Source of the DNA: a virus
Lineage: Duplodnaviria; Caudoviricetes
IMG/VR virus record: IMGVR_UViG_3300045002_000015
Location: 8,781 to 72,780 of that record
Length of the DNA: 64,000 nt
Strand: one strand, 5' to 3'
Shown here piece after piece: positions 1 through 64,000 of the stretch. How positions within the stretch are numbered: position 1 is the first letter of the stretch; each line of letters starts with the position of its first letter. The position numbers and the translations under genes were made by a program. The notes beneath the pieces were generated by a model. That model ran no database searches, had not been told where the DNA came from, and saw nothing but the letters and a program-made list of their open reading frames with translations.

Positions 1-462
1 AGCGATCTCGCCCGCCCGCCGGCCCTCATACAGCGCCGCCGTCGCCAGTTCATGCACCCGCTTCGCCGCATCGAGCGGTATCGAGGTGATCAGGTCCACC
101 TGCCGCGCCATGAGGTCCTGGTAGGCACCGCCGATCGGGGCGCTGTTCAGTTCCGCCTCGATCGCCTCACCGAGAAGCCGCGCGTGCCGCCGCCAGGCGC
201 GCCTGTCACGGCGCGCGGTTTCGGCCAGCATCCTTGCCGCCACCGCCCGCGCCCAAGGCGCCAGGACCGCCGCGTAGCGCTGTAGCGTGGCCACCAGGGC
301 GGCGACCTGCGTCGCATCCTCGGGGTCGAACCCGCTGGCCACGTGGCCGACCTGCTGGGCGATCTTGCGAAGCTGCGCCCGGTAATAGCGCTCGCCGGCC
401 GCCCGGACGCGCTGCCAGACCGCCCGCTGGCGGCGGGTCTCGCGCCGGAGCGGTTCGGCCAT
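1..462 (-). CDS. Phage head morphogenesis protein (SPP1 gp7/MuF-like), 3' end truncated by window edge
   Basis: Not in ORF track; translated manually: MAEPLRRE..AGERYYRAQLRKIAQQVG..YAAVLAPWARAVA..QVDLITSIPLDAAKRVHELA, the pattern of MuF proteins that follow DUF1073 portals. Confidence 0.8.
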   Translation of the reverse strand, partial: MAEPLRRETRRQRAVWQRVRAAGERYYRAQLRKIAQQVGHVASGFDPEDATQVAALVATLQRYAAVLAPWARAVAARMLAETARRDRRAWRRHARLLGEAIEAELNSAPIGGAYQDLMARQVDLITSIPLDAAKRVHELATAALYEGRRAGEIA

Positions 463-471
463 CCGGTCAGG

Positions 472-615
472 CTAGCGGCGCGACCATTTGCGCCGCAGCG
501 CGTCGAGCACCCTGCGGCCGGCGCCGCGCGCGTCCTCGACGTTCCGGTCCTCGGCTTCCTGCGCCGGCTGCCATTCATCGAGCGCGCGGATGCCGAAAAT
601 GTCGACGACCAGCAT
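472..615 (-). CDS. Small hypothetical protein (47 aa)
   Basis: ATG overlaps stop of the upstream receiver gene; MLVVDIFGIRALDEW... Confidence 0.35.
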   Translation of the reverse strand: MLVVDIFGIRALDEWQPAQEAEDRNVEDARGAGRRVLDALRRKWSRR

Positions 616-1001
616 CAACGGTTGCGCGGCCGCGGCTTCGCCTGTTTCGCGATATCGATCGCCTTCTGCACGGTTTGCAGCGCGATCTCCATCGTGAACG
701 GCTTGGTCACCAGCGGCCAGTGGACGCAGTCCTCGCGCGCCGCCGTCGGATACCCGGAGCAAAGCGCCACGGCGAGATGATCGTCGGCGGCCTGCGCCCG
801 GTACGCCAGATCGACGCCGGCCGTGGGCCTGCCATCAACCCGCACATCGGCGAACAGCACATCAATGGAATGCGCCGCGAGCACGGCCTCCGCCTCGGCG
901 ATCGTCTGCGCGGTGTAGACGGTGAAACCCTGCCCCAGGAACAATTCCTGTTGCAGCCGCAGGATCGCCGGCTCGTCCTCGACGATCAGGATCGCGGTCA
1001 T
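615..1001 (-). CDS. Single-domain response regulator (CheY-like receiver)
   Basis: ILIVEDE, LFADV (phospho-Asp), LCSGY, TKPF motifs. Confidence 0.85.
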   Translation of the reverse strand: MTAILIVEDEPAILRLQQELFLGQGFTVYTAQTIAEAEAVLAAHSIDVLFADVRVDGRPTAGVDLAYRAQAADDHLAVALCSGYPTAAREDCVHWPLVTKPFTMEIALQTVQKAIDIAKQAKPRPRNR

Positions 1002-1441
1002 TGTGGTTTCCCTTCGATGACCCGCTTGATGAAGTCCGAAATCACCGGACCTAGCACCGCCCAGAGCACGCCGCCTACCGAAACGATGAACAGGCCATAG
1101 GCCACCAGGCGGTCGCGCAGGTGCTCCAGCTTCTTGACCGAGTCCTTCAGCACCGCGAGGTCGCCGACCTCCTTGCGCACCGAGCCGACATCGTTGACGA
1201 TCGCCCGGCTCTTGAGGTCGAGTTCGCGGAACTGCGCGGTCAGCAACTCCAGCCGGCTGGTAATGACCTGATCCAATTGCCGCTGCTCGTGCTTGACCGT
1301 GCGCAGTTCATTGGTCAGCCGCTCTTCCTGGCGGACACGATCCTCCTTGACCTCCTTCAGCGTATCGGCGAGACCCCGGACCGTGCCGAGAATTTCGCCG
1401 ATCTGCTGACGCAACTGACCGGCGCCACTCTCCTCGGGCAT
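998..1441 (-). CDS. Coiled-coil protein with C-terminal TM helix (DUF1515-like, possibly holin-like)
   Basis: Long heptad region followed by hydrophobic LVAYGLFIVSVGGVLWAVLG. Confidence 0.55.
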   Translation of the reverse strand: MPEESGAGQLRQQIGEILGTVRGLADTLKEVKEDRVRQEERLTNELRTVKHEQRQLDQVITSRLELLTAQFRELDLKSRAIVNDVGSVRKEVGDLAVLKDSVKKLEHLRDRLVAYGLFIVSVGGVLWAVLGPVISDFIKRVIEGKPQ

Positions 1442-1445
1442 CGCG

Positions 1446-2051
1446 CTACCTTGCCAGCCGCAGCACCGACCACCATGCGACGAGGCCCATCAGCAGCCCG
1501 GAAAAGGCGAACAGCGTATCGGGATTGGCAATCAGCGTGGTGCCCGACATCAGGCACCAGAAAAAGCCGGACATCGCCAATCCGATGCAGCGCGGGATCA
1601 GGCTGCCGCGCTTGTCCTGCCGACTGTAAACCATCGCCAGGCCGAGGATTTTCATCGCGGCAGCGGCCAGGGCGAAGGCTGCCCAGGCCCGTTCATAGCC
1701 CGCCAGTCCGATCGCCGAGCGATAGGGCGCGTTGATACTGGTGAAATGATAGGGCGAGAGCCAGAGCACCGCCGTCGCCCAGAGCGAGGACAGCGATAGC
1801 AGTATCTCGATGACGACGATATCGGTCTGGCGCAGCAGATAGAGCGGCGCGCGCGCGATGCGCAGCAATTCATTGAGTTCGGCAATCTGGATCGACATGC
1901 GCTCAAGATCATGCGCCATGCGATCAAGCTCGCGGATCGTGCCGACGCGAAACTCGACAATGCCACGATCGCCGGTCTCGACGCGCGAGCGAAAGTCGGA
2001 GTCATCCGGGGTAATAGCGACTGGCCGGCGCGGCGGATCGGTCTCGCTCAA
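1446..2051 (-). CDS. Membrane protein, about 4 TM segments in C-terminal half
   Basis: Hydrophobic segments; tightly coupled to neighbours. Confidence 0.6.
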   Translation of the reverse strand: MSETDPPRRPVAITPDDSDFRSRVETGDRGIVEFRVGTIRELDRMAHDLERMSIQIAELNELLRIARAPLYLLRQTDIVVIEILLSLSSLWATAVLWLSPYHFTSINAPYRSAIGLAGYERAWAAFALAAAAMKILGLAMVYSRQDKRGSLIPRCIGLAMSGFFWCLMSGTTLIANPDTLFAFSGLLMGLVAWWSVLRLAR

Positions 2052-3943
2052 GCCGCCAGCGTGTAAACGTCAACGTGGTCCTGGTAAGTCGGCACGAATA
2101 TGCGCCCACCCGAGATCACCGGCGGCGTGAACTTGGCGAAGGTAAATTGCACGTTCCAATCCTGCGAGCGCCACAGCGGGCGCAGCCGCCGCGTGCCATC
2201 GGGCCGGATATCGAAATGCTCTGGATCGTAGACCACGAGAAAACCGCCGGTGACTTCCTTGTTTGCGTTACCATAAGGAAACGTCACCGCCAGCAAGCCG
2301 GTGCCGGCAACATTGCCATTGGACGAGACTGTCATCATGCCGCCGGTCATCCCGCCGGGCGGCCGTTTCGCGTTCGGCGAAGCAAACTCGTCCGAGTTGG
2401 CCAGATACGAGATCGCCTTGGTCGCGCGATCGATCCCCCAGGCCCGCACCGGACCGTTCTCGCCGCAGGTGAACACCATCGGGCCATTGACGGGGGACTC
2501 GTAATAGACCGGCGTCGAATGCTGGTGGTGCGTCTGCTGCGCGTAGTCCACATTCAACTTGGTCAGATCGGTGGGCGCGGGCGAAGCGTCCCAGCCCGGG
2601 AAGAAGGTGAACCAGAACGCCTGTTTGAGGTGCCGGTAGTTCGCCGCGATCGCCTCAGGCGATGCGAAGTCGGCCAGCGCGGTATGGCCCATGGCATCGG
2701 GATCGAGCGTATAGACGATGCCATCCTTGCCGCAACTCAGCAGCAACCCGAGCGAGGGGATCAGCAGCACACCGGCCGAGCCGAGGTCCTGATCGGTCCA
2801 GCCATTGCCGCCACCGGCGGCGTCGGGCGGCACCGGGCGCCGTCCTGGTCGATCGGGTATCGAGTCGATCGGCCCGTCGCCGTCCGGCTCGCGCAGCATC
2901 ATCTGCGCCGGCCGTGGACGCTCCGCGGCGATGCTGACGGTATCGGCCGGCATGCCGGCGCGCAGTGCATCGGTGAACGGCGCGAAATTGCCGGCCACGC
3001 TGAAGCTGTTGCCGTTCAGGCTGAGCTTGACGATCGACTCCGAGAACTCGGTCGCACCATCGAACGAGCCGTTGCCGGTCGCCAGATAGATGTTGCCGGC
3101 ATCGTCGGCGGCCGGCCCACCGCCGGCCAGCCAGATGCCACCGCCATGGTAGCGCGGCGTGTCATTCCACGCCGCCTGCACCTGGAAAGGGCTGACGGAG
3201 AGCGCGAGGACCCAGCCGTGGTTGGTTGGCGCGCTCTCCGCGCCTGCCGCGAAACAGACGACGACGGCTTTCCGGGAAAGAAGAAGCGCGGTGCGCTGCT
3301 TGCGGTAGATCGTCCCGAGCGTCTGCTGCGGTATGCCATGGCCGGCATCGAATGTCACATCGGTCAGATCGACCGGCGCCGCGGCGGGCGAGCCGTCGCC
3401 GGCGTTGAAGGCGTGCGCATAATAGCGCGCGTTGGCAACCGAGCGATCGGGCGACGACCAGGCGACGCAATAGCCGATCATGGTGTTGGGATCGATGACC
3501 GGCGTGCCGAGGATGCCCCAGTTGTCATTGATCGCGAACATGTCGAGGCCGGCCGTGCCCTTGACCGGAATGCCGAGCTTCTTCGCCCAGACCACCTCTC
3601 CGGTCTCGGCATTGAAGGCCCATAGCCCGTCCGACATCGACGCCTGGATCGCGAGATTGAGCCGAAACCCGGTGGGGGTCATCACATTGGGGACGATCAG
3701 CACCGAGGCTTCGCAGCCGCGCGCATCGCCCTCCATTTGCAGCGTATAGGCGCGGCGGATGCCGTGCAGGCGCACAGCGTCCTGGGTCAGCGTCGTCTCG
3801 GCGCGGTTCCAGCCGGAGCGCGCGCTGTCGTAGCCGCGCGTCAGGACCGCCGCAAAGCCGGGCGATGCTGTCGGCTGGGCATCGGCACCCGTCAGCGCGA
3901 AACAGCCGCCAGCGCCAAGCACGGCCCGCCGGGTGAGCCTCAA
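2048..3943 (-). CDS. Tat-exported PQQ-like beta-propeller protein
   Basis: MRLTRRAVLG twin-arginine signal; repeats such as LWAFNAETGEVVW, GILGTPVID, DQDLGSAG, GKDG, KFTPPVISGGRIFV. Confidence 0.7.
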   Translation of the reverse strand: MRLTRRAVLGAGGCFALTGADAQPTASPGFAAVLTRGYDSARSGWNRAETTLTQDAVRLHGIRRAYTLQMEGDARGCEASVLIVPNVMTPTGFRLNLAIQASMSDGLWAFNAETGEVVWAKKLGIPVKGTAGLDMFAINDNWGILGTPVIDPNTMIGYCVAWSSPDRSVANARYYAHAFNAGDGSPAAAPVDLTDVTFDAGHGIPQQTLGTIYRKQRTALLLSRKAVVVCFAAGAESAPTNHGWVLALSVSPFQVQAAWNDTPRYHGGGIWLAGGGPAADDAGNIYLATGNGSFDGATEFSESIVKLSLNGNSFSVAGNFAPFTDALRAGMPADTVSIAAERPRPAQMMLREPDGDGPIDSIPDRPGRRPVPPDAAGGGNGWTDQDLGSAGVLLIPSLGLLLSCGKDGIVYTLDPDAMGHTALADFASPEAIAANYRHLKQAFWFTFFPGWDASPAPTDLTKLNVDYAQQTHHQHSTPVYYESPVNGPMVFTCGENGPVRAWGIDRATKAISYLANSDEFASPNAKRPPGGMTGGMMTVSSNGNVAGTGLLAVTFPYGNANKEVTGGFLVVYDPEHFDIRPDGTRRLRPLWRSQDWNVQFTFAKFTPPVISGGRIFVPTYQDHVDVYTLAA

Positions 3944-5709
3944 ATGCCGAACTCGGACGGATGCAGCTCAACCGGCGCCATGTAGGTCACGCTGCAAATG
4001 AACGGCGTGCGCTGCCCCGCCCCGAATCCGGTGCCGGCGGCAATGATGATGTGCCAGCCGCGTGCGACGGTGTCGCCATAAACGCGATTGGCGTGGCCGT
4101 GCAAAAGCTGGCTGGCGTCGGGACCCAATATTTGCATCTGCACGCCGAACGTGGCCGGCTCGCCGGCGGCATCCAGCATGCGCACCGAGATCGGCGTGTG
4201 CGCCTCGCACCACACCCGGCCCACCCGCATCGGCTGCGCGGTCAACGGCGCGATATCCAGATCGTCGGCGCCGAAGAACGCCTGCGTCGTGTAGCGCGCC
4301 TGCGCCTTGATGACCGGACTGCCCTGATAACCGGCCGGCGCCCAACAGCCATAGCCCAGCCCGTTGGCCGCCGGCGGCACGCCGGTTGTCACCTGCCCCC
4401 AGGCATTCGTCCAGCAGTCCTGCTCGTTGTTGCCGGTATAATCATGCAGCCGCAGATTCGGCCCGAACGCGGTCTGCACCGTCGCCGTCTTCCAGCCCGG
4501 ATTGAAGACGTCGTTATTCAGCGTCACCAGCAGACCGGGATGCCCGGTGCGTTCGAAGACGTAGACATGCGGGTCGCTGCGCAGACGCGGGATGGTCCCG
4601 CCGCCGGAAAAGTGGTGCGCGATCCAGCAGAGGTTGTTGATGCGTTCGTGCAGCCCGTAACAATTCGGCTGCGACGACCAATCGCGGTAGTAAATCTGCG
4701 GCAGGCCCTCGCCAGAAAGCAGCAGCGCGTAGCCCTGGATTTTATTGAAGACTACAGTGGCGAAGCCGTTCGTGTCGCTGTCGAGGCTTTCGACGAACGG
4801 CACCGCATGCATCGGATCGACGGCGATCAGTCCGCGCCCGGCGAGATTGCCCATGAAGAAGGCCCCGCCGTTGTTACACATGGGCATGACCATGTTGTAA
4901 TGAAAATCGAAATCGGCGGCGGACATGAGGCGATCGATAGATTGCAGCCAGTTCTCCAAACCTTCGCCACCGAACCAGGACCAGGTGCCGCCGGAAGCGA
5001 ACTCGCCGAAGAACCATTTGCCCGCCATCCCTGGCGAGCGGACGAAGCGCTTGACGAACTCAACCGCCAGCCCCTTAGTGTCATCGATGCGCGCGCCGTC
5101 GAAATGCACGGTGCGGAACAGCCAGTCGGCGGCCTCGATCAGGCCGGTCGCCACATAATCCGGTGGTTGGGCGTTGATCGGACATAACTCGTCGCCGAAA
5201 CTGAAATCGTCCTGCGGCGCCGGTACCGGGTCCTCGGAGACACGCGGCGGGGCGCCGCGGAAACACGGCGGGTCCTTCGGAAAACGGCCCGCCGTCGGCC
5301 CACCCGATGCGCTGTAGCGGTAGACGCCGTTGTGGCCGCCCATCCGCTGGTGCATCACGTGGTCGGCCAGCACGTTCATGCCGTTGGCATGCACGATCGC
5401 CGCCGCGCGGCGAAGCTGGTCGGCATAGCCGAACCGGGTCGGAATGCCGCCGAACTGCGCCGTGTCCTTCGATCCGATATCGTAGTCGTCGAACACGCCA
5501 TAGCCGTCGGCGCCCGGATAAGGCCCGGCATTGGTCTTCAACGACGGCGGAAACAACACGTCGGTGATGCCCCACGCGGCCCAATGCTGCGCCAGCGCGG
5601 CGATCTGGTCATAGAACCATGGGATGCTCTTGTCGCCATCGAACGGCGACGGCACCGAGACATTCGGCGCCTGGCGGTAGTTCGCCCACATCATGATCCT
5701 AGGCGCCAA
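3940..5709 (-). CDS. GH13 alpha-amylase-like glycoside hydrolase
   Basis: GYGVFDDYDIG..TRFG, FDGARIDDTKG (nucleophile), FFGEF (acid/base), FVESLD, GLPQIYY. Confidence 0.85.
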   Translation of the reverse strand: MAPRIMMWANYRQAPNVSVPSPFDGDKSIPWFYDQIAALAQHWAAWGITDVLFPPSLKTNAGPYPGADGYGVFDDYDIGSKDTAQFGGIPTRFGYADQLRRAAAIVHANGMNVLADHVMHQRMGGHNGVYRYSASGGPTAGRFPKDPPCFRGAPPRVSEDPVPAPQDDFSFGDELCPINAQPPDYVATGLIEAADWLFRTVHFDGARIDDTKGLAVEFVKRFVRSPGMAGKWFFGEFASGGTWSWFGGEGLENWLQSIDRLMSAADFDFHYNMVMPMCNNGGAFFMGNLAGRGLIAVDPMHAVPFVESLDSDTNGFATVVFNKIQGYALLLSGEGLPQIYYRDWSSQPNCYGLHERINNLCWIAHHFSGGGTIPRLRSDPHVYVFERTGHPGLLVTLNNDVFNPGWKTATVQTAFGPNLRLHDYTGNNEQDCWTNAWGQVTTGVPPAANGLGYGCWAPAGYQGSPVIKAQARYTTQAFFGADDLDIAPLTAQPMRVGRVWCEAHTPISVRMLDAAGEPATFGVQMQILGPDASQLLHGHANRVYGDTVARGWHIIIAAGTGFGAGQRTPFICSVTYMAPVELHPSEFGI

Positions 5710-5935
5710 GCGGCACCCGGTCGACCACCACCCAGCAGCGCTTGGTGTTGTTCAGGCAGCCGGAGAAATACGGCCCCGTTCCCACGTGTATCTTCAAATC
5801 GATCCCCGCCAGCGCCGCATCGAACAGCGCCTGATTGAGCGCCTTCACATGCCGTTCGACGTTCTCCATCAGGATACGCCGTTCGGTGTGCGCGTGCGAG
5901 CGGGAGTGGCCGCCCATGGTGTTAACGGCGGTCAT
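5699..5935 (-). CDS. Hypothetical protein
   Basis: ORF coupled by overlaps to both neighbours. Confidence 0.5.
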   Translation of the reverse strand: MTAVNTMGGHSRSHAHTERRILMENVERHVKALNQALFDAALAGIDLKIHVGTGPYFSGCLNNTKRCWVVVDRVPLGA

Positions 5936-6162
5936 CCGGCCGGCAGCTTCCGCTCGGCCGGCTCGGCGTTGACCACGCGCGCGGCCGCGGCGCTGTCCCA
6001 CAGTCGCCCCTCAGTCCCGCACGGCCCGTCCCATTCGCGCATCCGTTCGGCGGAGCGCAGCACCAGGGTGCCGTCGATCAGGCTCACGGCAACATTCGGG
6101 TGGCCGCATTTGCCGCCGTTCTGGTCGCGGAAATGCCCGCAGTCGCGGCATAAGGGCGCCAT
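5932..6162 (-). CDS. Small Cys-rich hypothetical protein
   Basis: CRDC..C..C motif; RBS upstream. Confidence 0.55.
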   Translation of the reverse strand: MAPLCRDCGHFRDQNGGKCGHPNVAVSLIDGTLVLRSAERMREWDGPCGTEGRLWDSAAAARVVNAEPAERKLPAG

Positions 6163-6318
6163 GGCGTTTCCTCCGTTGTTGCTGGAACCGGCCGCCGGAT
6201 GCGCATCGGGAGGAAGAGGGAGGGATGAGACATCCGGCGGCCAGCCATCGGCATAGAGGCTCCGGCCTTCGCCACGGGGAAGGAGCGCCGCTGTGGAGCC
6301 TTGCTGTGCCGATCTGGT

Positions 6319-6504
6319 TTACATGGTGCGCGGGCGCGGCAGCGGCGCGCGGCACTTCGGGCAGATCACCCGCCGCGCGAGGCTTTCCTCGATCTCGGAT
6401 GCCGCACACTCGCTGACGTGGGAAAAGCCGCAGGTGCAGACCCAGAGGAAGCGCGCCTTTGGCTCCATCTGGCCCCCCCACGCATAGTCCTCGTCGAGCA
6501 TCAC
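6319..6504 (-). CDS. Small zinc-ribbon-like protein
   Basis: CTCG..C..CPKC; overlaps portal stop. Confidence 0.55.
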   Translation of the reverse strand: MMLDEDYAWGGQMEPKARFLWVCTCGFSHVSECAASEIEESLARRVICPKCRAPLPRPRTM

Positions 6505-8597
6505 TCGGTGCGCTCCTGGTGATTGGGCGCTTCGGTCTGGAGCACGTAGGGAAAGCCGGCCAGCCAGCGCTTGAACGCCGGGATGCTCATGGTCTCGACG
6601 CCGCCCATGCGGGTGATCCCGCTCTGGTCCGGCCAGGCGTTGATATAGGCGTTCACCGCCTCCTGCTGGGAGCCGAAATCCAGCATCACCTTGTGCTCGT
6701 CGAACCCGCCGTCGGGTTTCTGCTGACGGATGATATAGACCTCTTCGGCATCAGGGTTATCGCCGATGTAGCAGTCCATCTGCTCGGCGCCGCCCTCGGC
6801 GGAGCCGGTGCGCGAAATATAGCCGTAATGCGCCGGGATCGGCACGCCCTCGCTGAAGCGCCGCTGGCCGCGCTCGTATTCCAGCACGATATTCAGCCCA
6901 TGCCGATTGATCAGCGAAAGCTGGTCATTGGTCAGGATGGCTTTCACCTGCGCCGCCTTGCCGCGGTGGCCGAATAGTGCCGCCACCTGCTCGCCCTTGC
7001 CGTTCCGCCCGGCACCATTGAGCGGCATCGGCGCCGCCGTGGCGGCCGCGTTGCCGCGCAGCAATTCGATGACTTGGCGGTTCAGCGGCCGGATCGGTCG
7101 CCGCCGCATGGGCAGATCGGCATCGTCCTCTCGCTCGGGTCGCTCCGGCTCTCTCTCTGGAGCATGCGGCGGCGGGACACGTGCAGCCTCGATTCCCGGC
7201 GCCTCTCCGGGTTCCGCCATCGGATCGGGCGGATTATCCTCGGCCTGTTCAATCTCCTCGTCCGTAATGTTCGACCAGACGGCCGTCCATTTGGACTGTT
7301 CCTTTAATTCCTGCAACACGGTCTTACGCCCCACCATGCCGGCCTCGTACGCCTGAAGCGCGGCCTGGGTGATGGTGGAGGCGACCGAGGCTTTCTGGTC
7401 CTCGGCCAATTGCCAGAGCGGGCGGAAGGAAAAACCAAACCCCTCGGGCAATGGCTCGCCGAACTCGCTGCGGTGCAGCGCCTCGAACAGCGCGGTCACC
7501 GGGCCGCGCAGCTTGGCCTCCTGCTGACTGTTGATCATGTCATAATAGTTGCGAATGTCACTATCGCCGGTCGCGTTCAGACCGGCCGGGCTTTGGCCGA
7601 ACAGCCGCACCAGCGGTATCTGCGCCGCGCCGGAAAGCTGTTGGCCGAATTGCACCAGCACTTCGGAAAGACCGCCGAAATTGTACTGGTATGCCTCGAA
7701 CTTGTCGGTGGTATCCATGATGGTCATGCCCTCATTCTGCTGCATCAGCCGAATGAGACCCATCTGTTCCAGAAACGCCTGGTACGCCTTGCCGCCGCCG
7801 GAGATCAGATCGCGCAGGCCCTCGACGGCGTAAGTGCGCAGGTGCGCCTTGAACACCAGTTGCGCCGCGCCCATCGTGGTGCTGTCGAATGCGAACATGC
7901 GATCGAGCATCGGCTCGATGACCGACAGCCCCCAGAGATTTTCGGCGATCTTCTGCCAATAGGGTAGATCGACGCCCTCGAAACGCAGGCAGCGGGAGTG
8001 GTGCACGCGCATGCTCGGCACCGAGTGCGCATCGGAAACCACGTCGTAGTAACGCGGCAGGCCGAACGCCGGGCCGAGATCGCGGACCGTGTCCTCCAGC
8101 GAGGGATTGACCATCCAGCGGTCGAGCACCATCAGGCCCTGGAAGCGCCCGCGCCCGATCGCCTCGTAACGCAGCGGCTCGCTCGGATTGTGGCCGTCGA
8201 TCATCAGCACGCCGATCGCGCCACCATAGAGCCGCGCCCACTTGATGACGCCCTGCAAGCGCTGCCAAAGCTGCAACTCGATCCACTTCTCCATGAGCCG
8301 GGCCTCGTCCTCCGGCGTCATGTCGGTGGTGAGCATCACGCCAGCGCGTGTCATGTCCTCAGCCACCGAGTCGACGATCGCGCGCACCAGCCATGAGCCG
8401 CGATATGCCATTTCGAGCTGGTTATGACTGCGGCTGATCGGCGAGATTTGGTAGGACGAGCCAGCGAGGAGGTTACGCGCCCCGTAACCCAGATTGGCGG
8501 CGAAGTTGACCAGCGAGTCGGTGACAAACCGGCGCGGCGCCGACGAGCCGGCGGGCACGCGGATACGCGGCTTATCGCTGCTGCTCGAACCGCTCAA
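6501..8597 (-). CDS. Phage portal protein (DUF1073/anti-CBASS Acb1-like portal family) fused to a C-terminal inorganic-pyrophosphatase-like domain
   Basis: YRGSWLVRAIVDSVAEDMTRAG, WARLYGG, AAQIPLVRLFGQSPAGLNATGDSDIRNYYDMINSQQE; C-terminal HYGYISRT..MDCYIG..FDEHKVMLDF. Confidence 0.9.
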   Translation of the reverse strand: MSGSSSSDKPRIRVPAGSSAPRRFVTDSLVNFAANLGYGARNLLAGSSYQISPISRSHNQLEMAYRGSWLVRAIVDSVAEDMTRAGVMLTTDMTPEDEARLMEKWIELQLWQRLQGVIKWARLYGGAIGVLMIDGHNPSEPLRYEAIGRGRFQGLMVLDRWMVNPSLEDTVRDLGPAFGLPRYYDVVSDAHSVPSMRVHHSRCLRFEGVDLPYWQKIAENLWGLSVIEPMLDRMFAFDSTTMGAAQLVFKAHLRTYAVEGLRDLISGGGKAYQAFLEQMGLIRLMQQNEGMTIMDTTDKFEAYQYNFGGLSEVLVQFGQQLSGAAQIPLVRLFGQSPAGLNATGDSDIRNYYDMINSQQEAKLRGPVTALFEALHRSEFGEPLPEGFGFSFRPLWQLAEDQKASVASTITQAALQAYEAGMVGRKTVLQELKEQSKWTAVWSNITDEEIEQAEDNPPDPMAEPGEAPGIEAARVPPPHAPEREPERPEREDDADLPMRRRPIRPLNRQVIELLRGNAAATAAPMPLNGAGRNGKGEQVAALFGHRGKAAQVKAILTNDQLSLINRHGLNIVLEYERGQRRFSEGVPIPAHYGYISRTGSAEGGAEQMDCYIGDNPDAEEVYIIRQQKPDGGFDEHKVMLDFGSQQEAVNAYINAWPDQSGITRMGGVETMSIPAFKRWLAGFPYVLQTEAPNHQERTE

Positions 8598-8896
8598 CGC
8601 TCTTTAATCCGCGAGACGTCGTCCGAGAGGGAACCGGCGCTGAGAGTTACGGCGATCGAGCCGGGCACCAAGACGACGCTATCGCCTTCTTCAAGCCGCC
8701 GGTCGGATATGGTGGCGTCGCGGACCTGAACAGAGCCGAACATCATCCGCCAAGCGTCACCGGAGGCTATGATGGCAGCCACAATCGTCTCAGTATTGAC
8801 GAACGTGTCCCTGGGAACCAGACGCCACAACGACCCGGTGAGGTCAGGGCTGACGGCGAGCACCCTTTTGTCCCTGTCCAGGATACGAACGTACAT
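8594..8896 (-). CDS. Hypothetical protein (about 100 aa)
   Basis: MYVRILDRDKRVLAVSP...; start moved downstream of the lipoprotein gene. Confidence 0.5.
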   Translation of the reverse strand: MYVRILDRDKRVLAVSPDLTGSLWRLVPRDTFVNTETIVAAIIASGDAWRMMFGSVQVRDATISDRRLEEGDSVVLVPGSIAVTLSAGSLSDDVSRIKER

Positions 8897-8901
8897 GCCG
8901 G

Positions 8902-9054
8902 CTATGGATAACGCGGGCGCTCGGGCGTCGTCAAAGCGCCCGCACCAGCGCCTACCCCGGCGCCGATTAGGCCACCGGTGGCCGCGCGTTCGCCGGCGGT
9001 GTTGCCGCATGCGGCCAGCGTGAGCGTCGCAAGCAAGACAAGCAGGAGTTTCAT
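8902..9054 (-). CDS. Small glycine-zipper lipoprotein (50 aa)
   Basis: Below ORF-track cutoff; MKLLLVLLATLTLAAC (lipobox) GNTAGERAATGGLIGAGVGAGAGAL. Confidence 0.7.
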   Translation of the reverse strand: MKLLLVLLATLTLAACGNTAGERAATGGLIGAGVGAGAGALTTPERPRYP

Positions 9055-9188
9055 GGCCTCTCAGTCCTTATGCCGGGCAAGCGCGCGAAACAGCGCGGCA
9101 TGCGCGCCATCCTCGCGCGCAGGCGCTGCATCCGGCGCCGATGGGGCAGGGGGCCACATCAGCCAGCCGGTGGGCAGGAAAGCGTCGC

Positions 9189-10901
9189 TTATACCCATAC
9201 GACCGTCACCGAGGGATCGGGGAAATTCATCGGTGAGGAAACGCCGCCGTTGAATTGCGTCGAGCCGGAGAAGCCGCTCGGACGGCTCTGTGACAACTGC
9301 CATATATTGCCAGCCGCATTGCCGGTCGAATTGACTGGCCATCGGCTGAACGCCACCTGCTTGCTGTTCTGATTGCCTTGGCCATAGTTGACGATCGCCA
9401 TGGCGGCGTGGCCCGAGCCGGAGGAGACCGCAAGCGTCAATAGCCCCACCGGATTGGTGGTCACCTGGAAGCGCGGCCCGGACAGCGTCCGCACCGCCTG
9501 GCCCAGCCAATAACCAGCCGGATAGATCGTGCTGTTATCGGCATCGATGACACCGCACGTGCCGTCGGCGCGGCCGTCCCAGATCGCGGACCACAACTCC
9601 ACCGGCGAGCCGTTCATCAACTCGATGATGTAGACCGCCGAGTAGATCGCGCCGATGTAGTTCTGCTGCTCGGGACACGAGCAGTTCCAGTCAATGTTGT
9701 ATTCACCGGCGAAGATCGCGCGCGGCAGGCCGGCCAGATTGCAGCCGCCGATATCCTTGGTGCCCTTGTTCTGCTGGTACGCCGATTGGCCCGGACCGGA
9801 CGAGCTGGAATAGCCGCCGAGATAGGAGTGGAAGTCGGCCACATCCATGTGCTGCGTCTGCTGCTGGAACTGCGGCATCAGATTGCCGAACCACGCGGTG
9901 GTCGGACCGCAGCAGAGCAGATTGCCGGAGACCGCCTTCACGGCGCTCGCCATGGCGTTGAAATACGAGGTCAGCGGATTGTTGCTGTTCGGCTCGTTGT
10001 CCGACTCAAAGCCAATGATCGGGAATTTTTTGCCATTCGACATCGTGGCGCTGTTCAGGAAGCGGGCGAGATTGCCCATGGCCTTGCCGTAGGAATTCGC
10101 GTCGCTGAAACCCTGCACGCCGCTGATATTGACGCCGATAATGACGCTGGAGACCCCGAGCGGGTCCACATCGGCGAAGCTGCCAACTAGGTTGTTCCAC
10201 AAGCCGGTATTCACCGAGCCGTCGCCGTTGAAATAAGGCGTATCGCCGCGCTGCGGCAGATTGCCGTTGAAGCGCCACAGCCCCGGATTGATCTTGGCCG
10301 CCGTGTTGCGGAACGTGCTGTTGGTGAAAGCCTGAAAGCCGCCGTCGCCCGCGCCACCGGTCGAGACGCCCCAAGCGCGCGGCGAGATGATCTGCTGGCC
10401 GGAGCCGCCGGGGTAGTTCTGCGGCGCCGAGAAGTCGGCGACCAGGAAGTTGGAACTGGCCTGCGGGCCGGTTCCAGCCGGCCCTGTGGGCGTCGGCGGC
10501 TGGGTCGGCTGCGTTGGTCCGGTGGGCGGCGTAGGAGCCGGTGTCGGGCCTGGGGGCGCCGGCGTTGGCGGCTGCGTCGGCTGCGTGGATGACCGCGGAT
10601 CACCGGATGCCGAAACCCAGGGATAGCCTTGCGACTGATCCCAGTACCACCAGCCGTTCTGGTTGTTCCGCTGGTAAATCTTGCCCTGGTAGTACAGCAG
10701 CAGCGTGACATTGGACGTGCGGCTGTCGACCACGCCGTTGCGAACCACCTGCAAGCCGTTGTGGCTTGAGGCGGCAAGGTTCCAGACCGTGCCGCCGCCG
10801 TCGGTGATGCCGGCCGGGGCCGATAGTACCGTGCCGGAACTGGAAGCCTGGGCGGTGATCTGATGCGCGCTGATCGTGGCGCCGTCGGGAGACGCGGTCA
10901 T
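9189..10901 (-). CDS. Clan GH-A glycoside hydrolase (GH39-like) with N-terminal accessory domain and Pro/Thr linker
   Basis: ESDNEP (acid/base), DFHSY, AGEYN (nucleophile); PTQPTQPPTP linker; GAGGAG RBS before MTASPDG. Confidence 0.75.
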   Translation of the reverse strand: MTASPDGATISAHQITAQASSSGTVLSAPAGITDGGGTVWNLAASSHNGLQVVRNGVVDSRTSNVTLLLYYQGKIYQRNNQNGWWYWDQSQGYPWVSASGDPRSSTQPTQPPTPAPPGPTPAPTPPTGPTQPTQPPTPTGPAGTGPQASSNFLVADFSAPQNYPGGSGQQIISPRAWGVSTGGAGDGGFQAFTNSTFRNTAAKINPGLWRFNGNLPQRGDTPYFNGDGSVNTGLWNNLVGSFADVDPLGVSSVIIGVNISGVQGFSDANSYGKAMGNLARFLNSATMSNGKKFPIIGFESDNEPNSNNPLTSYFNAMASAVKAVSGNLLCCGPTTAWFGNLMPQFQQQTQHMDVADFHSYLGGYSSSSGPGQSAYQQNKGTKDIGGCNLAGLPRAIFAGEYNIDWNCSCPEQQNYIGAIYSAVYIIELMNGSPVELWSAIWDGRADGTCGVIDADNSTIYPAGYWLGQAVRTLSGPRFQVTTNPVGLLTLAVSSGSGHAAMAIVNYGQGNQNSKQVAFSRWPVNSTGNAAGNIWQLSQSRPSGFSGSTQFNGGVSSPMNFPDPSVTVVWV

Positions 10902-11211
10902 AGCTCTCGCTCCTCTGTCCAGGACGTCACCACCCCAATTCCATTTCTTCACCCGGGCGGCGTTCGCCGCCGTATCGCCCAGCGCGATCCGCCGGGACGC
11001 TGATCCTTGCCGAGCACCTGGCGGATACGTGCGCGCGAAGGTGGACGGGGGCGCTTGACCGAGATCGCCTCGGCGCGCACCGGACGGCTCAGCGATGAGA
11101 TGCCGGTCAGATTGATATCGATGAATGTCGCCATGCTATGCTGTTGAGCAGGAGCGAAGCGGCTGCGTGAGCGGCTTTGCGTGGCACTCAAAAGGGAAGC
11201 GAGGAGGCGCC

Positions 11212-11442
11212 ATGAGCGAGCCTTATTGGAACAGCGCCGCGTGGCTCAGCGGCGGCATCAAGACGACCGACCATTGGCATCGCAAGACGAACGATCGCAC
11301 GTGCTCGCGCTGTCGGCGGGAGGTGCCGGAGGATGACGTGCCGCTGATGGTCTGGTCGCCCGATGGGCACGACATGCTGATCTATTGCGAGCGGGCGTCG
11401 CCGGCGAGCCGCCGCTCGATGCGTGAACGGACGACGCCATGA
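11212..11442 (+). CDS. Hypothetical protein with CSRC motif
   Basis: GAGGAGG RBS before ATG. Confidence 0.45.
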   Translation: MSEPYWNSAAWLSGGIKTTDHWHRKTNDRTCSRCRREVPEDDVPLMVWSPDGHDMLIYCERASPASRRSMRERTTP

Positions 11443-11732
11443 GCTGGGATCATGTTCGCATTGAGCCGTCTGCCGCTGCCCCTGATTGCGCCGAGCTATT
11501 CCTGATGAACGAGCACGGCAGGGCTTATGACATTGCGATCGCACATCTGCCGATCAGCGGCACGCCATCCCGCATGACGGTGATGGACAGCGCGGACTGG
11601 CGCTTCATCCTGGACGTTCTCGCCGAGGTCAATTGCCGCCATACGAGCGACAAGGATCATCCCTGGGTGCCGGTTGAAACCAGCGACGGGGCGGTGTGGA
11701 TGTATTTCGCTGAGCCGGGGCCGACGCCATGA
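11439..11732 (+). CDS. Hypothetical protein
   Basis: ATGA overlap with previous ORF. Confidence 0.5.
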   Translation: MSWDHVRIEPSAAAPDCAELFLMNEHGRAYDIAIAHLPISGTPSRMTVMDSADWRFILDVLAEVNCRHTSDKDHPWVPVETSDGAVWMYFAEPGPTP

Positions 11733-11825
11733 TCGGCCGCACTTGCCGAGCCGGCGCCAACACCCACCGCGTTTACTTGGCAGCGGATCATCGCCGCCGG
11801 AACGTTCGCGCATCGAATGCAACCG

Positions 11826-12074
11826 TCAGCCCTCGGTCTGCGGCGCGATCCCGGTCAGCCGCGCGATCGCCGCGATGACCGCATCGCACGTCGCCACCTC
11901 GCCCTGCGAGTAGGCAATGTCCTCGGCCGCCTCGTCGGCGGCGAAGGTGTCATAGTTCGCCAGCGCGCGCTTCTGGATCGCCCGCGCCTGCTCGGCCGAT
12001 TCCAGCGCCACCCGGCGGTGGCGCGCCATCTCGGCCAGCAGTTCGAGGAAGATCGCCGCGGCCTCGTCCGTCAT
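11826..12074 (-). CDS. Hypothetical helical protein
   Basis: MTDEAAAIFLELL...; coupled to upstream ORF. Confidence 0.5.
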   Translation of the reverse strand: MTDEAAAIFLELLAEMARHRRVALESAEQARAIQKRALANYDTFAADEAAEDIAYSQGEVATCDAVIAAIARLTGIAPQTEG

Positions 12075-12484
12075 GCCGCCGTCCTGAGGGTCATGGACCG
12101 GATCGGATCGGGCCGGAAGATATAGCCGCCCGCGCCGCCCCAGGCGTAATACCACGCCGTCTCCGGCCGATAGCATCGCTCCTGAATGCAGGGCGAGATG
12201 ATCAGGCCATCCCAGCGCGTCTCAACCGCAAGCCAGTCGATGAATGACCAGAAGTGCTGAAACTCGCGGGTGAACAGGTCCAGTTCGGTGGCCGTGGAAA
12301 GCTTCAGCACATTCGCGCCGTCGAATAGCGCCACATCGTACACATAGGGCAGCGTCTGCGGGCCGGGTTCGCAGTCATCGTCCGAGACCCACAGCCCAAG
12401 CGGCCTGAGCGGGCCGCGCGGCCCGAGGAGGTGCGGCGCCGGGAACCGTCCGAACGGCGTGGCGGAATAGTGCACCAGGCGCAT
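12071..12484 (-). CDS. Phage hypothetical protein (HY..GLWVS..IDW..WDG family)
   Basis: MRLVHYS..PLGLWVSD..FIDWLAVETRWDGLII. Confidence 0.55.
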   Translation of the reverse strand: MRLVHYSATPFGRFPAPHLLGPRGPLRPLGLWVSDDDCEPGPQTLPYVYDVALFDGANVLKLSTATELDLFTREFQHFWSFIDWLAVETRWDGLIISPCIQERCYRPETAWYYAWGGAGGYIFRPDPIRSMTLRTAA

Positions 12485-12510
12485 CGGCCAGCAGCCTAGC
12501 CGCACGCGGC

Positions 12511-13806
12511 CTATGATGCCAGCCGCGCCCAAACGCCCAGGTTGCCGCGCTGCATGATCCACTTGCCCAGCGCGTATCTACACGCGTCAATGGTGTGATT
12601 GTGCTTGTCGACGATCTTCGGCAGGATGATGCGCGAGTCGTGCGGATCGGTCGCATAGGAATACAGCCGGAATTCGCGCGCGGTGTTCTCGCAGCGCGGG
12701 TGTATCTTGATCCGGCGGAAGCCCTTGAGATGGGCAATGCCGTCCTCGACCGAGCCACGCCACTTCTCGGCCGGATGGATCGGAAACCCAGGCGCCCGCC
12801 GCGCCAGATAGGAGATGGTCTCGGGCCGCGCCGAGTCGGCAAAGATCGGCCACTCCAGGCAGCCCGGCACACCCGGATAGGAAACCCCGGTCTTGGCGGC
12901 AACGCCGCCGGCGAACAGCGCGGGCAGATCGTCGATCTCGACGCCCACCGCATACGCCTCGTAATCGATGTACAGTACCTCGTCGGCGATCCAGCAGCGG
13001 ATCAGCACGGAGGGATCGTTGGCGAAGCCCCAGTCGGCGCCGAAATAGAAACGGTCCACATTGCGCGGCGTATCGAAGGGTTCCACATCGAACGTGCCGC
13101 GAAAGATCGCCGCCTCGGATATCCGCCGGCATTCGCCTTCCCAGACCCAGTCATAGGTATCCGGGTGATGCTTCAGCCAGTCGAGGCGCAGATCGTAGAG
13201 CGCGGTCTTTTTGAAAAACGGGTTGTCGCGCCAGGAGGTCTTGCGCACCAGCGCGTTGCGCGGCGCCGGATCGCCGACGAATTTCCTGTGGATCGGGTCT
13301 TCTTCGAATTCCGGGTTATAGCTGATCCAGATTTCGCTGCCCGGCCGGCGGATGGTCGGATCGAGCACGGTCCAGCTATCGAAACGGGTGGAATTGGCCT
13401 CTTCCAGCCAACAGCGGGTGACGCCTTCGAGCGAGCGTATCTCGTTGATGTTGCGCTCGAGGCCTTTGAAGATGAATTCGGATTCGGTGCGCTTGCAATA
13501 GATCGAATTGCGGGTGAACTCAAACCAGTGCTGCACGCCGATCGCATAGATTGACTGCTCGACGACGCGATAGACGCTGTCGGTGATCGAATTCTGGAAC
13601 TGCCGCGTGCACAGGATCAAGTGCCTGTCGCTGTATGCCTGCGCGGTCAGCGCGCGGGCAAAACTGCTCGACTTGGCCGCGCCGCGGCCGCCATAGAAGA
13701 CGCGATAGCGGATGGGCGTGCCATCCGGCATGGTGCGCCAGAACAGCGGCGCGTAGGCCACCGGGATGACGACCGGCGCTTCCGGCCTCGGCCCGCCGTC
13801 CAGCAT
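12511..13806 (-). CDS. terL: Phage terminase large subunit, PBSX family
   Basis: YGGRGAAKS Walker A, WLEEA Walker B, SYNP, ADWG and HNHTIDACRY nuclease motifs. Confidence 0.95.
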   Translation of the reverse strand: MLDGGPRPEAPVVIPVAYAPLFWRTMPDGTPIRYRVFYGGRGAAKSSSFARALTAQAYSDRHLILCTRQFQNSITDSVYRVVEQSIYAIGVQHWFEFTRNSIYCKRTESEFIFKGLERNINEIRSLEGVTRCWLEEANSTRFDSWTVLDPTIRRPGSEIWISYNPEFEEDPIHRKFVGDPAPRNALVRKTSWRDNPFFKKTALYDLRLDWLKHHPDTYDWVWEGECRRISEAAIFRGTFDVEPFDTPRNVDRFYFGADWGFANDPSVLIRCWIADEVLYIDYEAYAVGVEIDDLPALFAGGVAAKTGVSYPGVPGCLEWPIFADSARPETISYLARRAPGFPIHPAEKWRGSVEDGIAHLKGFRRIKIHPRCENTAREFRLYSYATDPHDSRIILPKIVDKHNHTIDACRYALGKWIMQRGNLGVWARLAS

Positions 13807-13812
13807 TGATGA

Positions 13813-14031
13813 TCAGCGCTCGGCCGGCGGCGGCAATCCACCGATCAGATTGGTGCGCACTGTATAGACGGCGCCGAACTGGCTGAAGACCGGCTTGGCC
13901 TCGACCCAGGCGCGAACCTGGGGATAGCCGCGCTGGTGCCAAAGTTCCTCGATCTCGGCGGCCAGTTCCTCGGCGCCGATCCGCGTCGATACATCGCGCT
14001 TGATCCTGGGCGGCGGCGCCTCGAAATCCAT
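13813..14031 (-). CDS. Hypothetical protein
   Basis: 72 aa ORF directly upstream of terL with GGAG RBS. Confidence 0.5.
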   Translation of the reverse strand: MDFEAPPPRIKRDVSTRIGAEELAAEIEELWHQRGYPQVRAWVEAKPVFSQFGAVYTVRTNLIGGLPPPAER

Positions 14032-14074
14032 GCATGCTCCCGAGAAAAATGCGCGGCTTTTTGCGTTTTAGCGC

Positions 14075-14112
14075 TTGACGGCCGCCGTAATATGTAATAC
14101 TTTTATTACATA
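14075..14112 (+). promoter_or_regulatory. Sigma70-like promoter with overlapping palindromic operator
   Basis: TTGACG-N17-TACTTT; inverted repeat TATGTAATA-CTTT-TATTACATA (14091-14112) over the -10 box. Confidence 0.75.
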
Positions 14113-14131
14113 GAGAACGGAGGACGGCGAA

Positions 14132-14350
14132 GTGGTTTTCATCAACGTCAAGTCACCGCGCGAGATCGCCAAGCTGCGCCGCGCCCATGCCTGGTCGCGC
14201 GATATCCCGGACACCCGCTTCGGTTCGCCGCGCGATCAGCAAATCGACCGGCTCGCGGAACTGCGTCTCGGTGACCTGGAGGAGATGAGCGAGGCCGAAC
14301 GCGAACTGACCGAGCGCTACAAGGCATTGATGCGCGAAGTGCTGGCTTAA
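14132..14350 (+). CDS. Hypothetical protein
   Basis: GGAGG RBS plus GTG, downstream of promoter. Confidence 0.6.
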   Translation: MVFINVKSPREIAKLRRAHAWSRDIPDTRFGSPRDQQIDRLAELRLGDLEEMSEAERELTERYKALMREVLA

Positions 14351-14360
14351 AAAGAGAGGA

Positions 14361-14672
14361 ATGGCGAACATGACAACGGCAGAACGCAACCGGGCGATCA
14401 AAAAGACCCTCGAGCGCGCCTTCGGCCGCGGCAAGGTCCGCGTGCGCGGCGGCCGCGGCACCGCCTATGGCTGGGTCTCGGTCGATATCGACTGGACACC
14501 GCTAAGCCACCGCCAAGCCTCGGATATGCGCGCCCGGGTTTGGGATATGCTGAACACCGCCGGCCTCGGCAAGAGCATCGGCACCTACGGCTACAACGAT
14601 CCAGGATCGGATTACGGCTACGGCCACAAAATGTCGCTCACCTTCAACCGCGTGGTCGAGGAGGCAGCGTGA
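14361..14672 (+). CDS. Hypothetical protein
   Basis: GAGAGGA RBS; 103 aa. Confidence 0.65.
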   Translation: MANMTTAERNRAIKKTLERAFGRGKVRVRGGRGTAYGWVSVDIDWTPLSHRQASDMRARVWDMLNTAGLGKSIGTYGYNDPGSDYGYGHKMSLTFNRVVEEAA

Positions 14673-14947
14673 GCGACTTCCGGCATTGGTATGACACGAT
14701 CGATCGCCGACGCTACGCCGCTTGGCTGCGCGCGCGCCCGAAAATCGTGCGCGCGGTTATGCGCGAGTTTCCACTCGGTTCGCATATCGACGTCAACGGC
14801 GCTGATCACGTCGTGTTCGGCGCGACCGAGGGCGGCGATCTGATCGTCGTACCTTATGCCGCCCGGGATTACGATGACGCCTACGCGCGCCGTTCGCACC
14901 TCTGCGCCGCCTGCCAGCGCGCGGGCAAGGTGCATATCCTCAAATGA
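14669..14947 (+). CDS. Hypothetical protein
   Basis: GTGA overlap start; GAGGAGG RBS. Confidence 0.55.
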   Translation: MSDFRHWYDTIDRRRYAAWLRARPKIVRAVMREFPLGSHIDVNGADHVVFGATEGGDLIVVPYAARDYDDAYARRSHLCAACQRAGKVHILK

Positions 14948-15240
14948 CCGCGGAGGAGCTATGCCGGCTCATGTGGGCCTTGGACTGGGGCGACGGCGAT
15001 TTGGCGCGCGAGCTTGGCTGTGATCGGCTTACGGTCTGGCGCTGGACCCGCGGCCGGCAAAGCGTTCCCCTCGCCGTCGGGCGTTGGCTGCGCGATTACG
15101 CACGCGATTACGCTCGCTTTCGCGCCGAGCATCCGCCCCCGGACTGGCGCACCACGGGCCGCCGGCCCAAAGCGAAAGACCCGGCCGGTGCCCCTCGGCC
15201 GGGTCCGTCGTCCGTGGTAATGGAGAAGCGAGACCGATAG
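14944..15240 (+). CDS. XRE-like HTH protein
   Basis: DGDLARELGCDRLTVWRWTRGRQSVP HTH pattern. Confidence 0.75.
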   Translation: MTAEELCRLMWALDWGDGDLARELGCDRLTVWRWTRGRQSVPLAVGRWLRDYARDYARFRAEHPPPDWRTTGRRPKAKDPAGAPRPGPSSVVMEKRDR

Positions 15241-15294
15241 CCCTCACCGGTCACGCCACCTTCCATAGCACGTCTGGCCGGATTGGGGGAAGTC

Positions 15295-15855
15295 CTATCC
15301 TTCGTCGTCGCCGGAGGCTTCGATGATCCGCAGCGCCGGCGTCGGCTGATTGTCCTGGGTCTCCGCATCAACATCGATCGCGCGCACCGGCTGGATCACC
15401 AGCACCGGGGCCACGATCGAGGCGCCCGCCAGCCCGGCGCGAGAGGCGTCGGGCGAGAACCCGTGGCGCACGTTGTCCGTCACCTTCCATTCGTCGCCGG
15501 CATGTGTCTGTAGCCAATATTTCTGCGCCATCACGTTGCCCGCCAAGCCGGAGCGAATGACCGCCAGCCCCATGCTGGCAACCGTGCGCTCGTAACCTTC
15601 ATCCAACTCCTGGCGAAACACCTTGCGCAGCGTTATCTCGCAGATGCCTTCCCGATCGCCGCGGTAGCGCGTGATATTGCGTGCGATGATGCGTTGCGGC
15701 ACGCGGTTTGCCGCCATGAAGCGCACCAGCATGCGCTGCGCGTCATTCGGAACGAATGGCGGCTGACCGGGCATCGCGCGCGGCTGGGTCGGCCCGAAGG
15801 GGTCCGGCTCCTCAACAAAATCGTCAACTATTTCAGTATCTTCGGTGTCCTGCAT
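15295..15855 (-). CDS. Terminase small subunit (putative)
   Basis: PNDAQRMLVRFMAA..IIARNI..ICEITLRKVFRQELDEG..GNVMAQKYWLQTHAG; position between MTase and terL. Confidence 0.75.
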   Translation of the reverse strand: MQDTEDTEIVDDFVEEPDPFGPTQPRAMPGQPPFVPNDAQRMLVRFMAANRVPQRIIARNITRYRGDREGICEITLRKVFRQELDEGYERTVASMGLAVIRSGLAGNVMAQKYWLQTHAGDEWKVTDNVRHGFSPDASRAGLAGASIVAPVLVIQPVRAIDVDAETQDNQPTPALRIIEASGDDEG

Positions 15856-15916
15856 TATGACCGCCCGTCATCAATACGGTTGATACTGGTGTGAATCGAC
15901 CAAAAGAATAGGAACC

Positions 15917-17203
15917 CTAACCTGCGCGCCGCGCGGCGACCTCGGCGAAGCTCTGACCGGTCGCCTCCAGCGTGGCGGATTGGCCGGTGAAAGCCTGCCA
16001 GCGCTGTACAGAAACGTCCACGTAGGCCGGCGCTATTTCCAGGGCGTGGCACGCACGGCCCGTCATTTCCGCAGCGATGATCGTCGTCCCGGAACCGACA
16101 AAAGGATCGTAGACCGCTTGCCCAGGGTTGCTGTTGTTCTCGATCGGCCGCTTCATGCATTCGACTGGTTTCTGCGCGCTGTGCCCAGTCGTCATATCGT
16201 CAGGCTTGCCGCCCTTCATGGTATTTAGATTGGCGATCTGCCACAGAGTGGTCTGCTTCCGGTCACCGCTCCAATGGCCGGTAGCGCCCTTCCGGACGGC
16301 GTACCAGCAGGGCTCGTGCTGCCAGTGGTAATCACCACGGCCAAAGACGAATCCCTGCTTGGCCCAGATTATTTGGCATCGGATATCGTATCCTGATGCC
16401 TCTAAAGAGGATTGGACCGCACTGGCATATCGGCCACCATGCCAAACATACGCAACATCAGTTGGCGAGAGCGACCATGCGTCTGTCCAGTCGGCTCTCT
16501 CGTCATTGACCACGACACCCACTGAGGTTGTCTTCCCGCCCTTATATTGTGCCGGATTGTCCCTGACTCTCCAATCAGGATCGTAATCCACACCGTAAGG
16601 CGGATCGGTCACCATCAGACGCGGCTGCACGCCATTCAGGGCAGCCGCCACGTCGTCCGCAGAGGTCGCGTCGCCACAGACCAGCCGATGCCGACCGAGC
16701 CGCCATACTTCGCCGCGCAGGCTTACGGGATTGGCAGACGGCTCGGGCGCCTCGTCTGGGTCGGTCAAGCCTTCGAATGGCTCGGCGGCCAGGCTGTTCA
16801 GTTCATCCTCGTCAAAGCCGATCAGCGAAAGATCGAAATCAAGATCGGCGAGGGCTTTGAGTTCGGCGTGCAGCAAATCGTCATCCCAACCGGCGTCGAG
16901 CGCTAGGCGGTTGTCAGCTAGCACGTAGGCGCGTTTCTGCGCATCAGACCAACCTGCGGCCACGATGACCGGGACTTCGGCCAGGTCCAGCAATTTGGCG
17001 GCTGCAACGCGCGCGTGCCCAACGATGATACCGCCGCGCTCGTCGATCAGGACCGGCATGGTGAAGCCCCATGCCTGAATCGAGGCCGCAATCTTCTCGA
17101 TCTGCTCAGCCGAGTGCGTGCGCGCGTTACGCGGATATGGCCTCAGTGACGAGAGCGCGCGCCGCTCGGCCTTATCGGCCGGCCACAACACGGGATCAGG
17201 CAT
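15917..17203 (-). CDS. ParB-like N-terminal domain plus DNA (N6-adenine) methyltransferase
   Basis: LRPYPRNARTHS..GHARV ParB motif; TDPPY and DPFVGSGTT MTase motifs. Confidence 0.9.
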   Translation of the reverse strand: MPDPVLWPADKAERRALSSLRPYPRNARTHSAEQIEKIAASIQAWGFTMPVLIDERGGIIVGHARVAAAKLLDLAEVPVIVAAGWSDAQKRAYVLADNRLALDAGWDDDLLHAELKALADLDFDLSLIGFDEDELNSLAAEPFEGLTDPDEAPEPSANPVSLRGEVWRLGRHRLVCGDATSADDVAAALNGVQPRLMVTDPPYGVDYDPDWRVRDNPAQYKGGKTTSVGVVVNDERADWTDAWSLSPTDVAYVWHGGRYASAVQSSLEASGYDIRCQIIWAKQGFVFGRGDYHWQHEPCWYAVRKGATGHWSGDRKQTTLWQIANLNTMKGGKPDDMTTGHSAQKPVECMKRPIENNSNPGQAVYDPFVGSGTTIIAAEMTGRACHALEIAPAYVDVSVQRWQAFTGQSATLEATGQSFAEVAARRAG

Positions 17204-17438
17204 GATCGACCGACCGCTCGCGCTCCTCTTGGAGCGCCTGGCTCAACGCTTCGTTCAGCACGACCAGACGATCGGTGCCGGAGAGAGCATCGACGGCGAC
17301 GTGTACGGCGGCGAGCGCGCGCTGCATCTGATTGGCGCGGTTGCGCACGCGCCGCCGCTCGGCCGATGCTGCCGCTTCGGTTTGCGCAGATTGGTGCATT
17401 GTATGGCGGGATGTACTGGCGCCCGGCGCATGTATCAC
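17196..17438 (-). CDS. Hypothetical protein
   Basis: 80 aa; overlaps MTase start. Confidence 0.45.
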   Translation of the reverse strand: MIHAPGASTSRHTMHQSAQTEAAASAERRRVRNRANQMQRALAAVHVAVDALSGTDRLVVLNEALSQALQEERERSVDHA

Positions 17439-17571
17439 CAGGGTAGAAAAATCATAGCGACCGGCGTGATGCCAATGTCAAGGCTCCGTTGAGCGCGGCC
17501 TTGCGTCAAACCGACGTGTGGGATGGTAGCTCGCTAGGAACCATGCCCGTCAGGTCCGCAGGCGTACCAAT

Positions 17572-18189
17572 CTATATCTGCTGTCGGCGGCCAAGATCGA
17601 TCTCGCGGCTGATCTCGCTCTCGAAGTACTGCCACACCTGGTCGAGCAGGCCGACGAGCAGCCGGCGCTCGCCTTGAGGATCGACGCGGCGCCCCGTTGC
17701 CCGTTGGCGAAACCGGACCCATTCGGCGACCTTGCGGTTTTCCAGGACGACGAAGATCAGCAACCACTGCTGGTCGGGGGTGAAGCGCGCCCAGAGCCGG
17801 CTGAGCCGGCGGGCGGCGCGCACCCGGGCGATCTCGCCGGGCGAGGGGCCGGCGCGGGGCGCTGCGATCATGGCGGCAAAGACGGGCAGCCAGTCGCCGG
17901 AATAGCCGTACATCACAGCGTCGGCCAGTTCGCGCAACTTGTTGGCGGCGTGGATGTGCTTGGCATCGAGGCCGGAGCGGCGGTCGGCGGCCATAGCGGC
18001 GATCGGGTCAAAGGCGCGGAAGCCATGCACGCGGCGCGCTGCGCGCGGCGTGGCGGCGTCATCGGGGTCGGGCCAGTCATTGGGCGCCAGTGCAGTGGGG
18101 CCGGTCCTGGCGGCCCTGCGGACGGCCTGGGGCTGGTCGCCGGCCGGTGGGCGCTGGGGCGGACGTGGCTTGGCGGCGCGGCGGGCCAT
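17572..18189 (-). CDS. Putative late-gene transcription regulator (DUF6456/Q-position protein)
   Basis: Position between replication and packaging genes; LIFVVLENRKVAEW-type helical C-terminus. Confidence 0.5.
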   Translation of the reverse strand: MARRAAKPRPPQRPPAGDQPQAVRRAARTGPTALAPNDWPDPDDAATPRAARRVHGFRAFDPIAAMAADRRSGLDAKHIHAANKLRELADAVMYGYSGDWLPVFAAMIAAPRAGPSPGEIARVRAARRLSRLWARFTPDQQWLLIFVVLENRKVAEWVRFRQRATGRRVDPQGERRLLVGLLDQVWQYFESEISREIDLGRRQQI

Positions 18190-18575
18190 CAGCGGCCGAT
18201 CTCCTCGATGATCGCTTGCAGTTCGCGCCGCGCCTCGGCCAGCCGGCGGCCGAGGTCGTTGGCAATGGCGCGGGACGGCTGCCAAGCGTGGCCGGCGGCG
18301 AGCCGGGCGTCATAAGCGGCCAAGACCTCGGCCTTGGATACCACGACGCCCTGGGCGCGGTCATCCAGCAGATCGGCCAACGCGGCGCAGGCGTCCTGGT
18401 AGCGGTGGGCGAACGGCTGCTGGGCGGCGTGCGCCTCAGCGAAGGCTGCCTCGAGGTGGTATACCTCCTGTTCGAGGGCGGCGCGGCGGGTTTGTAGGCT
18501 GGCGTACCGAGCGGCGCTACCGGACGGCGATGAAGTCCGGCGCTTGGCAACCGGATTTCCGAACAGGTCGCTCAT
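18189..18575 (-). CDS. Hypothetical coiled-coil protein
   Basis: MSDLFGN..; helical. Confidence 0.55.
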   Translation of the reverse strand: MSDLFGNPVAKRRTSSPSGSAARYASLQTRRAALEQEVYHLEAAFAEAHAAQQPFAHRYQDACAALADLLDDRAQGVVVSKAEVLAAYDARLAAGHAWQPSRAIANDLGRRLAEARRELQAIIEEIGR

Positions 18576-18616
18576 GACGGCGGCGCCGGCTGAAAACCGG
18601 TAGCGAGATACCGGAT

Positions 18617-18931
18617 TATACCACCTAAGCCACTATACCACCTGTTCCCAAGATTCTCCCTATGTACCCCTCCTACCCCCTCCCACCTGCCCTCCTCCAC
18701 CCCTGTACCTCCCTCCATACTCTTTTCTCTCTTTTCTTTAGAAAGGTGGTATAGGTGGTATAGGTAGTACAGGGCCTTGAGGTGGTTGAGTTTTCGAGGG
18801 TATACCACCTCTATACCACCACGACGGTAAAGGTCAGCCATACTGGTATAGTCATCATATCTGCCCTATACGTAAACAACCGGAGGCTGGTATTCCACCT
18901 TGGCGGTGCAACTATACCACCTTATACCACC
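18617..18931. repeat. Iteron-like TATACCACC repeats, putative replication origin
   Basis: Perfect copies at 18617, 18634, 18801, 18812, 18913, 18923 and inverted at 18745, 18754; variants at 18763 and 18891; pyrimidine-rich core; directly after VapE gene. Confidence 0.7.
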
Positions 18932-18934
18932 ACG

Positions 18935-20251
18935 CTAGGCGAACGATTCTGGGTCAATCCCCGGCGCGTACCAGCGCTTCGCAAGCTCGCCGGCCCGCAT
19001 CTTCTGGCTCTTTTGCCAGCCTAACTGCTTGAGAATCCTGGCCGCCCGCATCTCGAACGACTTGCTCTGCCGCTCGCGCGGGATGCCCAGCGCCTCAGTC
19101 AGGATTTGCGGAATGCGCACCTCGCGCCTGGGGGAGCCGAACTCGCCGCCCTCCAGCCACTCGCGGACCGCATCACCCCACATATCAGCGGTCAGACGCT
19201 GCAACTGCGCCCTGGCCGCCTCCTCGCGGACCTCCTCGTCCGCCAGAAAGACCGGCTCGCCCTGCGCCTCACGATAGGCAGCCTCCGCCCAGAGATCGTC
19301 CCGGTTGAGCGCGATCCAGCGCACCGAGGCGGCCACGCAGCGCACCGGCCAATAGCGGCGATTACCGGTCTCGTCACGGAGGTAATCGTCCTTGTTGGTT
19401 GTCCCAGCGAACACGGTCTGCCGCGGATGCCTGATGAAATTCCTGCCGTAGGGCGGGCGGAACCAATCGAACGGCCGCGACAGGAACGCCTTGGTGGTCT
19501 CGTCCTCGTTCCTGATCAGGTGGTCGATCTCGGCGCATTCAACGCACCAGACGCCCAGCAGCGAGAGCGCGGCATCGCGGTTGCCAAGATCGAGCGGCAT
19601 CGAATCGGAAAACCAATCCTGCCCGAACAGGATCGCGAGCGACGTCGATTTGCCGATATCCTGCTCGCCCTCAAGGATCAGCATGTGATCGAACTTCGTG
19701 CCGGGACGGCGCACCCGGCGGACGGCGGCGATCAGGAATTTTGCGGCCACCGACCGGTGATACGCATCATCGGGACAGCCAAACGCCTGGGTCAGCCACG
19801 TATCGAGACGCGGCTGCCCATCCCATCTCAGGCCGTCGAGCCAGGTGCGGACCGGATGAAAATGATTGGTGGCGCCGACCGCCAGCATCGCGTCCTCAAC
19901 GGTGGCGCGGGCGAACCGGTAGGACCAAACCCTTTGCAGGTAAGCCTGAATCAGCGCGACGTCCTCGTCGCCCCACGCGCGCGGATAGGGGCCGGATAAT
20001 TCCGGGGTATCATCGTCGTGCCGCGGCGGCGCGCGCGTGATCAGGTGCTCGCTGCGGAACGCGTCGAACACCAGCGCGCCGCGCAAGACTTGATCGTGGC
20101 TCAGGATCAGGATCGCGTTGGTCAGCGTGGGCCTGAATTGGTGCTCATCGATGCGTTGCAGGCGCGAGAACCACGCCTGTTGTTTCAGCGGCCGATGACT
20201 GGCCAGATCGATGACATTGCCAATCCAGTCATCGTCGCTGTCAGCGGCCAT
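18935..20251 (-). CDS. Virulence-associated E (VapE/VirE) P-loop helicase-like replication protein
   Basis: HPVRTWL, KFDHMLILEGEQDIGKST, ECAE, RPPYGR, GTTN..LRDETGNRRYWPV. Confidence 0.9.
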   Translation of the reverse strand: MAADSDDDWIGNVIDLASHRPLKQQAWFSRLQRIDEHQFRPTLTNAILILSHDQVLRGALVFDAFRSEHLITRAPPRHDDDTPELSGPYPRAWGDEDVALIQAYLQRVWSYRFARATVEDAMLAVGATNHFHPVRTWLDGLRWDGQPRLDTWLTQAFGCPDDAYHRSVAAKFLIAAVRRVRRPGTKFDHMLILEGEQDIGKSTSLAILFGQDWFSDSMPLDLGNRDAALSLLGVWCVECAEIDHLIRNEDETTKAFLSRPFDWFRPPYGRNFIRHPRQTVFAGTTNKDDYLRDETGNRRYWPVRCVAASVRWIALNRDDLWAEAAYREAQGEPVFLADEEVREEAARAQLQRLTADMWGDAVREWLEGGEFGSPRREVRIPQILTEALGIPRERQSKSFEMRAARILKQLGWQKSQKMRAGELAKRWYAPGIDPESFA

Positions 20252-21053
20252 GGCGCATCCCGGCCATCAGGCCCGAACGGATGGTGGCCTTGGTCTCGGC
20301 GTGGTCGAGGCCCACCTGACGGGCGGCGCCATAGAGCGCGCCCACCGCCTCGCGCTCATCGAGCAACCCGGCGCCGATCAGCCGGCCGATCTGGAATGCC
20401 CGGCGGTTCAGGATCGCATTGCGCTGACCGTTGACCGCCTGGCTGACCGCCAGCGCGGCGCGATAGAGCCGGCGCCGGGCGGCGTCGCTGGTGTCGATCT
20501 GGACCTTGGGGATGGCCGGCTCCGGCGGCGGCGCCAGCAGGCGCAGCAGCCATTCGGGCGCAGGCGGTGGCGCCACTTCCCAGGGCGCCACCAGCCAGCG
20601 ATAGGGCCGGCGCGTAGTAAGATGCACGCTGGGCGGGATGGTCTGCGACTGGCGGCCGCGCCGCGGATCGATGCCCGCCGCCGGATGGCCGGCCTCGCCG
20701 ATGATCCGCTCGCCCTGGTGACGGAAGAACAGCACGACGCCACCACCGCCCGAGCGCAGTTGCGGGCGCGGCGGTAGCGGCCCATGCACGTTGCAGAGTG
20801 CCGCCAGATTGGCGATGCCATCATGGGCGTGACCGGGCGGCACATCGCAATCAAGCCCCCAGATGCCGGACTTGCCGCAGACCACGCGCCAGTTGCACGC
20901 CGGATAGGCGCGCGCCCATTGTTCCAGCCTGTCGAGGTCGTGCGTGGAGGCGTCGGTGGCGCCCTTGAAACACCCGGCGCGCGAGCGGTTGCTTGCCGGA
21001 TAGAGACACCAGCCCAGCAGCGCCAGCCGCTCGAGGTCCGGGTGCAGCGTCAT
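20241..21053 (-). CDS. Bifunctional DNA primase/polymerase (Prim-Pol) domain protein
   Basis: LGWCLYP, ATDAS, NWRVVCG..GLDCD, RSGGGGVVLFF, IDPRRGRQ, GQRN. Confidence 0.9.
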   Translation of the reverse strand: MTLHPDLERLALLGWCLYPASNRSRAGCFKGATDASTHDLDRLEQWARAYPACNWRVVCGKSGIWGLDCDVPPGHAHDGIANLAALCNVHGPLPPRPQLRSGGGGVVLFFRHQGERIIGEAGHPAAGIDPRRGRQSQTIPPSVHLTTRRPYRWLVAPWEVAPPPAPEWLLRLLAPPPEPAIPKVQIDTSDAARRRLYRAALAVSQAVNGQRNAILNRRAFQIGRLIGAGLLDEREAVGALYGAARQVGLDHAETKATIRSGLMAGMRHGR

Positions 21054-21235
21054 GGCGGCGCTGCCCGCCGGCTCTGCACGGCGGGCCAGCACGCCGCGCA
21101 AAGGCAGCGGACCGGCCGACCGGCGCGCAACAGGAACAGTTCGCGGACCTCGGCCTCACCTGGTTCGATCAGCACGACGTCCTGGGCGCCACAGCGCGCG
21201 CAACGGAGGTCGGCGAGCACGATATCATCGCTCAT
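21050..21235 (-). CDS. Small Zn-binding hypothetical protein
   Basis: CARC and CAAC pairs. Confidence 0.45.
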   Translation of the reverse strand: MSDDIVLADLRCARCGAQDVVLIEPGEAEVRELFLLRAGRPVRCLCAACWPAVQSRRAAPP

Positions 21236-21376
21236 GGCTCAAGCCCCAGCGGGTCAGTTCCGCGCGGCGCGCGTACCAGCAGGCGGCGGCGCGCAGGATG
21301 TCGCGTTGTTCGGCGTCCTCGGTCAGCTCGGCGCGGGCGAACAGTTCGATGGCCCGTGCCTCAAGCTGCGCGGCGG

Positions 21377-21823
21377 TCACGCGGCCGCCACCAGCGGCGG
21401 ATCAGCGGCCGCATCGAGCGGCCGGCGCCGGACATAGGCCCGGCGCGCGTGCTCGGCACAGTACGGCCGGCCTGGCTCGCTTGGCGCATCGCAGAAGCGA
21501 AATCCGGGCGTGCGCGGCTCGCCGATCGGCCAGCAGCACGTGCGCAGACGCAGCCCTGCCAGTGGCGATGGTGCGGGCACGGGCGGTGCCGCAACCGGCG
21601 GCAGCGTTGCCGCGCCGCGCTTCAGGCGCCGCGGCCGCGGCACCGGTTGGGGCGGCGGCTGGCCGGGCCGGATGACTGAGGGCAGCGCTGGCAGGCCAAG
21701 GCGCCGCGCCTCGCCCACCACCGAGCCTTTCGACCGTCCGAGATGGTCGCCGATCGCGCGGCAGGGCTTCTTGCCCCAGTTCTCGGTCAGGTACGCCAGT
21801 TCCTGCGCCGTCCATTCAGCCAT
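21377..21823 (-). CDS. gcrA: GcrA-family cell-cycle regulator
   Basis: WTAQELAYLTENW..GRSKGSVVGEARRLGL N-terminus; CCWPIGEP..FRFC..PYCAEH C-terminus. Confidence 0.85.
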   Translation of the reverse strand: MAEWTAQELAYLTENWGKKPCRAIGDHLGRSKGSVVGEARRLGLPALPSVIRPGQPPPQPVPRPRRLKRGAATLPPVAAPPVPAPSPLAGLRLRTCCWPIGEPRTPGFRFCDAPSEPGRPYCAEHARRAYVRRRPLDAAADPPLVAAA

Positions 21824-23222
21824 CGGTTTCCACGACCCCTCGTGCCGGTAGGAAAAAGTCCTGCTGCGCCCCGGCGCGCGTCACACGCTGCTCGGCCATG
21901 CGGGCGTATCCCGGGCTGAGATCGATGCCGATGCAGTCACGGCCCAACTGGTCGCAGACCACGGCGGTCGTGCCGCTGCCGATGAACGGATCGAGTACCG
22001 TGCAGGGCACGACAGGCGCATCGCACGTGCATGCCGATGCCCAGCCGATGGTCTGCACGCGGCGCTCCAGGCGCACCGGAAACCCGGCTGTCTCGTGTCT
22101 CCGTTCGAGCGAACGCGGACCGTTCGTGGTGCTGTTCTGCGGATTTTCGTAGCGCGCCGCGACCTGCCGTACCCAGGGCGCACCGCAGGCGGCGCAGCAG
22201 CCGCGCTCGGATGTGCCGGCGCGGATCAGCGGCGCGATCAACCTGGGCGGGAAGGTCGCGAAATGCGCGCCGGGGAAAGGCGCGGGATTGACGTCCAGTG
22301 CCAGCGGCGCGCCGCCAGCATCGCTGATCAGGCCATGCGGCTCACCGAGGCTGTCGAAGAACAAGTCCGAATTGCGGAAGCTTCGCTCGCCGGTATATTC
22401 CCAGTACTCGGGCGGCCGGCTGGCCACATCGTCCAGGGCGCTCCGCTCGGCGCTGGCCTTGGCCGCCAAGGTCCCCGCGCTGACCACGCCAACCCGGCGA
22501 ACCGCCGCTTCGTCCCAGAAGTAGCGCGGGCTTTTCGTCAGCAGATACACATACTCAACGGCGGTCGTCGGCCGGTCGGTCACCGACTCAGGCAGGCAGG
22601 ACCGCTTGAGCCAGGGCATGCGGGATCGCACCCACCAGCCATCCGCGCGCAAGGCGAGCGCAAGTTGCTCGGGGATCAGATGAAGGTCTTTTGGTTTGTA
22701 GCCGGGCGGAACCAGGCCCGTGTTACTCGCGAAATCGGGATACCGGCCGTCGAGCGCCGGTTGCAGCATTTCACCATTGATCGGGCGCTGCTGACCGCGC
22801 GTGGCCTTCCGGCCCTGATTGCCCCACGAACCGGCGTAACTGTCCGCGATGTTGACGAACGCGGTACCATCCGCCCGCAGCACGCGGCGTACCTCGCGGA
22901 ACACCGCGACCAGCCGCGCGATGTACGCCTCCGGCGTTGCCTCCAGACCCAGTTGGGCATCGACGCGGACCGCGCCGCACGCGGCGCATACGGAGCGGTA
23001 AGGCTTGGTTTCGTAATCCCGGCGGTCGGCCGGACCGCCGAGGCCGGTGGGAGGCTGTTGGACGAGCCGATGGTCGCAGCCCGGGTCACCGCCTTCCCAC
23101 CGGGCCGTCTGATAATCGCGCAGCCCGTAATAGGGCGGCGATGACACCACGCAATGGACGCTGGCGTCCGGCAGCGTGCGCAGCACAGCGCCAGCATCGC
23201 CGGTCAGGATGCGCACGCTCAC
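21816..23222 (-). CDS. DNA methyltransferase (N4-cytosine/N6-adenine, beta class)
   Basis: SVHCVVSSPPYYGLRDY, AHFATFPP, VLDPFIGSGTT, GIDLSPGY. Confidence 0.9.
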   Translation of the reverse strand: MSVRILTGDAGAVLRTLPDASVHCVVSSPPYYGLRDYQTARWEGGDPGCDHRLVQQPPTGLGGPADRRDYETKPYRSVCAACGAVRVDAQLGLEATPEAYIARLVAVFREVRRVLRADGTAFVNIADSYAGSWGNQGRKATRGQQRPINGEMLQPALDGRYPDFASNTGLVPPGYKPKDLHLIPEQLALALRADGWWVRSRMPWLKRSCLPESVTDRPTTAVEYVYLLTKSPRYFWDEAAVRRVGVVSAGTLAAKASAERSALDDVASRPPEYWEYTGERSFRNSDLFFDSLGEPHGLISDAGGAPLALDVNPAPFPGAHFATFPPRLIAPLIRAGTSERGCCAACGAPWVRQVAARYENPQNSTTNGPRSLERRHETAGFPVRLERRVQTIGWASACTCDAPVVPCTVLDPFIGSGTTAVVCDQLGRDCIGIDLSPGYARMAEQRVTRAGAQQDFFLPARGVVETDG

Positions 23223-23734
23223 AGCGGCTTCCGCGCGCGTTGCAGGCGGGCGAAGCGGATCGGCGAAGCGCGGCGATACCGCGCCTTCGGCGCCGCCTGC
23301 TTGGCCGGCGCCTTCGCCCGCTGCGCGATGATTTCCGCGGCAACCTGTTCGTCCGCCAGCCGCGCCAGTACGCGCCAGTTGTGGCACAGCGGAACGCCGA
23401 AGCGCGCGCACTGTTCGAAATAGCCGACCACGGAATTCGCCCAGCCGGCCGGGTGTTCGAGTGCCGTCAGCCGATCGATCAGCCGCGCCTGCTCGCTGTC
23501 CGGTTTGAGCCGGACGCCAGGCCGCTTGAGTTCGCAGCGAAAGGTCCGGCCGCCGGCCATCGCCAGTTCGGTATCCGGCCAGTTGGACCGTATCCCCCGC
23601 GCCGCCTCCCAGCGATGCTCGTGCTCCGATCGCGCGAAGCCGCGGTCGTGCGAGGCAAACTCGTGCCCGACGACGACGCAGCGCGCCACCATCTCGAAAA
23701 TCTTCCGCTGCAAGATGAATTCCGCCCGGATCAC
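23219..23734 (-). CDS. VRR-NUC-like PD-(D/E)XK nuclease
   Basis: WPDTE..FRCELKRPG..EQ motif. Confidence 0.7.
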   Translation of the reverse strand: MIRAEFILQRKIFEMVARCVVVGHEFASHDRGFARSEHEHRWEAARGIRSNWPDTELAMAGGRTFRCELKRPGVRLKPDSEQARLIDRLTALEHPAGWANSVVGYFEQCARFGVPLCHNWRVLARLADEQVAAEIIAQRAKAPAKQAAPKARYRRASPIRFARLQRARKPL

Positions 23735-23963
23735 GGATGACCGACCGTTAACGTGCGGATCGGTACGCAGGGCTTGACACAGTTACGAATCGTCTGGCTA
23801 AAGTGCCGAAAATGCACAACAAGCGCGACCGCCGCGAATGGACTGGCCACCAGGTCACCTCCAAAGGGAAGAAGTTGGTCGCGATCAACAATGACAGCCC
23901 GCCGCGCCGCCCCTGCCCGGACCGCGTGACGGCAAGGTCACATGCCTGGGGGACCGAGCGGGG

Positions 23964-24209
23964 TCATGTGGTGTCCATTGATCCCTCCCGGACCATCTCG
24001 TCCTTTTGCCAAACGTCAGGCCGAATCTCGTACAGCGCCAAGCCGGTGATCTGCGCCACCGCCCGCGCGTGCCGCACCGGCACCCGCACCCATTGCGTCA
24101 CGGCGCTCGGCACCACGCGCAGGCGCGCGGCGAGCGCCCTGGGACCACCGGCCAGGCGAATGGCGCGGGCAGCTTCGGGGGCATACGCATCGCGGCGTAA
24201 CGGTCTCAT
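23964..24209 (-). CDS. cro: Cro/YdaS-like repressor
   Basis: AIRLAGGPRALAARLRVVPSAVTQW..VP..EIRPDVW; divergent from cI-like gene. Confidence 0.8.
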   Translation of the reverse strand: MRPLRRDAYAPEAARAIRLAGGPRALAARLRVVPSAVTQWVRVPVRHARAVAQITGLALYEIRPDVWQKDEMVREGSMDTT

Positions 24210-24223
24210 GGCCGGCAGCCTAT

Positions 24224-24246
24224 TGCAGAGAGACTGCACATGTCAA
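24224..24246 (-). promoter_or_regulatory. cro promoter -35 box (TTGACA on minus strand) with palindromic operator
   Basis: TGCAG-AGAGA-CTGCA at 24224-24238; TGTCAA at 24241-24246. Confidence 0.75.
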
Positions 24247-24263
24247 TCAGAGGGAAGCCCTGA

Positions 24264-24674
24264 ATGAGCGCGCATGCCGCCGTCCAGTTCTCGTCCGCCA
24301 GCCCCTCGGCCCATCGGCCGGCACGCCGCCAGCGCGACCACCGCCGCGACGAGTACCAATACCGGATCGGCCGCCGCCTTCAGATGGCCGTGGAAGAGAT
24401 CATCGCGCGCGAAAGGATCACCCGGACGGAGTTCGCCCGGCGCACCCATACCACATTGTCCAAGTTAGGTAACTGGATACGCGGCGAGCATTACCCCGAC
24501 CCGCTGTTCGTGTGGCATCTGCACGAGGAGTTCGGCGTGACGGCCGACTGGCTTTACCTGGAAAGGATACCCGGCCTCCCGCCTTCCCTGAGACAGCGAA
24601 TTGCGGGCGGGGCAGGCGATAATCGGTCGGCAATTCCCGCGGCTTCTCGCCATAAGGAACGAACCACCGAATAA
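24264..24674 (+). CDS. CI-like XRE repressor
   Basis: ITRTEFARRTHTTLSKLGNWIRGEHYP..GVTADWLY. Confidence 0.8.
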   Translation: MSAHAAVQFSSASPSAHRPARRQRDHRRDEYQYRIGRRLQMAVEEIIARERITRTEFARRTHTTLSKLGNWIRGEHYPDPLFVWHLHEEFGVTADWLYLERIPGLPPSLRQRIAGGAGDNRSAIPAASRHKERTTE

Positions 24675-24693
24675 ACCCGCCAATCCGCCGATG

Positions 24694-24735
24694 TGCAGAT
24701 AATCTGCTGGACATTGTGCAGAGAGTCTGCATAAT
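24694..24735 (+). promoter_or_regulatory. Early promoter with two operator copies
   Basis: TGCAGATAATCTGCT (24694) and TGCAGAGAGTCTGCA (24717) match the cro-side operator; TGGACA..CATAAT. Confidence 0.75.
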
Positions 24736-24963
24736 GGTCTCCGGACGCCATGCCGGAGACCACGCTTGCCACTTCCCGTACGCCACCCGTCCCCCTCTCG
24801 CCCGCGCCCTGCACCGGGCGCGCGGCGATCCGGCGTCCCGGCGGGACCAGCGGCACCAGCCTATCATCGTCCAGATGACCATGCGAGGTTTTCAGCCCCG
24901 GCGCTGAGCCGCTGCGCGCATTGCGGCGCACTGGCCGAAAGCGGCTGCCCCGCCCCCGGCATA

Positions 24964-25239
24964 TTGCCGGATGCAGACCTGTTCGCGCCCTACCAGCCGC
25001 CGCACCGCCCGGCCTACGACCTCGCCAATACCTACGATCGCACCACGCTCGCCATCCGCATCATCGGCGATGCCGACCGCGCGCACGACTACCTTCAACT
25101 GGTCGCGCACATGCAGGCCGATGGCCAGATGGGCGCCGGCCAGGCGCGGGCACGCATTGGCGAAACGCTGATCACCCTCCACCGCCACGCCCAGGCCCTC
25201 TGCCGGCTGGCCGCTATCGAACAACGGGGAAGCCAATGA
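24964..25239 (+). CDS. Hypothetical protein (start uncertain)
   Basis: Coding-like 3' part of ORF 24766..25239; coupled to next gene. Confidence 0.4.
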   Translation: MPDADLFAPYQPPHRPAYDLANTYDRTTLAIRIIGDADRAHDYLQLVAHMQADGQMGAGQARARIGETLITLHRHAQALCRLAAIEQRGSQ

Positions 25240-25538
25240 GCACACACGCCCACCGCGCCGCGCGCCGCGCGTCACGCGCCGCCCACTCCCTGCCACCGCG
25301 CGATCCGGTCGAGGCCCTGCTCGCCGAGATCATGGCGCGCGTCACCGACGAGGAAATCCGCGGCCCGCAATTACGCCTCGGCGAGGCGACCGACTGGATC
25401 GAGGAACTGGCCATCGACCTCGGCTACATGGTCTACGACCCGAGTACCACGAAAGCCGCGCTGCGCGAAAAATGCACCACGCTCGCGGTCGCGGCGATCC
25501 GTTTCGCCCGCGACGTCTGCGGCGAAACTGCCGAATAA
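25236..25538 (+). CDS. Hypothetical phage protein
   Basis: ATGA overlap; helical, ends LREKCTTLAVAAIRFARDV. Confidence 0.55.
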   Translation: MSTHAHRAARRASRAAHSLPPRDPVEALLAEIMARVTDEEIRGPQLRLGEATDWIEELAIDLGYMVYDPSTTKAALREKCTTLAVAAIRFARDVCGETAE

Positions 25539-25572
25539 ACCCTGGGAAACCACAGAAGGATCGCCGCCGCTT

Positions 25573-25866
25573 ATGCCGCAATTCATCTTTCAGAGCGTGC
25601 TCGAACTGCCCGACAGCCCGTTCGCCGCCGCCCGTATCCTGGTGCAGATCGAGCCGCACTGGAACAGCCTGATCGAGGCGCTGCAAGCCGCAGGCGTCGC
25701 CTGCGAACTGCGCGCCGAGCCAATCCATCCGAGAGTCGAGCGGCCGCCGCCGGTACGGACGCGCGGGCGGCCGCCGGGCAGCCGCAATCGACCGCGCCCG
25801 CTGCCGCGCCAACAGGAAATGCCGGTCACAACGTCCGTCACCGAAACCGAGGACGCGGCGGAATAG
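25573..25866 (+). CDS. Hypothetical protein
   Basis: 97 aa ORF in early operon. Confidence 0.55.
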   Translation: MPQFIFQSVLELPDSPFAAARILVQIEPHWNSLIEALQAAGVACELRAEPIHPRVERPPPVRTRGRPPGSRNRPRPLPRQQEMPVTTSVTETEDAAE

Positions 25867-25867
25867 C

Positions 25868-26737
25868 ATGCAGCGCATTACCGAGCCCGGCAGCTATGCG
25901 ATGCCGCACGAGGTCTACCATAGCGACTGCTGCGACGGTCCCTCGCTGAGCAGCACCGGCGCGCGCCTCCTGGTGCAGAAATGTCCAGCGGTGTACCGCC
26001 ATCTCCAGGACAATCCGGAGGTCAAAGAGGAGTTCGATATCGGCAATGCCACGCACCTGCTGGTGCTCCAGCCGGACGTGTACAGGACCAAGGTGGCCGA
26101 ACTGCCGTTTCAGAACTACCGCGCCCAGGAAGCCTGCGCCGCGCGCGACGAAGCCCGCGCCGTCGGCCTGATCCCGCTCACCATCCCGCAGCAGAACCAG
26201 GTCCACGCCATGCGCGCGGCGTTATTGGCCGACGATATCGCCCGGCACGCGTTTCGCGGCGAGGTCGAGCAGTCGCTGTTCGCCCGCGATCCCGATTATC
26301 CCGGCATCTGGCTGAAATGCCGGCCGGATATCCGCGCCGGCTATCTGGTCGATGTGAAAACCACCACCGACGTCGAGCCGGGAGCATTCGAGCGTGCGAT
26401 CGGCAATTACGGCTATCACCAGCAGGCCGCATGGTATCGCATGGTGGTCGAGATGGTGCTCGGCGAGCGCCCGAAGGGGTTCTATTTTCTGGCGGTGCAA
26501 AAATCGCCGCCCTACCTCGTGGAAACCATGCGCCTCGACGAAGAGGCGATGGCCTGGGGCGATATTCTGAACCGTCGCGCGCGCAGCATCTTTCACTGGT
26601 GCTGCGCACATGATCGATGGCCGTCCTATCGCGCGCGGATCACCGGGCCGTCGGTAGCAATCGACGTCGGCCTCCCGGCCTGGCACCTGCGCGAATTGCA
26701 GCGCCGCCTTGAGGCCGGCGAACTGGAGCCGGTGTGA
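25868..26737 (+). CDS. PD-(D/E)XK exonuclease (DUF3799/RecE-like)
   Basis: YH..SLSST..GNATHLLVL, EQSLF..WLKCRPD..LVDVKTT..YGYHQQAAWY. Confidence 0.85.
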   Translation: MQRITEPGSYAMPHEVYHSDCCDGPSLSSTGARLLVQKCPAVYRHLQDNPEVKEEFDIGNATHLLVLQPDVYRTKVAELPFQNYRAQEACAARDEARAVGLIPLTIPQQNQVHAMRAALLADDIARHAFRGEVEQSLFARDPDYPGIWLKCRPDIRAGYLVDVKTTTDVEPGAFERAIGNYGYHQQAAWYRMVVEMVLGERPKGFYFLAVQKSPPYLVETMRLDEEAMAWGDILNRRARSIFHWCCAHDRWPSYRARITGPSVAIDVGLPAWHLRELQRRLEAGELEPV

Positions 26738-27132
26738 AAATGGGGAGGGACACCATGCCGAAGCCTTCCGTGCCCAAGATCATTGATCGGATCATGCAGG
26801 AACAGGACCTCACCGCGCGGCAGGTGGCCGAGAAACTCGGCGTTGCCGTCTCGACTGTCTATCAATGGCAAAAGGGCCGCAGCCCGCGCCTGGGCGTGCG
26901 CGTGCGCATGCTGAAAAACTTTGATATTGCGCCCGCCGAGCTGGGCCTCAAGGATATGAACACCACCGCGCACGCGGTGGTAAACACGGCCGCGAACGGC
27001 GTCGCCAATGGCGAAGATACATCAATCGCGGTCGCGGTGCGAAGCCGACGCGGCTTGGCGATCGAAATGCAGGTGACGCCCAAGACCGCGTTGCGCGTGC
27101 TACACGTTCTGCTTGCCGAGGAAACCCTATGA
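26734..27132 (+). CDS. HTH DNA-binding protein
   Basis: LTARQVAEKLGVAVSTVYQWQKG. Confidence 0.7.
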   Translation: MKMGRDTMPKPSVPKIIDRIMQEQDLTARQVAEKLGVAVSTVYQWQKGRSPRLGVRVRMLKNFDIAPAELGLKDMNTTAHAVVNTAANGVANGEDTSIAVAVRSRRGLAIEMQVTPKTALRVLHVLLAEETL

Positions 27133-28298
27133 GCGACGTCTATGACGGCCGGTTCGATGACCTGCCCGCGCCACGCACGCCGGAAACGCCACTGCCAGCG
27201 CAGCGCGCCGGACAAGGCACCATGGTGGAGCAGGCGCGCGCCATCGCCGAAGTCCGTGCCGCCGTGATGATCGCCCGCGACAATCCGCGCGATCGCTCCG
27301 CCGCGATCAACGAGATGCGGGAGATATGCAGCATTCCTTGGCTCGCCGAGCGCGCGTTCTTCCGCGTCCAACGCGGCAAGGAATTCGTCAACGGCGAAAC
27401 CATCCACCTGGCGCGCGAACTGGCGCGCTGCTGGGGCAATATCGACTATGGCGTGAAGGAGCTGCTGCGCGACGATGCCAAGGGCCAATCCGAACTGCTG
27501 GCCTTCGCCTGGGATTTGCAGACCAATGCCCGGAGCGAGATTACCTTCGTCGTGCCGCATCGGCGCGATACCCGCAGCGGACCGCGCCCGCTGACCGGGA
27601 CGCAGGAAATATACGAAAACAACGCCAGCTATGCAGGCCGGCGACTGCGCGAAGCGATCTTCGCCGTGCTGCCGGTCTGGTTCAAGGCCGAGGCGGCCGA
27701 GATTTGTCACCGCACGCTCGAACAAGGCGGTGGCAAGCCGCTCAGTATGCGCATCGCCGATCTGCGCAGCGCCTTCGAGTCGATCGGCGTCGGTGCGGCG
27801 CAGTTGGAGAAGAAGCGCGGCCGGAAGGTCGACGATTTCCTGGCCGAGGACGTCGCCGCGCTGCGCGTCATCTATCTCTCGATCAAACGCAATGAGGTCA
27901 CCATCGCCGAGGAATTCCCGCCCGAAGAGTCTCCAGCCAAGGCAGGCCCACCCCGGGCGGAGCCGCCGGCCGATGCCGATGCCTTCGAACGCGCCGCCGC
28001 CGGGGCGCCGGCGGGCGAACGGCCTGGGCCGGCCCAGGAAGCGCCAGCCGAGACCGCGCCGCCGTCCAACGCGGAAGCCGAGAAGCCGGCCGACAAACCG
28101 GCCAGGAAGCCGCAGAACGGCGCCGAGACGGTAGACGCCTTCCTGGCGCGGCTGGCCAAGCTCAGCCTTACCGAGGTCCAGCGCCTCGAAACCAGCGCGA
28201 CCTTCAAGGCGTGGTATCGCGATCTGGACGCGGAGGCGCAAAAGCAGGTCTCGGGCCGCATCGCCGACCGCCTCGCCGCGCCTCTCCGCGCCGGGTAA
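27129..28298 (+). CDS. Putative phage single-strand annealing/recombination protein (RecT position)
   Basis: Follows exonuclease; GETIHLARELARCWGNI..AWDLQTN..RRLREAIFAVLP; low-complexity acidic/Pro tail. Confidence 0.55.
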   Translation: MSDVYDGRFDDLPAPRTPETPLPAQRAGQGTMVEQARAIAEVRAAVMIARDNPRDRSAAINEMREICSIPWLAERAFFRVQRGKEFVNGETIHLARELARCWGNIDYGVKELLRDDAKGQSELLAFAWDLQTNARSEITFVVPHRRDTRSGPRPLTGTQEIYENNASYAGRRLREAIFAVLPVWFKAEAAEICHRTLEQGGGKPLSMRIADLRSAFESIGVGAAQLEKKRGRKVDDFLAEDVAALRVIYLSIKRNEVTIAEEFPPEESPAKAGPPRAEPPADADAFERAAAGAPAGERPGPAQEAPAETAPPSNAEAEKPADKPARKPQNGAETVDAFLARLAKLSLTEVQRLETSATFKAWYRDLDAEAQKQVSGRIADRLAAPLRAG

Positions 28299-28310
28299 AA
28301 GGGGGAAACG

Positions 28311-28739
28311 TTGACCGATCACGATCCGGAACGCCTCAAAGTCACATCCCGCGCCGTTCTGGAGCTATTGGAGGACCGGCTCGGCGGGGATCCCCAGGGC
28401 ATCGCCGCAGTGCTGGGCGCCGTCGTCGGCAGCTTCGCGCTCGCTAGCAACGACCCGCTGCTGGCGTTGCAGATGGTCGAGACTTACGCCGGCGAGATAG
28501 TCACAGACCTGTCGCCCGCGCTGATCCGCAGCAGGAGGGCGCTCAGTGTGGCGACCGACGCCAAGCTGGTTCTACGGGTGATCAAACGGGAAGGGATACC
28601 GGCAGAGCACGCGCTCGCGATCGCCGGCACCGTCGCCTACGGGCTGCTGCGCGAGGCCGCGTCATCGGCGGAGCAGCGGCGGCGGATGACCGATGACCTG
28701 ATACGGGTCCTGGTGAACGGTCCGCCGAAGCGGCAATGA
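28311..28739 (+). CDS. Hypothetical protein
   Basis: 142 aa with internal two-fold helical repeat. Confidence 0.55.
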   Translation: MTDHDPERLKVTSRAVLELLEDRLGGDPQGIAAVLGAVVGSFALASNDPLLALQMVETYAGEIVTDLSPALIRSRRALSVATDAKLVLRVIKREGIPAEHALAIAGTVAYGLLREAASSAEQRRRMTDDLIRVLVNGPPKRQ

Positions 28740-28846
28740 ACGGCGTTTTCGGTTAATCGCGCTGTCACAAAGCCACCGGCCCGCGCAAGCGGCACTTACG
28801 AAAATCGCTGGCGCCAGCGGACAAAGCCTGCAATACCCTCGCCCGC

Positions 28847-29119
28847 ATGGCGAAACGCCCGCCCGCTGATTCGGTCCCCCCGGACAGTTCGGTGTCCCGG
28901 ATCACCACAGCGCTCGGCGCCAATGTCCGCCTCGCACGCATCCGAAAAAATATGACGCAGCAAGAGCTTGCCGACCTGGTGGGCGTCCATGTCGCGCGCG
29001 TATCCGCGCTCGAGAAAGGCCATGGTAACCCGCGCCTTAGTACCCTGGTGCGTTTCGCCGCCGCGCTCGGGCTTTGCGTTAACGCGCTTGTCACGCGCGC
29101 GTCGCGCCGCGGCCAATAG
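28847..29119 (+). CDS. XRE-family HTH regulator
   Basis: LGANVRLARIRKNMTQQELADLVGVHVARVSALEKGHGNPRLSTL. Confidence 0.85.
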   Translation: MAKRPPADSVPPDSSVSRITTALGANVRLARIRKNMTQQELADLVGVHVARVSALEKGHGNPRLSTLVRFAAALGLCVNALVTRASRRGQ

Positions 29120-29186
29120 CGATATACCGCAAAATTAACTTGACGCCACGAGTCCGCCCATGCGGATATGCCGAGCGGTATATCGC
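29119..29186. promoter_or_regulatory. 12-bp inverted repeat flanking a TTGACG box upstream of the T4SS operon
   Basis: GCGATATACCGC (29119-29130) and GCGGTATATCGC (29175-29186); TTGACG at 29140. Confidence 0.7.
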
Positions 29187-29203
29187 AATAGGGAGGGCGC
29201 AAC

Positions 29204-29428
29204 ATGGCGGCGGACCGGTCACCCCAAAGTCTCCCGCCGCCATCGCGCGTCGCGCTCTGCGGTATGCGCACCATCCTGGAGACCCCGGAAACCGACCGCA
29301 CTTGCATAATCTGCCACCTGCCGCGCCGGCCGGACTGTTTCGACGGCTACATCGTGGTGGCAAGCATGTGGTGCCCGAACCTGCGCGCCGCCGATCCGGC
29401 GCAAAACGAGCCGGTCGAGGTCGCCTGA
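29204..29428 (+). CDS. Small Cys-containing protein
   Basis: CIICH, C..WC; GGGAGG RBS. Confidence 0.5.
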   Translation: MAADRSPQSLPPPSRVALCGMRTILETPETDRTCIICHLPRRPDCFDGYIVVASMWCPNLRAADPAQNEPVEVA

Positions 29429-29429
29429 C

Positions 29430-29909
29430 ATGGCGGTGCTCACCCCAGCGGTCTATATGCAGATCGCGCTCGCCTGCGGCAACGGCGCCGATCCGCGGCT
29501 GATTGATGCGATTGCTGCGGTTGAGTCGGGGCGCGATACCGCCGCCGTCAATCGCAACGCCAACGGCACCATCGATGCCGGGCCGATGCAGATCAATTCC
29601 AGTCATTTCGGCGAATTCGGCCTAAACGCCCAGGCGGTGCGCGATCCCTGCACGGCGATCCGCACAGGGGTTGCCATTCTCGCGCAGGCGGCGGGCGGCA
29701 TGGATGCGCTTCAGCCGGAGGCCGTCGATCGGCTTGCCGACCGGCTCGCCGCCGGGGTGTCGGCCTACAACACCGGCTCGCCCACCGCAGGTATCAGCAA
29801 CGGCTATCTGCGCAAGGTCATGGATGCGTTCCGTGGCCGGCCATCGACGCCGCCACGACCGACGCGAACGCTCGCCAGTCAATTTCCGAAAATCGGGGAA
29901 GGTCGCTGA
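29430..29909 (+). CDS. virB1: Lytic transglycosylase, VirB1-like
   Basis: AIAAVESG, GPMQINS, SAYNTG SLT motifs. Confidence 0.9.
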   Translation: MAVLTPAVYMQIALACGNGADPRLIDAIAAVESGRDTAAVNRNANGTIDAGPMQINSSHFGEFGLNAQAVRDPCTAIRTGVAILAQAAGGMDALQPEAVDRLADRLAAGVSAYNTGSPTAGISNGYLRKVMDAFRGRPSTPPRPTRTLASQFPKIGEGR

Positions 29910-30103
29910 TGGCTGCCCAACTGGGTTACTGGATCGGCCAGTTTCAATCCTGGCAGAACGATCTCGCTGTTCTCGCAATGATCGTGATCGTCGCGCTGGC
30001 GCTGTTCCACGTCATCAGCGGGCGCACCATGATCTTCGCCTTTATCTGCGTGGCTCTGCTATTCACGATCGTCTCGCTCATTCGCGGCGCGCCGACCGGT
30101 TGA
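29909..30103 (+). CDS. Pilin-like small hydrophobic protein (VirB2 position)
   Basis: 64 aa with two hydrophobic helices between virB1 and virB3. Confidence 0.55.
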   Translation: MAAQLGYWIGQFQSWQNDLAVLAMIVIVALALFHVISGRTMIFAFICVALLFTIVSLIRGAPTG

Positions 30104-30107
30104 GACG

Positions 30108-30458
30108 ATGGCGCTGCGCGACTATGAGGAGCCGTTGTTCGTCGCGATCACACAGCCGATGATGCTTTTCGGCGTGCCCGTCGAGGGCTTCGGCATCAAT
30201 ATCGGCGTCTGGTATCTGGCATACTTCTTTTGGGGCCATGCCAATCCTCTCTCCATCCGTGGCTTGGAGTCATTGCTGATCGGCCCGGCTCTACACATGG
30301 CAATGAGTGTCTGTGTTGCCTACGATCCCAACATATTCCGGCTGCTGTTTCTTTGGATCGACACGCGCGGCATTCAGCCGCGCCGGCAATCAGTGCTCTG
30401 GGCCGCCCGCTGGTGGCACGCGCGCACCGACGACGAGATCAACTGGGGCAGCCTTTGA
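30108..30458 (+). CDS. virB3: T4SS VirB3
   Basis: PLFVAITQPMMLFGVP..YDPNIFRLL. Confidence 0.85.
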   Translation: MALRDYEEPLFVAITQPMMLFGVPVEGFGINIGVWYLAYFFWGHANPLSIRGLESLLIGPALHMAMSVCVAYDPNIFRLLFLWIDTRGIQPRRQSVLWAARWWHARTDDEINWGSL

Positions 30459-32875
30459 GTCCGTGGCGCACCATCCTGCCGCGCCTGCTGAAATGGATGG
30501 AGCACGAGATCGGCCACTACGTTCCGCTGCGGCGCCATTCCGACACCGACGACCGCATTGTGGTCCTCAATGACGGCTCGCCATTCGCGATGTTTGAACT
30601 CGCCGGCGTGCCGTTCGAGACCGAGGAGGACGTCGACGTCGTCGCGCGTGTCTCGCGGCTGAACGCGAGCTGGAAGCAGTTGGCCACCGATGGACTGATC
30701 ATCACCGTATGGCAGACCCGCACGCCGGTGGTTTCCGACGTTTACCCCAGGCACCGGTTCGCCGAGCCGGCCGCGCGGTGGATCGATGACGCCTATGCCG
30801 ATCATCTGGTCGCGAACAGCCTTTACAGCAATCGCATCTTCGTCGGCTTGCAGCTTCGGGCCTCGCACATCGTGGTGGGAGAGGCCGCCGGCGAATATTT
30901 CGCCGCCGTCAAGCGCGGCAAGGTGCAGGAGGAAGATGTCGGGCGCACCGCCCAATTGATCCGGATCGCCGATCTGGCGCTGCGCGAACTGCGCGAATAC
31001 CAGCCGCGCCAACTCGGCATCCGCACCGAAGGCCGCACTGATTATTCAGAGATCGCCGAGGCGCTGATGCTGGCCACCACCGGCATCTGGCGCAAAGTGC
31101 CGTTGACCACCGGGCCGCTGGGCGAGTCGATGTTCCGCGAGCACGTGGTGTTCGACGGCGACGTCATCAAGTTCCTCGAACCGGGCGCGCCGTGGTATGG
31201 CGCCGTGCTGGGCTTCCGGCATTTCCCGCAGCCCACCTTCCCCGGCATGTTCAACAACCTGCTGACCGCCGAGACAGCACTCACCGTCTGCCATACATTC
31301 CGCTGCATTCCGACCGAAGCCGCCAAGGCGATCATGGGGCGCAAGCAGTGGAAGGCGATGGTGACCAACTCGACGGCCATCGCCCAGCAAGGCTCGCTCG
31401 CCAAGGAAGCCGGCGCGTTGAGCAACGCGGATTACATTCTCGGCGATTACAACTTCACCTGCCTGGTCTTCAACCAGGACCCGGTGCAGCTTGGCCGCTG
31501 CGCCAACGCCGCCTGGGGATACATCGCCGACGGTGGCGCCATCACGACGCGCGAGAACACGCTCGCGATCGAGGCCGCCTGGGCCAGCGTCCTGCCGGGC
31601 AACGCCGCGCTGCGCGCCCGCCCGGGCTACATCAAGTCGAAGAATTTTGTCGGCATGGCGCCGCTGCACCGCTACGAGACCGGCAAGCGCGTGGGTTTCT
31701 GGGGCAAACCGGCCTTTATCTTCCGCACCGGCTCGGGCGAGCCTTTCCACTATCACATCCACAACGGCGACCTCGGCAACACCTTCATTTGCGGCATGAG
31801 CGGCAGCGGCAAGACCACCTGCATGGGCGCGATCGTCGCGCTCTCGGGGCGCTGCGATGTGCGGACCAATATCGGCTACGACAAGGATCGCGGCCTGAAG
31901 GTGCTGATCCGCGCGCTCGGCGGAAACTATGTCGAACTCGGCGGTCCCTTCCTCGCACCATTGAAGCGGCTGCATCCCGACCCGCGCAAGCCGATCCATC
32001 CCGATGACATGGCGTTCCTGCTGCGCCTGGTGCGCGGCGCCATCAAGCGCGACGGCAAGGGCGAACTCTCGGCCGAGGATGATCGCCGCCTGCCGATCGG
32101 TCTGGAGACGCTGTTGCGGCTGCCGCCAACTGAACGGTGGCTGGAGGAACTGTGCGGCTTTCTCGGCATGGACGACGGCCATGCCGGCGCCCGGCTCGCC
32201 AAGTGGTGCTGGGGACAGGAACTCGGCTGGGTGTTCGACGCGCCGGAGGACACTGTCGCCTTCGACAACCGCTGGAATTTCTTCGATCAGACGGCGATCC
32301 TGGACCACGCCGAGGCGCGCGGTCCGACCATCGCCATCCTGCATTACTATACCACGAAGCTGTTGGACGGCCGCCGGCTGCTCGAGAGCTTCGATGAACT
32401 CAACAAGTCGATGACCGAGATCGAGTTTGCGCCCATCATCAACGATGCATTGCGCGTGATCCGTAAACTTGGCGGCGCCACGTTCCTTGCGACGCAATCG
32501 CCGCACGATATCACCACGCATCCGCATCTCGGGCACGTCGTGCGCGAGCAGATCGCCAACATGTTCATGTTCGCCAATCCGCGCGGGCAATGGATCGACT
32601 ATGGCGAAGATGGCGGCTTCGGCTGCACCAAGCGCGAGTTTGAGATCATCAAGGCGCTGCCGAAAGGCGAAGGCAAGTTCCTGTTGAAGGGACTGAACGC
32701 GTCGCAGGTCCTCCAGATGCCGCTGCCGGACGACGTGGCGGCGGTGATCTCGGGCCGGGAGGAAGACACGCGGCTGTTCGATCGCATCGCGATCGAGGAG
32801 GAGCAGGACAATCGCGCGACGCTGGCGCGCTGGCTTAGGGAGCGCAAGCAACGCGAACTGGAGGAAGCGGCGTGA
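30455..32875 (+). CDS. virB4: T4SS ATPase VirB4
   Basis: GMSGSGKTT Walker A, YDKDRG, FDE, RKLGG, TQSP; start set at TTG overlapping virB3 stop. Confidence 0.95.
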   Translation: MSPWRTILPRLLKWMEHEIGHYVPLRRHSDTDDRIVVLNDGSPFAMFELAGVPFETEEDVDVVARVSRLNASWKQLATDGLIITVWQTRTPVVSDVYPRHRFAEPAARWIDDAYADHLVANSLYSNRIFVGLQLRASHIVVGEAAGEYFAAVKRGKVQEEDVGRTAQLIRIADLALRELREYQPRQLGIRTEGRTDYSEIAEALMLATTGIWRKVPLTTGPLGESMFREHVVFDGDVIKFLEPGAPWYGAVLGFRHFPQPTFPGMFNNLLTAETALTVCHTFRCIPTEAAKAIMGRKQWKAMVTNSTAIAQQGSLAKEAGALSNADYILGDYNFTCLVFNQDPVQLGRCANAAWGYIADGGAITTRENTLAIEAAWASVLPGNAALRARPGYIKSKNFVGMAPLHRYETGKRVGFWGKPAFIFRTGSGEPFHYHIHNGDLGNTFICGMSGSGKTTCMGAIVALSGRCDVRTNIGYDKDRGLKVLIRALGGNYVELGGPFLAPLKRLHPDPRKPIHPDDMAFLLRLVRGAIKRDGKGELSAEDDRRLPIGLETLLRLPPTERWLEELCGFLGMDDGHAGARLAKWCWGQELGWVFDAPEDTVAFDNRWNFFDQTAILDHAEARGPTIAILHYYTTKLLDGRRLLESFDELNKSMTEIEFAPIINDALRVIRKLGGATFLATQSPHDITTHPHLGHVVREQIANMFMFANPRGQWIDYGEDGGFGCTKREFEIIKALPKGEGKFLLKGLNASQVLQMPLPDDVAAVISGREEDTRLFDRIAIEEEQDNRATLARWLRERKQRELEEAA

Positions 32876-33627
32876 GGCGCGCGCTCCTCGCGGCTTGCGG
32901 CTGTCTGGCGCTGCTGCGTCCGGCCACGGTCTCCGCCGATGTGCCCGTGGTCGATGCGCAGGCATTGATCGCGCACGCCAAAGAGTTGGTGCAGGATATC
33001 AAAGGCTATGTCCTGCAAATCCAGCAATACACCACGGAATTGCAACAACTCGCCAGCCTCGAGGTGCAGATTCAGTCGACCATCCAGCATCCCTCGCTGG
33101 GCGCCGCTGCGGGGCTGTTGGGCCGGTTCGGCATCCAGGACCCGCTAGGCGGCTTGCCGAGCATCTACTCGGTCATGGCGCTCACCTCGGGCCTGGGCAG
33201 CGGCCAGGGATTGCAGAGCATCGCGTCGCGCATTGCCGGTCTCAATGCGATCTTCAGCAGCATGGGGACGGTCAACAAAGTCTATGACTGCACCGACCAG
33301 TCATTCGCCTGTCAGCAGCAGCAGCAAGCCGCCCGCGCCAACGCCGGCTATCAGGGCATCATCGGGCAAATCTATACGCAACTGCAAAACCACCTGAATA
33401 TTACCAACGCGCTGCGCGACAATCTCGCGACCTCCACCGATCCGGCGCAGCGCGAGAACGCGATCGCGCAACTGACCGCCGAGCAGAACTGGGCGACCAC
33501 CGCGATCGGGCAATTGCAGTCCGCCACCGCGCTCTATCAGGCGCAGCGCCAGGCGAACGCCGACCGTGACGACGAGCGGCTGAACCAGGATATCGACGCG
33601 ATCCTCGCGCATGTGCCGAAAGGATAA
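32872..33627 (+). CDS. virB5: T4SS VirB5-like minor pilin
   Basis: Signal peptide plus ADVPVVD, Gln-rich helical body. Confidence 0.75.
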   Translation: MRRALLAACGCLALLRPATVSADVPVVDAQALIAHAKELVQDIKGYVLQIQQYTTELQQLASLEVQIQSTIQHPSLGAAAGLLGRFGIQDPLGGLPSIYSVMALTSGLGSGQGLQSIASRIAGLNAIFSSMGTVNKVYDCTDQSFACQQQQQAARANAGYQGIIGQIYTQLQNHLNITNALRDNLATSTDPAQRENAIAQLTAEQNWATTAIGQLQSATALYQAQRQANADRDDERLNQDIDAILAHVPKG

Positions 33628-33631
33628 CCTT

Positions 33632-34036
33632 ATGGTCCGCGCCCTCCTGATCGCCTTGTCATTGCTCGCACTCTGGCTGGTTATCGTGCGCGGCCCCGCT
33701 GCGGCGGGCGAATATCGCTCGGCCCAATGGTATGCCGATCATCCGGCGCAGCGGTTCCGGGTCAACGAAGCCTGCAAGAACTGGCCGGGCGAGGCGCATC
33801 GCAACGCGAATTGCGAGAACGCCTTCCAGGGCGGTCTGGTCGCCGATGCGCGCGCCGCCCAGGCCCGCATGGGCGGCGCCGCCAATATCGGCGGCCCCTC
33901 TCTCGCGTGGTGGCGCGCCCATCCCACGAACCGGGACTACTGGGCCGCGCAATGCCGGATCGCCATGCAGAACCACGCGCGCGCGGAAACGCTCGCCGGG
34001 ATGTGGTGCCCGGCCGTGTTCGCCTCGGGAGGCTGA
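33632..34036 (+). CDS. Entry-exclusion-like (EexN-type) exported protein
   Basis: WYADHP..ACKNWPG..NCENA pattern; between virB5 and virB6. Confidence 0.55.
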   Translation: MVRALLIALSLLALWLVIVRGPAAAGEYRSAQWYADHPAQRFRVNEACKNWPGEAHRNANCENAFQGGLVADARAAQARMGGAANIGGPSLAWWRAHPTNRDYWAAQCRIAMQNHARAETLAGMWCPAVFASGG

Positions 34037-34040
34037 TCAG

Positions 34041-34310
34041 ATGCTGACCCCGCCCGACGTCGCCGCGGACATGACGGCGCTGGCCCAGAGCTGCCAAGCC
34101 TGGGAGGCGGCGCAAGGCCAGTTGTTCGTCGCGCAACAGGCCGCGCAGATGCAACGCCCCGTCGTGGTCTGTGAAGTCGTGCTCGATCACCATATGCCGG
34201 TGATCATCGGCGGCATGTATGGCTTCGCCGCCGCCATCATCGTCTGCTTTGCGTTCGCCGCCCTCAAGCGCCTCGGCAAGCGCGTATGGGCATTTGCGAA
34301 GGCGGCATAG
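34041..34310 (+). CDS. Small membrane protein
   Basis: C-terminal TM; GGAGG RBS. Confidence 0.5.
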   Translation: MLTPPDVAADMTALAQSCQAWEAAQGQLFVAQQAAQMQRPVVVCEVVLDHHMPVIIGGMYGFAAAIIVCFAFAALKRLGKRVWAFAKAA

Positions 34311-34313
34311 CGA

Positions 34314-35414
34314 ATGGACCCACTCGCCACGGCAATGGCCGACGCCGCCCAGCCGATGGGCGATCCGAATGCGATCGGCATCAACTGGACATTGTTCTCC
34401 GGGGTGTTCGCCGCGATCGATACACCCACCCGCAATGCGGTGCAGGCGATCGACGCCAGCCTCGCCGGCGTGGTCGCGCCACTCATTCGCGACGCGTTGA
34501 CGCTCTATCTGCTGATTATGATCGTCGCCGCGCTGTTCTCGGCCGAAGGCGGCAATATCCTCGGCCAGGTCATGAAGCAGGCGTTGCGCGGCGCCTTTAT
34601 CGGCATGCTGCTGTCCAACGCCGGGCTGTTCAATGAGCACGTCGCGCAGCCGTTGCTCGTCGATTTCCCGAACGAATTGATCCAGGGAGTCGTCGCGAAC
34701 CTCGGCGGCGGCACGGTCACCAATGGCGGCGGCCCGTTCGATGACGTCTGGAACCACGCGTTTGCCGCCGGGCTGGTGGTCTACAAAAACCTCCCCTCGC
34801 TCAGCGTCAAAGGTTTCATGCTGACGCTCTGCGTCCTGACCTTCTGGCTGGTGTCGCTCGCCACGGTCTCCATCGGCTTTATCATTTTCCTGGCCTGCCA
34901 CGTCATTCAATCGCTGATGGTTGCCGTCGCCCCGCTCGCGGCCGGCTGCGCCATGGTCCCGGTGACCCGGCCATGGTTCGCCGGCTGGTACAACACCGTG
35001 GCCGGCGTGCTGGTCGCGCAGGTGCTGGTGACGGGCCTCATGTCGCTGATGATCCTCGTGCAGACGACGGAACTGGCGCGCATCGCCGCCCAGCCGGCCG
35101 GCGCCAACGAAGTCGGACAGGTCGCCGCCCTGCTCGGTGTGGCCGGCATTATTTTCATCTGCGCGATCATCGCCAAGATGATCCCCAACTTCGCCATGGC
35201 GATCGCCGGCGGCGCCTACGTCCATACCCAGGCATTCGTCTCGGCCGCCGGTTCGACGATGCAGGCGGGCGCCACCGCCGCCGCTGCGGCGCTGCGGGCG
35301 GCCACCTTCGGGCCGCATGGCCTATGGGGCGGAACATCGCCCGCCGTCTCAGGGTTCCAGCGCGCCAATCCGCACTTTGCCGGCGCCGCACTGGGCGGTC
35401 ACTACGCACCATGA
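34314..35414 (+). CDS. virB6: T4SS VirB6/TrbL
   Basis: Polytopic membrane protein, VAPL..VTRPWFAGW, Ala-rich tail. Confidence 0.85.
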   Translation: MDPLATAMADAAQPMGDPNAIGINWTLFSGVFAAIDTPTRNAVQAIDASLAGVVAPLIRDALTLYLLIMIVAALFSAEGGNILGQVMKQALRGAFIGMLLSNAGLFNEHVAQPLLVDFPNELIQGVVANLGGGTVTNGGGPFDDVWNHAFAAGLVVYKNLPSLSVKGFMLTLCVLTFWLVSLATVSIGFIIFLACHVIQSLMVAVAPLAAGCAMVPVTRPWFAGWYNTVAGVLVAQVLVTGLMSLMILVQTTELARIAAQPAGANEVGQVAALLGVAGIIFICAIIAKMIPNFAMAIAGGAYVHTQAFVSAAGSTMQAGATAAAAALRAATFGPHGLWGGTSPAVSGFQRANPHFAGAALGGHYAP

Positions 35415-35427
35415 GGGAGGAGGCAGT

Positions 35428-35793
35428 ATGAGCTTCGAACGTCCGCAGCGTCCCTGGTCGGAACCGGGGCCGTATCTGCCACCGCCGCCGGATCGCAGGC
35501 CGCGCTTCGTGCGGCCGATGACGTCGCGCCAGTTCGGCGGCGCGGTGGTGTTCTGGACCGTCGTGGCACTGGCCGCGGTGCTCTGGACGCTGTCCGGCAT
35601 CGAGCGCTGCATCGCGATCTTCAGTGACTTCGCCCACGCCGCACCGACGCCATTCTTCTGGGCGGCGACCGCGGTGCTTGCCGGGCCGGCGATTGCATAC
35701 CTCGCCTGCAAACTGATCGGGCGCGTCGCGCGGAACTGGTGGGCTTTCGAGGGCGACGCCGCCCAGGTCATCTATGGCCGGAGGCGCCGCTGA
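35428..35793 (+). CDS. Membrane protein (2 TM)
   Basis: GGAGGAGG RBS; hydrophobic segments. Confidence 0.55.
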   Translation: MSFERPQRPWSEPGPYLPPPPDRRPRFVRPMTSRQFGGAVVFWTVVALAAVLWTLSGIERCIAIFSDFAHAAPTPFFWAATAVLAGPAIAYLACKLIGRVARNWWAFEGDAAQVIYGRRRR

Positions 35794-35975
35794 TGCGCTG
35801 GCTGATGCTCGGCCTGCTGGGCCTGCTTGCCGCCTGCGGCAATATCGAGCGCCCGCTCGCTTATACCTCGGTTGATGATCCGATCTGGCAGCTTCCGCCT
35901 GATCCCGAGGGCGGTGGCAATGCCTTCTCGCATCCACCGGTGGCCGGCAACGGCCGCATCAGGAACGGCCTCTGA
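35793..35975 (+). CDS. VirB7-like lipoprotein
   Basis: MRWLMLGLLGLLAAC lipobox; directly before virB8. Confidence 0.7.
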   Translation: MRWLMLGLLGLLAACGNIERPLAYTSVDDPIWQLPPDPEGGGNAFSHPPVAGNGRIRNGL

Positions 35976-36713
35976 ATGGACGACCAGGTCATCGACGACA
36001 CGTGGCGGGCCGTCCCCGTCCCGCCCGAATTGCGCGGCGCAGTGCTGAAGGAACAGCGGTCGTTCGCGGCGATCGCCAAGCAGGAACGTCTCGCTTCCGC
36101 GCGCTGGGCACGCTGGTCGGCGCTGGCGTCCAATGTGGGCACCCTGATCACCATCGCCATCCTCGGGCTGGTGCATTACCGCCAGCAGCCGCAGCCGCCG
36201 CAGTTCATCGTGCTGAACAGAACCGATGCCGGCGTGGCCTACAGTGCGGTGCCAGCCAAGGACGCGGCGAAGCTGTTCGACTCCATCGATCGCCAGGACG
36301 ATGTGCAAAAATACGTCAGCAACCGGCTCGGCTACATCGACGTCATGGACCACGAGCAGTGGGCCACCGTGCGCGCCATGTCCACGCCCGAGCAGTTCCT
36401 CGAATACGAGGCATGGCGCAAGTCGCCGCTATCGCCGCAGAAGCAACTCAATACCGACGGCCATGTGCTGCTGACCGACTGGATGGATGATCCGCACCCG
36501 ATCCACTCGGCCGACGATGTGTGGAGCTACACGATCACGGTGCGAACGCAGCAGGTCAAAGGCCAGCGCATCGAACCCGGCAAGGAAACGTGGCGTGTCA
36601 CATTGAGCTTCCGCTACGTGCCCGACCTCAAAATGCTCAACAACCTCGAGGACCGGCGCCGTAATCGCCGGGGCTTCCAATGCATCACGTTCAAGCAGGA
36701 CCAGCTATCGTGA
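35976..36713 (+). CDS. virB8: T4SS VirB8
   Basis: Single TM then PQFIVLNRTD, YVSNRLGY, NRRGFQCITFKQD. Confidence 0.85.
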   Translation: MDDQVIDDTWRAVPVPPELRGAVLKEQRSFAAIAKQERLASARWARWSALASNVGTLITIAILGLVHYRQQPQPPQFIVLNRTDAGVAYSAVPAKDAAKLFDSIDRQDDVQKYVSNRLGYIDVMDHEQWATVRAMSTPEQFLEYEAWRKSPLSPQKQLNTDGHVLLTDWMDDPHPIHSADDVWSYTITVRTQQVKGQRIEPGKETWRVTLSFRYVPDLKMLNNLEDRRRNRRGFQCITFKQDQLS

Positions 36714-37681
36714 GAGCCGCCGCCTTCGCCTTGCTGATCGCCCCGGGGATCGCGATGGCGCAAGGCATGCCGCAGCCGCTCAAGGTCGATCAGCACTCCT
36801 TCGAAGTGCCGTACAATCCGGATCAGACCTATCCGGTCACGATGCAATACGGTCTGCAATGCGTTGTACAGATCGCGCCCACCGAGCAGATGCTCTATAC
36901 GATCTTCAATCCCGGCTCGCCGGTCGAAAGCCTCAATCCGCAGGATCAGCGGCAGGATGATCCACTGATCAATAGCGTGCCGCTGGTCGGCGCGCAGCCG
37001 GGCGGCCCGGTGTCGGTGACGATTATCGCCAAGGATGTGACCGGCCGTCAGCATGTGTATCCGCTGCTGGTCACCGTCCTGAAGCCGCCACCGGCGGATG
37101 CGAGAAATCCGGGCCAGATCGCGCCCGGCGTCTGTCTCAAGATGAAGTTCACCTACACGCCGCAGCAGCTTGCGGACATTTCGCCCGCCGGGCCGCGCAA
37201 GCCATCATGGAAAGAGCAGCAGGCGGCGAAGGCAGCGGCGGTCGCCAAGGCCCGGCTGAACGTCGACCCGTTCTATGGCCCGCAGAACGATGACTACAGG
37301 TTCTCCGGCCGGGACCGTGATATCGCGCCGCGCTATTCGCCGCATGACAACGGCACGGTGACACTGTTTCCGTATGTCGGACCGGCGCCCACCGTGCTGC
37401 TGGTCGAGTCGCATGGCATGCCGAACATCTGCAAAGGGCTGAAGCCCTCGGCAGAGGAATTGCACGGCCACGAGGAGGCGCTGAATCAGGACAAGTACCT
37501 CGACCAGGTGCTGGTGCACGCAACGGGCTGGCATTTCCGGTTGCGGGAGAATTCGACCTCGGCTCCGAACACGCGCGGCAAGGTGCTCGAGGTCTGGAAC
37601 TGCGGCTATAACCCGCAACCCGATCCGGGCACCGGTACCGACTCGACCGACGTGGTGCGGAGGGTCATCACCGAGCGATGA
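36710..37681 (+). CDS. virB9: T4SS VirB9-like
   Basis: Signal peptide, VPYNPDQTYPV, HDNGTVTLF, FRLR..VLEVWN; position. Confidence 0.75.
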   Translation: MRAAAFALLIAPGIAMAQGMPQPLKVDQHSFEVPYNPDQTYPVTMQYGLQCVVQIAPTEQMLYTIFNPGSPVESLNPQDQRQDDPLINSVPLVGAQPGGPVSVTIIAKDVTGRQHVYPLLVTVLKPPPADARNPGQIAPGVCLKMKFTYTPQQLADISPAGPRKPSWKEQQAAKAAAVAKARLNVDPFYGPQNDDYRFSGRDRDIAPRYSPHDNGTVTLFPYVGPAPTVLLVESHGMPNICKGLKPSAEELHGHEEALNQDKYLDQVLVHATGWHFRLRENSTSAPNTRGKVLEVWNCGYNPQPDPGTGTDSTDVVRRVITER

Positions 37682-38763
37682 GCGATCTGCTGGCCGCGCC
37701 GCGTGGCCCGCAGCAAGGCCGCGGAGTTCTGCGCCGGCTGGCGCGATCGCGCATGCTCTGGCTGGCCGGCGGCGGTATCATGCTGGCGGTGGTGCTTTAC
37801 TATGCCATCCCCGACGCGCCACCGCCGCCGCCACCGCCACCACCACAGCACCCGGCGCCCAACGTGGCCTACGATCCGCCCACCGCGCCGCCGCAGACCC
37901 GGGCGGCGCCGCCCCCAGCGCCGGCCGCCATGCCAGCGGCGGTCACCCAGCCGCAGGCGCAGCCAGCCGTCGAGGAATATCCGCGCCTGCCGCCGTTGAA
38001 AATGTACTCCTTCGGCAACCGTAACTTCACCCCGGAATACCTGAAGCCGGCGCAGGCGCAGGCCGAGGCGACCACCAAGCGCGAGACCGACCGTATCGCC
38101 TATACATCGCCGAAAGTTCCCGCAATCCGATCGATGACGATCAAGGACCGGACCTATGAACTGCCGGCATTCAGTACCATCCCGTGCGTGCTCGATACCG
38201 CCGTCGTCACCGGCGCCGCCGGCACCACGCCCTTCCGCTGCCATGTTAGCACACCGAACGGGCGCGGCGTGCAATCGCCCGCCCATACGGTGCTGCTCGA
38301 GGACAACACCACGGTCGGCGGCTACTACAAGTCGGTGGTCAGCGAGGGCGACAATCGCGTGGTCATGGTCACGGCGCAGGCTGAAACCCCGTTCGGCGTG
38401 GTCGTGCGCTTTGGCGATATGCCGGTCGCCGACCAGTTGGGCGCGGCCGGCGTGCCGGGCGCGGTCGACAACCACTGGGGCCAGCGCATCGGTGGCGCAT
38501 TGATGCTGGCGCTCGCCGATACCGCGGCCTCGCTCGCGCAGGCCGAATTGCAGAACATGGGGCGATCCAACAATTCGCAGTTCAATTTCGGTTCCACCGG
38601 CGGCATTTCGGGGCTGTCCCAGGTCACCAATGCGATCCTCGGGAAGACCATCAACATCCCACCCACCATTACGCTGCACCAGGGCGATCGTATCCTGCTG
38701 TGGGTGACGGAAATGGTGGACTTCTCGCCTTCCTATGAAGTCGTGCCGCGGGAACGGCAATGA
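37678..38763 (+). CDS. virB10: T4SS VirB10/TrbI
   Basis: TM plus Pro-rich stalk; IPCVLDTAV, DQLGAAGVPGAVDNHW, NIPPTITLHQG. Confidence 0.92.
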   Translation: MSDLLAAPRGPQQGRGVLRRLARSRMLWLAGGGIMLAVVLYYAIPDAPPPPPPPPPQHPAPNVAYDPPTAPPQTRAAPPPAPAAMPAAVTQPQAQPAVEEYPRLPPLKMYSFGNRNFTPEYLKPAQAQAEATTKRETDRIAYTSPKVPAIRSMTIKDRTYELPAFSTIPCVLDTAVVTGAAGTTPFRCHVSTPNGRGVQSPAHTVLLEDNTTVGGYYKSVVSEGDNRVVMVTAQAETPFGVVVRFGDMPVADQLGAAGVPGAVDNHWGQRIGGALMLALADTAASLAQAELQNMGRSNNSQFNFGSTGGISGLSQVTNAILGKTINIPPTITLHQGDRILLWVTEMVDFSPSYEVVPRERQ

Positions 38764-39740
38764 AGGCAACCCGCGCCCTGCGGCATCTGATGGCGCCGTT
38801 TGCGCATCATCTGGAGGACACCGAGGTTACCGACGTCACCATCAACGAACCATACGAGTATTGGGTCGAGCGCGCCGGGCAATGGCGGCGCTACGAACAC
38901 GCCGCGCTGTCGCTCGCGCATCTGGACGCGCTCGGGCTGGCTGCCGCCGCCGAAACGTCGAAAGACTTTTCGCGCGCCAATCCGCTGTGCGGCTCGACGC
39001 TGCCGGGTGGCGAGCGCATTCAGATCAATCGCCCGCCGGCCACCATCGGTGACCGCATCACGGTCGCGATCCGGCGCCCGTTCCATCGGCGCATGCTCCT
39101 CGACGATCCGGACTTCGATGAGATGGTGGAGGAGGTCAATACCGGCGGTTCGCGCAAGGAGCGGGCCAGTGGCGAACTGATGCACCTATTTCGCGAACGC
39201 GCGTGGCGGCGGTTTCTCGGACTGGCCGTCGAGCAGGGTATGAGCATCGGCATTTGCGGGGCTCAAGGGTCCGGGAAGAGCGAGCTTGCCAAGAGGCTAC
39301 TCCGCCACGTGCCGGACTGGCGCCGCGCGATCACCATCGAGGACGACAGCCCGGAGTTCGGCGATGCCGGCCCGCCGAACCGCGCGGGCTTTCTCTATGG
39401 CACGGTGGGCCTGCGCAAGGTGATGCCGGCGGCGCTGCGCATGCGCGCCGACGAGGTGATCTTCCAGGAGGCGCGCGGCGAGGAAGTGTATTTCCTCGCC
39501 CAGGCCGCGCTGCGCGGCGCGCGCATCATGACCACCTGGCACGCCGAGTTCGGCCGCGAGTTCGAGGCGCTGGCGTCGATGTACCGCCAGTCCGAGTTCG
39601 GCCGGGTGATCGGCGATGACGATCTTCATGCGCTGCTGCGCCGGCTGATCGATATCGTGGTCTGGCAATACCGCGATGCGCGCGCGCAGAAGTTCCGCAT
39701 CGCGCGCATCTGGTTTCGGGGGGAGGAAAAAGAGGCATGA
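38760..39740 (+). CDS. virB11: T4SS ATPase VirB11
   Basis: VTDVTINEP, GERIQ, GAQGSGKS, ITIED, ALRMRAD..QEARG, TTWHA. Confidence 0.92.
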   Translation: MKATRALRHLMAPFAHHLEDTEVTDVTINEPYEYWVERAGQWRRYEHAALSLAHLDALGLAAAAETSKDFSRANPLCGSTLPGGERIQINRPPATIGDRITVAIRRPFHRRMLLDDPDFDEMVEEVNTGGSRKERASGELMHLFRERAWRRFLGLAVEQGMSIGICGAQGSGKSELAKRLLRHVPDWRRAITIEDDSPEFGDAGPPNRAGFLYGTVGLRKVMPAALRMRADEVIFQEARGEEVYFLAQAALRGARIMTTWHAEFGREFEALASMYRQSEFGRVIGDDDLHALLRRLIDIVVWQYRDARAQKFRIARIWFRGEEKEA

Positions 39741-41119
39741 AGCGATTGATGGCGATTGCCGCCGCGTTGGCGCTGCTCGGTGCCGCACCACCCGCCCAGC
39801 CGCCGTGCCAGGGCACATCGAACGGCTTCACTGTGACGCAGGGCGGCTTCGTCGATCCCGCCGGCCATCCGTGGCACGCGCGCGGCGTCAACATGGACAC
39901 CAAGGATGCCATGCCGATGGCGAACGGGCAGTTTTTCCAACACTTCCCCGGCACAACATTCATCCGGCTCGCCGCCAACTGCGATACCGATACCACGGCG
40001 GTGCTCGATCCGATCGTGCTGGCGGTGACCGGATCGGGCCGCGTGCTCAGCCTGGAGGATCATCACGATACCCAGGGCGGTCGGAACACCGCCTGCTACC
40101 AGGCATGGGGCAAACGCTACGCCAGCAATGCGCTGGTGTGGTACGAGACGCCGAACGAGCCGCCCGCGAGCATGACGGGAGCGCCGCAGACGGCGATCAT
40201 CAACGCGCTGCGCGCGGCCGGCGTGACCGCGCCGATCGGCATTCAGCCGATCTGCTGCGAGGACCAATCGAATGTGCCCGGCGTGCTGGCCAGCGTGACC
40301 TCGAAGGCCAATCTGTACGTCAGCATGCACGTCTATTGCGGCGATGGCGCGGATGCCTCCTGCCCCACCAGCTACCCGAAGAGCGCGAGCCAGCCCGCCT
40401 ACGGCCTGTTCCATCTGATCGATGAGTTCGGCGATGCCGCCGACGGCATGAAGCAGAACCAGTACGGCCCGGCGCTGGTGCGGGCGATGACCGATTTGGC
40501 CGACGGCATCTTCTGGCATTGCTGCAACGGGTTCCATGAAACCGACTCCGCCTGCACGGATCAGGGCTGCGGCGGCCTGACACCGGACGGCAACGTGCTC
40601 AAGCCGTGGCTCTCGTCGACCGGCGGGAGCTGCCCGCTCAGCGCCCAGACCTCGGCGCCATCGGCTGCCGCGCAGGCCGAGCTGGAACCACTGCAACAGC
40701 AGATCGACAGCCTGACCCAGGGCGCCGCCGCGCTGCTCAACCGCGCGAACCAATGGCTGGCGCCGAGTGCTGAAACAGCCTCGTCGCCGCCACCCCAGGC
40801 CGCCCAGGCGGCGCCGCCACCCGTCCCGGTAAGTCCGGCCGCGCAGGCCAGCCCGGCGCCCCAGCGCGTTCAGAGCCTCCTGGCGGGGGCGCCCCAGACC
40901 AGCGCCGCCATGCAGTCGGCGCTTCAGGACCTTCAGAACGCGCTCCAGCAGTTGGGGACCGCCGATCCAGGCGCCACCGATGCGAATGCCGGGGCGGCGA
41001 TGCCGGCCGCGCCGGCCGCGCCGACGAAGCAGCCAGCCAGCGAGCGCCCGGCCGGTATCGGGCAGGATGCCTATCACCCGCCTGCCGGCTGGCATGAAGG
41101 CGACGGCGATGACGACTAG
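39737..41119 (+). CDS. Secreted GH5-like glycoside hydrolase with Ala/Pro/Gln-rich C-terminal tail
   Basis: Signal peptide; GFVDPAG..ARGVN, YETPNEP, MHVY, IDEFG. Confidence 0.75.
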   Translation: MKRLMAIAAALALLGAAPPAQPPCQGTSNGFTVTQGGFVDPAGHPWHARGVNMDTKDAMPMANGQFFQHFPGTTFIRLAANCDTDTTAVLDPIVLAVTGSGRVLSLEDHHDTQGGRNTACYQAWGKRYASNALVWYETPNEPPASMTGAPQTAIINALRAAGVTAPIGIQPICCEDQSNVPGVLASVTSKANLYVSMHVYCGDGADASCPTSYPKSASQPAYGLFHLIDEFGDAADGMKQNQYGPALVRAMTDLADGIFWHCCNGFHETDSACTDQGCGGLTPDGNVLKPWLSSTGGSCPLSAQTSAPSAAAQAELEPLQQQIDSLTQGAAALLNRANQWLAPSAETASSPPPQAAQAAPPPVPVSPAAQASPAPQRVQSLLAGAPQTSAAMQSALQDLQNALQQLGTADPGATDANAGAAMPAAPAAPTKQPASERPAGIGQDAYHPPAGWHEGDGDDD

Positions 41120-42983
41120 GCAAAGCCGGTGCACGGCGCTGGTCTGCGCGCTGCTGGCGTTGTGGGAGGTGCTGGCTTCCCTGGCGTTGGCCTATGCGCT
41201 GCCGGGGCTGGCACGCTTCGGGCTGCTCGCCTGGTTCGGCGGTTATTCGGTCCGTCCCAACCCGTACTTTGGCATGCTGCAATACCTGGCGCCGTTGCTG
41301 CACTTCCATGCGCTCTCGCGCACCACCTGGCGCGCGCTCGAACTGGCCAGCGCCATCGGCGCGGCGGGTGTGCTGGCGGTCATTGCCATCATGATCCGTC
41401 TCGCCACGCTGGCGCGGTTCCGCCGCCGCTTCGTCCGTTGGCCATGGCAATCGGAGGATGATAGCCCGCGCCCTTTAGAACGCGGCATCAGCGATAACCA
41501 CGGCCACGCCCGGATGGCCGACGAGGCTTGGCTCCTGCGCGAGTTTCCGCCGCCCAGGCGCGATGATATCGGCATCAAGGTGGTAGGCTTCACCGAGCGG
41601 GGGCATCTGCTGTTCGACGACTACAGCGAGCGCAGCCGAGTCACGCTCGAATTCAGCGGCACGCGCTCAGGGAAAACCGCGAGCCTCATATCCACCATCG
41701 CCTATTGGGCGCGCGCCGGCCTGCCACAGGTGATCCTCGATCCATCGTGCGAGATCGGGCCGATGATGTGGCGCCTGTTGGCGCTCGAACTTGAGTGCGA
41801 GGTCCGCATACTGAACGCCGATCCCGATCCGCGCGACGGCAACGGCGATCCGGTGCCGTGGCGCCACCTGATCGCTTGCTATGACGCGCTCGGCTGGATG
41901 GATATCAACGATCCGTACGCCTCGGCCAACGTCCAGACGATGGCGAGCTATTTCGTCGAGGTGGAGAACGCGCGGCCGACCGAAAACGAGGTATTCTTTC
42001 GCGACTCGGCGCGCGACCTGATCGCCTGCGTCATGGCCCACATCCTTTGGTACCAAGGTCCCGACGCGCCACCGAAAACCCTGGAAACGGTGCGCGCGGT
42101 TCTCAGTCTGGGCGATACCGAGCTTCGATGCTACCTGACCAAGGTGCACTACGAGTCGAACAGCAGCATGGCCCGCCAGTTGGCAGGCGGCTATTTCGAA
42201 CTGGACGGCAGGGCCGAGGAAACCTTCGGCAACATCAGTTTCACCGCGCGGCTGGCGACGTCGTGGCTGTCCAACCCGCAGCTTTGCGCGATGGTCTCGG
42301 GTGACGACTTCCGTGCCAATGATATCACCGAAAAGCGTCCCGTCGCGGTGATCATCCAGGTGCCGATGCATGTCATGCTGGCCCACAAAGGCATCGCCCG
42401 CGTCGTATTCGGTTCGTTCTTTACCGCCAAGATCGCCGCGCGAAACATGAATGATGCATTGTTCATGCCCGACGAGTGCTGGCTGCTCGGCAAGACGGAG
42501 GCGCACAAGACGGCGCTGTTCGCCGGCGGCAAGCACGGCATCGTCATGCACATGCCCTGGCAGAGTCTCGGCCAGATGGAGGACGTTTGGGGCCGCGACG
42601 GCCGGCGGTTCTGGCTGGACAACGCCGCCTATGTGATATTCGGCCGGTTGCGCGATCCCCAGGTCGCCAAGGAAGTCTCGGAGGCGATCGGCACCATGGC
42701 GGTGGTCGCCGTGAGCGAGGGCGACAACAAGGGTATGCAAGCCGGCATTGGCATCAGCCGGTTCAGCCGCGGCCGCACGGTCAACCGCCACGAAATCAAG
42801 CGGCCGGTGCGCATGCTCTCGGAGATCATCTCCGATCTGGAGCGCGACGACCTGTTGCTGATCGGGCTGGCGCGCCCGGCGCAGATTAAGCGGGCGCTGT
42901 GGTTCCGCATTCCCTGGCTGGCTGCGGCGATCGATCCCAGTCCCTATGCACGGCAGGATGAAATGGAGGAGGAAGCGGCATGA
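41109..42983 (+). CDS. virD4: Type IV coupling protein, VirD4/TraG family
   Basis: N-terminal TMs, NHGHARMA, SGTRSGKT, DPSCE, PDE, WQSLGQMEDVWG. Confidence 0.9.
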   Translation: MTTRQSRCTALVCALLALWEVLASLALAYALPGLARFGLLAWFGGYSVRPNPYFGMLQYLAPLLHFHALSRTTWRALELASAIGAAGVLAVIAIMIRLATLARFRRRFVRWPWQSEDDSPRPLERGISDNHGHARMADEAWLLREFPPPRRDDIGIKVVGFTERGHLLFDDYSERSRVTLEFSGTRSGKTASLISTIAYWARAGLPQVILDPSCEIGPMMWRLLALELECEVRILNADPDPRDGNGDPVPWRHLIACYDALGWMDINDPYASANVQTMASYFVEVENARPTENEVFFRDSARDLIACVMAHILWYQGPDAPPKTLETVRAVLSLGDTELRCYLTKVHYESNSSMARQLAGGYFELDGRAEETFGNISFTARLATSWLSNPQLCAMVSGDDFRANDITEKRPVAVIIQVPMHVMLAHKGIARVVFGSFFTAKIAARNMNDALFMPDECWLLGKTEAHKTALFAGGKHGIVMHMPWQSLGQMEDVWGRDGRRFWLDNAAYVIFGRLRDPQVAKEVSEAIGTMAVVAVSEGDNKGMQAGIGISRFSRGRTVNRHEIKRPVRMLSEIISDLERDDLLLIGLARPAQIKRALWFRIPWLAAAIDPSPYARQDEMEEEAA

Positions 42984-43204
42984 GCGATCGACACCATCGG
43001 CGGCAGGCAGAACGCATAGCGCAGCGCCAGCAGCAGATCGAGCGGCACATCGCCGCCGAGGTCGCGCGCGGGCGCGAACTGGAGGCCGAACGGCGGGCCG
43101 AGCCGGACGGGCGGCAGTTGGAATTCGATAGCCTGTCAGGCGTCAAAAGCGCTAAGGAAAAGGACGATCCTGAACCGCAAAGGGGGCGCTCAAGATCGCC
43201 ATGA
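42980..43204 (+). CDS. Hypothetical protein
   Basis: ATGA overlap with virD4. Confidence 0.5.
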   Translation: MSDRHHRRQAERIAQRQQQIERHIAAEVARGRELEAERRAEPDGRQLEFDSLSGVKSAKEKDDPEPQRGRSRSP

Positions 43205-43329
43205 GAAGTCAGATCGCCTTCGCGCTCGCGCATCCGGTGTTCGATCCCGACACCCAGGTCGTGCGCGGCCATTTCTGGCGCGCCGGCAACCTCTCATTCG
43301 GGCTGACGGCGAATATTGGCATCGAGTGA

Positions 43330-43617
43330 ATGGTCTATGCCGGCGGGCGGCCATTGTGGCAACTATCCATTGCTGTCCACGATGCCCGCGCGCCGGTACC
43401 GGTGCTCCGTTGGAGCCCGACCGATCACCGCCGCGCAGAAGCCGCCCGCGATCGCATCTTCGCCATGTGTGGCACCGACGAGTCACCCATCGCACCCGAA
43501 GGCGAGGAGGCGGCGCTGCTGCGCGTGACGCGGCAGTGGCGCAAGCCGCTCAGCATGGCCGAGGTGGCCCAGCTTGCGCCGACACCGGAGGTCAGGACAC
43601 GTCCTGGTCGCGCGTAG
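43330..43617 (+). CDS. Hypothetical protein
   Basis: 95 aa, plausible composition. Confidence 0.5.
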   Translation: MVYAGGRPLWQLSIAVHDARAPVPVLRWSPTDHRRAEAARDRIFAMCGTDESPIAPEGEEAALLRVTRQWRKPLSMAEVAQLAPTPEVRTRPGRA

Positions 43618-43843
43618 ACGGGTCGCCGGGAACCCAGCGGCCAACGGCTGGATCGCGGCCGACCGGCGGATAGGGCAGCATGTAGAGCTTCCTGGACCGC
43701 GTTCCGCATGTCGGACACCGTAGCAGCCGGCACCACAGCGCCCATATCTTGAGCGGCACATTGACCGGCTGCCAGGCGTTCCAGCGACGGCCACAAGCGC
43801 CGCAGCGCAGCCAAAGCGGTTCGAATCGCGGGCGGTCGTCCAT
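43592..43843 (-). CDS. Zn-finger-like protein
   Basis: CGAC and CPTC pairs. Confidence 0.5.
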   Translation of the reverse strand: MDDRPRFEPLWLRCGACGRRWNAWQPVNVPLKIWALWCRLLRCPTCGTRSRKLYMLPYPPVGRDPAVGRWVPGDPSTRDQDVS

Positions 43844-43884
43844 CGGCTACTATAACCGCCCAGCGAAGAAAAAAGGAGCGGGGA

Positions 43885-44175
43885 ATGTCCGGTAGTAACC
43901 GATTGCGCAGCGGCGCCGAGCGTATGCGCCAGTTCATGCAGCCGCCGTTTCCGTTGCGGGTGCGCGACGCACCGTACGACTGCTGGGAAATCCGCAACGG
44001 GCAGTTGGAGATTTGCGGCTACATCCGCGGCCGGCACGGCCGCTATGAGTTCTGCCTGCATGACTGGCGGAACGCCGAGTGGACCCGCACGACGCAGCGG
44101 TTCCGCGATCTCGCGGCGGCGCTCGTGCGCTGGTCAGATGCCTCCGACAATGGGAAGGCGCAGGACGATATATAG
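43885..44175 (+). CDS. Hypothetical protein
   Basis: AAGGAG RBS; 96 aa. Confidence 0.55.
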   Translation: MSGSNRLRSGAERMRQFMQPPFPLRVRDAPYDCWEIRNGQLEICGYIRGRHGRYEFCLHDWRNAEWTRTTQRFRDLAAALVRWSDASDNGKAQDDI

Positions 44176-44244
44176 GCCACGGACGGCAGAATAACTGAAC
44201 AATACCCCTTGCCACCCCGCCCCGGCTGGTATATATATAGGCCA
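44168..44244 (+). promoter_or_regulatory. Promoter with repeated TATATAGGCC operator
   Basis: TTGCCA-N17-TATATA; ATATATAGGCCA at 44168 and TGGTATATATATAGGCCA at 44227; a similar site recurs at 45311. Confidence 0.65.
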
Positions 44245-44261
44245 GACAAGGGGATGGACCG

Positions 44262-45296
44262 GTGGCCTGCTTCGATCATACCTATGGCGTCGAAATCGAG
44301 TGCTATCTGCCGGAAGGCTCCACAGCGGCCGACGCGGCGGCCGCAATCAATGCGCGGCTGGGCGCCACCGGGCGCTGCGCGGCCGAGAGCTACAATCACC
44401 TCACCCGCGACCATTGGAAAATCGTTCCCGACGGCTCGCTCGGCGACTACGCTCGCGGCATTGAGGTGGTCTCCCCAGTCCTGCGCGGTGAGGCGGGGCT
44501 TGAGGCGCTGAGCCGCGTCATGGACGCGCTCGAGGACTTCGGCTGCACGGTATCGCGCCGCTGCGGCCTGCACGTCCATGTCGGGATCGGCCCACGGCGA
44601 ACGGACTTCTTCCGGCGCCTGCTCAAAGCCTACGCTCATTTCGAGCCGGTGATCGACAGCCTGATGCCGCCATCGCGGCGAGCCAGCGCCAATCTCTACT
44701 GCCGCTCCGTTACCCATATCGCGTTCACCGCCATCGATGCGGCCGTCAGTCTCTCGACCCTTATAGGGCTGATGAGCGCGCGCGCCGAAGCGCGCTATCA
44801 CAAGCTGAACCTCGCGGCGCATCGGCGCTACGGCACGGTCGAATTCCGCCAGCATTCGGGCACGCTCGATGCGACCAAGGCGCGCAATTGGACGCTGCTT
44901 TGCCTGCGCCTCGTCGATGCGATCATACAGGGCCGCGATCCGCGCGCGGCGGCCGTCGCGCCGGGACAAATCAACCGCGCCCCAGCGGACAGCAAGGCCC
45001 GGCTGGTCGGTGACCTCATGCTGCGTCCCCAAGGCGTAAGCCGGCCCGAGGCGATGGCGGCAACCGGATGGCCTTCGATCTCGCTGCCGCAGCAGGCGGC
45101 GATATGCGGGCTTTCCTTCACCACCCAGCGAACTGGTAATCGGACCCGCTATTTCGCCCGCGCCGCGCAGGCGTCATCCGCCACGCCCGCGACGCTGGAG
45201 GCGCTGTTGCAGTTCTGCGGCTGCGCACCACCGGAATGCGCTTACTTCCGCGCCCGTGCCCGGAACCTCTCGCCTCAGGTGCAGTGGGCCGCTTGA
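44262..45296 (+). CDS. Amidoligase (COOH-NH2 ligase type 2 family) with inserted wHTH-like segment
   Basis: TYGVEIEC, WKIVPDGSL, IEVVSP, CGLHVHVG, RYHKLN, TVEFRQH. Confidence 0.9.
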   Translation: MACFDHTYGVEIECYLPEGSTAADAAAAINARLGATGRCAAESYNHLTRDHWKIVPDGSLGDYARGIEVVSPVLRGEAGLEALSRVMDALEDFGCTVSRRCGLHVHVGIGPRRTDFFRRLLKAYAHFEPVIDSLMPPSRRASANLYCRSVTHIAFTAIDAAVSLSTLIGLMSARAEARYHKLNLAAHRRYGTVEFRQHSGTLDATKARNWTLLCLRLVDAIIQGRDPRAAAVAPGQINRAPADSKARLVGDLMLRPQGVSRPEAMAATGWPSISLPQQAAICGLSFTTQRTGNRTRYFARAAQASSATPATLEALLQFCGCAPPECAYFRARARNLSPQVQWAA

Positions 45297-45310
45297 AACC
45301 GCCGGACGAG

Positions 45311-45328
45311 TGGTATTTATATAGGCCG
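45311..45328 (+). promoter_or_regulatory. Second copy of the operator before the HTH gene
   Basis: TGGTATTTATATAGGCC vs TGGTATATATATAGGCC at 44227. Confidence 0.65.
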
Positions 45329-45341
45329 AAGGAGGGCCAGA

Positions 45342-45581
45342 ATGGCTGAAATACACCCCCCAAGCAAGCGGGCGGAGGCCCGCGAAGGCATTCGGCCGGA
45401 GGTGCTGATCTCCTGGCGCGAGCGCATGGGCTATTCGCAGCGCGAGGCGAGCGAGGCGCTGGATTGCTCGCGCGCCGCCCTGCGGCACTGGGAACAGGGC
45501 ACGAACCGTATCCCGCGCTACATCGGGCTGGCCTGTGCTGCGCTCGCGCTTGGCATGACCGCCTATGGCGGTAAGAAGTAA
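45342..45581 (+). CDS. XRE HTH regulator
   Basis: WRERMGYSQREASEALDCSRAALRHWEQG..IPRYIGLAC. Confidence 0.85.
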   Translation: MAEIHPPSKRAEAREGIRPEVLISWRERMGYSQREASEALDCSRAALRHWEQGTNRIPRYIGLACAALALGMTAYGGKK

Positions 45582-45597
45582 ACGGAGAAGCACATAC

Positions 45598-46152
45598 ATG
45601 GGTCTATACTTCGCTTATGGCTCGAACCTGCATGTTGGCCAAATGCGTCTCCGGTGTCCGGCGGCGGTCCCGCTCGCCCGCTACCGGCTCCGCAATTGGC
45701 GGCTGGTATTCCGTGGTGTCGCCGATTGCATCGCGGAGGAAGGCGCGGTCTGCTATGGCGGCGTCTGGCGCATCACCCCGGCGTGCGAACGCGCGCTCGA
45801 TATCTACGAAGGCGTCGAGTCGGGCCTGTACCGCAAGGAATATCTGCCGATCAAGCCAACGCCCGAGGGCGATACGGATATCCTTCTCTACGTCATGAAC
45901 TCGACCGGGATCATGCCGCCGAGCCAGCACTATCTTGGCATCATCCGGCAAGGGTACCGCTACTTTTCCATGCCACCGCGCGCCCGCACCTTGCTCAACC
46001 AGGCAGTGCGCGAATCCTGGGATGACAAGGCGCCGTCCTATCGCGAACGGTGGCGCTATCGCAGAACCGGACGGCCACCACTCGCGGCCCGTCCCGCCGC
46101 GCCGGCCATGCCAGCGACCGGCCAACAAATCACGCTGGCGATCAAGGAGTAA
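45598..46152 (+). CDS. Gamma-glutamylcyclotransferase (AIG2-like) family protein
   Basis: YFAYGSNL, LVFRGVADC, LDIYEG, PSQHYLGII. Confidence 0.9.
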   Translation: MGLYFAYGSNLHVGQMRLRCPAAVPLARYRLRNWRLVFRGVADCIAEEGAVCYGGVWRITPACERALDIYEGVESGLYRKEYLPIKPTPEGDTDILLYVMNSTGIMPPSQHYLGIIRQGYRYFSMPPRARTLLNQAVRESWDDKAPSYRERWRYRRTGRPPLAARPAAPAMPATGQQITLAIKE

Positions 46153-46158
46153 CCAACC

Positions 46159-46401
46159 ATGCGCTTTATTCGTCTGCACAAGATCGTCTCCGACCGCACC
46201 GCCGACTTCTACAGCAACAACGAGGAGGGCGAAGGCGGAGCCGCCGTGCTCTCGACGCCGGTCTCGATCAACGTCGAAAGCATCCGCTGCTTCTATCCGC
46301 GCAAGGAAAACCGTCCGGGCACGAGGATCACGTACACTGATGGCGGCGGCTTCGCCGTGACCGAGACCTACGACGAGGTCGCGCGCGCGGTAGAGGGCTG
46401 A
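46159..46401 (+). CDS. Hypothetical protein
   Basis: AAGGAG RBS; VSINVESIRCF..VTETYDEV. Confidence 0.6.
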   Translation: MRFIRLHKIVSDRTADFYSNNEEGEGGAAVLSTPVSINVESIRCFYPRKENRPGTRITYTDGGGFAVTETYDEVARAVEG

Positions 46402-46663
46402 GCGAAAGCCGGGCCGCGCGCAGAGAAAGGGTCCATCCAGGACGGCGAAGTCGGTGGATCGGTCCGCCCCTCGAAGCGCGCGCGGCCCGCGCCGATCTTA
46501 ATCGGACCGCACCCGCCTTTCCAAGTGCCAATTGATCCTCGCCGCCGATTTTGCCCCGTCTTAAATCGCCGAAATTTTGTGGACTAAATCACCGCACCGC
46601 CCTTCCCTCCGTCCGTATTATATCCTAGGACCGTAATCCTGGACGAAAGGACGGCGAAACATC

Positions 46664-47506
46664 ATGACAACCCGCACCTGGGTCGGCGGCAGCGCCGGCA
46701 ACGACGGCATGAACGCGGCCAACTGGTCGCCCGCCGGCGCCCCGCAGCACGGCGATACCCTGAACATGGTCACCGGCACGCTGGCGCTGAAAGGCAGCAA
46801 CCTGGCCGGCGATCCTTTGCACCTCACGACCGACGTCGGCACCGGCCCGATCACCCTCGATCTCAATGGCGACCGCGCGGCGCTGGAAGCCACCGGCTCG
46901 GCGAATTTCGGCGATGAACTGACCATCAACGTCGCCGGCCACGACAGCCTCAAGGCAGACGATCTCGCGCCGATCAACGGCGTGGTGAATATCGCCGCCA
47001 ATTCGGTGCTGACCACCACCGGCGATATGCATTTCATCTATACCGGCGCGATCAATGGCCCCGGTACGCTGACCAACAATGGCACGATCGCCATGGCGGA
47101 CGGCTCGATCTCGGCCAACGTCAATGGCCGTGGCACGCTCAACCTGCACCGCTACCATGACGGCACCGGCGGTGTGACCATCAGCGGCGGTATCTCCTCA
47201 GGCCAGACCGTGCAGCTTCAGCAGGACGCCACGTTCGACACGCTGACCACACTGGTGCATCCGGGCACCTTCCATGGCGCGCTCGATATCCTGCCGCCGG
47301 CCGGCGCGTTCTCGCAGGCCGACTCCCGCGTCATGCTCGACGGCGTGCATGCGACGGCGGCGCAGCAGCATGGCGACAGCCTCGTGCTGCTCGGCGCCGG
47401 GCGCCCGGTCTATGCGCTGACCGTGCATAACCCGGGCGCCGTGAGCCTCAGCGATACCAGCGCCGGAACCATGGTGACCTTCAGCGCGCACGGTACCATG
47501 GCCTAG
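46664..47506 (+). CDS. Adhesin/passenger-like beta-rich protein
   Basis: TWVGG..AANWSPAGAP..GD N-terminus; Gly/Thr/Asn-rich beta repeats. Confidence 0.6.
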   Translation: MTTRTWVGGSAGNDGMNAANWSPAGAPQHGDTLNMVTGTLALKGSNLAGDPLHLTTDVGTGPITLDLNGDRAALEATGSANFGDELTINVAGHDSLKADDLAPINGVVNIAANSVLTTTGDMHFIYTGAINGPGTLTNNGTIAMADGSISANVNGRGTLNLHRYHDGTGGVTISGGISSGQTVQLQQDATFDTLTTLVHPGTFHGALDILPPAGAFSQADSRVMLDGVHATAAQQHGDSLVLLGAGRPVYALTVHNPGAVSLSDTSAGTMVTFSAHGTMA

Positions 47507-47751
47507 CGTTCCTGCGGCGGCCCTTTGCGTGTGACGACGATCTCGATCTCGGAATTCGTAAAGGCCGCCCACGGTATCCAGATCGGCAGATGCCGATCGG
47601 CGAATGCCTGCACGGCCATATGCAGCAACAGCCGGTTCAGGAATTGGTAGGTGGCAATCTGCCGACGCAGCCGCCGAAGCTGATAAAGATTTACGCCGAT
47701 CGCCGCAAAGGCGAAGAGAATACCGGCCCATTGGAGGATCGCGAACCACAT
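47503..47751 (-). CDS. Small membrane protein
   Basis: N-terminal TM. Confidence 0.45.
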   Translation of the reverse strand: MWFAILQWAGILFAFAAIGVNLYQLRRLRRQIATYQFLNRLLLHMAVQAFADRHLPIWIPWAAFTNSEIEIVVTRKGPPQER

Positions 47752-47760
47752 TGGCCGGTT

Positions 47761-47985
47761 CTACCGCCAGCCAGGGTCGCCGATGTAGCGTTTTTCGAAC
47801 GCGATGCGGTCGCCGTCGACCACGGCATGGTAGTAAGCCGCCCCGGCCGCCACCACGACCTCGCGGACCCGCCCCGGCAACACATGCGGGCGGACCCGCC
47901 GGTACAGCCGCCGCTTATCGTCATGCACGACCCAGCCATTGCCCTTGGGCAGCGGATGCACCGCAACGACTGCGGCGCGTCTCAC
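47761..47985 (-). CDS. Hypothetical protein
   Basis: Overlaps relaxase stop. Confidence 0.45.
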   Translation of the reverse strand: MRRAAVVAVHPLPKGNGWVVHDDKRRLYRRVRPHVLPGRVREVVVAAGAAYYHAVVDGDRIAFEKRYIGDPGWR

Positions 47986-50900
47986 CGCCCGATCCCCCGC
48001 GACCGGTCCGCCCGCCGCTGCCGCCGGCTCGGCGCGGCGGCGCGCGGCGTGCGCTCCGGCGCGCGATCGCGCTCAATCGCCGCGGTCACCGCAGCGGTCG
48101 CCTGCCGGCGGACCACTTCGTGATCCACCGTGCGGCCTTCGGCATCCGCGCGCTCGATCCGGCTCCTGAACTCGAGTTCGATCACATCCGCCAGCATACC
48201 ATCGTAGCCCTTCCCATCCGCGATCTGGCGCGCCCAGGCCGCCGCCTGCGGATCAAGTTGCGGCGCCGACTCCCGCGTCATCGGCCGCTCCGCCGCGGCG
48301 TGGTCGTGGCGCTCGATCGCCGCCACCACCGCATCCGTCGCCCGTTCCCAGAGCGCATCGTGATCCGCTGTGCGGCCCGCCGCCCGCTCGGCTTCCAGCC
48401 GGCTGCGGAATTCGAGCTGCACCACATCGGCGAACATGCCTTCGTAGCCTTTGCCTTCGGCGATCTGGCGCGTCCACACCGCCACGCGAGGATCGATACG
48501 CGGCGCCTCCGGGCCGTCCCTAGCGGCCTCTGGAACAGCCGGGGTATGGGAAGGCGCCCCATGCCCACGCGGCCGCTGTGGCGCCCCTGGCGCCCGCGCG
48601 GCGCGGTCCCAGATCGCGCGCTTGGCCGCCACCGTCCCGCGCTTGACCACTTCGGCCATCCGCGTGAAGTCGGTCGCAAGCTGCTTCAGTTCCTGCCGCG
48701 CCAGATTGCGCGCCATATTGGTCACGATGAATTCCTGCACCGCCGCCCGCCGGGTGATCTGGTTGCGGGGATCGCCGATCGGCCGGCGCTCCTTGATCTC
48801 CTCGAGTTCCGCCCCCTGGCTGGTGATGATCCAGAACCGCCGCCGATGCCGCGATGCCGCAACATAGCCTTTCAGCCCGTTGACCGTCCGCGAGCCGTGC
48901 GGGTAGAGCGCCAGCGCCTCGGTCACGGTGTCGCCCTGGCGGCTGTCAATGGTCATGGCGTCGCCATAGGTCAACCTGATCCGCTCGCCGGTCTCGGGAA
49001 ACCTGAACTGGTCCCACGGCACCGAGGCAACCCGCCCCTTGGCCGTCCGCACCGTCAATCCATCGTCTCGGATCGCCGCCACCTCCACCACGCTGCCATT
49101 GTCGCCGATCCGGCCGATATTGCCCCGCCCGAACCTGCCATAGCCGCGGTTGAACAGTCGCACCCGGTCACCCACCGCGATCGGCAGCCGGTATTCGGTG
49201 CCATGCTGATCAACGGCATCGAGGACCTTGGCATCGCCGCCGATCTCGCCCCGCGACTGGCGGCGCTCCCGGATCGCCGCACCGATCGCCAGCACATCGG
49301 CGTTCGTCGGCACGCTGATCCCGAACCGGTAGCCCGGCTCGGCGGCATGCGCGCGCGTCCGCTCGTCCCAAAGCTCGACGGCGCGCTGGATCGCATCCCT
49401 ATGGTCGCCCGGCACCAGCAGAAGCGTCCCGTCAGCCGCCTTGTGCCGCAGCGCCTCAGCGATCGTCGCCTCGTCACCGGAGTGGAACTTGGCGACAAGC
49501 TCTGCCTCCTCGCGCCGCTGCCGGACGGTCTGCAACAGCGTCGGCAGCTTGCCGAGCACCACTTCGGCCAGCCGCAGTGAATTGCCCGCCTGAATCGGAT
49601 TGCCCTGAAGTTCATGGCCGATACCCACCAGCTTGAAGCCATGCGCATCGCGCAGCTTGGCCAGATCATTCATCATGGCTGTGCCGACCTGGGATAGCTC
49701 GTCGGCGATGACCACGGTGTTCTCGCCCACCGCGATCCTGCCGCGCGCGACGCCATAGGTGAACGCGGCAATCGCCTGCGAACGCTTGACGCCCGAGTCC
49801 TTGCCGGCATGCGCCTGCCGCCAGGGCACTGTCAGGTAAACGGTATCAAGCCCGCGCGCGTGCCACGCTTCCACAAGTGGGGTCAACACGGTCGTCTTGC
49901 CTACTCCAGCAGCGCCACGGCCGACCACGACGCCGCCCGCCTCGCCCAGCGCATGCGCCAGCCCGGCCTGCTCCGCCGTCAGCCTGATACCACTTTCGCG
50001 CGCGACTTTCTCGATCGCCTCGTCGATCTCCCGCGGTGTCAGCGCATGGCGCCTGTCGGTCGCGCCCTTTTTCAGCAAGGCCACGGTCTCCTGCTCCATC
50101 CGCAGGTGCTTTTCCGTGGTGAACCGCTGCCACAGGCTTTCGCCGTCGCGGCCCTCGCCGGGCGGCGCCGGCACCTTGCCCCACAACAGCGCAGTCCGCT
50201 CGCCATCCTGGGCAACGCCTTCGGTGCGGTACGCCTTGGTGAGCGCGGCAATATCGCGCCCCGGATCGTCGCTGATCCCGGCCTCGATCAGCCCTTCCGC
50301 AGCCGCGATGCGTGCCACCTCACCGCCGAAGACCGCGCGCCGGTCCAGTTCCGCCGCGAGTTGCGGCAGTGACCGCTCGAACGCCGCCCGCAAGCGCTCG
50401 CGCTGCCGCGCCAAGAACCGCTCCCGGCCGGGCCGTAGCACGCTGCGGTGGCGGTAACCCGCCGCCTCGGCCTGCCGGTTCCAGGCGTCGAATTGCGGCT
50501 GTTTGTCTTCCGAATGCTTCTCACGGGCGGCCGCAACAGACCGGTCAACCAGCCTGACCCGCTCCTCGACCGACAGCGTGTCCCAATCCAATCCTTGCTC
50601 GCGGGCAAAACCACGTGCCGCCTCATTGCCGTCCACCGTGCGCTTGCTGAACAACTCGACCGCCCAGCGCGGGATATCGCGCACCGCCGCCATCCGGGTC
50701 CGGTCCTCAAGGCCCGCATCAACGCCGTGCTCGCGCAGCCGACGCGCGAGAAACCCTTGATAAACCTTGCCGATCTCCTTGATCTGGCCATTCAGCCGCT
50801 TGCTGTCGATCGCGCCGACATGCCCGCTCTCGGTCATGACCACGTTCGGCGTGATGCAGTGCGTGTGCAGGTGCATATCGCCGATCTGGCCCACCGCCTT

Positions 50901-51470
50901 CAGGATCGTGTTGTCCCGGTCGGCGATCTTGGCGACTGGACGGGCGGTATATTCCTCGAACTTCCACCACATCATGTGGCCTTGTTCGGCGCCTTTGCTG
51001 CCGCCGCGCCCGCGCCGCGCCCAGCCCGTGGTTTGTTCGAGGTAGGCCATGCTGCGGTCGACGGCGTAGCGGTGCGCTTCGAGGAAAATCCCCCGCTCGC
51101 GCTCGGTGGGCGCAAACGCCCAGGCGATCGAGACCGACTTCGGCGCATTCAGCGTGAAATCGTAATAAGTGATCTTCCCCTTCGCTTCGCTCGCCCGCTG
51201 GTATTGCTTGCCCTCGATGCGATCGCCATCGGCGCGCAGACCGCGCACCACGTTGGCCAACTCGCCCTGGGTAATTGGCCGCGCGGTATCGACGCCGAGC
51301 CGTTCGGCCAGCGGTGCGTACGCCCCGTCGCGCGCCGTCCCTTGCACGGCCTTGCCGTAATAACCGGCCACCAGGTCGGCGACGGATGGCTCCTGCATGG
51401 CGACATAATATTTCGCGATCTCGCCAGCGGCGAAGCTCGTCGTGGCGACGCCATCGCGGAAGGTCAGCAC
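47982..51470 (-). CDS. MobF (TrwC-like) relaxase-helicase
   Basis: Start reassigned to GTG at 51470 (MLTFR, GAGG RBS); KYY/GYY, YDFTLNAPKSVSI, DMHLHTH, FSKRT; helicase GAAGVGKT, DE, QTVRQR, YGDAMTIDSRQG. Confidence 0.93.
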   Translation of the reverse strand: MLTFRDGVATTSFAAGEIAKYYVAMQEPSVADLVAGYYGKAVQGTARDGAYAPLAERLGVDTARPITQGELANVVRGLRADGDRIEGKQYQRASEAKGKITYYDFTLNAPKSVSIAWAFAPTERERGIFLEAHRYAVDRSMAYLEQTTGWARRGRGGSKGAEQGHMMWWKFEEYTARPVAKIADRDNTILKAVGQIGDMHLHTHCITPNVVMTESGHVGAIDSKRLNGQIKEIGKVYQGFLARRLREHGVDAGLEDRTRMAAVRDIPRWAVELFSKRTVDGNEAARGFAREQGLDWDTLSVEERVRLVDRSVAAAREKHSEDKQPQFDAWNRQAEAAGYRHRSVLRPGRERFLARQRERLRAAFERSLPQLAAELDRRAVFGGEVARIAAAEGLIEAGISDDPGRDIAALTKAYRTEGVAQDGERTALLWGKVPAPPGEGRDGESLWQRFTTEKHLRMEQETVALLKKGATDRRHALTPREIDEAIEKVARESGIRLTAEQAGLAHALGEAGGVVVGRGAAGVGKTTVLTPLVEAWHARGLDTVYLTVPWRQAHAGKDSGVKRSQAIAAFTYGVARGRIAVGENTVVIADELSQVGTAMMNDLAKLRDAHGFKLVGIGHELQGNPIQAGNSLRLAEVVLGKLPTLLQTVRQRREEAELVAKFHSGDEATIAEALRHKAADGTLLLVPGDHRDAIQRAVELWDERTRAHAAEPGYRFGISVPTNADVLAIGAAIRERRQSRGEIGGDAKVLDAVDQHGTEYRLPIAVGDRVRLFNRGYGRFGRGNIGRIGDNGSVVEVAAIRDDGLTVRTAKGRVASVPWDQFRFPETGERIRLTYGDAMTIDSRQGDTVTEALALYPHGSRTVNGLKGYVAASRHRRRFWIITSQGAELEEIKERRPIGDPRNQITRRAAVQEFIVTNMARNLARQELKQLATDFTRMAEVVKRGTVAAKRAIWDRAARAPGAPQRPRGHGAPSHTPAVPEAARDGPEAPRIDPRVAVWTRQIAEGKGYEGMFADVVQLEFRSRLEAERAAGRTADHDALWERATDAVVAAIERHDHAAAERPMTRESAPQLDPQAAAWARQIADGKGYDGMLADVIELEFRSRIERADAEGRTVDHEVVRRQATAAVTAAIERDRAPERTPRAAAPSRRQRRADRSRGIGR

Positions 51471-51544
51471 CGCTGCGCCTCGATGCCGGCCTCGGCGGGG
51501 TCCATTTCCGTACCCTAAAGCCCAGCGCGCGGCTTTTGCAACAG

Positions 51545-51568
51545 GCACCGTATGGTGCAATGGTCTGA
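51545..51568 (+). other. Putative oriT nic region
   Basis: GCACC-GTAT-GGTGC hairpin followed by AATGGTCT; resembles R388 GCACCGAAAGGTGCGTATTGTCT nic; lies between relaxase and divergent triplet. Confidence 0.7.
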
Positions 51569-51678
51569 TTTTGTGACCGCCGCCTGGAACCGGCAAAATA
51601 TCCGGGTTCACGGCACGCGGTGCGCAACCGAAGAACGCGGCTTGTGCAACCACGATTGCGTCTGATAGGATGTAACCA

Positions 51679-52101
51679 ATGGCGATAACCGACGCACTGG
51701 ACCGGGCTTTGGCCCGGGCGCGGCGACGAGGCCGGGGACAGCGGGCGCGCTCGCCGCTGTTTCTGGCGATGATCGAGCGTGCGGCTCAGGTGACCGAGGC
51801 GCGGAAGGACGTGACCTGGCGCGGCCTGGCGGAGGAGCTGGCCGCCGAAGGGATCACCGGCCCGGGCGGGCGGGTGTACTCAGGCGCGGCCGTGAAGGGG
51901 GCGTTCTACCGCGCGCGGCAGGCGTTGGCTGCTGCGGGCGGGACGGTGGTGTTCGGCGCGGCGCCGAAGATTCGCAGGAAGCCAAGCCGCAAGGGGCGGG
52001 TCCGTGCGCGATCGGCGCCCGCTCTGCCGCAGGCCGATCAACCGGCGGCGATCGAGGAGAAGCCGCGGGTCCGCGACTGGCGCGATCTGATGCAGGAGTG
52101 A
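51679..52101 (+). CDS. Putative oriT/stability DNA-binding protein (TraK/StbA position)
   Basis: VTWRGLAEELAAEGITG..YSGAAVKGAFYRAR HTH-like. Confidence 0.55.
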   Translation: MAITDALDRALARARRRGRGQRARSPLFLAMIERAAQVTEARKDVTWRGLAEELAAEGITGPGGRVYSGAAVKGAFYRARQALAAAGGTVVFGAAPKIRRKPSRKGRVRARSAPALPQADQPAAIEEKPRVRDWRDLMQE

Positions 52102-52116
52102 GGGGAGGAAGGGGAT

Positions 52117-52893
52117 TTGGACACACAGGTGACTGGCGCGCCGGTGGAGACGCGCCCGGTGCTGTTGGCCGCGTCCGGCCGTGGCCGGGTCGGCAAGACC
52201 GAGATGCTGGCCGTGGTGGCGCAACTCCTGGCCGAGGACGCGGGGTTCGAGGTCGAGGTCTGGGACTGCGACCCGGCGCGCGAGGTCGGCTCGCTGAGCG
52301 GACGCTTCAAGGGCGCCAAGCGCCCGCGCTCGGGCGACCTGGAGGATCGGCGGATTTTCCTGGAGGAGCACGGTCGCCGGTTGATGGAGGCGGCCGTGGA
52401 CGGGCGCCCGTTCCATGCCGTGCTGGATGTGGGCGGTGAGGACCTGCTGTTGCCGCTGATGGATGCCGAGGTGGGCTTCGGCGAGTTCCTGTCGCGCGCC
52501 GGGGTATCATTCGTGGTCGCGCATGTGGTCGGCACCGACGATGCCGATCTGGACTACCTGCGCCGGGTCGAGAAGCTGGGCCTGATCCGCGCGACGCGCG
52601 GGGCGATCGTGCGGAACGAGGGGATGCTGCGGACGACGGAGCGGCGCGACGCGGCCTTCCAGCGGGTCAATGACGATCCGGTGGTGCGGGCGTTCACCAG
52701 CAAGGCGCGTGGCGGGCGGTTGCTGTCGATGCCGGCACTGGCGCCGGACGTGATGCAGGACGTCAAGGCGTCGGGCCAGACGTTCCGCGAGTATGCCACC
52801 GATCCCAAACGGTGCTGGGACTTCCGCGCGGTCCGGGTGGCGCACTGGCTGGCCGGCTGCGAGGAGATGCGCCGGGCGATGCTGGGGCCATGA
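52117..52893 (+). CDS. ParA/MinD-like P-loop ATPase (TraL/StbB position)
   Basis: SGRGRVGKT, WDCDP, VLDVGG. Confidence 0.75.
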   Translation: MDTQVTGAPVETRPVLLAASGRGRVGKTEMLAVVAQLLAEDAGFEVEVWDCDPAREVGSLSGRFKGAKRPRSGDLEDRRIFLEEHGRRLMEAAVDGRPFHAVLDVGGEDLLLPLMDAEVGFGEFLSRAGVSFVVAHVVGTDDADLDYLRRVEKLGLIRATRGAIVRNEGMLRTTERRDAAFQRVNDDPVVRAFTSKARGGRLLSMPALAPDVMQDVKASGQTFREYATDPKRCWDFRAVRVAHWLAGCEEMRRAMLGP

Positions 52894-53312
52894 CGGAGAA
52901 GGTCGTCCGCCTGGCTCCGCCACCGACGGGTGCCGAGGACCGGGCGCGGAGCGTATTGGCGGAGTGTGGCCTGCGGCCCGGTGATCCGCCATTCGAGGCG
53001 TATATGGCGACGGCGCGGTCGATTGATGCGGCGGCGCGGCTGGGGGATCGCATCGAGGCGCTTGCGGCGCGGCTGGAGAAGGCGGGTACGCCGTTTGATC
53101 CGCGCGCCTATGAGATCATGCGGGCGACGCTGCGCCGCGCCGTGGGGGCCTTGGGCTGGCGCCGTGTGGCGGCTGCGTTTGCGGTGGGTCTGGTTGCTGG
53201 CGGGATCAGCGCCGGCATGGCGGTTTATTGGTGGCGTGATGTGCAATTGTGGCGGCATTGCCAGAGCGTGTATGCACTGTCGGCCTGCGCCGAGATTGCC
53301 GGCCGGCTTTGA
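52890..53312 (+). CDS. Membrane-anchored protein (TraM/StbC position)
   Basis: C-terminal TM; ATGA overlap. Confidence 0.55.
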   Translation: MTEKVVRLAPPPTGAEDRARSVLAECGLRPGDPPFEAYMATARSIDAAARLGDRIEALAARLEKAGTPFDPRAYEIMRATLRRAVGALGWRRVAAAFAVGLVAGGISAGMAVYWWRDVQLWRHCQSVYALSACAEIAGRL

Positions 53313-53336
53313 CCTTGACGTTCCGAGGAGGAGTAG

Positions 53337-53501
53337 ATGACGGTTAATATTCCAGACGATCTCAGGAGTGCCGTGCATTTAGACGAGCCTGTCCCAGGCG
53401 GCACTGCATGGATCAGAAAATACCAGGACGGGAAGGCAAGCGAGCCAACGCCTCCTTTCATTACGGTTGCAATCCTCGCGAATACGTCCATCGCAAGATA
53501 G
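53337..53501 (+). CDS. Small hypothetical protein (54 aa)
   Basis: GAGGAGGAG RBS; below ORF-track cutoff. Confidence 0.45.
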   Translation: MTVNIPDDLRSAVHLDEPVPGGTAWIRKYQDGKASEPTPPFITVAILANTSIAR

Positions 53502-53558
53502 CACGATGTAGAGCCTCCGCCGCGTCTATTGTCGAGCTGACTACAACCAGCCACTCGG

Positions 53559-53792
53559 TCACGGTCCATTTGGAGGTGACGGCAGAGCCATCCAATGTGT
53601 TAGTTTCCAGTCGCAGTCTGAAAGACCTCCATGCTCGCTATTTCCTGACCATGCCGGCCCCGTTCCCTCCACCCAACAGAAGCGGCCGTTGAAGAACCCC
53701 ACGGTTGCCACGCACTCTCCATCGGTGGCTATAAGGACCGATCCATCTTTCGGGGCCGTCCCGATTGGCTGCCACCGGGGTTCGTCTGTCAT
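53559..53792 (-). CDS. DUF551-like phage protein
   Basis: WQPIGTAPKDG..THWMALPSPP. Confidence 0.8.
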   Translation of the reverse strand: MTDEPRWQPIGTAPKDGSVLIATDGECVATVGFFNGRFCWVEGTGPAWSGNSEHGGLSDCDWKLTHWMALPSPPNGP

Positions 53793-53902
53793 AGACCATT
53801 CTCCCAACTCAAGCCTTCTCCTCGCTCCAACGCTTCGCGCGCCCTTGTGGCGAACCAGGTCCGGTCAGGGTTGTCATTGTCATTGGTGGTTTTGTCGCTC
53901 AT
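53789..53902 (-). CDS. Cassette micro-ORF MSDKTT-NDNDNPDR (37 aa)
   Basis: Manual translation; overlaps both neighbours. Confidence 0.5.
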   Translation of the reverse strand: MSDKTTNDNDNPDRTWFATRAREALERGEGLSWENGL

Positions 53903-54084
53903 AGCGGCAGTCTCCGTCCATACAGCGCGCGCAAGAATTGGGACGCTGTCCTGCGCACCATTGCGTTGTCGTCCGCATCCTTGGGCTGGCCCATGATGCG
54001 CAGCAGCTCACGAACATAGCATTCGGCATGCCTCAATAACTCATCGTGGCCTGCAATAGCGGTCGTCTGGTTCTGATCAGCCAT
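53899..54084 (-). CDS. Cassette ORF MADQNQTT-AIAGH (cassette A, intact copy)
   Basis: Second copy at 57398-57572. Confidence 0.65.
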   Translation of the reverse strand: MADQNQTTAIAGHDELLRHAECYVRELLRIMGQPKDADDNAMVRRTASQFLRALYGRRLPL

Positions 54085-54298
54085 GATTTACCACTCCACA
54101 GTATCCTGCTTCCGGCCCGCGCCCCATACCGTCCATCGGCGTCCATGAAGGCAAGCACCGGGAGCACACCCAACCTTCTTCTGTTCCGTGCTCGCCGTAT
54201 TTGAACCAGCCGTAGGGGCCGCGCCCCAACCATCGACCACAAGCACAACGCGGGCGCATGATCGCCTCCCACCTGCGGGTCGTATTCCCCTTGCTCAT
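54077..54298 (-). CDS. Cassette ORF MSKGNTT-, Cys-rich
   Basis: CACG and CSRC pairs. Confidence 0.6.
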   Translation of the reverse strand: MSKGNTTRRWEAIMRPRCACGRWLGRGPYGWFKYGEHGTEEGWVCSRCLPSWTPMDGMGRGPEAGYCGVVNHG

Positions 54299-54606
54299 TG
54301 CCGACCTTCCACATGCGCTAAGAGGTCGCGTGCTTCTTGCATCAGTCGGGCCTCGTTTGCAGCGTGCCGCTCCTGGTGCCACGCGCCGCCAGGAAGTGCC
54401 ACGAAGCGCTTGACAAGGGAAAGTAGCTCCGGCGCAGCAGCAATCAGACGTGCAGTTCCAAGGTTGCCATCTGAGGCCATAAACGCGACGCGGTTGTCAG
54501 TCCCTGCGACGCAGACTTCGCTGGGGCTCCCGAGCTTGTCTCCCTGAAGCCATACGACTTCCCAGGGGCCGGGCAATGGGGTCGTTTGGGATTTACCGTC
54601 AGTCAC
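54295..54606 (-). CDS. Cassette ORF MTDGKSQTT-PLPGPW, phage hypothetical
   Basis: PGPW..ARLIAAAPELL motif typical of small phage proteins. Confidence 0.75.
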   Translation of the reverse strand: MTDGKSQTTPLPGPWEVVWLQGDKLGSPSEVCVAGTDNRVAFMASDGNLGTARLIAAAPELLSLVKRFVALPGGAWHQERHAANEARLMQEARDLLAHVEGRQ

Positions 54607-54802
54607 GTTTGCAGGCCTCCACCATTGAGGGAGCCATCACTACGTTGCGCATACGCTCGGCGATGCGCGCTGCTTCCTTGCTGCGCTCACGGGCTGGCAG
54701 ATACGCGATACCATCAACCGTGTGAGCCATGCGCACGACCCACGCACGGAGTGCAACTAGTTCTGACACCGCGTCTGGGGTCGTTTGGTTATAGTCAGCC
54801 AT
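54599..54802 (-). CDS. Cassette ORF MADYNQTT-
   Basis: Overlap-coupled ORF. Confidence 0.6.
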   Translation of the reverse strand: MADYNQTTPDAVSELVALRAWVVRMAHTVDGIAYLPARERSKEAARIAERMRNVVMAPSMVEACKRD

Positions 54803-54983
54803 GATCTACAATCCTCAACGAGCGTCGTAGGGCGCCGTCCATGACGCGCGAAAATCGAAGGTAATTCGGACACATCTCGGCACTGGTGCCCACGTAGCCT
54901 TGCAAGCAATCGGCGCGTTGTTCCATGCCACAGCCAGGGCATGGACTGGTCGTCTTGTCGTGCGGTTTCTGATGGTCACTCAT
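54795..54983 (-). CDS. Cassette ORF MSDHQKPHDKTT-, Cys-rich
   Basis: CPGC..C..C. Confidence 0.6.
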   Translation of the reverse strand: MSDHQKPHDKTTSPCPGCGMEQRADCLQGYVGTSAEMCPNYLRFSRVMDGALRRSLRIVDHG

Positions 54984-55284
54984 CAGCGAACATCCTGTAG
55001 CCGTTTGTGGGATGGCCGGCAGTGAACATGTCAGCAGACCGTTGAATGAAGGAGCGAGCTTCGTCCTCCGTCATCCACCCGGCATCGAAAGGCCCAGTGC
55101 CGAAGTCCTCTTCATAGGACCACTCAGGAGCGGCCACGATATCGTCGCCGCCGATATTCATGCGCCAGCTATCGTAGCGCGCCCGAAAGTAGAATGGTTT
55201 GCCATTTATGGTGCCCTCAGCCTGCACTGGGCAATTGCCACCTAACATCTGGATCACGACCTCGGCTGTCGTATCGTTAGTCAT
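54976..55284 (-). CDS. Cassette ORF MTNDTT-, hypothetical
   Basis: GGNCPVQAEGTINGKPFYFRARYDSW. Confidence 0.7.
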   Translation of the reverse strand: MTNDTTAEVVIQMLGGNCPVQAEGTINGKPFYFRARYDSWRMNIGGDDIVAAPEWSYEEDFGTGPFDAGWMTEDEARSFIQRSADMFTAGHPTNGYRMFADE

Positions 55285-55523
55285 CGGCTGATCTCCAATC
55301 GGGCCTGTCCAAAGCCGCAGCACTCGCACTGCCAGTAGAGCCATGCATCTGTCGGATCAGTAACTTCACACGTAGGGTGGGCCTCGATGCACGCGCCTTC
55401 CTCGAACCAGTCGAAGTAAATTGTTGAGACGCCACGATGCGCGCCGCTGATCTCGACCACGGAGCCGCGCACCGTCTGATAGCGCGCGGTCGTTTGGGAC
55501 GCGAGCTTCTGATCTGCACTCAT
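55281..55523 (-). CDS. Cassette ORF MSADQKLASQTT-
   Basis: Overlap-coupled; CECC near C-terminus. Confidence 0.6.
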   Translation of the reverse strand: MSADQKLASQTTARYQTVRGSVVEISGAHRGVSTIYFDWFEEGACIEAHPTCEVTDPTDAWLYWQCECCGFGQARLEISR

Positions 55524-55732
55524 GGGTCGCACCTCTTGCACAGGATCGGGACAGGTGCCCGATGCTCTTTGATATAATCAAACGGCTTTCGACACTGCTC
55601 GCATGAAGCACTTCCCCACGTCACGACTGGCGTTGAGCTTGTCCATGAAAACTGTCCGGGCAGAACGGCGGGGCTGAACACGACATTCCCCACGGTCGTC
55701 GGGTTATCGGCCATGGTCGTTTTGTCGCTCAT
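55520..55732 (-). CDS. Cassette ORF MSDKTT-MADNPTT-, Zn-ribbon-like
   Basis: Two tandem junctions; CEQC and CKRC. Confidence 0.6.
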   Translation of the reverse strand: MSDKTTMADNPTTVGNVVFSPAVLPGQFSWTSSTPVVTWGSASCEQCRKPFDYIKEHRAPVPILCKRCDP

Positions 55733-55998
55733 GCTGATTTTCCGCACTTGATTGTCTTTGCCTCTGGGTGATCGAACGCCATGTGGATTATGCTGCGCAG
55801 CTCACGTTTGATGGCATGATCCAGTTCGACGCCCTCGGTGTAGTCGATGTCGTCTCTCAGGTAGCCACCAAGGCTCAGCATACCGATCAGATCGGATGCC
55901 CAAACTGTCATCTGCTCGTCGTGACAGACAGCTTCGGCGGCAGCCTTCGGTCCGAGGATGACGGTCGTCTGGGAACTGTGCGGTTGATCGTCACTCAT
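55729..55998 (-). CDS. Cassette ORF MSDDQPHSSQTT-
   Basis: Overlap-coupled ORF. Confidence 0.6.
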   Translation of the reverse strand: MSDDQPHSSQTTVILGPKAAAEAVCHDEQMTVWASDLIGMLSLGGYLRDDIDYTEGVELDHAIKRELRSIIHMAFDHPEAKTIKCGKSA

Positions 55999-56173
55999 CG
56001 CTATCGTCTCCATCGTCCAGGCGCCCGCTGCCGCCACACTCGGGGCACTCGCCAGTAGAGCCGCAGAAGTCGCACCCCTCACCATCGCACGCTGGGCATT
56101 CACCAGTCTCAACGCACATAGGACACCGGCCGTCGAAGGCGGCCTCGTAATCCGGCCGCTTGCGCTCAGACAT
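55991..56173 (-). CDS. DnaJ-like Cys-rich zinc-finger miniprotein
   Basis: CPMC..CPACDG..CDFCG..CPECGG. Confidence 0.65.
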   Translation of the reverse strand: MSERKRPDYEAAFDGRCPMCVETGECPACDGEGCDFCGSTGECPECGGSGRLDDGDDSDE

Positions 56174-56246
56174 AGCCGAGGCCCTCGCATGTTGGGCATT
56201 TGGTGATGGTAATGGCGTGGTTGGTCTGAGGGACGTCATTGGCCAT
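56166..56246 (-). CDS. Cassette micro-ORF MANDVPQTN- (26 aa)
   Basis: CPTCEGLG; variant junction. Confidence 0.4.
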   Translation of the reverse strand: MANDVPQTNHAITITKCPTCEGLGYV

Positions 56247-56577
56247 TTGCAAGCTCCCGCACCTTGGCGTTGATAACTTCGCACATGGCGAAGCCGATTG
56301 ATTCAGCTTCACGAATGCGGCCACGAGAATAGGAGCCCTGCTTACCCTCTAAGTCGGTGTCAGCAACGTGTCGCAGAATTTCATCGTCGGCTGTCGCGGC
56401 GCACAGTTCCACAATCTCGTCGCGCACCCAACGCAGGAGATCGATAGCTTGCTGATTGGGTAAGTCGGACACGATCTTAGCTCGAGGTATGTCAATCTCT
56501 GTCAGTGTCGCAGTCACTACTATAACTGACCGGTCAGGGTTGTCATTGTCATTGGCCGTCTGGGAATTGTCATCCAT
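56236..56577 (-). CDS. Cassette ORF MDDNSQTA-NDNDNPDR
   Basis: Shares 26 bp with 53861-53886. Confidence 0.6.
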   Translation of the reverse strand: MDDNSQTANDNDNPDRSVIVVTATLTEIDIPRAKIVSDLPNQQAIDLLRWVRDEIVELCAATADDEILRHVADTDLEGKQGSYSRGRIREAESIGFAMCEVINAKVRELANGQ

Positions 56578-56776
56578 GATTTATCACTCTCCTAGTCCAG
56601 GCAATTGTCGCGGCCACCATGGCTGTGCAATAGAGAAAAGCAAAGAAGCAGACCGCATAAGTCAGCGGCCAACACGGGTAAGCGATGAGCGAGGCCATTG
56701 ACGCGATGATTCCGATACCAGAGCCGATACACACGACGGTCGCATTGTACTCTGTAGCGGTCGTTTTGTCGCTCAT
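56570..56776 (-). CDS. Cassette ORF MSDKTT-, 2-TM membrane protein
   Basis: Two hydrophobic segments. Confidence 0.6.
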   Translation of the reverse strand: MSDKTTATEYNATVVCIGSGIGIIASMASLIAYPCWPLTYAVCFFAFLYCTAMVAATIAWTRRVINHG

Positions 56777-56922
56777 GGTTCATCGTCCTCTATCACTCTA
56801 CGGCAGTGCGGGCAGCGGTCTCCGACCAAATCCGGATCACCTTCCCATCCGCAGCTTTCACAGACCCATGAGCCGCCCTTATGCTCCCAAGGGTCAGGCG
56901 CCTCGGTCGTTTCATCCTTCAT
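56773..56922 (-). CDS. Cassette ORF MKDETT-EAPDPW, Zn-ribbon (cassette B copy 1)
   Basis: CESC and CPHC; second copy at 57252-57403. Confidence 0.65.
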   Translation of the reverse strand: MKDETTEAPDPWEHKGGSWVCESCGWEGDPDLVGDRCPHCRRVIEDDEP

Positions 56923-57118
56923 CTGGTTGATTCTCCCTATTCCATTCCTCAATGGTCTTTGCCTCATTGAAGTAGGCGTGATGGCGCTTATCAATGATGT
57001 CGCGAACACGGTCGGCGAATGGATTGTCCCTGGCGTCCTCAGCAAAGAATGTCGCGTCAAAGATTTCTCGCACGGTTTCCTTCCACGCTGACTCGACAGT
57101 CGTTTTGTTCTCAGACAT
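56912..57118 (-). CDS. Cassette ORF MSENKTT-
   Basis: Overlap-coupled ORF. Confidence 0.6.
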   Translation of the reverse strand: MSENKTTVESAWKETVREIFDATFFAEDARDNPFADRVRDIIDKRHHAYFNEAKTIEEWNRENQPDEG

Positions 57119-57269
57119 CCTGAAGCCCCTTCAACCTATTCGCCTTTACCTCACACGCATGCGCTTCCGCCGAAGCAACGAGCGCTTGCTGACGTAACTG
57201 CACAGCGCGTTCGTAAAGGTAATCAGCGTAGTCTCGCCGTAGGTCAGCTTCGGTCGTCTTGTCGCTCAT
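57111..57269 (-). CDS. Cassette ORF MSDKTT-EADLRR (52 aa)
   Basis: Manual translation; helical. Confidence 0.55.
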   Translation of the reverse strand: MSDKTTEADLRRDYADYLYERAVQLRQQALVASAEAHACEVKANRLKGLQDV

Positions 57270-57415
57270 GGTTCATCGTCCTCTATCTCTCTGTGACAGC
57301 ACGGGCAGCGGTCTCCGACCAAATCCGGATCACCTTCCCATCCGCAGCTTTCACAGACCCATGAGCCGCCCTTATGCTCCCAAGGGTCAGGCGCCTCGGT
57401 GGTTTTGTCGCTCAT
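57266..57415 (-). CDS. Cassette ORF MSDKTT-EAPDPW, Zn-ribbon (cassette B copy 2)
   Basis: Same body as 56773-56922 with a different leader. Confidence 0.65.
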   Translation of the reverse strand: MSDKTTEAPDPWEHKGGSWVCESCGWEGDPDLVGDRCPCCHREIEDDEP

Positions 57416-57587
57416 AGCGGCAGTCTCCGTCCATACAGCGCGCGCAAGAATTGGGACGCTGTCCTGCGCACCACTGCGTTGTCGTCCGCATCCTTGGGCT
57501 GGCCCATGATGCGTAGCATATCGCGAACGTAGTCTTCGGCGTGCCTCAATAATGGCCTGCAATAGCGGTCGTTTGCTCGTCGCTCAC
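57412..57587 (-). pseudogene. Frameshifted copy of cassette A (MSDEQTT-AIAGH, 7-bp deletion)
   Basis: CGATGAG missing relative to 53899-54084, giving an early TGA. Confidence 0.7.
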
Positions 57588-57778
57588 TTGATTCTCCCAC
57601 ATCGCATGCAGCGTTCCTCGTATGGGTTGATCTGTTCCCAATCGTGGCCACCGAAGTCTTCTGCGCACAATCGCTCTCGTGTAGCCTGTCGCATCCCGAA
57701 GCCCGTGAAATGTCGCGGCAGGTTCTGTTGGTACTGATGGATGATCGCAGGTCCGGTGGTTGAGTCCTGGTTAGCCAT
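57584..57778 (-). CDS. Cassette ORF MANQDSTT-
   Basis: C..GHDW..CMRCG. Confidence 0.6.
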   Translation of the reverse strand: MANQDSTTGPAIIHQYQQNLPRHFTGFGMRQATRERLCAEDFGGHDWEQINPYEERCMRCGRIK

Positions 57779-57956
57779 GATTTGCAATCTCCCTGATCTT
57801 GGCCTCCGCTCGAATGAGCGCATTCCACTGCGCCTTGGTCCCGCAGGTTTGCCTCCTCCATTCGCTGAAGTCGCGGGCATTTCCGTCCGTCATCTGGCTA
57901 ATAGCTTCCAGAGCAGCTTGCGCCTCATCCCGCGTAAGTGTCGTTTTCTCGCTCAC
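57771..57956 (-). CDS. Cassette ORF MSEKTT-
   Basis: Helical; overlap-coupled. Confidence 0.6.
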   Translation of the reverse strand: MSEKTTLTRDEAQAALEAISQMTDGNARDFSEWRRQTCGTKAQWNALIRAEAKIREIANHG

Positions 57957-58135
57957 GACATGATCCTCCTAAGTGCGGCTTCGGCCCTCTTCAGACACTC
58001 ACACTCAGCGCCGCATCGACAGGGATCGGGGCATCTGCGGTTCTTGGCTATCTGATCGCGAGCCGATAAGACCCAGCCAATTTCCTCCGCAGTGAAAGCG
58101 GTCGTTCGGTTGCTGCGGTCCTGATGGTCACTCAT
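57953..58135 (-). CDS. Cassette ORF MSDHQDRSNRTT-, Cys cluster
   Basis: CPDPCRCGAECEC. Confidence 0.6.
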   Translation of the reverse strand: MSDHQDRSNRTTAFTAEEIGWVLSARDQIAKNRRCPDPCRCGAECECLKRAEAALRRIMS

Positions 58136-58304
58136 GGTATTTGCTCCACCTCCAATCCGCATATTCTATGTCGGCTGCCGTTGGTTCCCTGCACTCCCAG
58201 ACCGGCATCAATCGGTAAAGTTCCCACACCACAAACATACTGCGGTGTGTGGCTAGAGTGATATGAGACGGGAAATCGTCAGCGGTCGTTTTGTGATCAG
58301 TCAT
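58128..58304 (-). CDS. Cassette ORF MTDHKTT-
   Basis: Overlap-coupled ORF. Confidence 0.55.
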   Translation of the reverse strand: MTDHKTTADDFPSHITLATHRSMFVVWELYRLMPVWECREPTAADIEYADWRWSKYHE

Positions 58305-58491
58305 TCGGATATTCCTCTCTGGCTTCCAGAGCCTCATCGTCCATTCTGTCCTGCAAGCGAGCCAACGCCTCGTGCATCCGTCGTGATGCCTCGCGCTGCT
58401 GGTAAGTCATGCCGTCCCTCTCGATTGCCTGAAGCATCTCAGCCAATTCGCAAAGAGCCTCATCTCGCAGTGTCGTCTCAGCTTTGCTCAT
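58297..58491 (-). CDS. Cassette ORF MSKAETT- (first of array)
   Basis: Start overlaps end of the resolvase-fold gene. Confidence 0.6.
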   Translation of the reverse strand: MSKAETTLRDEALCELAEMLQAIERDGMTYQQREASRRMHEALARLQDRMDDEALEAREEYPND

Positions 58492-59152
58492 TCTGAATCT
58501 CCTTTCGTTTGGCTCTCGCCCGCTTCATTCCAGCCCTATGGGCGATTGCCCATCGTCTAGTGGGTAAGTGCTCTCTAGCTGTCTTCCAGGCCATCGGCTG
58601 CCAGTGGCCACGCTTGGTCTTACGGCCAGCACGGTGCAACAGTTCCTGCAACGTGAACTTGGGGTTTCCCCAGTCCTTCTCAATCAGCTTCACACGGCGC
58701 TTGGTATCGGCCAGCTTCTGTTCGGCAGTAACCTCCCAGCCGGCCCGGCCGGGCTGAACGGCGCCGCGCCGCTTGTCGGCCACGAAGTCTTCCTGGGCTT
58801 GCGCAATTTCGTCGGCACCAGCATCCGGTCCGATCTTCAGGCCGGTATTCAGTGCCACCAGCGTAGCGCCCCGGGCCTTCGCGGCAGCAAGGCAGCGCCC
58901 CAGGTCGCGCAGGTCGAACGCCAGCAGCCCCCAGCAGGCAAAGCGGATCGTCTCATCCCTCGACTGGCGGCCTGTTTGCGCCATCATCTTTCCGCGCCAA
59001 TAAAGCGCCGCAGCGTCCTTCCGCTTACGCTCACCCGGCCTTAGCTCATCCTGGTACTCGGCCTTGGCTTTGCCAGCGGCATCAAGCAACTCCCGCTGGG
59101 CCTCCCAGGTCCAGACCTTGAGGATATTGCTGAGATAGTTGATCTCGGGCAC
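58478..59152 (-). CDS. Divergent serine-recombinase (resolvase)-fold protein with basic C-terminal DNA-binding region
   Basis: Resolvase-like layout (NY..AQRELL..EYQD..R..DETIRFACWGLLAFDLRDL..KARGATLVALNTG); canonical YxRxS and DRLGR not conserved. Confidence 0.6.
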   Translation of the reverse strand: MPEINYLSNILKVWTWEAQRELLDAAGKAKAEYQDELRPGERKRKDAAALYWRGKMMAQTGRQSRDETIRFACWGLLAFDLRDLGRCLAAAKARGATLVALNTGLKIGPDAGADEIAQAQEDFVADKRRGAVQPGRAGWEVTAEQKLADTKRRVKLIEKDWGNPKFTLQELLHRAGRKTKRGHWQPMAWKTAREHLPTRRWAIAHRAGMKRARAKRKEIQNEQS

Positions 59153-59185
59153 TGTGAAAATCTGCTCCGGTCGGCGCTTTTCTGA

Positions 59186-59215
59186 TTGACAAGGTAGCAG
59201 CCTGGGGCATATAAA
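59186..59215 (+). promoter_or_regulatory. Strong sigma70-like promoter facing the right-hand array
   Basis: TTGACA (59186)-N18-TATAAA (59210). Confidence 0.75.
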
Positions 59216-59225
59216 TCAAGCACCA

Positions 59226-59450
59226 ATGACGGACAAGCGAGTGAAACCCCTAGCCCTGGAGGCTCCTATGGCTTCTACTTCCTCTCTTCTCTCCGTCTCT
59301 TTCGCTGACGCCAACGGCGTCTGGTCCGTCTCTCGCTACTTCAACACCATCCGCGCCGCCCGTCGGTGGGCGAAGTGGCTCAGCGGCCATTCTTATGTTC
59401 GTGAGGTGGCGATCCATCGAGGCGGCCAAGGAGGCGAGCGGGTCTCCTGA
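59226..59450 (+). CDS. Small hypothetical protein (likely start 59268)
   Basis: GGAGG RBS before MASTSS. Confidence 0.6.
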   Translation: MTDKRVKPLALEAPMASTSSLLSVSFADANGVWSVSRYFNTIRAARRWAKWLSGHSYVREVAIHRGGQGGERVS

Positions 59451-59497
59451 CCCGCTTTATCTGACAAACGATCAAACCCCTGTATCGGAGGAAACCT

Positions 59498-59683
59498 ATG
59501 AGCGAAGCATTCACACGCAACGATCTGATCGGTCTAGCCGAGTTGTTCAGGCTTGCCGTCCAGACCAATCCTCACGTCATCCCAGGTGTTGTGCCGGTGG
59601 CTCTGTCGCCCGATGACTGCGTGAGGATCGCAGACATTCTCACTGCTGAGATTGAGCGCCGTTGGATGGCGGTCGAGGCGTAG
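59498..59683 (+). CDS. Small hypothetical protein
   Basis: GGAGG RBS after junction. Confidence 0.65.
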   Translation: MSEAFTRNDLIGLAELFRLAVQTNPHVIPGVVPVALSPDDCVRIADILTAEIERRWMAVEA

Positions 59684-59712
59684 GTAGAAAACCCCTGTAT
59701 CGGAGCGGAGCT

Positions 59713-60021
59713 ATGGCCGAAGCTAGCGATCTCTTACGGCGCGTACAAGAGAAGAAAGCAGCGCTGACTGTCGTGACAGACCCCAAGGCCGGCGAGCAGT
59801 GGGGCGAGATGTCGTGGCCTGGCGTATTAGACCAGCCAGCCAGAACTGGACGGCAGATGCTTGAATTCGTGGCGCAGCAATATGGTAAGGTTGGGTGGGA
59901 GATAGGCGACCTCAAGGCGTTCTGGGACGCGTCTCCAACCGGAGAATTGTCCCACGTGTTCGAGTCGTATCAAACGGCATGTATGATCTACGAAGCAGAG
60001 CGTGAGTTGGAAAGCCACTAA
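59713..60021 (+). CDS. Hypothetical protein
   Basis: GGAG RBS after junction; ends TAAACCCC. Confidence 0.65.
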   Translation: MAEASDLLRRVQEKKAALTVVTDPKAGEQWGEMSWPGVLDQPARTGRQMLEFVAQQYGKVGWEIGDLKAFWDASPTGELSHVFESYQTACMIYEAERELESH

Positions 60022-60043
60022 ACCCCGATCTAGGGACGCGAAG

Positions 60044-60256
60044 ATGGTACGGAGCATTGTGATGAGCGGACTGGGGATCACAGTAGGAGCGCATGCCTCG
60101 GAAAGGCGTTCCGCGCAGTTCCTCGCAGAGCTTGAGGAAGTTGAGGGCATGACGCCTGGGCAGCTTCGCGTCGAGTGCCAGAAGATGGCCAAACAAGGCG
60201 GCTTCTCCGGCATGGTCGCGACGTTCGCGCTGGACCGCTACGACAACAAGCGCTGA
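60044..60256 (+). CDS. Small hypothetical protein
   Basis: Bounded by junctions at 60020 and 60256. Confidence 0.55.
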   Translation: MVRSIVMSGLGITVGAHASERRSAQFLAELEEVEGMTPGQLRVECQKMAKQGGFSGMVATFALDRYDNKR

Positions 60257-60264
60257 AACCCCCG

Positions 60265-60504
60265 ATGAGTCCTGAGCGCCTACGCGAGCTGATTGCGATG
60301 ACCGGCCTAGAGCGGCGGGAACTTGCCCGCCTGCTCGGCTATGGCTCCGACAACAGCCTACGCCAGTGCGAGCGAGGGAAGGCGACGCTTCCAGCCGACA
60401 AAGCGAAGTGGCTGGAGGGCTACGCTAAGCTGCGCGCAAGGCATGCGGAACAGATCGCCAAGTGGCTCCAGAAAAATCCGCCGCCCAGCGAAAATAACGG
60501 TTGA
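60265..60504 (+). CDS. XRE-like HTH protein
   Basis: LERRELARLLGYGSDNSLRQCERGKATLP; similar to 14944-15240. Confidence 0.75.
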   Translation: MSPERLRELIAMTGLERRELARLLGYGSDNSLRQCERGKATLPADKAKWLEGYAKLRARHAEQIAKWLQKNPPPSENNG

Positions 60505-60531
60505 CTTCTATGCGCGATGCGCGCATATACT
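60501..60531 (+). promoter_or_regulatory. Internal promoter with palindromic operator
   Basis: TTGACT..TATACT flanking TATGCGC-N5-GCGCATA. Confidence 0.6.
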
Positions 60532-60555
60532 AGGGGCATCAAGACGGAGACGGAC

Positions 60556-60810
60556 ATGGCTATCAATCTTCCGAAGTGGACGGACTGCACCACAGAGCAG
60601 CACATTCGTGCTGGCGCATATCGCGCTGCGGCTGAGCGGCTCGCCATGCTGCACCGGGAATACGTCAGTGCATGCGAGCGTTGGCAGACCGAATGCGCGG
60701 CAGATGGAATCGATCCAGAGCTTGAGCGCGATTACTATGAAATCGATAAGCTGGCTATGCGAAGGAACGCCGCAGAAGCGAACGCAATCGGCTTCGCCAG
60801 CGCTTACTAA
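60556..60810 (+). CDS. Hypothetical helical protein
   Basis: GGAG RBS; ends TAAACCCC. Confidence 0.65.
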   Translation: MAINLPKWTDCTTEQHIRAGAYRAAAERLAMLHREYVSACERWQTECAADGIDPELERDYYEIDKLAMRRNAAEANAIGFASAY

Positions 60811-60852
60811 ACCCCAGTTACCTTCCGGCGCCTCGCGGATCAGGGGCGGAGA

Positions 60853-61110
60853 ATGGAGATGACGAACCATCCGAACCGAAAGAAACCGGTACCTCCTGCG
60901 GTTAAGCGTTACATGCAGGAGTTTGGAGAGACGGAGGCCGATTTCAGGAAATGGTTGGGTATTCAAAGGGATGCCCACAAAGCCATTGCCGACTGCTCTG
61001 ACGCCAATGGTAACCGAATAGGGCTTGTGACATGGGTTGCATACAAAATGGGATGTTCGGCCGCAGCCGCAAAGAGCGCACTAGCATGGGCCGGAATCAT
61101 CGAGACATAA
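60853..61110 (+). CDS. Hypothetical protein with TNHPNR N-terminus
   Basis: Ends TAACCCCC. Confidence 0.65.
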   Translation: MEMTNHPNRKKPVPPAVKRYMQEFGETEADFRKWLGIQRDAHKAIADCSDANGNRIGLVTWVAYKMGCSAAAAKSALAWAGIIET

Positions 61111-61131
61111 CCCCCGAAAGGAAGCCCTCAG

Positions 61132-61392
61132 ATGACCTACGTAGTTCGCGAGATCGAAACCGGGTTCATCATCGTCGGATCACAGGGCGCGCTACTACGC
61201 GATGGTGGTGCTGGCATGAACGGTGAACCGCTGGTCTGGCGTGAGCGCGCTAGGGCAGAGGCCAAGGCTGAGTGGATGAACCGCGTAGTTGCATCGGCCT
61301 TGATGACTAGATCAGAGCGTAGAACACTGCGGAACGAGATCGCCACGAAACATGGCATAAGTGCCGACACTGCACGTGGCCTTCTGAACTGA
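61132..61392 (+). CDS. Hypothetical protein
   Basis: AAGGA RBS after junction. Confidence 0.65.
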   Translation: MTYVVREIETGFIIVGSQGALLRDGGAGMNGEPLVWRERARAEAKAEWMNRVVASALMTRSERRTLRNEIATKHGISADTARGLLN

Positions 61393-61418
61393 CATAAACC
61401 CGATCTTGGAGAAAAGCC

Positions 61419-61598
61419 ATGTGCGGCCCAAGCATCACCCAACTCCTCGCCCGCGAAGGCATCACGCACGAGCGAGATTCCTGGACTGCCAAGGACCATT
61501 GCCACCGCCTTTACGCCAACGGCGAATACATCGGACGCTACGATGCCGCTCAGGCCGTCAAGTTTCTCGAAGCGTTGACCCACGAGAAGCTAACATAA
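61419..61598 (+). CDS. Small hypothetical protein (59 aa)
   Basis: Manual translation MCGPSITQLL..; GGAG RBS; ends TAACCCC. Confidence 0.6.
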   Translation: MCGPSITQLLAREGITHERDSWTAKDHCHRLYANGEYIGRYDAAQAVKFLEALTHEKLT

Positions 61599-61612
61599 CC
61601 CCGGAGAACGAC

Positions 61613-61816
61613 GTGCATCACATCGCCAAGCAGGACGACAAGCTCTACATCTACTCGATGGGCAAACGCCTTCGGGTTACCGCCGTTTTCTCTGACGATG
61701 AATCGGCCAACGCACACATGGCGCGCCATTCCGACGATGCGGTGATCGCCTGCTTTGGCCAGTTCGTATTCCTGGCTAATAAGTATGACCACGGCGAACG
61801 CGCCGCAGTGTCCTGA
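61613..61816 (+). CDS. Small hypothetical protein
   Basis: GGAG RBS plus GTG right after junction. Confidence 0.6.
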   Translation: MHHIAKQDDKLYIYSMGKRLRVTAVFSDDESANAHMARHSDDAVIACFGQFVFLANKYDHGERAAVS

Positions 61817-61838
61817 ACCCCAGTCTAGGAACCCAACA

Positions 61839-62039
61839 ATGACTTTGGATGAAAAGTTTGGCGAGAAGTCTGGTATGACAAAAGAACGGAGATACGAACA
61901 AGTACTGAAGCAAATCGCGGAGGGCAGTGATGCTGTGCCGGCACATGCCTGGAGGTACTTGGCGCACACCACGCTGGGTGAGTTCGGCGTTTCCTCCGAG
62001 TACCGAGAGGATGAGCGCCACCCATGGCCCGAAGACTAA
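61839..62039 (+). CDS. Small hypothetical protein
   Basis: AGGA RBS; ends TAAAACCCC. Confidence 0.6.
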   Translation: MTLDEKFGEKSGMTKERRYEQVLKQIAEGSDAVPAHAWRYLAHTTLGEFGVSSEYREDERHPWPED

Positions 62040-62203
62040 AACCCCGTCCAGCTTACACATACTGCATCTACGAGAAGTCTGAGACCGACTATCGCGTGAT
62101 GCACGGCAACAAGATCGTCAGCCGACACAGCACCGAACAAGAGGCCCGTGCCGCGCTTAAACGCGATTTTTTCAAAGAAACACTAAACCCCGGAGTAGAC
62201 TGA
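62024..62203 (+). CDS. Small hypothetical protein (59 aa) spanning two junctions
   Basis: MARRLKP-RPAYTYCIYEK..ETLNP-GVD. Confidence 0.5.
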   Translation: MARRLKPRPAYTYCIYEKSETDYRVMHGNKIVSRHSTEQEARAALKRDFFKETLNPGVD

Positions 62204-62454
62204 TGCAGTACGAGCAAACAGCGCGCCGGATGAGTGCGATGGACATTCACCCCAGCCTACGCATCACAGACACAGGTCCGGCGATCGGCACCTATCGAGG
62301 CAGGAAGATTGCCGAGTGGATCGACAGGGCCGGCGAGCGGTTCCTGTATGATCGTCCAGCGGTGGAAGATGCTGACGGTGGCGTGCCGCTGTCACAACTC
62401 AGGTCGGACGAGTTCGTGGTCGCTCCCGGCCTGATCTATCGACGTGCGACATAA
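62203..62454 (+). CDS. Hypothetical protein
   Basis: GGAG RBS; ends TAACCCCC. Confidence 0.65.
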   Translation: MQYEQTARRMSAMDIHPSLRITDTGPAIGTYRGRKIAEWIDRAGERFLYDRPAVEDADGGVPLSQLRSDEFVVAPGLIYRRAT

Positions 62455-62474
62455 CCCCCGAAAGGACCTATGCC

Positions 62475-62687
62475 ATGACCGTCACGATCGAGATAATCGG
62501 TCCTCGCGATGAGATCGTTGAGATGGGCCACTTTATATCGGACGCTATAGGGCTCAACATGGATCGGGCGCGGCGCCCTAGACCTCTACTGCGCCGTCTG
62601 ATTGATTCATGGAAGCCTGATGTCTTAGCGTACCCCATGATCGGCAGCGAGGGTCACGGCGCGGCGTTCAAGTACCGGAGCAAATAA
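62475..62687 (+). CDS. Small hypothetical protein
   Basis: AAGGA RBS; ends TAAACCCCC. Confidence 0.6.
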   Translation: MTVTIEIIGPRDEIVEMGHFISDAIGLNMDRARRPRPLLRRLIDSWKPDVLAYPMIGSEGHGAAFKYRSK

Positions 62688-62705
62688 ACCCCCGAGAGGA
62701 AGGAT

Positions 62706-62888
62706 ATGTTAGCTTATGTGATTCTAATGTGCCTCGGCGGTAGCCAGTGCATTCCGTTCCCTATATCGTTCCAGGATTTGGCAACGTGTCAGGCTAATGT
62801 CAGCTACTTGAATGGCTCGGCGCTCAGTCAGGCAGTGACCTCTCGTTGTGAACCGTGGAGCCTCGTTCCTTCGGACAAGAAGTCCTAA
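62706..62888 (+). CDS. Small exported Cys-containing protein
   Basis: Hydrophobic N-terminus, four Cys. Confidence 0.6.
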   Translation: MLAYVILMCLGGSQCIPFPISFQDLATCQANVSYLNGSALSQAVTSRCEPWSLVPSDKKS

Positions 62889-62911
62889 ATCCCCGGATAA
62901 AAAGGTCGCCT

Positions 62912-63037
62912 ATGCGTGATCCATTCCAGCAGTTCGTCACTTTTGGCCTTCCTGCAAGAAATGGGCGCGCGATCTGGATCACGCCAAGGCAGCGTTTGCG
63001 TATCACTGCCACAATGACCCAGCCTGGAAAGCGTTAG
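62912..63037 (+). CDS. Micro-ORF (41 aa)
   Basis: AAGG RBS after junction. Confidence 0.4.
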   Translation: MRDPFQQFVTFGLPARNGRAIWITPRQRLRITATMTQPGKR

Positions 63038-63074
63038 GCGAAGCCGAAATCAATAGAAGGATCGACGTGCTAAC

Positions 63075-63323
63075 ATGATAAAGGCAACAGGCAAAGGGCC
63101 GTGGGGACGTAACACTCTGTTCGTCGGCCTGTCGTTCGGCAACCTCGATAAGTTTCGCGCGGCCCCATGCGACACCTACATTCGCATCGACGGCAAGGAA
63201 GTCGGGCTACCGTTTGATGTGATGATCTTCTCTGGCGAGACAGAAGCACAAATGGCGGACATGATGGCCAGTGGCTTCGGGCCTAACACGAAGGTCCACA
63301 TCAGCGACCGATCGAAGAACTGA
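63075..63323 (+). CDS. Hypothetical protein
   Basis: LFVGLSFGNLDKFR; AAGGA RBS. Confidence 0.65.
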   Translation: MIKATGKGPWGRNTLFVGLSFGNLDKFRAAPCDTYIRIDGKEVGLPFDVMIFSGETEAQMADMMASGFGPNTKVHISDRSKN

Positions 63324-63357
63324 GACGAAACCCCACTCAAGGGAGGCCATTACACCC

Positions 63358-63540
63358 ATGCTGACTGACGAAGAAATTGATCTGCTAAGAAAGCGAGCAG
63401 AAAAGGCGGTGAAGTCAAAGTGGCAAGTTCATGTGGATGCCGATGACTTGCTTGACTTAATTTGGCTGGCACAAGGCGGCGATGCCTACAACAGTCTAGC
63501 GCCCTACCACGGCTGTCCGATTGCGCAACGAGTCCGATAA
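63358..63540 (+). CDS. Small hypothetical protein
   Basis: GGGAGG RBS after junction. Confidence 0.55.
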   Translation: MLTDEEIDLLRKRAEKAVKSKWQVHVDADDLLDLIWLAQGGDAYNSLAPYHGCPIAQRVR

Positions 63541-63602
63541 CCTAAACCCCGGTAGGGGGCGGCATAAAGATTAATGAGTAGCCCGAGAGAGGCAAAAAAC
63601 AC

Positions 63603-63785
63603 ATGATTGAGGACACGGGAATGGTCGGAGTGAGTGAAGAAGCTATCGCTAATATCCTGAATGACCCGGAGATTTGGACCGCCTTAAAGGCGATACCAGC
63701 CGATCAGAGGGCAGAGTTGTGGCGTGATCTGGGTGTGCCCGACGATAAAATCGCCGAGATGCAAGTAGAAATCGAACAGCACTAA
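63603..63785 (+). CDS. Small acidic hypothetical protein
   Basis: GAGG RBS; ends TAAACCCCC. Confidence 0.6.
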   Translation: MIEDTGMVGVSEEAIANILNDPEIWTALKAIPADQRAELWRDLGVPDDKIAEMQVEIEQH

Positions 63786-63794
63786 ACCCCCGTC

Positions 63795-63989
63795 ATGACG
63801 CGGATTACCGCAAAGGCGGTGTTGGCAAAGATGATGGAAGAGCTTAGCGAGAACGATTGGCCATCGGAGCAGACTTGGACGGATGCATGTCGAGTCCTGG
63901 GCCGTCGGGTGCCGAAACCTATTAGGCCGGGTAAGACAGTAAGCGTCTATCGCGCCGTTGATGGCGCGCCTCGCAAGTTCGAACCGTAA
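63795..63989 (+). CDS. Small hypothetical protein
   Basis: Bounded by junctions; ends TAACCCC. Confidence 0.6.
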   Translation: MTRITAKAVLAKMMEELSENDWPSEQTWTDACRVLGRRVPKPIRPGKTVSVYRAVDGAPRKFEP

Positions 63990-64000
63990 CCCCGGATGAG

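Follow-up and report, generated by a model that had tools for sequence, protein, structure and literature searches.

A predicted serine-recombinase fold without its catalytic serine at the junction of two divergent tiny-gene arrays of a phage-like element: a possible regulator of both arrays

At the point where two arrays of tiny genes diverge, we found a gene for a 224-aa protein (58478..59152, minus strand; here the hub gene) whose N-terminal part is modelled as a serine-recombinase catalytic domain, and whose sequence indicates that it cannot cut DNA in the manner of a resolvase. Our favoured reading, which we regard as about equally likely to be right or wrong, is that the hub protein descends from a resolvase, is catalytically dead and dimeric, and controls the transcription of both arrays at a control region that they share. 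The family is previously undescribed and comprises at least 226 sequence clusters; to our knowledge, exapted, catalytically dead serine recombinases have not been described as a family. The analysis covered a stretch of 64,000 nucleotides (the window) of a 72.8-kb record that is about 85% complete. The element that carries the gene is phage-like and comes from soil. The preliminary description of this DNA had placed a 224-aa gene at the head of the left array, and the open reading frame agrees with it. The GTG start and its context TTTTCACAGTG are kept among relatives; in two of them (L008 and L009) the annotated ATG lies 21 nt too far inside the gene, and the same GTG was found upstream.

The AF2 model of the hub protein had a pLDDT of 77.8. 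When the model was compared with known structures by VIA-align, the best match was Sin (5c31; Z 11.1, rmsd 3.0 over 114 residues, model residues 1-130), and the top 14 chains were all serine-recombinase catalytic domains, the next unrelated fold following at Z 5.8. Foldseek against the PDB gave gamma-delta resolvase as the best match (1.2e-3), and the structure matches in BFVD were integrases and resolvases (4e-5). Judging by these models, residues 1-130 have the serine-recombinase catalytic-domain fold, a mixed beta-sheet with helices and a long helix E, as the preliminary description had proposed from the letters.

To place the catalytic positions, we used an hhalign alignment of the hub family with E. 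coli PinE, which fixes Y6 on Y6, S8 in place of R8 and I10 in place of S10. In this alignment, LDRLGR of PinE faces W-G75-L76-L-A-F79 of the hub protein, so that G75 stands at D67, L76 at R68 and F79 at R71, and Q19 and D35 pair with the Q and D of the recombinase. The earlier readings of YxRxS as NYLSNI and of DRLGR as GLLAF were both right by this alignment. The reported lack of Ser10 and of the Arg residues was borne out by it and by residue counts over 139 near-full-length family members: most members carry I, L or G at position 10, with Ser outside the four commonest residues, and position 8 is Ser in 100 of the 139 and Arg in a subgroup of 16. Y6 is invariant, Q19 is kept, D35 (equivalent to D36 of the recombinases) is found in 135 of 139 members, and R53, R62 and R94 are newly conserved basic residues of the family. 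In Tn3 resolvase, six residues (Y6, R8, S10, D36, R68 and R71) are crucial and needed for cleavage, and their mutants still bound DNA (PMC2794168). Four of the six are replaced in the hub protein (R8>S, S10>I, R68>L, R71>F). Since the nucleophile Ser10 is lost together with Arg8, Arg68 and Arg71, the sequence implies that DNA cutting by the resolvase mechanism is impossible.

Prediction of the hub protein paired with itself gave a score of 0.47, in comparison to 0.10 for the best control, with a partner pLDDT of at least 76 and agreement between runs of at least 0% of contacts. The score passes a mark that 20 of 30 proteins solved as same-chain pairs also pass, as does 1 of 23 proteins whose structure was solved as a single chain; however, resolvase dimers have already been solved, and the pass may stem from likeness to them. 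The predicted interface is formed by residues 81-93 and 107-124, in helices D and E, and the predicted dimer is of the resolvase type. The remaining part, residues 130-224, was modelled as a helical domain (pLDDT 85.7), for which the best of the fold matches stayed at Z 5.3 (RpnA-S), with helix-turn-helix domains of TetR and AraC reaching about Z 4. The family consensus of this part, T..LL..AG-(turn)-..TA..HLG.R, resembles the resolvase helix-turn-helix pattern, and the domain probably is a helix-turn-helix.

Sequence searches left the family without a name. Neither the hub protein nor its family profile matched anything in Pfam, PHROGs, NCBIfam or PDB sequences; against Pfam PF00239 the hub protein gave nothing even at E 10, and 8 of 58 family members matched that profile weakly (best 1.3e-4). 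Searching 50,697 phage records and 72,556 plasmids by tblastn with the hub protein returned no match, and pattern scans of IMG/VR and GTDB genomes returned no confirmed relative. The Protein Atlas neighbours were unnamed clusters only, plus a resolvase cluster at 0.88.

The control region beside the hub gene contains two overlapping promoter candidates. The rightward one, facing the AAACCCC array, was read from the sequence as TTGACA-N18-TATAAA (59186..59215, plus strand; TTGACA at 59186-59191, TATAAA at 59210-59215), 34 nt from the hub GTG, and its hexamers are conserved in six loci. The preliminary description had called it a strong divergent promoter. Its position, sequence and 34-nt distance were confirmed; its strength is unproven, as a promoter consensus scanner called no site between 58300 and 59600, the -10 hexamer ending in A and not in T. 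In the alignment of the six loci, the TGTCAA and TATA columns are invariant and the promoter spacer is variable. A leftward candidate had been missed earlier: a sigma-70-like TTGATT-N17-TACCTT (59191..59219, minus strand; TTGATT at 59214-59219, TACCTT at 59191-59196), which would drive the hub gene together with the Thr-Thr array and wholly overlaps the rightward one. It recurs in distant loci: L004, L006, L011 and L012 have a promoter of the form TTGAC(A/C/T)-N17/18-TAnnT(T/C) upstream of the hub gene.

A candidate operator made of the inverted blocks GAAAATC-N13-GCTTTTC (59156..59182, unstranded) separates the start codon of the hub gene from the -10 of its promoter and comes within 4 nt of the rightward -35, with arms invariant and spacer variable in the six loci; the invariant blocks of the control region, TGTCAAT.A.AAAAGC and GA.TTTC, flank this variable spacer. 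We infer that the hub protein binds here. An RNA hairpin formed by the conserved 5ʹ-leader blocks was considered and rejected, with z-scores from -0.6 to +1.0 in the six loci. When 11-mers of the hub region were sought elsewhere in the record, a single notable match appeared, a 15-mer inside a capsid-like gene, and it is probably due to chance.

To the right, divergent from the hub gene, tiny genes each preceded by (T)AAACCCC form an array, delimited by the motif and by joints, from 59244 to 64000 (plus strand), and it runs beyond the end of the record. The window contains 16 copies of AAACCCC, where 4.2 would be expected, and 12 of them are on the plus strand between 59244 and 63790. The first copy (59244..59250, plus strand) stands 8 nt ahead of GGAGG, in the 5ʹ leader of the gene that opens the right array; this gene codes for 60 aa (59268..59450, plus strand) and begins with the ATG after GGAGG. 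The first junction was thus correctly located in the preliminary description, but with no gene upstream of it, this copy is a start-associated element as much as a junction. At the matching spot, L008, L009 and L003 have AAACACC or AAACCCC, whereas L006 has a different start-associated motif, CACCTAACGGAG, beside a related hub gene.

The left array (53559..58491, minus strand) consists of tiny overlapping genes co-directional with the hub gene and was delimited by counts of ARACGACC, by duplicated cassettes with the motif at their boundaries, and by joints. Its genes contain an in-frame Thr-Thr motif (ACGACC) 4-12 codons from the start; ARACGACC was counted 14 times against 3.0 expected, 12 of the copies lying on the minus strand within the array. 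The first leader, MSKAETT, with its Thr-Thr motif (58471..58491, minus strand), shares its letters in part with the 3ʹ end of the hub gene, and at 58471 there is a joint with a foreign contig; a first leader on the hub 3ʹ end is also present in L002, L008, L009, L010 and L012. The Thr-Thr motif is also retained with the synonymous codons ACTACA and ACGACA, pointing to a constraint on the protein or on translation. Across the two arrays, the junction motifs either directly precede the RBS and start codon or fall inside the coding sequence. Among 19 array genes, Pfam matched nothing but one HTH_31, weakly.

In nature, the cassettes move, and their breakpoints coincide with the motifs. In contigs from other soil metagenomes, the same cassettes were joined in a different order, with junction motifs at 22 of 30 joint ends, in comparison to 5-6% expected; the microhomology at the joints was 5-10 nt, far under the assembler k of 31. 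One foreign contig carried cassettes near-identical to those of the window (1-2 differences in ~330 nt) on both sides of 1088 letters that did not align to the window at a cut-off of 88%, at the place where the window has the hub region. The motifs AAACCCC and CARACGACC (7-9 nt) have no dyad symmetry, and no inverted repeats were seen at the junctions.

In all 12 contexts of relatives that were examined, the hub gene stood at the junction between divergent tiny-gene arrays, so that the expectation that homologues would be flanked by motif-punctuated mini-gene arrays held even at about 25-35% identity; at this distance the hub gene, the AACCCC array and the Thr-Thr array were still linked in fixed polarity. 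The cassette content was entirely different among relatives, while the position of the hub gene beside the conserved non-coding blocks did not change. Two other views of the arrays were dismissed. They are not a separate low-GC insertion, as the same array of a relative adjoins a homologue of the 631-aa structural gene of the window, and they are not a mere conjugative leading region, as most relatives are phage-borne, and the sequence seen around them had no genes for type IV secretion.

In the mechanism that we propose, the hub protein would be a degenerate small serine recombinase keeping the catalytic fold, the helix-E dimer interface and probably the C-terminal helix-turn-helix. Its dimer would bind the control region of about 70 bp, with the two back-to-back overlapping sigma-70-type promoters, and once bound would set transcription of both arrays and of its own gene, probably as an early burst on entry followed by shut-off. 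This would be the repressor half of the action of Tn3/gamma-delta resolvase at res, without recombination. The exchange of cassettes itself may be the work of general recombination, or of slippage during replication, at the conserved junctions, and the PDDEXK-like exonuclease (DUF3799) encoded by the element could contribute to it. We infer that the hub protein binds DNA, where it binds, and whether it represses or activates. The preliminary description had left two options, and its dead resolvase serving as a regulator or synapsis factor is favoured here, while its new non-canonical recombinase appears unlikely. Some observations sit uneasily with a pure regulator: Y6, Q19 and D36 are conserved and Arg8 is kept by the 16-member subgroup, and the reading is weakened because Y6 and D36 serve catalysis and not binding in Tn3 resolvase, yet are kept.

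The linkage of both motifs to the hub gene down to about 25-35% identity, together with the lack of another site-specific recombinase (tyrosine or canonical serine) in the 72.8-kb record, hints that the protein does something more specific than controlling transcription. The hub protein might bind and pair the motifs or the entry sites of the arrays, leaving the exchange of cassettes to recombination or replication enzymes of phage or host; it would then be the non-catalytic subunit that gives a cassette-capture system its specificity. Synapsis of sites by dimers of dimers is natural to serine recombinases, and the joint ends on motifs with their short microhomology, the foreign contig with window-like cassettes around unaligned letters at the hub place, and the fixed polarity of hub and arrays all agree with such a factor. 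We nevertheless hold it to be unlikely, as the motifs are only 7-9 nt long, have no dyad and differ between the two arrays, L006 combines a related hub gene with its own motif, the synonymous Thr-Thr codons point to protein or translation, and shuffling of the PeSL type in T4-type phages needs no dedicated protein (PMC2839356). That the hub protein itself cuts and rejoins DNA at the motifs, with Ser8 or Tyr6 as the nucleophile and R42/K43, R53 and R62 assisting, is highly improbable. The invariant Y6 and Q19, the nearly invariant D35, the common S8, the newly conserved basic residues and the real mobility of the cassettes could be expected of such an enzyme, but Arg68 and Arg71 are absent family-wide, Ser is outside the four commonest residues at position 10, S8 is replaced by Arg in 16 members, leaving no universal Ser or Thr, and no dyad-symmetric site surrounds the motifs; we know of no precedent for an active recombinase with such residues.

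Alternatively, the hub protein may act mainly by protein-protein contacts and not at the control region or junctions, either as an early host-takeover or anti-defence protein sharing the operon, or as an accessory protein in the replication or partition of a plasmid-like prophage. It is encoded first in an operon of early-type tiny genes, the array of one relative includes an Acb2/Tad1-hairpin gene, and the record has Prim-Pol and VapE genes and no integrase gene. We find this quite improbable, since the hub gene keeps its place beside the conserved non-coding blocks in all contexts while the cassettes are fully turned over, and since every member known to us that combines the resolvase architecture with a basic C-terminal domain acts on DNA. 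Taken more broadly, it is unlikely that the hub protein is a component dedicated to specificity or synapsis in an unrecognised phage cassette-capture system, or even the atypical catalyst of that system. Such a system would exchange incoming gene bodies at core motifs of 7-9 nt in two arrays, each driven by a promoter, and in one of the arrays the bodies would be fused in frame to a resident RBS, start codon and Thr-Thr leader. If true, it would be a functional analogue of integrons on a serine-recombinase scaffold without the serine.

As regulator or otherwise, the hub family combines its at least 226 clusters with an unusually rigid genomic context. In soil phages and phage-plasmids, it marks the place from which two arrays of tiny early genes, both hypervariable, are probably controlled. 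Such hypervariable early-gene regions are where anti-defence genes turn up. If the hub protein only regulates, it offers a handle to locate and switch on these arrays; if it takes part in cassette exchange, a new viral gene-capture system would be at hand; either way, its gene is a convenient marker for mining the arrays from metagenomes.

In comparison with the small serine recombinases (Tn3/gamma-delta resolvase, Sin, Hin/Gin/Pin), the hub protein shares the modelled catalytic fold, the predicted helix-E dimer, a size of about 200 aa, the probable C-terminal helix-turn-helix and, in the numbering of Tn3 resolvase, Y6, Q19 and D36. Like tnpR, its gene adjoins a divergent promoter region that is a potential binding target; TnpR represses tnpA and tnpR at res. 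However, Ser10, Arg8, Asp67, Arg68 and Arg71 are replaced, PF00239 is not matched and no res-, gix- or hix-like dyad sites were seen at the arrays, and by catalytic criteria its sequence sets it outside this group.

The geometry resembles that of integrons, as first suggested: a recombinase-like gene diverges from a promoter leading into co-oriented, largely promoterless cassettes, whose content varies among relatives and which move between backbones. The idea of an integron-type recombinase, on the other hand, found no support. PF00589 (tyrosine recombinase) had no match across the 72.8-kb record, with all control genomes matching, and PF00239 had none anywhere in it either, and there were no attC hairpins (imperfect inverted repeats) at the arrays; a recombinase could still be encoded in the missing part of the record. 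Unlike integrons, there are two arrays with a separate motif of 7-9 nt each, one of them with the junction inside the coding sequence, so that each body is fused in frame to the resident leader, and the element is a phage, whereas integron platforms are chromosomal or on transposons.

PeSL cassettes of T4-type phages consist of a promoter and a terminator stem-loop (PMC2839356, PMC4122927). Both systems have small non-essential early ORFs in a hyperplastic region with a repeated motif in between, and shuffling breakpoints at copies of this motif, which in the PeSL case requires no dedicated recombinase (PMC2839356, PMC4122927). The motifs described here, in contrast, have 7-9 nt and neither promoter nor terminator (between 58300 and 59600 no promoter-like site and only one terminator-like site were called), and the arrays are always headed by a conserved gene of resolvase origin. 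In cluster K mycobacteriophages, start-associated sequences lie just upstream of the RBS and start of many small genes (PMC3203893) and are likewise short conserved motifs before small genes of one phage, but they have other letters, and the motif at the hub coincides with breakpoints, belongs to one of the arrays and accompanies the hub gene. Variants of the motif include AAACCCC and CACCTAAC.

The protein of 224 aa encoded between the two arrays of tiny genes (the hub) had no match in any sequence library searched (Pfam, PHROGs, NCBIfam and PDB sequences). In structure comparison of its AlphaFold model (pLDDT 77.8), residues 1-130 matched the catalytic domains of serine recombinases far better than any other fold: Sin was the best match (Z 11.1, rmsd 3.0, 114 residues), the top 14 matches comprised Sin, a streptococcal resolvase-family recombinase, the Tn3 and gamma-delta resolvases and the phiC31, TP901-1 and Bxb1 integrases, and the first match of another fold reached a Z of 5.8. 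Foldseek was concordant in both PDB and BFVD, and weak Pfam Resolvase matches were found in 8 of 58 relatives. The serine-recombinase fold of the N-terminal part is clear from the model. The C-terminal 95 residues were modelled confidently (pLDDT 85.7) and carried the pattern T..LL..AG / ..TA..HLG.R, typical of resolvase helix-turn-helix (HTH) domains; the fold search for this part found no match above Z 5.3, DNA-binding domains of TetR or AraC being frequent among these weak matches, and the domain is probably an HTH. A homodimer was predicted with helices D and E (residues 81-93 and 107-124) at the interface, with a score of 0.47 against 0.10 for the best control, run agreement of at least 0% of contacts and a partner pLDDT of at least 76. 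Of 30 proteins solved as pairs of one chain, 20 attained the dimer mark, as did 1 of the 23 solved as single chains; since resolvase dimers have already been solved, the pass may only reflect likeness.

The profile alignment with E. coli PinE placed Q19 and D35 opposite the recombinase Q and D, and W-G75-L76-L-A-F79 opposite LDRLGR. In this register Tyr6 is kept, and the replacements are Arg8 to Ser, Ser10 to Ile, Asp67 to Gly, Arg68 to Leu and Arg71 to Phe, in exact agreement with the preliminary description, in which YxRxS read NYLSNI and DRLGR read GLLAF. Among 139 near-full-length relatives Y6, Q19 and D35 were essentially invariant, position 10 was mostly Ile, Leu or Gly, with Ser outside the four commonest residues, and Arg8 was retained in a subgroup of 16 members (Y-x-R-N-G-V). 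Olorunniji and Stark showed that catalysis by Tn3 resolvase depends crucially on six residues, Y6, R8, S10, D36, R68 and R71, mutation of which leaves site binding unabolished (PMC2794168). As four of these six are lost in the hub, canonical resolvase chemistry is excluded on the aligned residues, and, judged by its catalytic features, the hub is not a serine recombinase. When 1.84 billion representatives were searched with a profile, 226 clusters scored at or below E 1e-3, nearly all of ~200-230 aa and named only 'hypothetical protein', except for one 62-aa fragment labelled transposase by its source. The family is new and of considerable size, and its members are pseudo-enzymes derived from resolvases.

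Twelve contexts of hub relatives were examined (loci L002, L003, L004, L005, L006, L008, L009, L010, L011 and L012, and two contigs without DNA sequence). The preliminary description had asked whether homologues are consistently flanked by motif-punctuated mini-gene arrays, and in 12 of 12 contexts a tiny-gene array lay immediately upstream, with the hub transcribed away from it; in most of them the hub additionally headed a series of tiny genes on its own strand. The punctuation kept its polarity, with A(A)ACCCC ahead of the start codons in the divergent array and Thr-Thr leaders, in frame, in the co-directional one, even in L012, the hub of which belongs to the Arg8 subgroup. In the distant locus L006, the start codons in the divergent array were preceded by CACCTAACGGAG in place of AAACCCC. 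In the loci compared, the first leader was always carried by the 3' end of the hub gene; otherwise no two loci had the same cassette content, and the window had nothing in common with the others except the hub and one zinc-ribbon cassette. The neighbours were phage-like (tail fibre, lysozyme, SSB, methylases, GcrA, GapR and DUF551), and a coupling protein lay near the hub in one context of 12. The hub family has a constant position within a cassette module of a new, two-armed kind, which is not an integron and which differs in detail of working from both PeSLs, the mobile regulatory cassettes of T4-type phages, and cluster-K start-associated sequences. The divergent array of L006 also held a gene (194-439, minus strand) with an Acb2/Tad1 hairpin domain, of the anti-CBASS/anti-Thoeris sponge family.

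In the control region, the hub ORF (58478-59152, minus strand, GTG start), the rightward promoter candidate TTGACA-N18-TATAAA (TTGACA 59186-59191, TATAAA 59210-59215, plus strand, 34 nt from the hub start codon) and the first AAACCCC of the right array (59244, plus strand) were all found where the preliminary description had placed them. The rightward promoter was not called by the promoter scanner because its -10 ends in A; in an alignment of six related loci its hexamers were invariant and its spacer variable. The same alignment revealed a second sigma-70-like promoter candidate, TTGATT-N17-TACCTT (59191-59219, minus strand), which is aimed at the hub gene and had been overlooked earlier. 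The two opposed candidates overlap, the -35 of each abutting the -10 of the other, and a TTGAC(A/C/T)-N17/18-TAnnT(T/C) promoter was present upstream of the hub gene also in the distant loci L004, L006, L011 and L012. The stretch from the -10 of the hub promoter to its start codon contains, at a distance of 4 nt from the rightward -35, an imperfect dyad, GAAAATC / GCTTTTC on the plus strand with a 13-nt spacer (59156-59182), whose blocks were invariant and spacer variable across the six loci. The blocks formed no stable RNA hairpin in the folding test, and they are a plausible binding site for the hub. An exact 15-mer of the conserved control block, ATCAGAAAAGCGCCG, is repeated in a 440-aa capsid-like gene (record 3706-3720, window -5074 to -5060; chance expectation ~0.02), and an opposite-strand tRNA-like sequence lies immediately upstream of the hub promoter in L004:9770-9850 and L005:200-280.

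Both junction motifs were far commoner than by chance. AAACCCC occurred in 16 copies in the window against 4.2 expected, the right array having 12 on its plus strand, and the left-array motif ARACGACC in 14 against 3.0 expected (12 on the minus strand of the left array), where it invariably encoded an in-frame Thr-Thr shortly after the start. Two cassettes were duplicated inside the left array at 93-94% identity, with boundaries at the Thr-Thr motif. The second copy of a duplicated cassette (AIAGH...YGRRLPL; 57552-57600, minus strand) is broken, its leader ORF ending after 13 codons and the body going on in a different reading frame; its counterpart at 53899-54084 is intact. Other soil and rhizosphere contigs had cassettes of the window (53300-64000), many at 95-99% identity, in different order. 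The joints linking cassettes in these contigs fell on ACGACC and AAACCCC, with 22 of 30 ends within 3 nt of a motif against 5-6% expected and two further ends on motif variants, which supports the earlier reading of true cassette arrays. The letters shared at joints numbered 5-10, far under the 31-letter word of the assembler, which makes chimeric assembly unlikely. In one foreign contig, cassettes 58471..., 57568-57754 and 54948-55272 stood in reversed order, followed by 1088 letters unaligned at the 88% cut-off and then by 59689-60027. The aligned cassettes had just 1-2 differences from the window per ~330 letters and the 1088 unlike letters took the position of its hub region, suggesting that cassettes are transferred between diverged backbones. 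The sole right-array gene with a Pfam match (60265-60504, plus strand; weak HTH_31, E 6.7e-5) is possibly a second small regulator within that array, and the cassette at 55991-56171 (minus strand) encodes several CxxC/CxxCxG motifs reminiscent of a DnaJ-type zinc finger, with no Pfam match.

The hub is most likely, and most simply, a DNA-binding regulator, with a predicted dimerising resolvase core and a probable HTH, no nucleophile, and a conserved control region beside its gene. The preliminary description had proposed either a dead resolvase reused as a regulator or synapsis factor, or a new non-canonical recombinase; the former is favoured. By binding the dyad, the hub would repress its own gene and could also shut the rightward promoter, so that the arrays would be expressed in one burst upon entry and then switched off. 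TnpR acts as a repressor at res, and the hub may, by analogy, perform this function minus recombination. Cassette exchange could then fall to general recombination between junction copies, the route by which T4-type PeSL cassettes are exchanged (PMC2839356), and the PDDEXK-like exonuclease (DUF3799) of the element might contribute to it.

Two rivals would involve the hub in cassette exchange itself. Both draw on the near invariance of the old pocket residues Y6, Q19 and D36, though these are dispensable for binding in Tn3 resolvase, on the hub never being found apart from the two motif systems, and on the lack of any other site-specific recombinase in the incomplete record. On these grounds we keep a non-catalytic role in synapsis or specificity as an unlikely rival to the regulator, and regard an atypical catalyst as very improbable.

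The record (72,780 bases, of which the window is 8781-72780; linear class, ~85% complete by CheckV) contains phage portal and large-terminase genes, VapE, Prim-Pol, DNA methylase and DUF3799 PDDEXK-like exonuclease genes, as well as a complete VirB-type secretion set with a coupling protein (VirD4) and a TrwC relaxase; neither a tyrosine integrase nor a canonical serine recombinase was found in its 72,780 bases, which are incomplete. The joint presence of head and packaging genes, Prim-Pol/VapE and VirB/VirD4/TrwC in window 1-53400 and the 8780 bases preceding the window, with no integrase of either family detected, suggests a plasmid-like, possibly conjugative phage. Its closest type IV secretion proteins were from Alphaproteobacteria, at only ~35% identity, and the public runs containing the sequence were soil and rhizosphere metagenomes. 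Near 53.5 kb the G+C content drops from ~0.66 to ~0.57, and it remains low over the rest of the window, a block made up of the two divergent arrays with the 224-aa ORF at their junction. That the arrays are a foreign insertion was ruled out, as an array of the same kind in L003 adjoins a homologue of the 631-aa structural gene of the window (2048-3943). The portal protein (6501-8597, minus strand) is fused with an inorganic pyrophosphatase-like (InPase) domain.

Follow-up and report, generated by a model that had tools for sequence, protein, structure and literature searches.

The right end of the window, the 64,000-nt stretch of DNA analysed here, carries about 20 tiny genes, of no known function, in a row, separated by the short word TAAACCCC. 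Twenty ORFs on the + strand were defined as g1 to g20 (Table 1). All 19 copies of the motif that a sequence-only reading of this DNA had placed along the array were found where it put them: within 59200-64000, 17 read exactly AACCCC on the + strand, and two differ from it by one base (AAACCC at 61396 and AAATCCCC at 62887). The enrichment is pronounced, with 17 AACCCC observed versus 1.1 +/- 1.05 expected from 2000 dinucleotide-preserving shuffles of 59200-64000 (shuffle maximum, 7). No copy is present on the - strand of this interval, and the remaining ~68 kb of the whole 72,780-bp contig hold only 5 + strand copies. The longer identities also noted in that reading, AAACCCCTGTATCGGAG at 59474/59689 and GACATAACCCCCGAAAGGA at 61104/62448, were recovered as well, and the motif is confirmed as an observation.

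Table 1. Features of the array and of its left border, with the evidence on which each rests.
Feature	Position	Strand	Basis
Hub gene (224 aa), first gene of left array	58478-59152	-	divergent from array
P1, promoter-like (TTGACA, 18 nt, TATAAA)	59187-59216	+	read from sequence
First junction core and cassette 1 (g1, 59268-59450)	59244-59480	+	sequence, ORFs
Cassette 2 (g2, 59498-59683)	59474-59695	+	ORF, motif positions
Cassette 3 (g3, 59713-60021)	59689-60026	+	found in L001
Cassette 4 (g4, 60044-60256)	60020-60263	+	ORF, motif positions
Composite cassette 5 (g5 + P2 + g6)	60256-60815	+	HTH_31 match, L008
g5, XRE/HTH_31	60265-60504	+	HTH_31, E = 6.7e-5
P2, promoter-like (TTGACT...TATACT), palindromic operator-like TATGCGCG...CGCGCATA	60502-60531	+	sequence
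g6	60556-60810	+	ORF in composite cassette 5
Cassette 6 (g7, 60853-61110)	60809-61115	+	L008
Cassette 7 (g8, 61132-61392)	61109-61401	+	L009, X7/X9 contigs
Cassette 8 (g9, 61419-61598), core variant AAACCC	61396-61602	+	missing from L008
Cassette 9 (g10, 61613-61816)	61597-61821	+	L008, X5, X7 contigs
Cassettes 10-11 (g11, 61839-62039; g12, 62024-62203)	61816-62191	+	kept paired in L008
Cassette 12 (g13, 62203-62454)	62185-62459	+	core within g12 3' end
Cassettes 13-14 (g14, 62475-62687; g15, 62706-62888)	62453-62894	+	L008
Cassette 15 (g16, 62912-63037; g17, 63075-63323), core variant AAATCCCC	62887-63334	+	
Cassette 16 (g18, 63358-63540)	63328-63550	+	missing from L008
Cassette 17 (g19, 63603-63785)	63544-63791	+	L008, X5, X7
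Cassette 18 (g20, 63795-63989) and core at 63988	63784-64000	+	

The motif lies upstream of 18 of the 20 starts, i.e., at 18 of the 20 gene junctions, with an SD-like GGAG or AGGA between motif and start. In 12 of the 20 cases its last C precedes the start by 10-17 nt, the distance being exactly 17 nt in 6. The motif shares its first A(s) with the end of the upstream TAA or TGA at 12 junctions; at the remaining ones the stop codon is 4-24 nt upstream. Only g6 and g17 have no motif in front: the g16/g17 boundary (63037/63075) had already been singled out as lacking it, and the g5/g6 junction holds P2. That g12 reads through two sites, 62039 and 62185, was likewise borne out: at g12/g13 the motif lies inside the coding frame, the 62039 core is downstream of the g12 start, and the TAA at 62185 is out of frame with g12. 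Such a fixed place just 5' of the SD would also be expected of an expression signal.

Two RNA-level explanations have to be weighed against this arrangement. The first was raised in the sequence-only reading: CCCC would pair with the downstream GGAG or GGGG and hide the RBS, coupling translation to the previous gene. CCCC and the G-rich SD are indeed 3-10 nt apart at most junctions, and a 3-bp CCC/GGG stem can be drawn at a few (e.g., 60020 and 62686). However, the 3-4 bp stem with GGAG includes a C-A mismatch, and minimum free energy folding of 18 junctions yielded no common helix and no stability above that of shuffles (mean z +0.5, none below -1.2), the Cs being mostly unpaired or engaged with varying partners. 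As pairing would also leave unexplained the breakpoints described below, we consider it very unlikely. In the second, the motif is primarily an intercistronic signal: an A/C-rich, unstructured stretch 5' of each SD that serves for standby or re-initiation, or else a site of processing or protein binding. Rearrangements would then break at microhomology: the motif being the sole sequence common to the junctions, slippage or template switching would occur there and selection would keep the gene-preserving products. The strict sense orientation of the motif, its spacing from the starts, its overlap with stop codons and its presence in the 5' leader after P1 all fit such a signal; so does the junction RNA, which is slightly less structured than shuffles, as accessible initiation regions would be. 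Moreover, deletions between 8-10 nt direct repeats require no enzyme, and the start-associated sequences of Cluster K mycobacteriophage non-structural genes offer a precedent (PMC3203893).

Both promoter-like sequences, P1 and P2, were recognised by eye and are conserved in relatives; a sigma-70 consensus scan listed neither, because of an 18-19 nt spacer or an imperfect -10. That P1 would drive the array is an inference only, since the scan did not list it. Around it, L002 shows ~74% identity as far as 59231-59242, and this homology ends just before the first motif. The first core, at 59244, lies in the leader after P1, in what may be called an attI-like position; in L002, L007 and L013 the motif likewise directly follows the hub-side promoter or leader. 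At its other end the array runs off the contig, which has not been closed into a circle; a further cassette, opened by the core at 63988, is truncated there. The same element continues in a 12,951-bp Logan contig, where one or two further small genes precede genes of 95, 148, 76, 403 (flavin oxidoreductase) and 350 aa.

We compared the array with its relatives, all metagenomic: contigs L001, L008 and L009 and Logan contigs from two independent soil studies. They carry the same small genes in different order, number and neighbourhood. L008 reads g7 / g10-g11-g12 / g14-g15 / g7 paralogue / g19 / g5+P2; in L001, g3 is flanked by two unrelated genes; and in L009, g8 lies within a different, phage-like contig. 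A gene order fixed in relatives, with breakpoints ignoring the motif, would have refuted the cassette interpretation put forward in the sequence-only reading; instead the order varies and the breaks fall on the motif. In the breakpoint set (L001, L002, L008, L009 and Logan contigs from four soil-metagenome runs of two studies), 23 of 27 homology breakpoints lie <=3 nt from the motif, versus 6% expected; two breaks, at 60555 and 59420, disregard it. It should be noted that RecA-independent slippage or template switching can proceed on 7-10 shared bases, and that motif-centred breaks are not proof of site-specific chemistry.

Individual cassettes illustrate these exchanges. Three segments of L008 correspond to cassette 6 (190-501, 98% identical), cassettes 13-14 (1049-1489, 1 mismatch in 427 nt) and cassette 17 (1729-1977, 99.6% identity), each with the motif at both ends, and where one L008 segment follows another, the two share 8-9 nt of the window, namely the motif itself. 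In L008, g8 is missing and g10 is joined straight to g7 at CATAACCCC; this g10 is decayed by a 15-nt deletion that takes away its start and by a frameshift. In an X5 contig 60809 is joined to 61597, and in an X7 contig the g10 body is joined at 61610 through an ACGAC junction of left-array type. Both L008 and X3 record 2 lack cassette 12, 62185 being joined there to 62453 with 6 letters shared. A 63-aa paralogue of g7, which shares the g7 leader, stands in L008 in place of cassette 15, whose g16 (41 aa) is a doubtful gene; the T of AAATC stays with g15. An A run 1 nt shorter in L008 lets a different upstream ATG open g12, which stops at the motif's TAA. Cassette 3 differs from its L001 copy by 1 mismatch in 324 nt, identity extending from AAAC[C/A]CC to TAAACCCC, and has three different upstream neighbours in other runs. 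Cassette 4 joins a different upstream neighbour at 60018 in an X5 contig, and g19 has other neighbours on both sides in X5 and X7 contigs. The g5+P2 segment follows g19 in L008 (99% identity), from 60256 to the non-motif break at 60555. Finally, g8 is 91% identical in L009 and also occurs in X7/X9 contigs; 19 of the 23 differences are at codon position 3, with 18 synonymous versus 3 nonsynonymous codon changes. Rearrangement therefore goes beyond deletion, to relocation (g5+P2), duplication (the g7 paralogue) and passage into another phage-like contig (g8).

The joints also have a constant polarity. On the left, the variant bases (AAACA, AAATC) and the stop codon segregate with the upstream gene, whereas the downstream gene keeps the bases that follow CC, the RBS and the number of extra Cs, in agreement with the unit CCCC-RBS-ORF-stop-AAA proposed beforehand. 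Together with the reordered genes and the motif-centred breaks, this supports the earlier cassette inference. Identity is 98.3-99.8% in shared cassettes but 96.4% over 3.2 kb of neighbouring backbone (P = 3e-6 to 0.05 per cassette), and exchange therefore postdates backbone divergence. We asked whether the rearrangements could be assembly artefacts or chimeras broken at a repeated word. The window's contig and L001, both from JGI, stop within the array, as occurs at branching assembly graphs, but such ends fit real population heterogeneity too. The shared words, of 7-19 nt, are shorter than assembler k-mers, and JGI and Logan assemblies of separate runs reproduce the same orders (the 12.9-kb Logan contig that of the window, the X3 records those of L001 and L008); we give this explanation hardly any credence.

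These comparisons also bear on the intercistronic RNA signal. Such a signal would not explain why the motif is unused before the other genes of the element, why g6 and g17 do without it, or why it falls inside a coding frame at g12/g13. Relocation, duplication, transfer to another phage and a cassette identity above that of the backbone all exceed local slippage. In addition, genes of the left array have a different core (AAACGACC) inside their 5' coding ends, and these cassettes are shuffled equally well. With one motif in the g12 frame and the left core within coding ends, the common denominator is DNA exchange, not the position of a translation signal. An RNA signal broken at microhomology remains possible, although we find it doubtful.

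Starting from what is observed (an enriched motif that is conserved in relatives with unrelated cargo, the breaks on it and the exchange after divergence), we think it probable, without great confidence, that 59244-64000 is a hypervariable array of shuffled mini-gene cassettes joined at the core. The array would consist of at least 19 promoterless cassettes, co-transcribed from the promoter beside the divergent resolvase-fold hub gene and from one internal promoter, presumably regulated by the XRE-type protein. The strand-specific core (T)AAACC|CC at each joint would be the site of cutting and rejoining: AAACC with the fused stop codon would belong to the upstream cassette, and everything after CC (spacer, Shine-Dalgarno and ORF) to the downstream one. 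Recombination at the core could thus delete, insert, duplicate, relocate or exchange cassettes between related elements and occasionally pass one into an unrelated phage, the array acting as an integron-style gene bank. The motif would then mark where the cassettes of a so far undescribed gene-shuffling system are joined.

The hub gene was examined as a possible source of such an activity. Its protein has no Pfam or PHROG match and falls below Pfam Resolvase, but its AF2 model (pLDDT 94.8) has gamma-delta, Sin, Hin and Gin proteins as all of its top Foldseek matches (probability 1.0), and its profile matches Tn3 resolvase with E = 0.006. An hhalign alignment in register with gamma-delta resolvase gave D67->G, R68->L and R71->F, and, by register, R8->S and S10->I. 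The model thus predicts a resolvase fold with confidence, but the active site is non-canonical, the canonical catalytic Ser and Arg being absent from it. The hub family has ~149 cluster representatives. Beside hub homologues of 76%, 46% and 38% identity (L002, L003, L007, L013), the motif punctuates a divergent array whose cargo is unrelated; this joint retention of motif and DNA-recombinase-fold gene is a further point against an RNA signal. In L001 a T5orf172/MUG113 gene occupies the hub position. No canonical recombinase (tyrosine integrase, resolvase or IS200-type gene) was found on the 85%-complete contig. The core is conserved on its left side only and no inverted right half-site was found, whereas a canonical serine recombinase dimer would need one. 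No recombinase is demonstrated, and enzyme and mechanism are inferred. We infer that a dedicated activity, rather than passive microhomology, directs recombination to the motif, with the hub as the leading candidate.

Among known systems, integrons combine an IntI tyrosine recombinase, an attI site, attC-bounded promoterless cassettes and a Pc promoter. As in integrons, a platform gene here diverges from a promoter that reads into a one-orientation array of small promoterless cassettes, the first junction directly follows the promoter, cassette content and order vary among close relatives, and the turnover of cargo outpaces that of the backbone. In contrast to integrons, (i) the contig has no tyrosine integrase, and the platform gene has a serine-recombinase fold without canonical catalytic residues, (ii) the junction is a 7-9 nt one-sided core in a 20-45 nt spacer without conserved hairpin, whereas attC sites are folded and 57-141 bp long, (iii) two divergent arrays have different cores, and (iv) the array is on a conjugative, phage-like element and not on a chromosome or transposon. 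Among Hin/Gin-type DNA invertases and small serine recombinases, the Gin and Hin crossover cores have AAACC beside the central dinucleotide as left half (PMC4587366, Table 1). The array core, AAACC followed by a dinucleotide, resembles this half-site and adjoins a gene with the fold of these enzymes, but it lacks the right half-site (GGTTT), its copies are in direct and not inverted repeat, the hub lacks S10, R8, R68 and R71, and the likeness amounts to 5 bases only.

Phages provide two further parallels. In hyperplastic regions of T4-type phages, modular shuffling is mediated by PeSLs (Arbiol et al. 2010, PMC2839356; Comeau et al. 2014, PMC4122927). There too, a regulatory motif is repeated on either side of ORFan mini-genes, close relatives differ by insertions, deletions and replacements that end inside it, and the proposed route is mini-circle excision followed by re-insertion. 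However, a PeSL is a ~100 bp composite of sigma-70 promoter and terminator stem-loop that acts by homologous recombination (PMC2839356; PMC4122927), whereas the array core is 7-10 nt long, has neither promoter nor terminator and sits inside a single operon, after a stop codon and before the following RBS. The start-associated sequences of Cluster K mycobacteriophages (SAS/ESAS), of unknown function (Pope et al. 2011, PMC3203893), are likewise short, asymmetric, in one orientation and directly upstream of many small non-structural genes of different families; they sometimes overlap the upstream stop and are kept across subclusters with different genes. Yet SAS is a 13-bp word that includes the SD, 3-7 bp from the start (PMC3203893), whereas the array core lies 5' of the SD, and cassette shuffling at SAS sites was not reported by Pope et al. 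2011 (PMC3203893).

Conjugative plasmids carry anti-defence islands in their leading region (Samuel et al. 2024, PMC11541004). The array similarly adjoins a MobF relaxase, on the far side of an oriT-like site and a StbB/ParA-like gene; it is probable that it occupies the leading region of a conjugative, phage-like element. Its cargo probably consists of establishment or anti-defence genes, a function that is inferred. None of the window's 20 array proteins matched known anti-defence families. To our knowledge, no punctuating junction motif has been described for leading-region islands. In L002 the equivalent array encodes an SSB as well as an orphan N6/N4 methyltransferase; a Lar-type restriction-alleviation gene occurs in another relative.

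The sequence-only reading had listed 19 copies of the motif (T)AAACCCC (the core) at the junctions of the right array, and all 19 were found. They are enriched: AACCCC occurs 17 times on the plus strand of 59200-64000, against 1.1 ± 1.05 expected from 2000 dinucleotide shuffles, and is absent from the minus strand of this interval, while only five other plus-strand copies are present in the remaining 68 kb. We defined 20 ORFs of 41–102 aa in the array (g1–g20). The motif lies ahead of 18 of the 20 starts, with the last C separated from the start codon by 10–17 nt in 12 cases and by exactly 17 nt in 6, the Shine-Dalgarno (SD) sequence lying between. At 12 junctions, the A run of the motif starts within the upstream TAA or TGA stop codon. 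The ORF proposed to read through two motif sites, g12, does so, and the motif is absent from the g16/g17 junction and from the g5/P2/g6 junction, P2 being a promoter-like site inside composite cassette 5. The region reads, in order, a divergent minus-strand gene (the hub gene), a P1-like TTGACA/TATAAA site (called by eye only), the first core at 59244 and 18 co-oriented cassettes. The array genes are real, as substitutions between g8 and its copy in a related contig (L009, from another JGI sample) are mostly silent: 19 of the 23 differing positions are third codon positions, and 18 codon changes are synonymous versus 3 nonsynonymous. Nineteen of the 20 proteins have no match in Pfam or PHROGs, weak matches (e.g., to a minor tail protein, E = 0.006) being disregarded; the only one with a family is g5 (XRE/HTH_31). 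No recognisable anti-defence, SSB or methyltransferase gene was found among g1–g20 with these two databases; methyltransferase, SSB and Lar genes are present in relatives.

Four contigs were reached by looking up the exact sequences of the array proteins: L001 (JGI, 26 kb), L008 (from the same sample as L001), L009 and a 12.9-kb Logan contig. L001 shares the relaxase side with the window at 96.4% identity and holds a single right-array cassette, g3, with one mismatch and unrelated neighbours on both sides; the identity starts at AAAC[C/A]CC and stops at TAAACCCC. In L008, the order is g7; g10-g11-g12; g14-g15; a g7 paralogue; g19; g5 with P2, and g8, g9, g13 and g16–g18 are missing. All segment ends in this contig but one (60555) fall on the core, and consecutive segments overlap by the 8–9 nt of the motif. 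In L009, a GC-rich phage-like contig, g8 is present at 91% identity and is followed by TAAACCCC; the cassette is part of a 423-bp insertion between 12-nt direct repeats, GATGAGCGATCG (714-725 and 1149-1160), the second copy of which forms the beginning (MSDR) of the following gene. The 12.9-kb Logan contig has the window's own order; in it, the array ends one or two genes beyond the point at which the window stops, this distal part being seen as gene sizes only. Comparison of the array with assembled Logan contigs of four soil-metagenome runs from two studies yielded joints or loose ends at 59689, 60018, 60027, 60809/60815, 61113, 61392/61405, 61597, 62184/5, 62453, 63543/4 and 63783/90, with three different upstream neighbours at 59689. 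Overall, 23 of the 27 breakpoints are no more than 3 nt away from a 10-nt motif window, these windows and their margins making up 6% of the region. Relocation, duplication and inter-element transfer of cassettes were all observed. These data show that cassettes move as units bounded at the core, which is what an integron-type array does; there are no data on circular intermediates. Because shared cassettes are 98.3–99.8% identical, versus 96.4% for the neighbouring backbone, their exchange is later than the divergence of the backbone; differential loss from one ancestral array leaves the pattern unexplained. In two of the soil runs (X7 and X9), we also noticed two variants with a second core only 12–18 nt upstream of that at 59689, TTAACCCCC...AAACCCC and CGAACCCC-TATGAGGCGACG-AAACCCC; in each, the two cores enclose a near-empty unit.

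Variant bases within the core place the crossover point. Left-side variants stay with the upstream gene (AAACA in L001, AAATC at g15, ATAA versus CTAAA), and the bases after CC stay with the downstream gene, as does the fifth C that g8 and g14 have in their CGAAAGG leaders. The segregating unit is therefore [CC-spacer-SD-ORF-stop/AAACC], in agreement with the cassette unit initially proposed from the sequence, [CCCC-RBS-ORF-stop-AAA]. An XRE-type gene followed by a promoter-like site with a palindromic spacer, TATGCGCG...CGCGCATA, is found at window 60265-60531, L001 10891-11120 and L008 1979-2250. Gene and site move as a module, with two occurrences in the L001/L008 element, and the array probably has here an internal promoter under autoregulation.

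The left array is likewise a shuffled cassette array. Ten of its segments, of 144–557 bp, are common to L001 at 88–99.7% identity and in a completely different order. Most segment ends are within about 10 nt of plus-strand GGTCGT/GGTGGT hexamers; read on the coding strand, these are ACGACC/ACCACC and follow ATGAGCGACAAA (MSDK-TT) in frame. The core of this array differs (..AAAACGACC) and is in frame behind the start codon. Both core types meet in the g10 leader (61597-61625; TAACCCCGGAGAACGACGTG) and in the g8 insertion of L009, which includes TAAACCCC followed by AAACGACGACC. In a soil contig of run X7, the g10 body is joined at 61610 to another N-terminus through an ACGAC junction, ..ATGACCAAGACGAC/GTGCATCAC. 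This in-frame junction is of the left-array style and suggests traffic between the two array types.

What the core does was approached through its rival readings. The earlier alternative that CCCC pairs with the RBS was not borne out: when 18 junctions were folded, no common fold emerged, the mean z was +0.5 and the Cs were mostly unpaired. The core is array-specific and able to lie in coding sequence, and the left array shuffles at another core; together, these observations point to DNA exchange, not translation, as the common constraint. They bear on the main rival, an expression signal combined with passive microhomology, which we consider improbable without dismissing it. The explanation we favour, with moderate confidence, is motif-directed recombination: some dedicated activity, its enzyme only inferred, would direct recombination at the core. 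As conservation of the core is confined to its 5' side, we considered that the relaxase, or a different HUH enzyme, might use it as a pseudo-nick site; this was rejected as the leading idea, the oriT-like nick (GCGTCT/GATAGG) being unrelated to AAACCCC and no Y1 transposase being present. That the core serves a primase, or as a signal for priming on the transferred strand, was likewise considered but dropped as an idea with no test behind it; the motif is also missing from the left array.

The leading candidate for such an activity, by inference only, is the hub protein. Its family has about 149 cluster-level relatives; no relatives were found in the viral contig or genome contig collections. 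In the related contig L002, a hub homologue 76% identical heads a divergent array of 18 genes, all unrelated to those of the window; among their products are an N6/N4 methyltransferase, an SSB and an HTH protein. Eleven of its junctions carry (T)AAACCCC, exactly or nearly so, and AAACCCCGATCTA, also present in the window, occurs there three times. Homology between the window and L002 ends at 59231-59242, directly before the first core. Mini-arrays punctuated by the motif are likewise headed by the hub homologues of L003 (46%), L007 and L013 (both 38%; the L013 contig is phage-like and from a MAG). No motif array was found beside the distant relative in L010; AACCCC is absent from both strands of L012 and present once per strand in L014, in divergent flanks whose junctions were not individually read. 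In L001, a T5orf172/MUG113 (GIY-YIG-like) gene and a 51-aa gene occupy the position of the hub (9058-9664), and L007 has a T5orf172 gene directly beside its hub; the T5orf172/MUG113 gene is a second recurrent platform gene. In two distant relatives, L013 (about 9850-9930, minus strand) and L012 (1-100), the hub gene has a tRNA-like sequence next to it, which in L013 separates the promoter region on the hub side from the array's first core.

The AlphaFold model of the hub protein (pLDDT 94.8) has the resolvase catalytic-domain fold and a C-terminal helical DNA-binding part, and its top 20 Foldseek hits are all serine recombinases (gamma-delta, Tn3, Sin, Hin, Gin; probability 0.93–1.0). The family profile matched Tn3 resolvase with E = 0.006, and hhalign aligned the hub in register with gamma-delta resolvase (15-108 versus 15-100) with a probability of 49%. 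The protein is below the threshold for Pfam PF00239, has no Pfam match, and PF00239 is unmatched on the whole contig. The canonical set of catalytic residues (Y6-x-R8-x-S10, D67-R68-x-x-R71) is not preserved: GLLAF replaces DRLGR and YxRxS becomes Y6-L-S8-N-I10, while Y6, Q19, D35/36 and an R-K around residue 45 are retained, and S8-N9 is invariant across the family. The hub protein therefore combines the resolvase fold with a non-canonical active site, possibly a working one given the invariant S8, as far as an alignment can tell. It might catalyse by an unusual route, or else bind DNA and regulate the divergent promoters, which remains undecided; TnpR acts as a regulator of the tnpA/tnpR promoters.

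In a Hin/Gin crossover site, the 2-bp crossover dinucleotide is flanked by 12-bp half-sites (..AAACC), two in number and inverted (PMC4587366). A similar left half, AAACC followed by NN, is present at all junctions, whereas the inverted right half is absent, the right side being variable and holding the SD-containing sequence. Because this half-site is missing, the idea that the hub carries out site-specific recombination remains for us a doubtful, minority one. A fuller version, hardly more credible and still unlikely, is that the hub family would form a new serine-recombinase-fold branch (Y6-x-S8-N9, R8/S10/R68/R71 absent) that captures and shuffles promoterless mini-gene cassettes at one-sided 7–9 nt cores. 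Different overlaps, AAACC/CC versus AAAAC/GA/CC, would prevent cross-recombination between the two divergent arrays, and the whole would be an integron analogue on alphaproteobacterial phages and conjugative elements, banking establishment or anti-defence genes.

As in integrons, a promoter and primary site lie next to a platform gene of opposite direction and read into promoterless cassettes that all share one orientation. However, in integrons the array is adjoined by the tyrosine recombinase IntI, whereas here its neighbour is a serine-recombinase-fold gene, and a search for PF00589 returned nothing on the contig at E ≤ 1. Likewise, attC sites are imperfect inverted repeats of 57–141 bp with R''/L''-L'/R' boxes that fold single-stranded, while the present junctions measure 20–45 nt, with a one-sided 7–9 nt core and no common fold among the 18 folded. 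As in the promoter-stem-loop cassettes (PeSLs) of T4-type phages, indel and replacement ends between close relatives fall in a repeated motif. PeSLs, however, flank each ORF with a composite of roughly 100 bp, made up of an early promoter and a terminator stem-loop; no promoter-like or terminator-like site and no stem-loop is present at the right-array junctions, so these are not PeSLs. The start-associated sequence of Cluster K mycobacteriophages is a 13-bp GGGATAGGAGCCC-type word containing the SD, 3–7 bp before the start (PMC3203893). The core is a different word, 5' of the SD and 10–17 nt from the start. Beyond these three analogues, we did not find a junction-punctuated array of this kind described in the literature.

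To our knowledge, few routes have been described by which mobile elements exchange small accessory genes as units ready for expression: integron attC recombination, homologous exchange at T4-type PeSLs and Xer-bounded dif modules. Here, units are exchanged at a 7–9-base core fused to stop codons, each gene's own RBS following, and the core is kept across elements whose arrays have nothing else in common but a resolvase-fold neighbour. The array belongs with mobile gene-cassette arrays, with a real possibility of being a new platform. Were a dedicated activity responsible, it would be a new gene-capture platform, a compact natural design for assembling polycistronic arrays and a direct handle on the ORFan protein pool traded by phages and conjugative elements of soil Alphaproteobacteria; as this cargo is evidently traded fast, it likely comprises establishment or counter-defence factors. 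If exchange is instead by passive microhomology, the array would be a clean natural case of the short linker sequences postulated by the modular theory of phage evolution.

The window makes up the final 64 kb of an IMG/VR virus record (72,780 bp), which is 85% complete (CheckV) and uncircularised, the right array running off its right end. The element carries a phage portal, a MobF (TrwC-type) relaxase, VirB4, a coupling protein and a PDDEXK exonuclease. The best plasmid relatives of the relaxase, from Acetobacteraceae, Roseomonas and Acidiphilium, are ~40% identical, and the runs containing this DNA are soil and rhizosphere metagenomes. No DNA match to the array or to a 20-kb backbone piece was obtained among GenBank phages and PLSDB plasmids, the exact 19-mer GACATAACCCCCGAAAGGA was unmatched in IMG/VR, and a 140-aa backbone protein had no relatives in the metagenome contig collection. 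Flanked by the start of the relaxase gene and a StbB/ParA-like operon is a candidate oriT. We take its GATTGCGTCT/GATAGG motif to resemble the R388 oriT nick region; the nick site and the transferred strand are inferred from this resemblance. Since this R388-like motif is upstream of the relaxase and followed by the ParA/StbB-like gene, the region to its right, both arrays included, is probably the leading region, a placement that stands or falls with that resemblance. The orientation of the right array is probably wrong for single-strand transcription of the transferred strand. GC content falls from ~66% to 55–58% over 54000-64000, across both arrays, which fits cargo from a pool other than that of the backbone. 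The portal protein (Phage_portal_3) has a fused C-terminal InPase (inorganic pyrophosphatase-like) domain.

Coordinates (window positions) of the arrays and of the genes and sites around them
Feature	Position	Strand	Remarks
Portal protein	6501-8597	-	
MobF relaxase	47982-51653	-	
Candidate oriT	51510-51680		inverted repeats, then GATTGCGTCT/GATAGG at about 51655-51670
StbB/ParA-like operon	51679-53312		
Left array	53513-58502	-	
Hub gene	58478-59152	-	224 aa; first gene of left array
Right array	59244-64000	+
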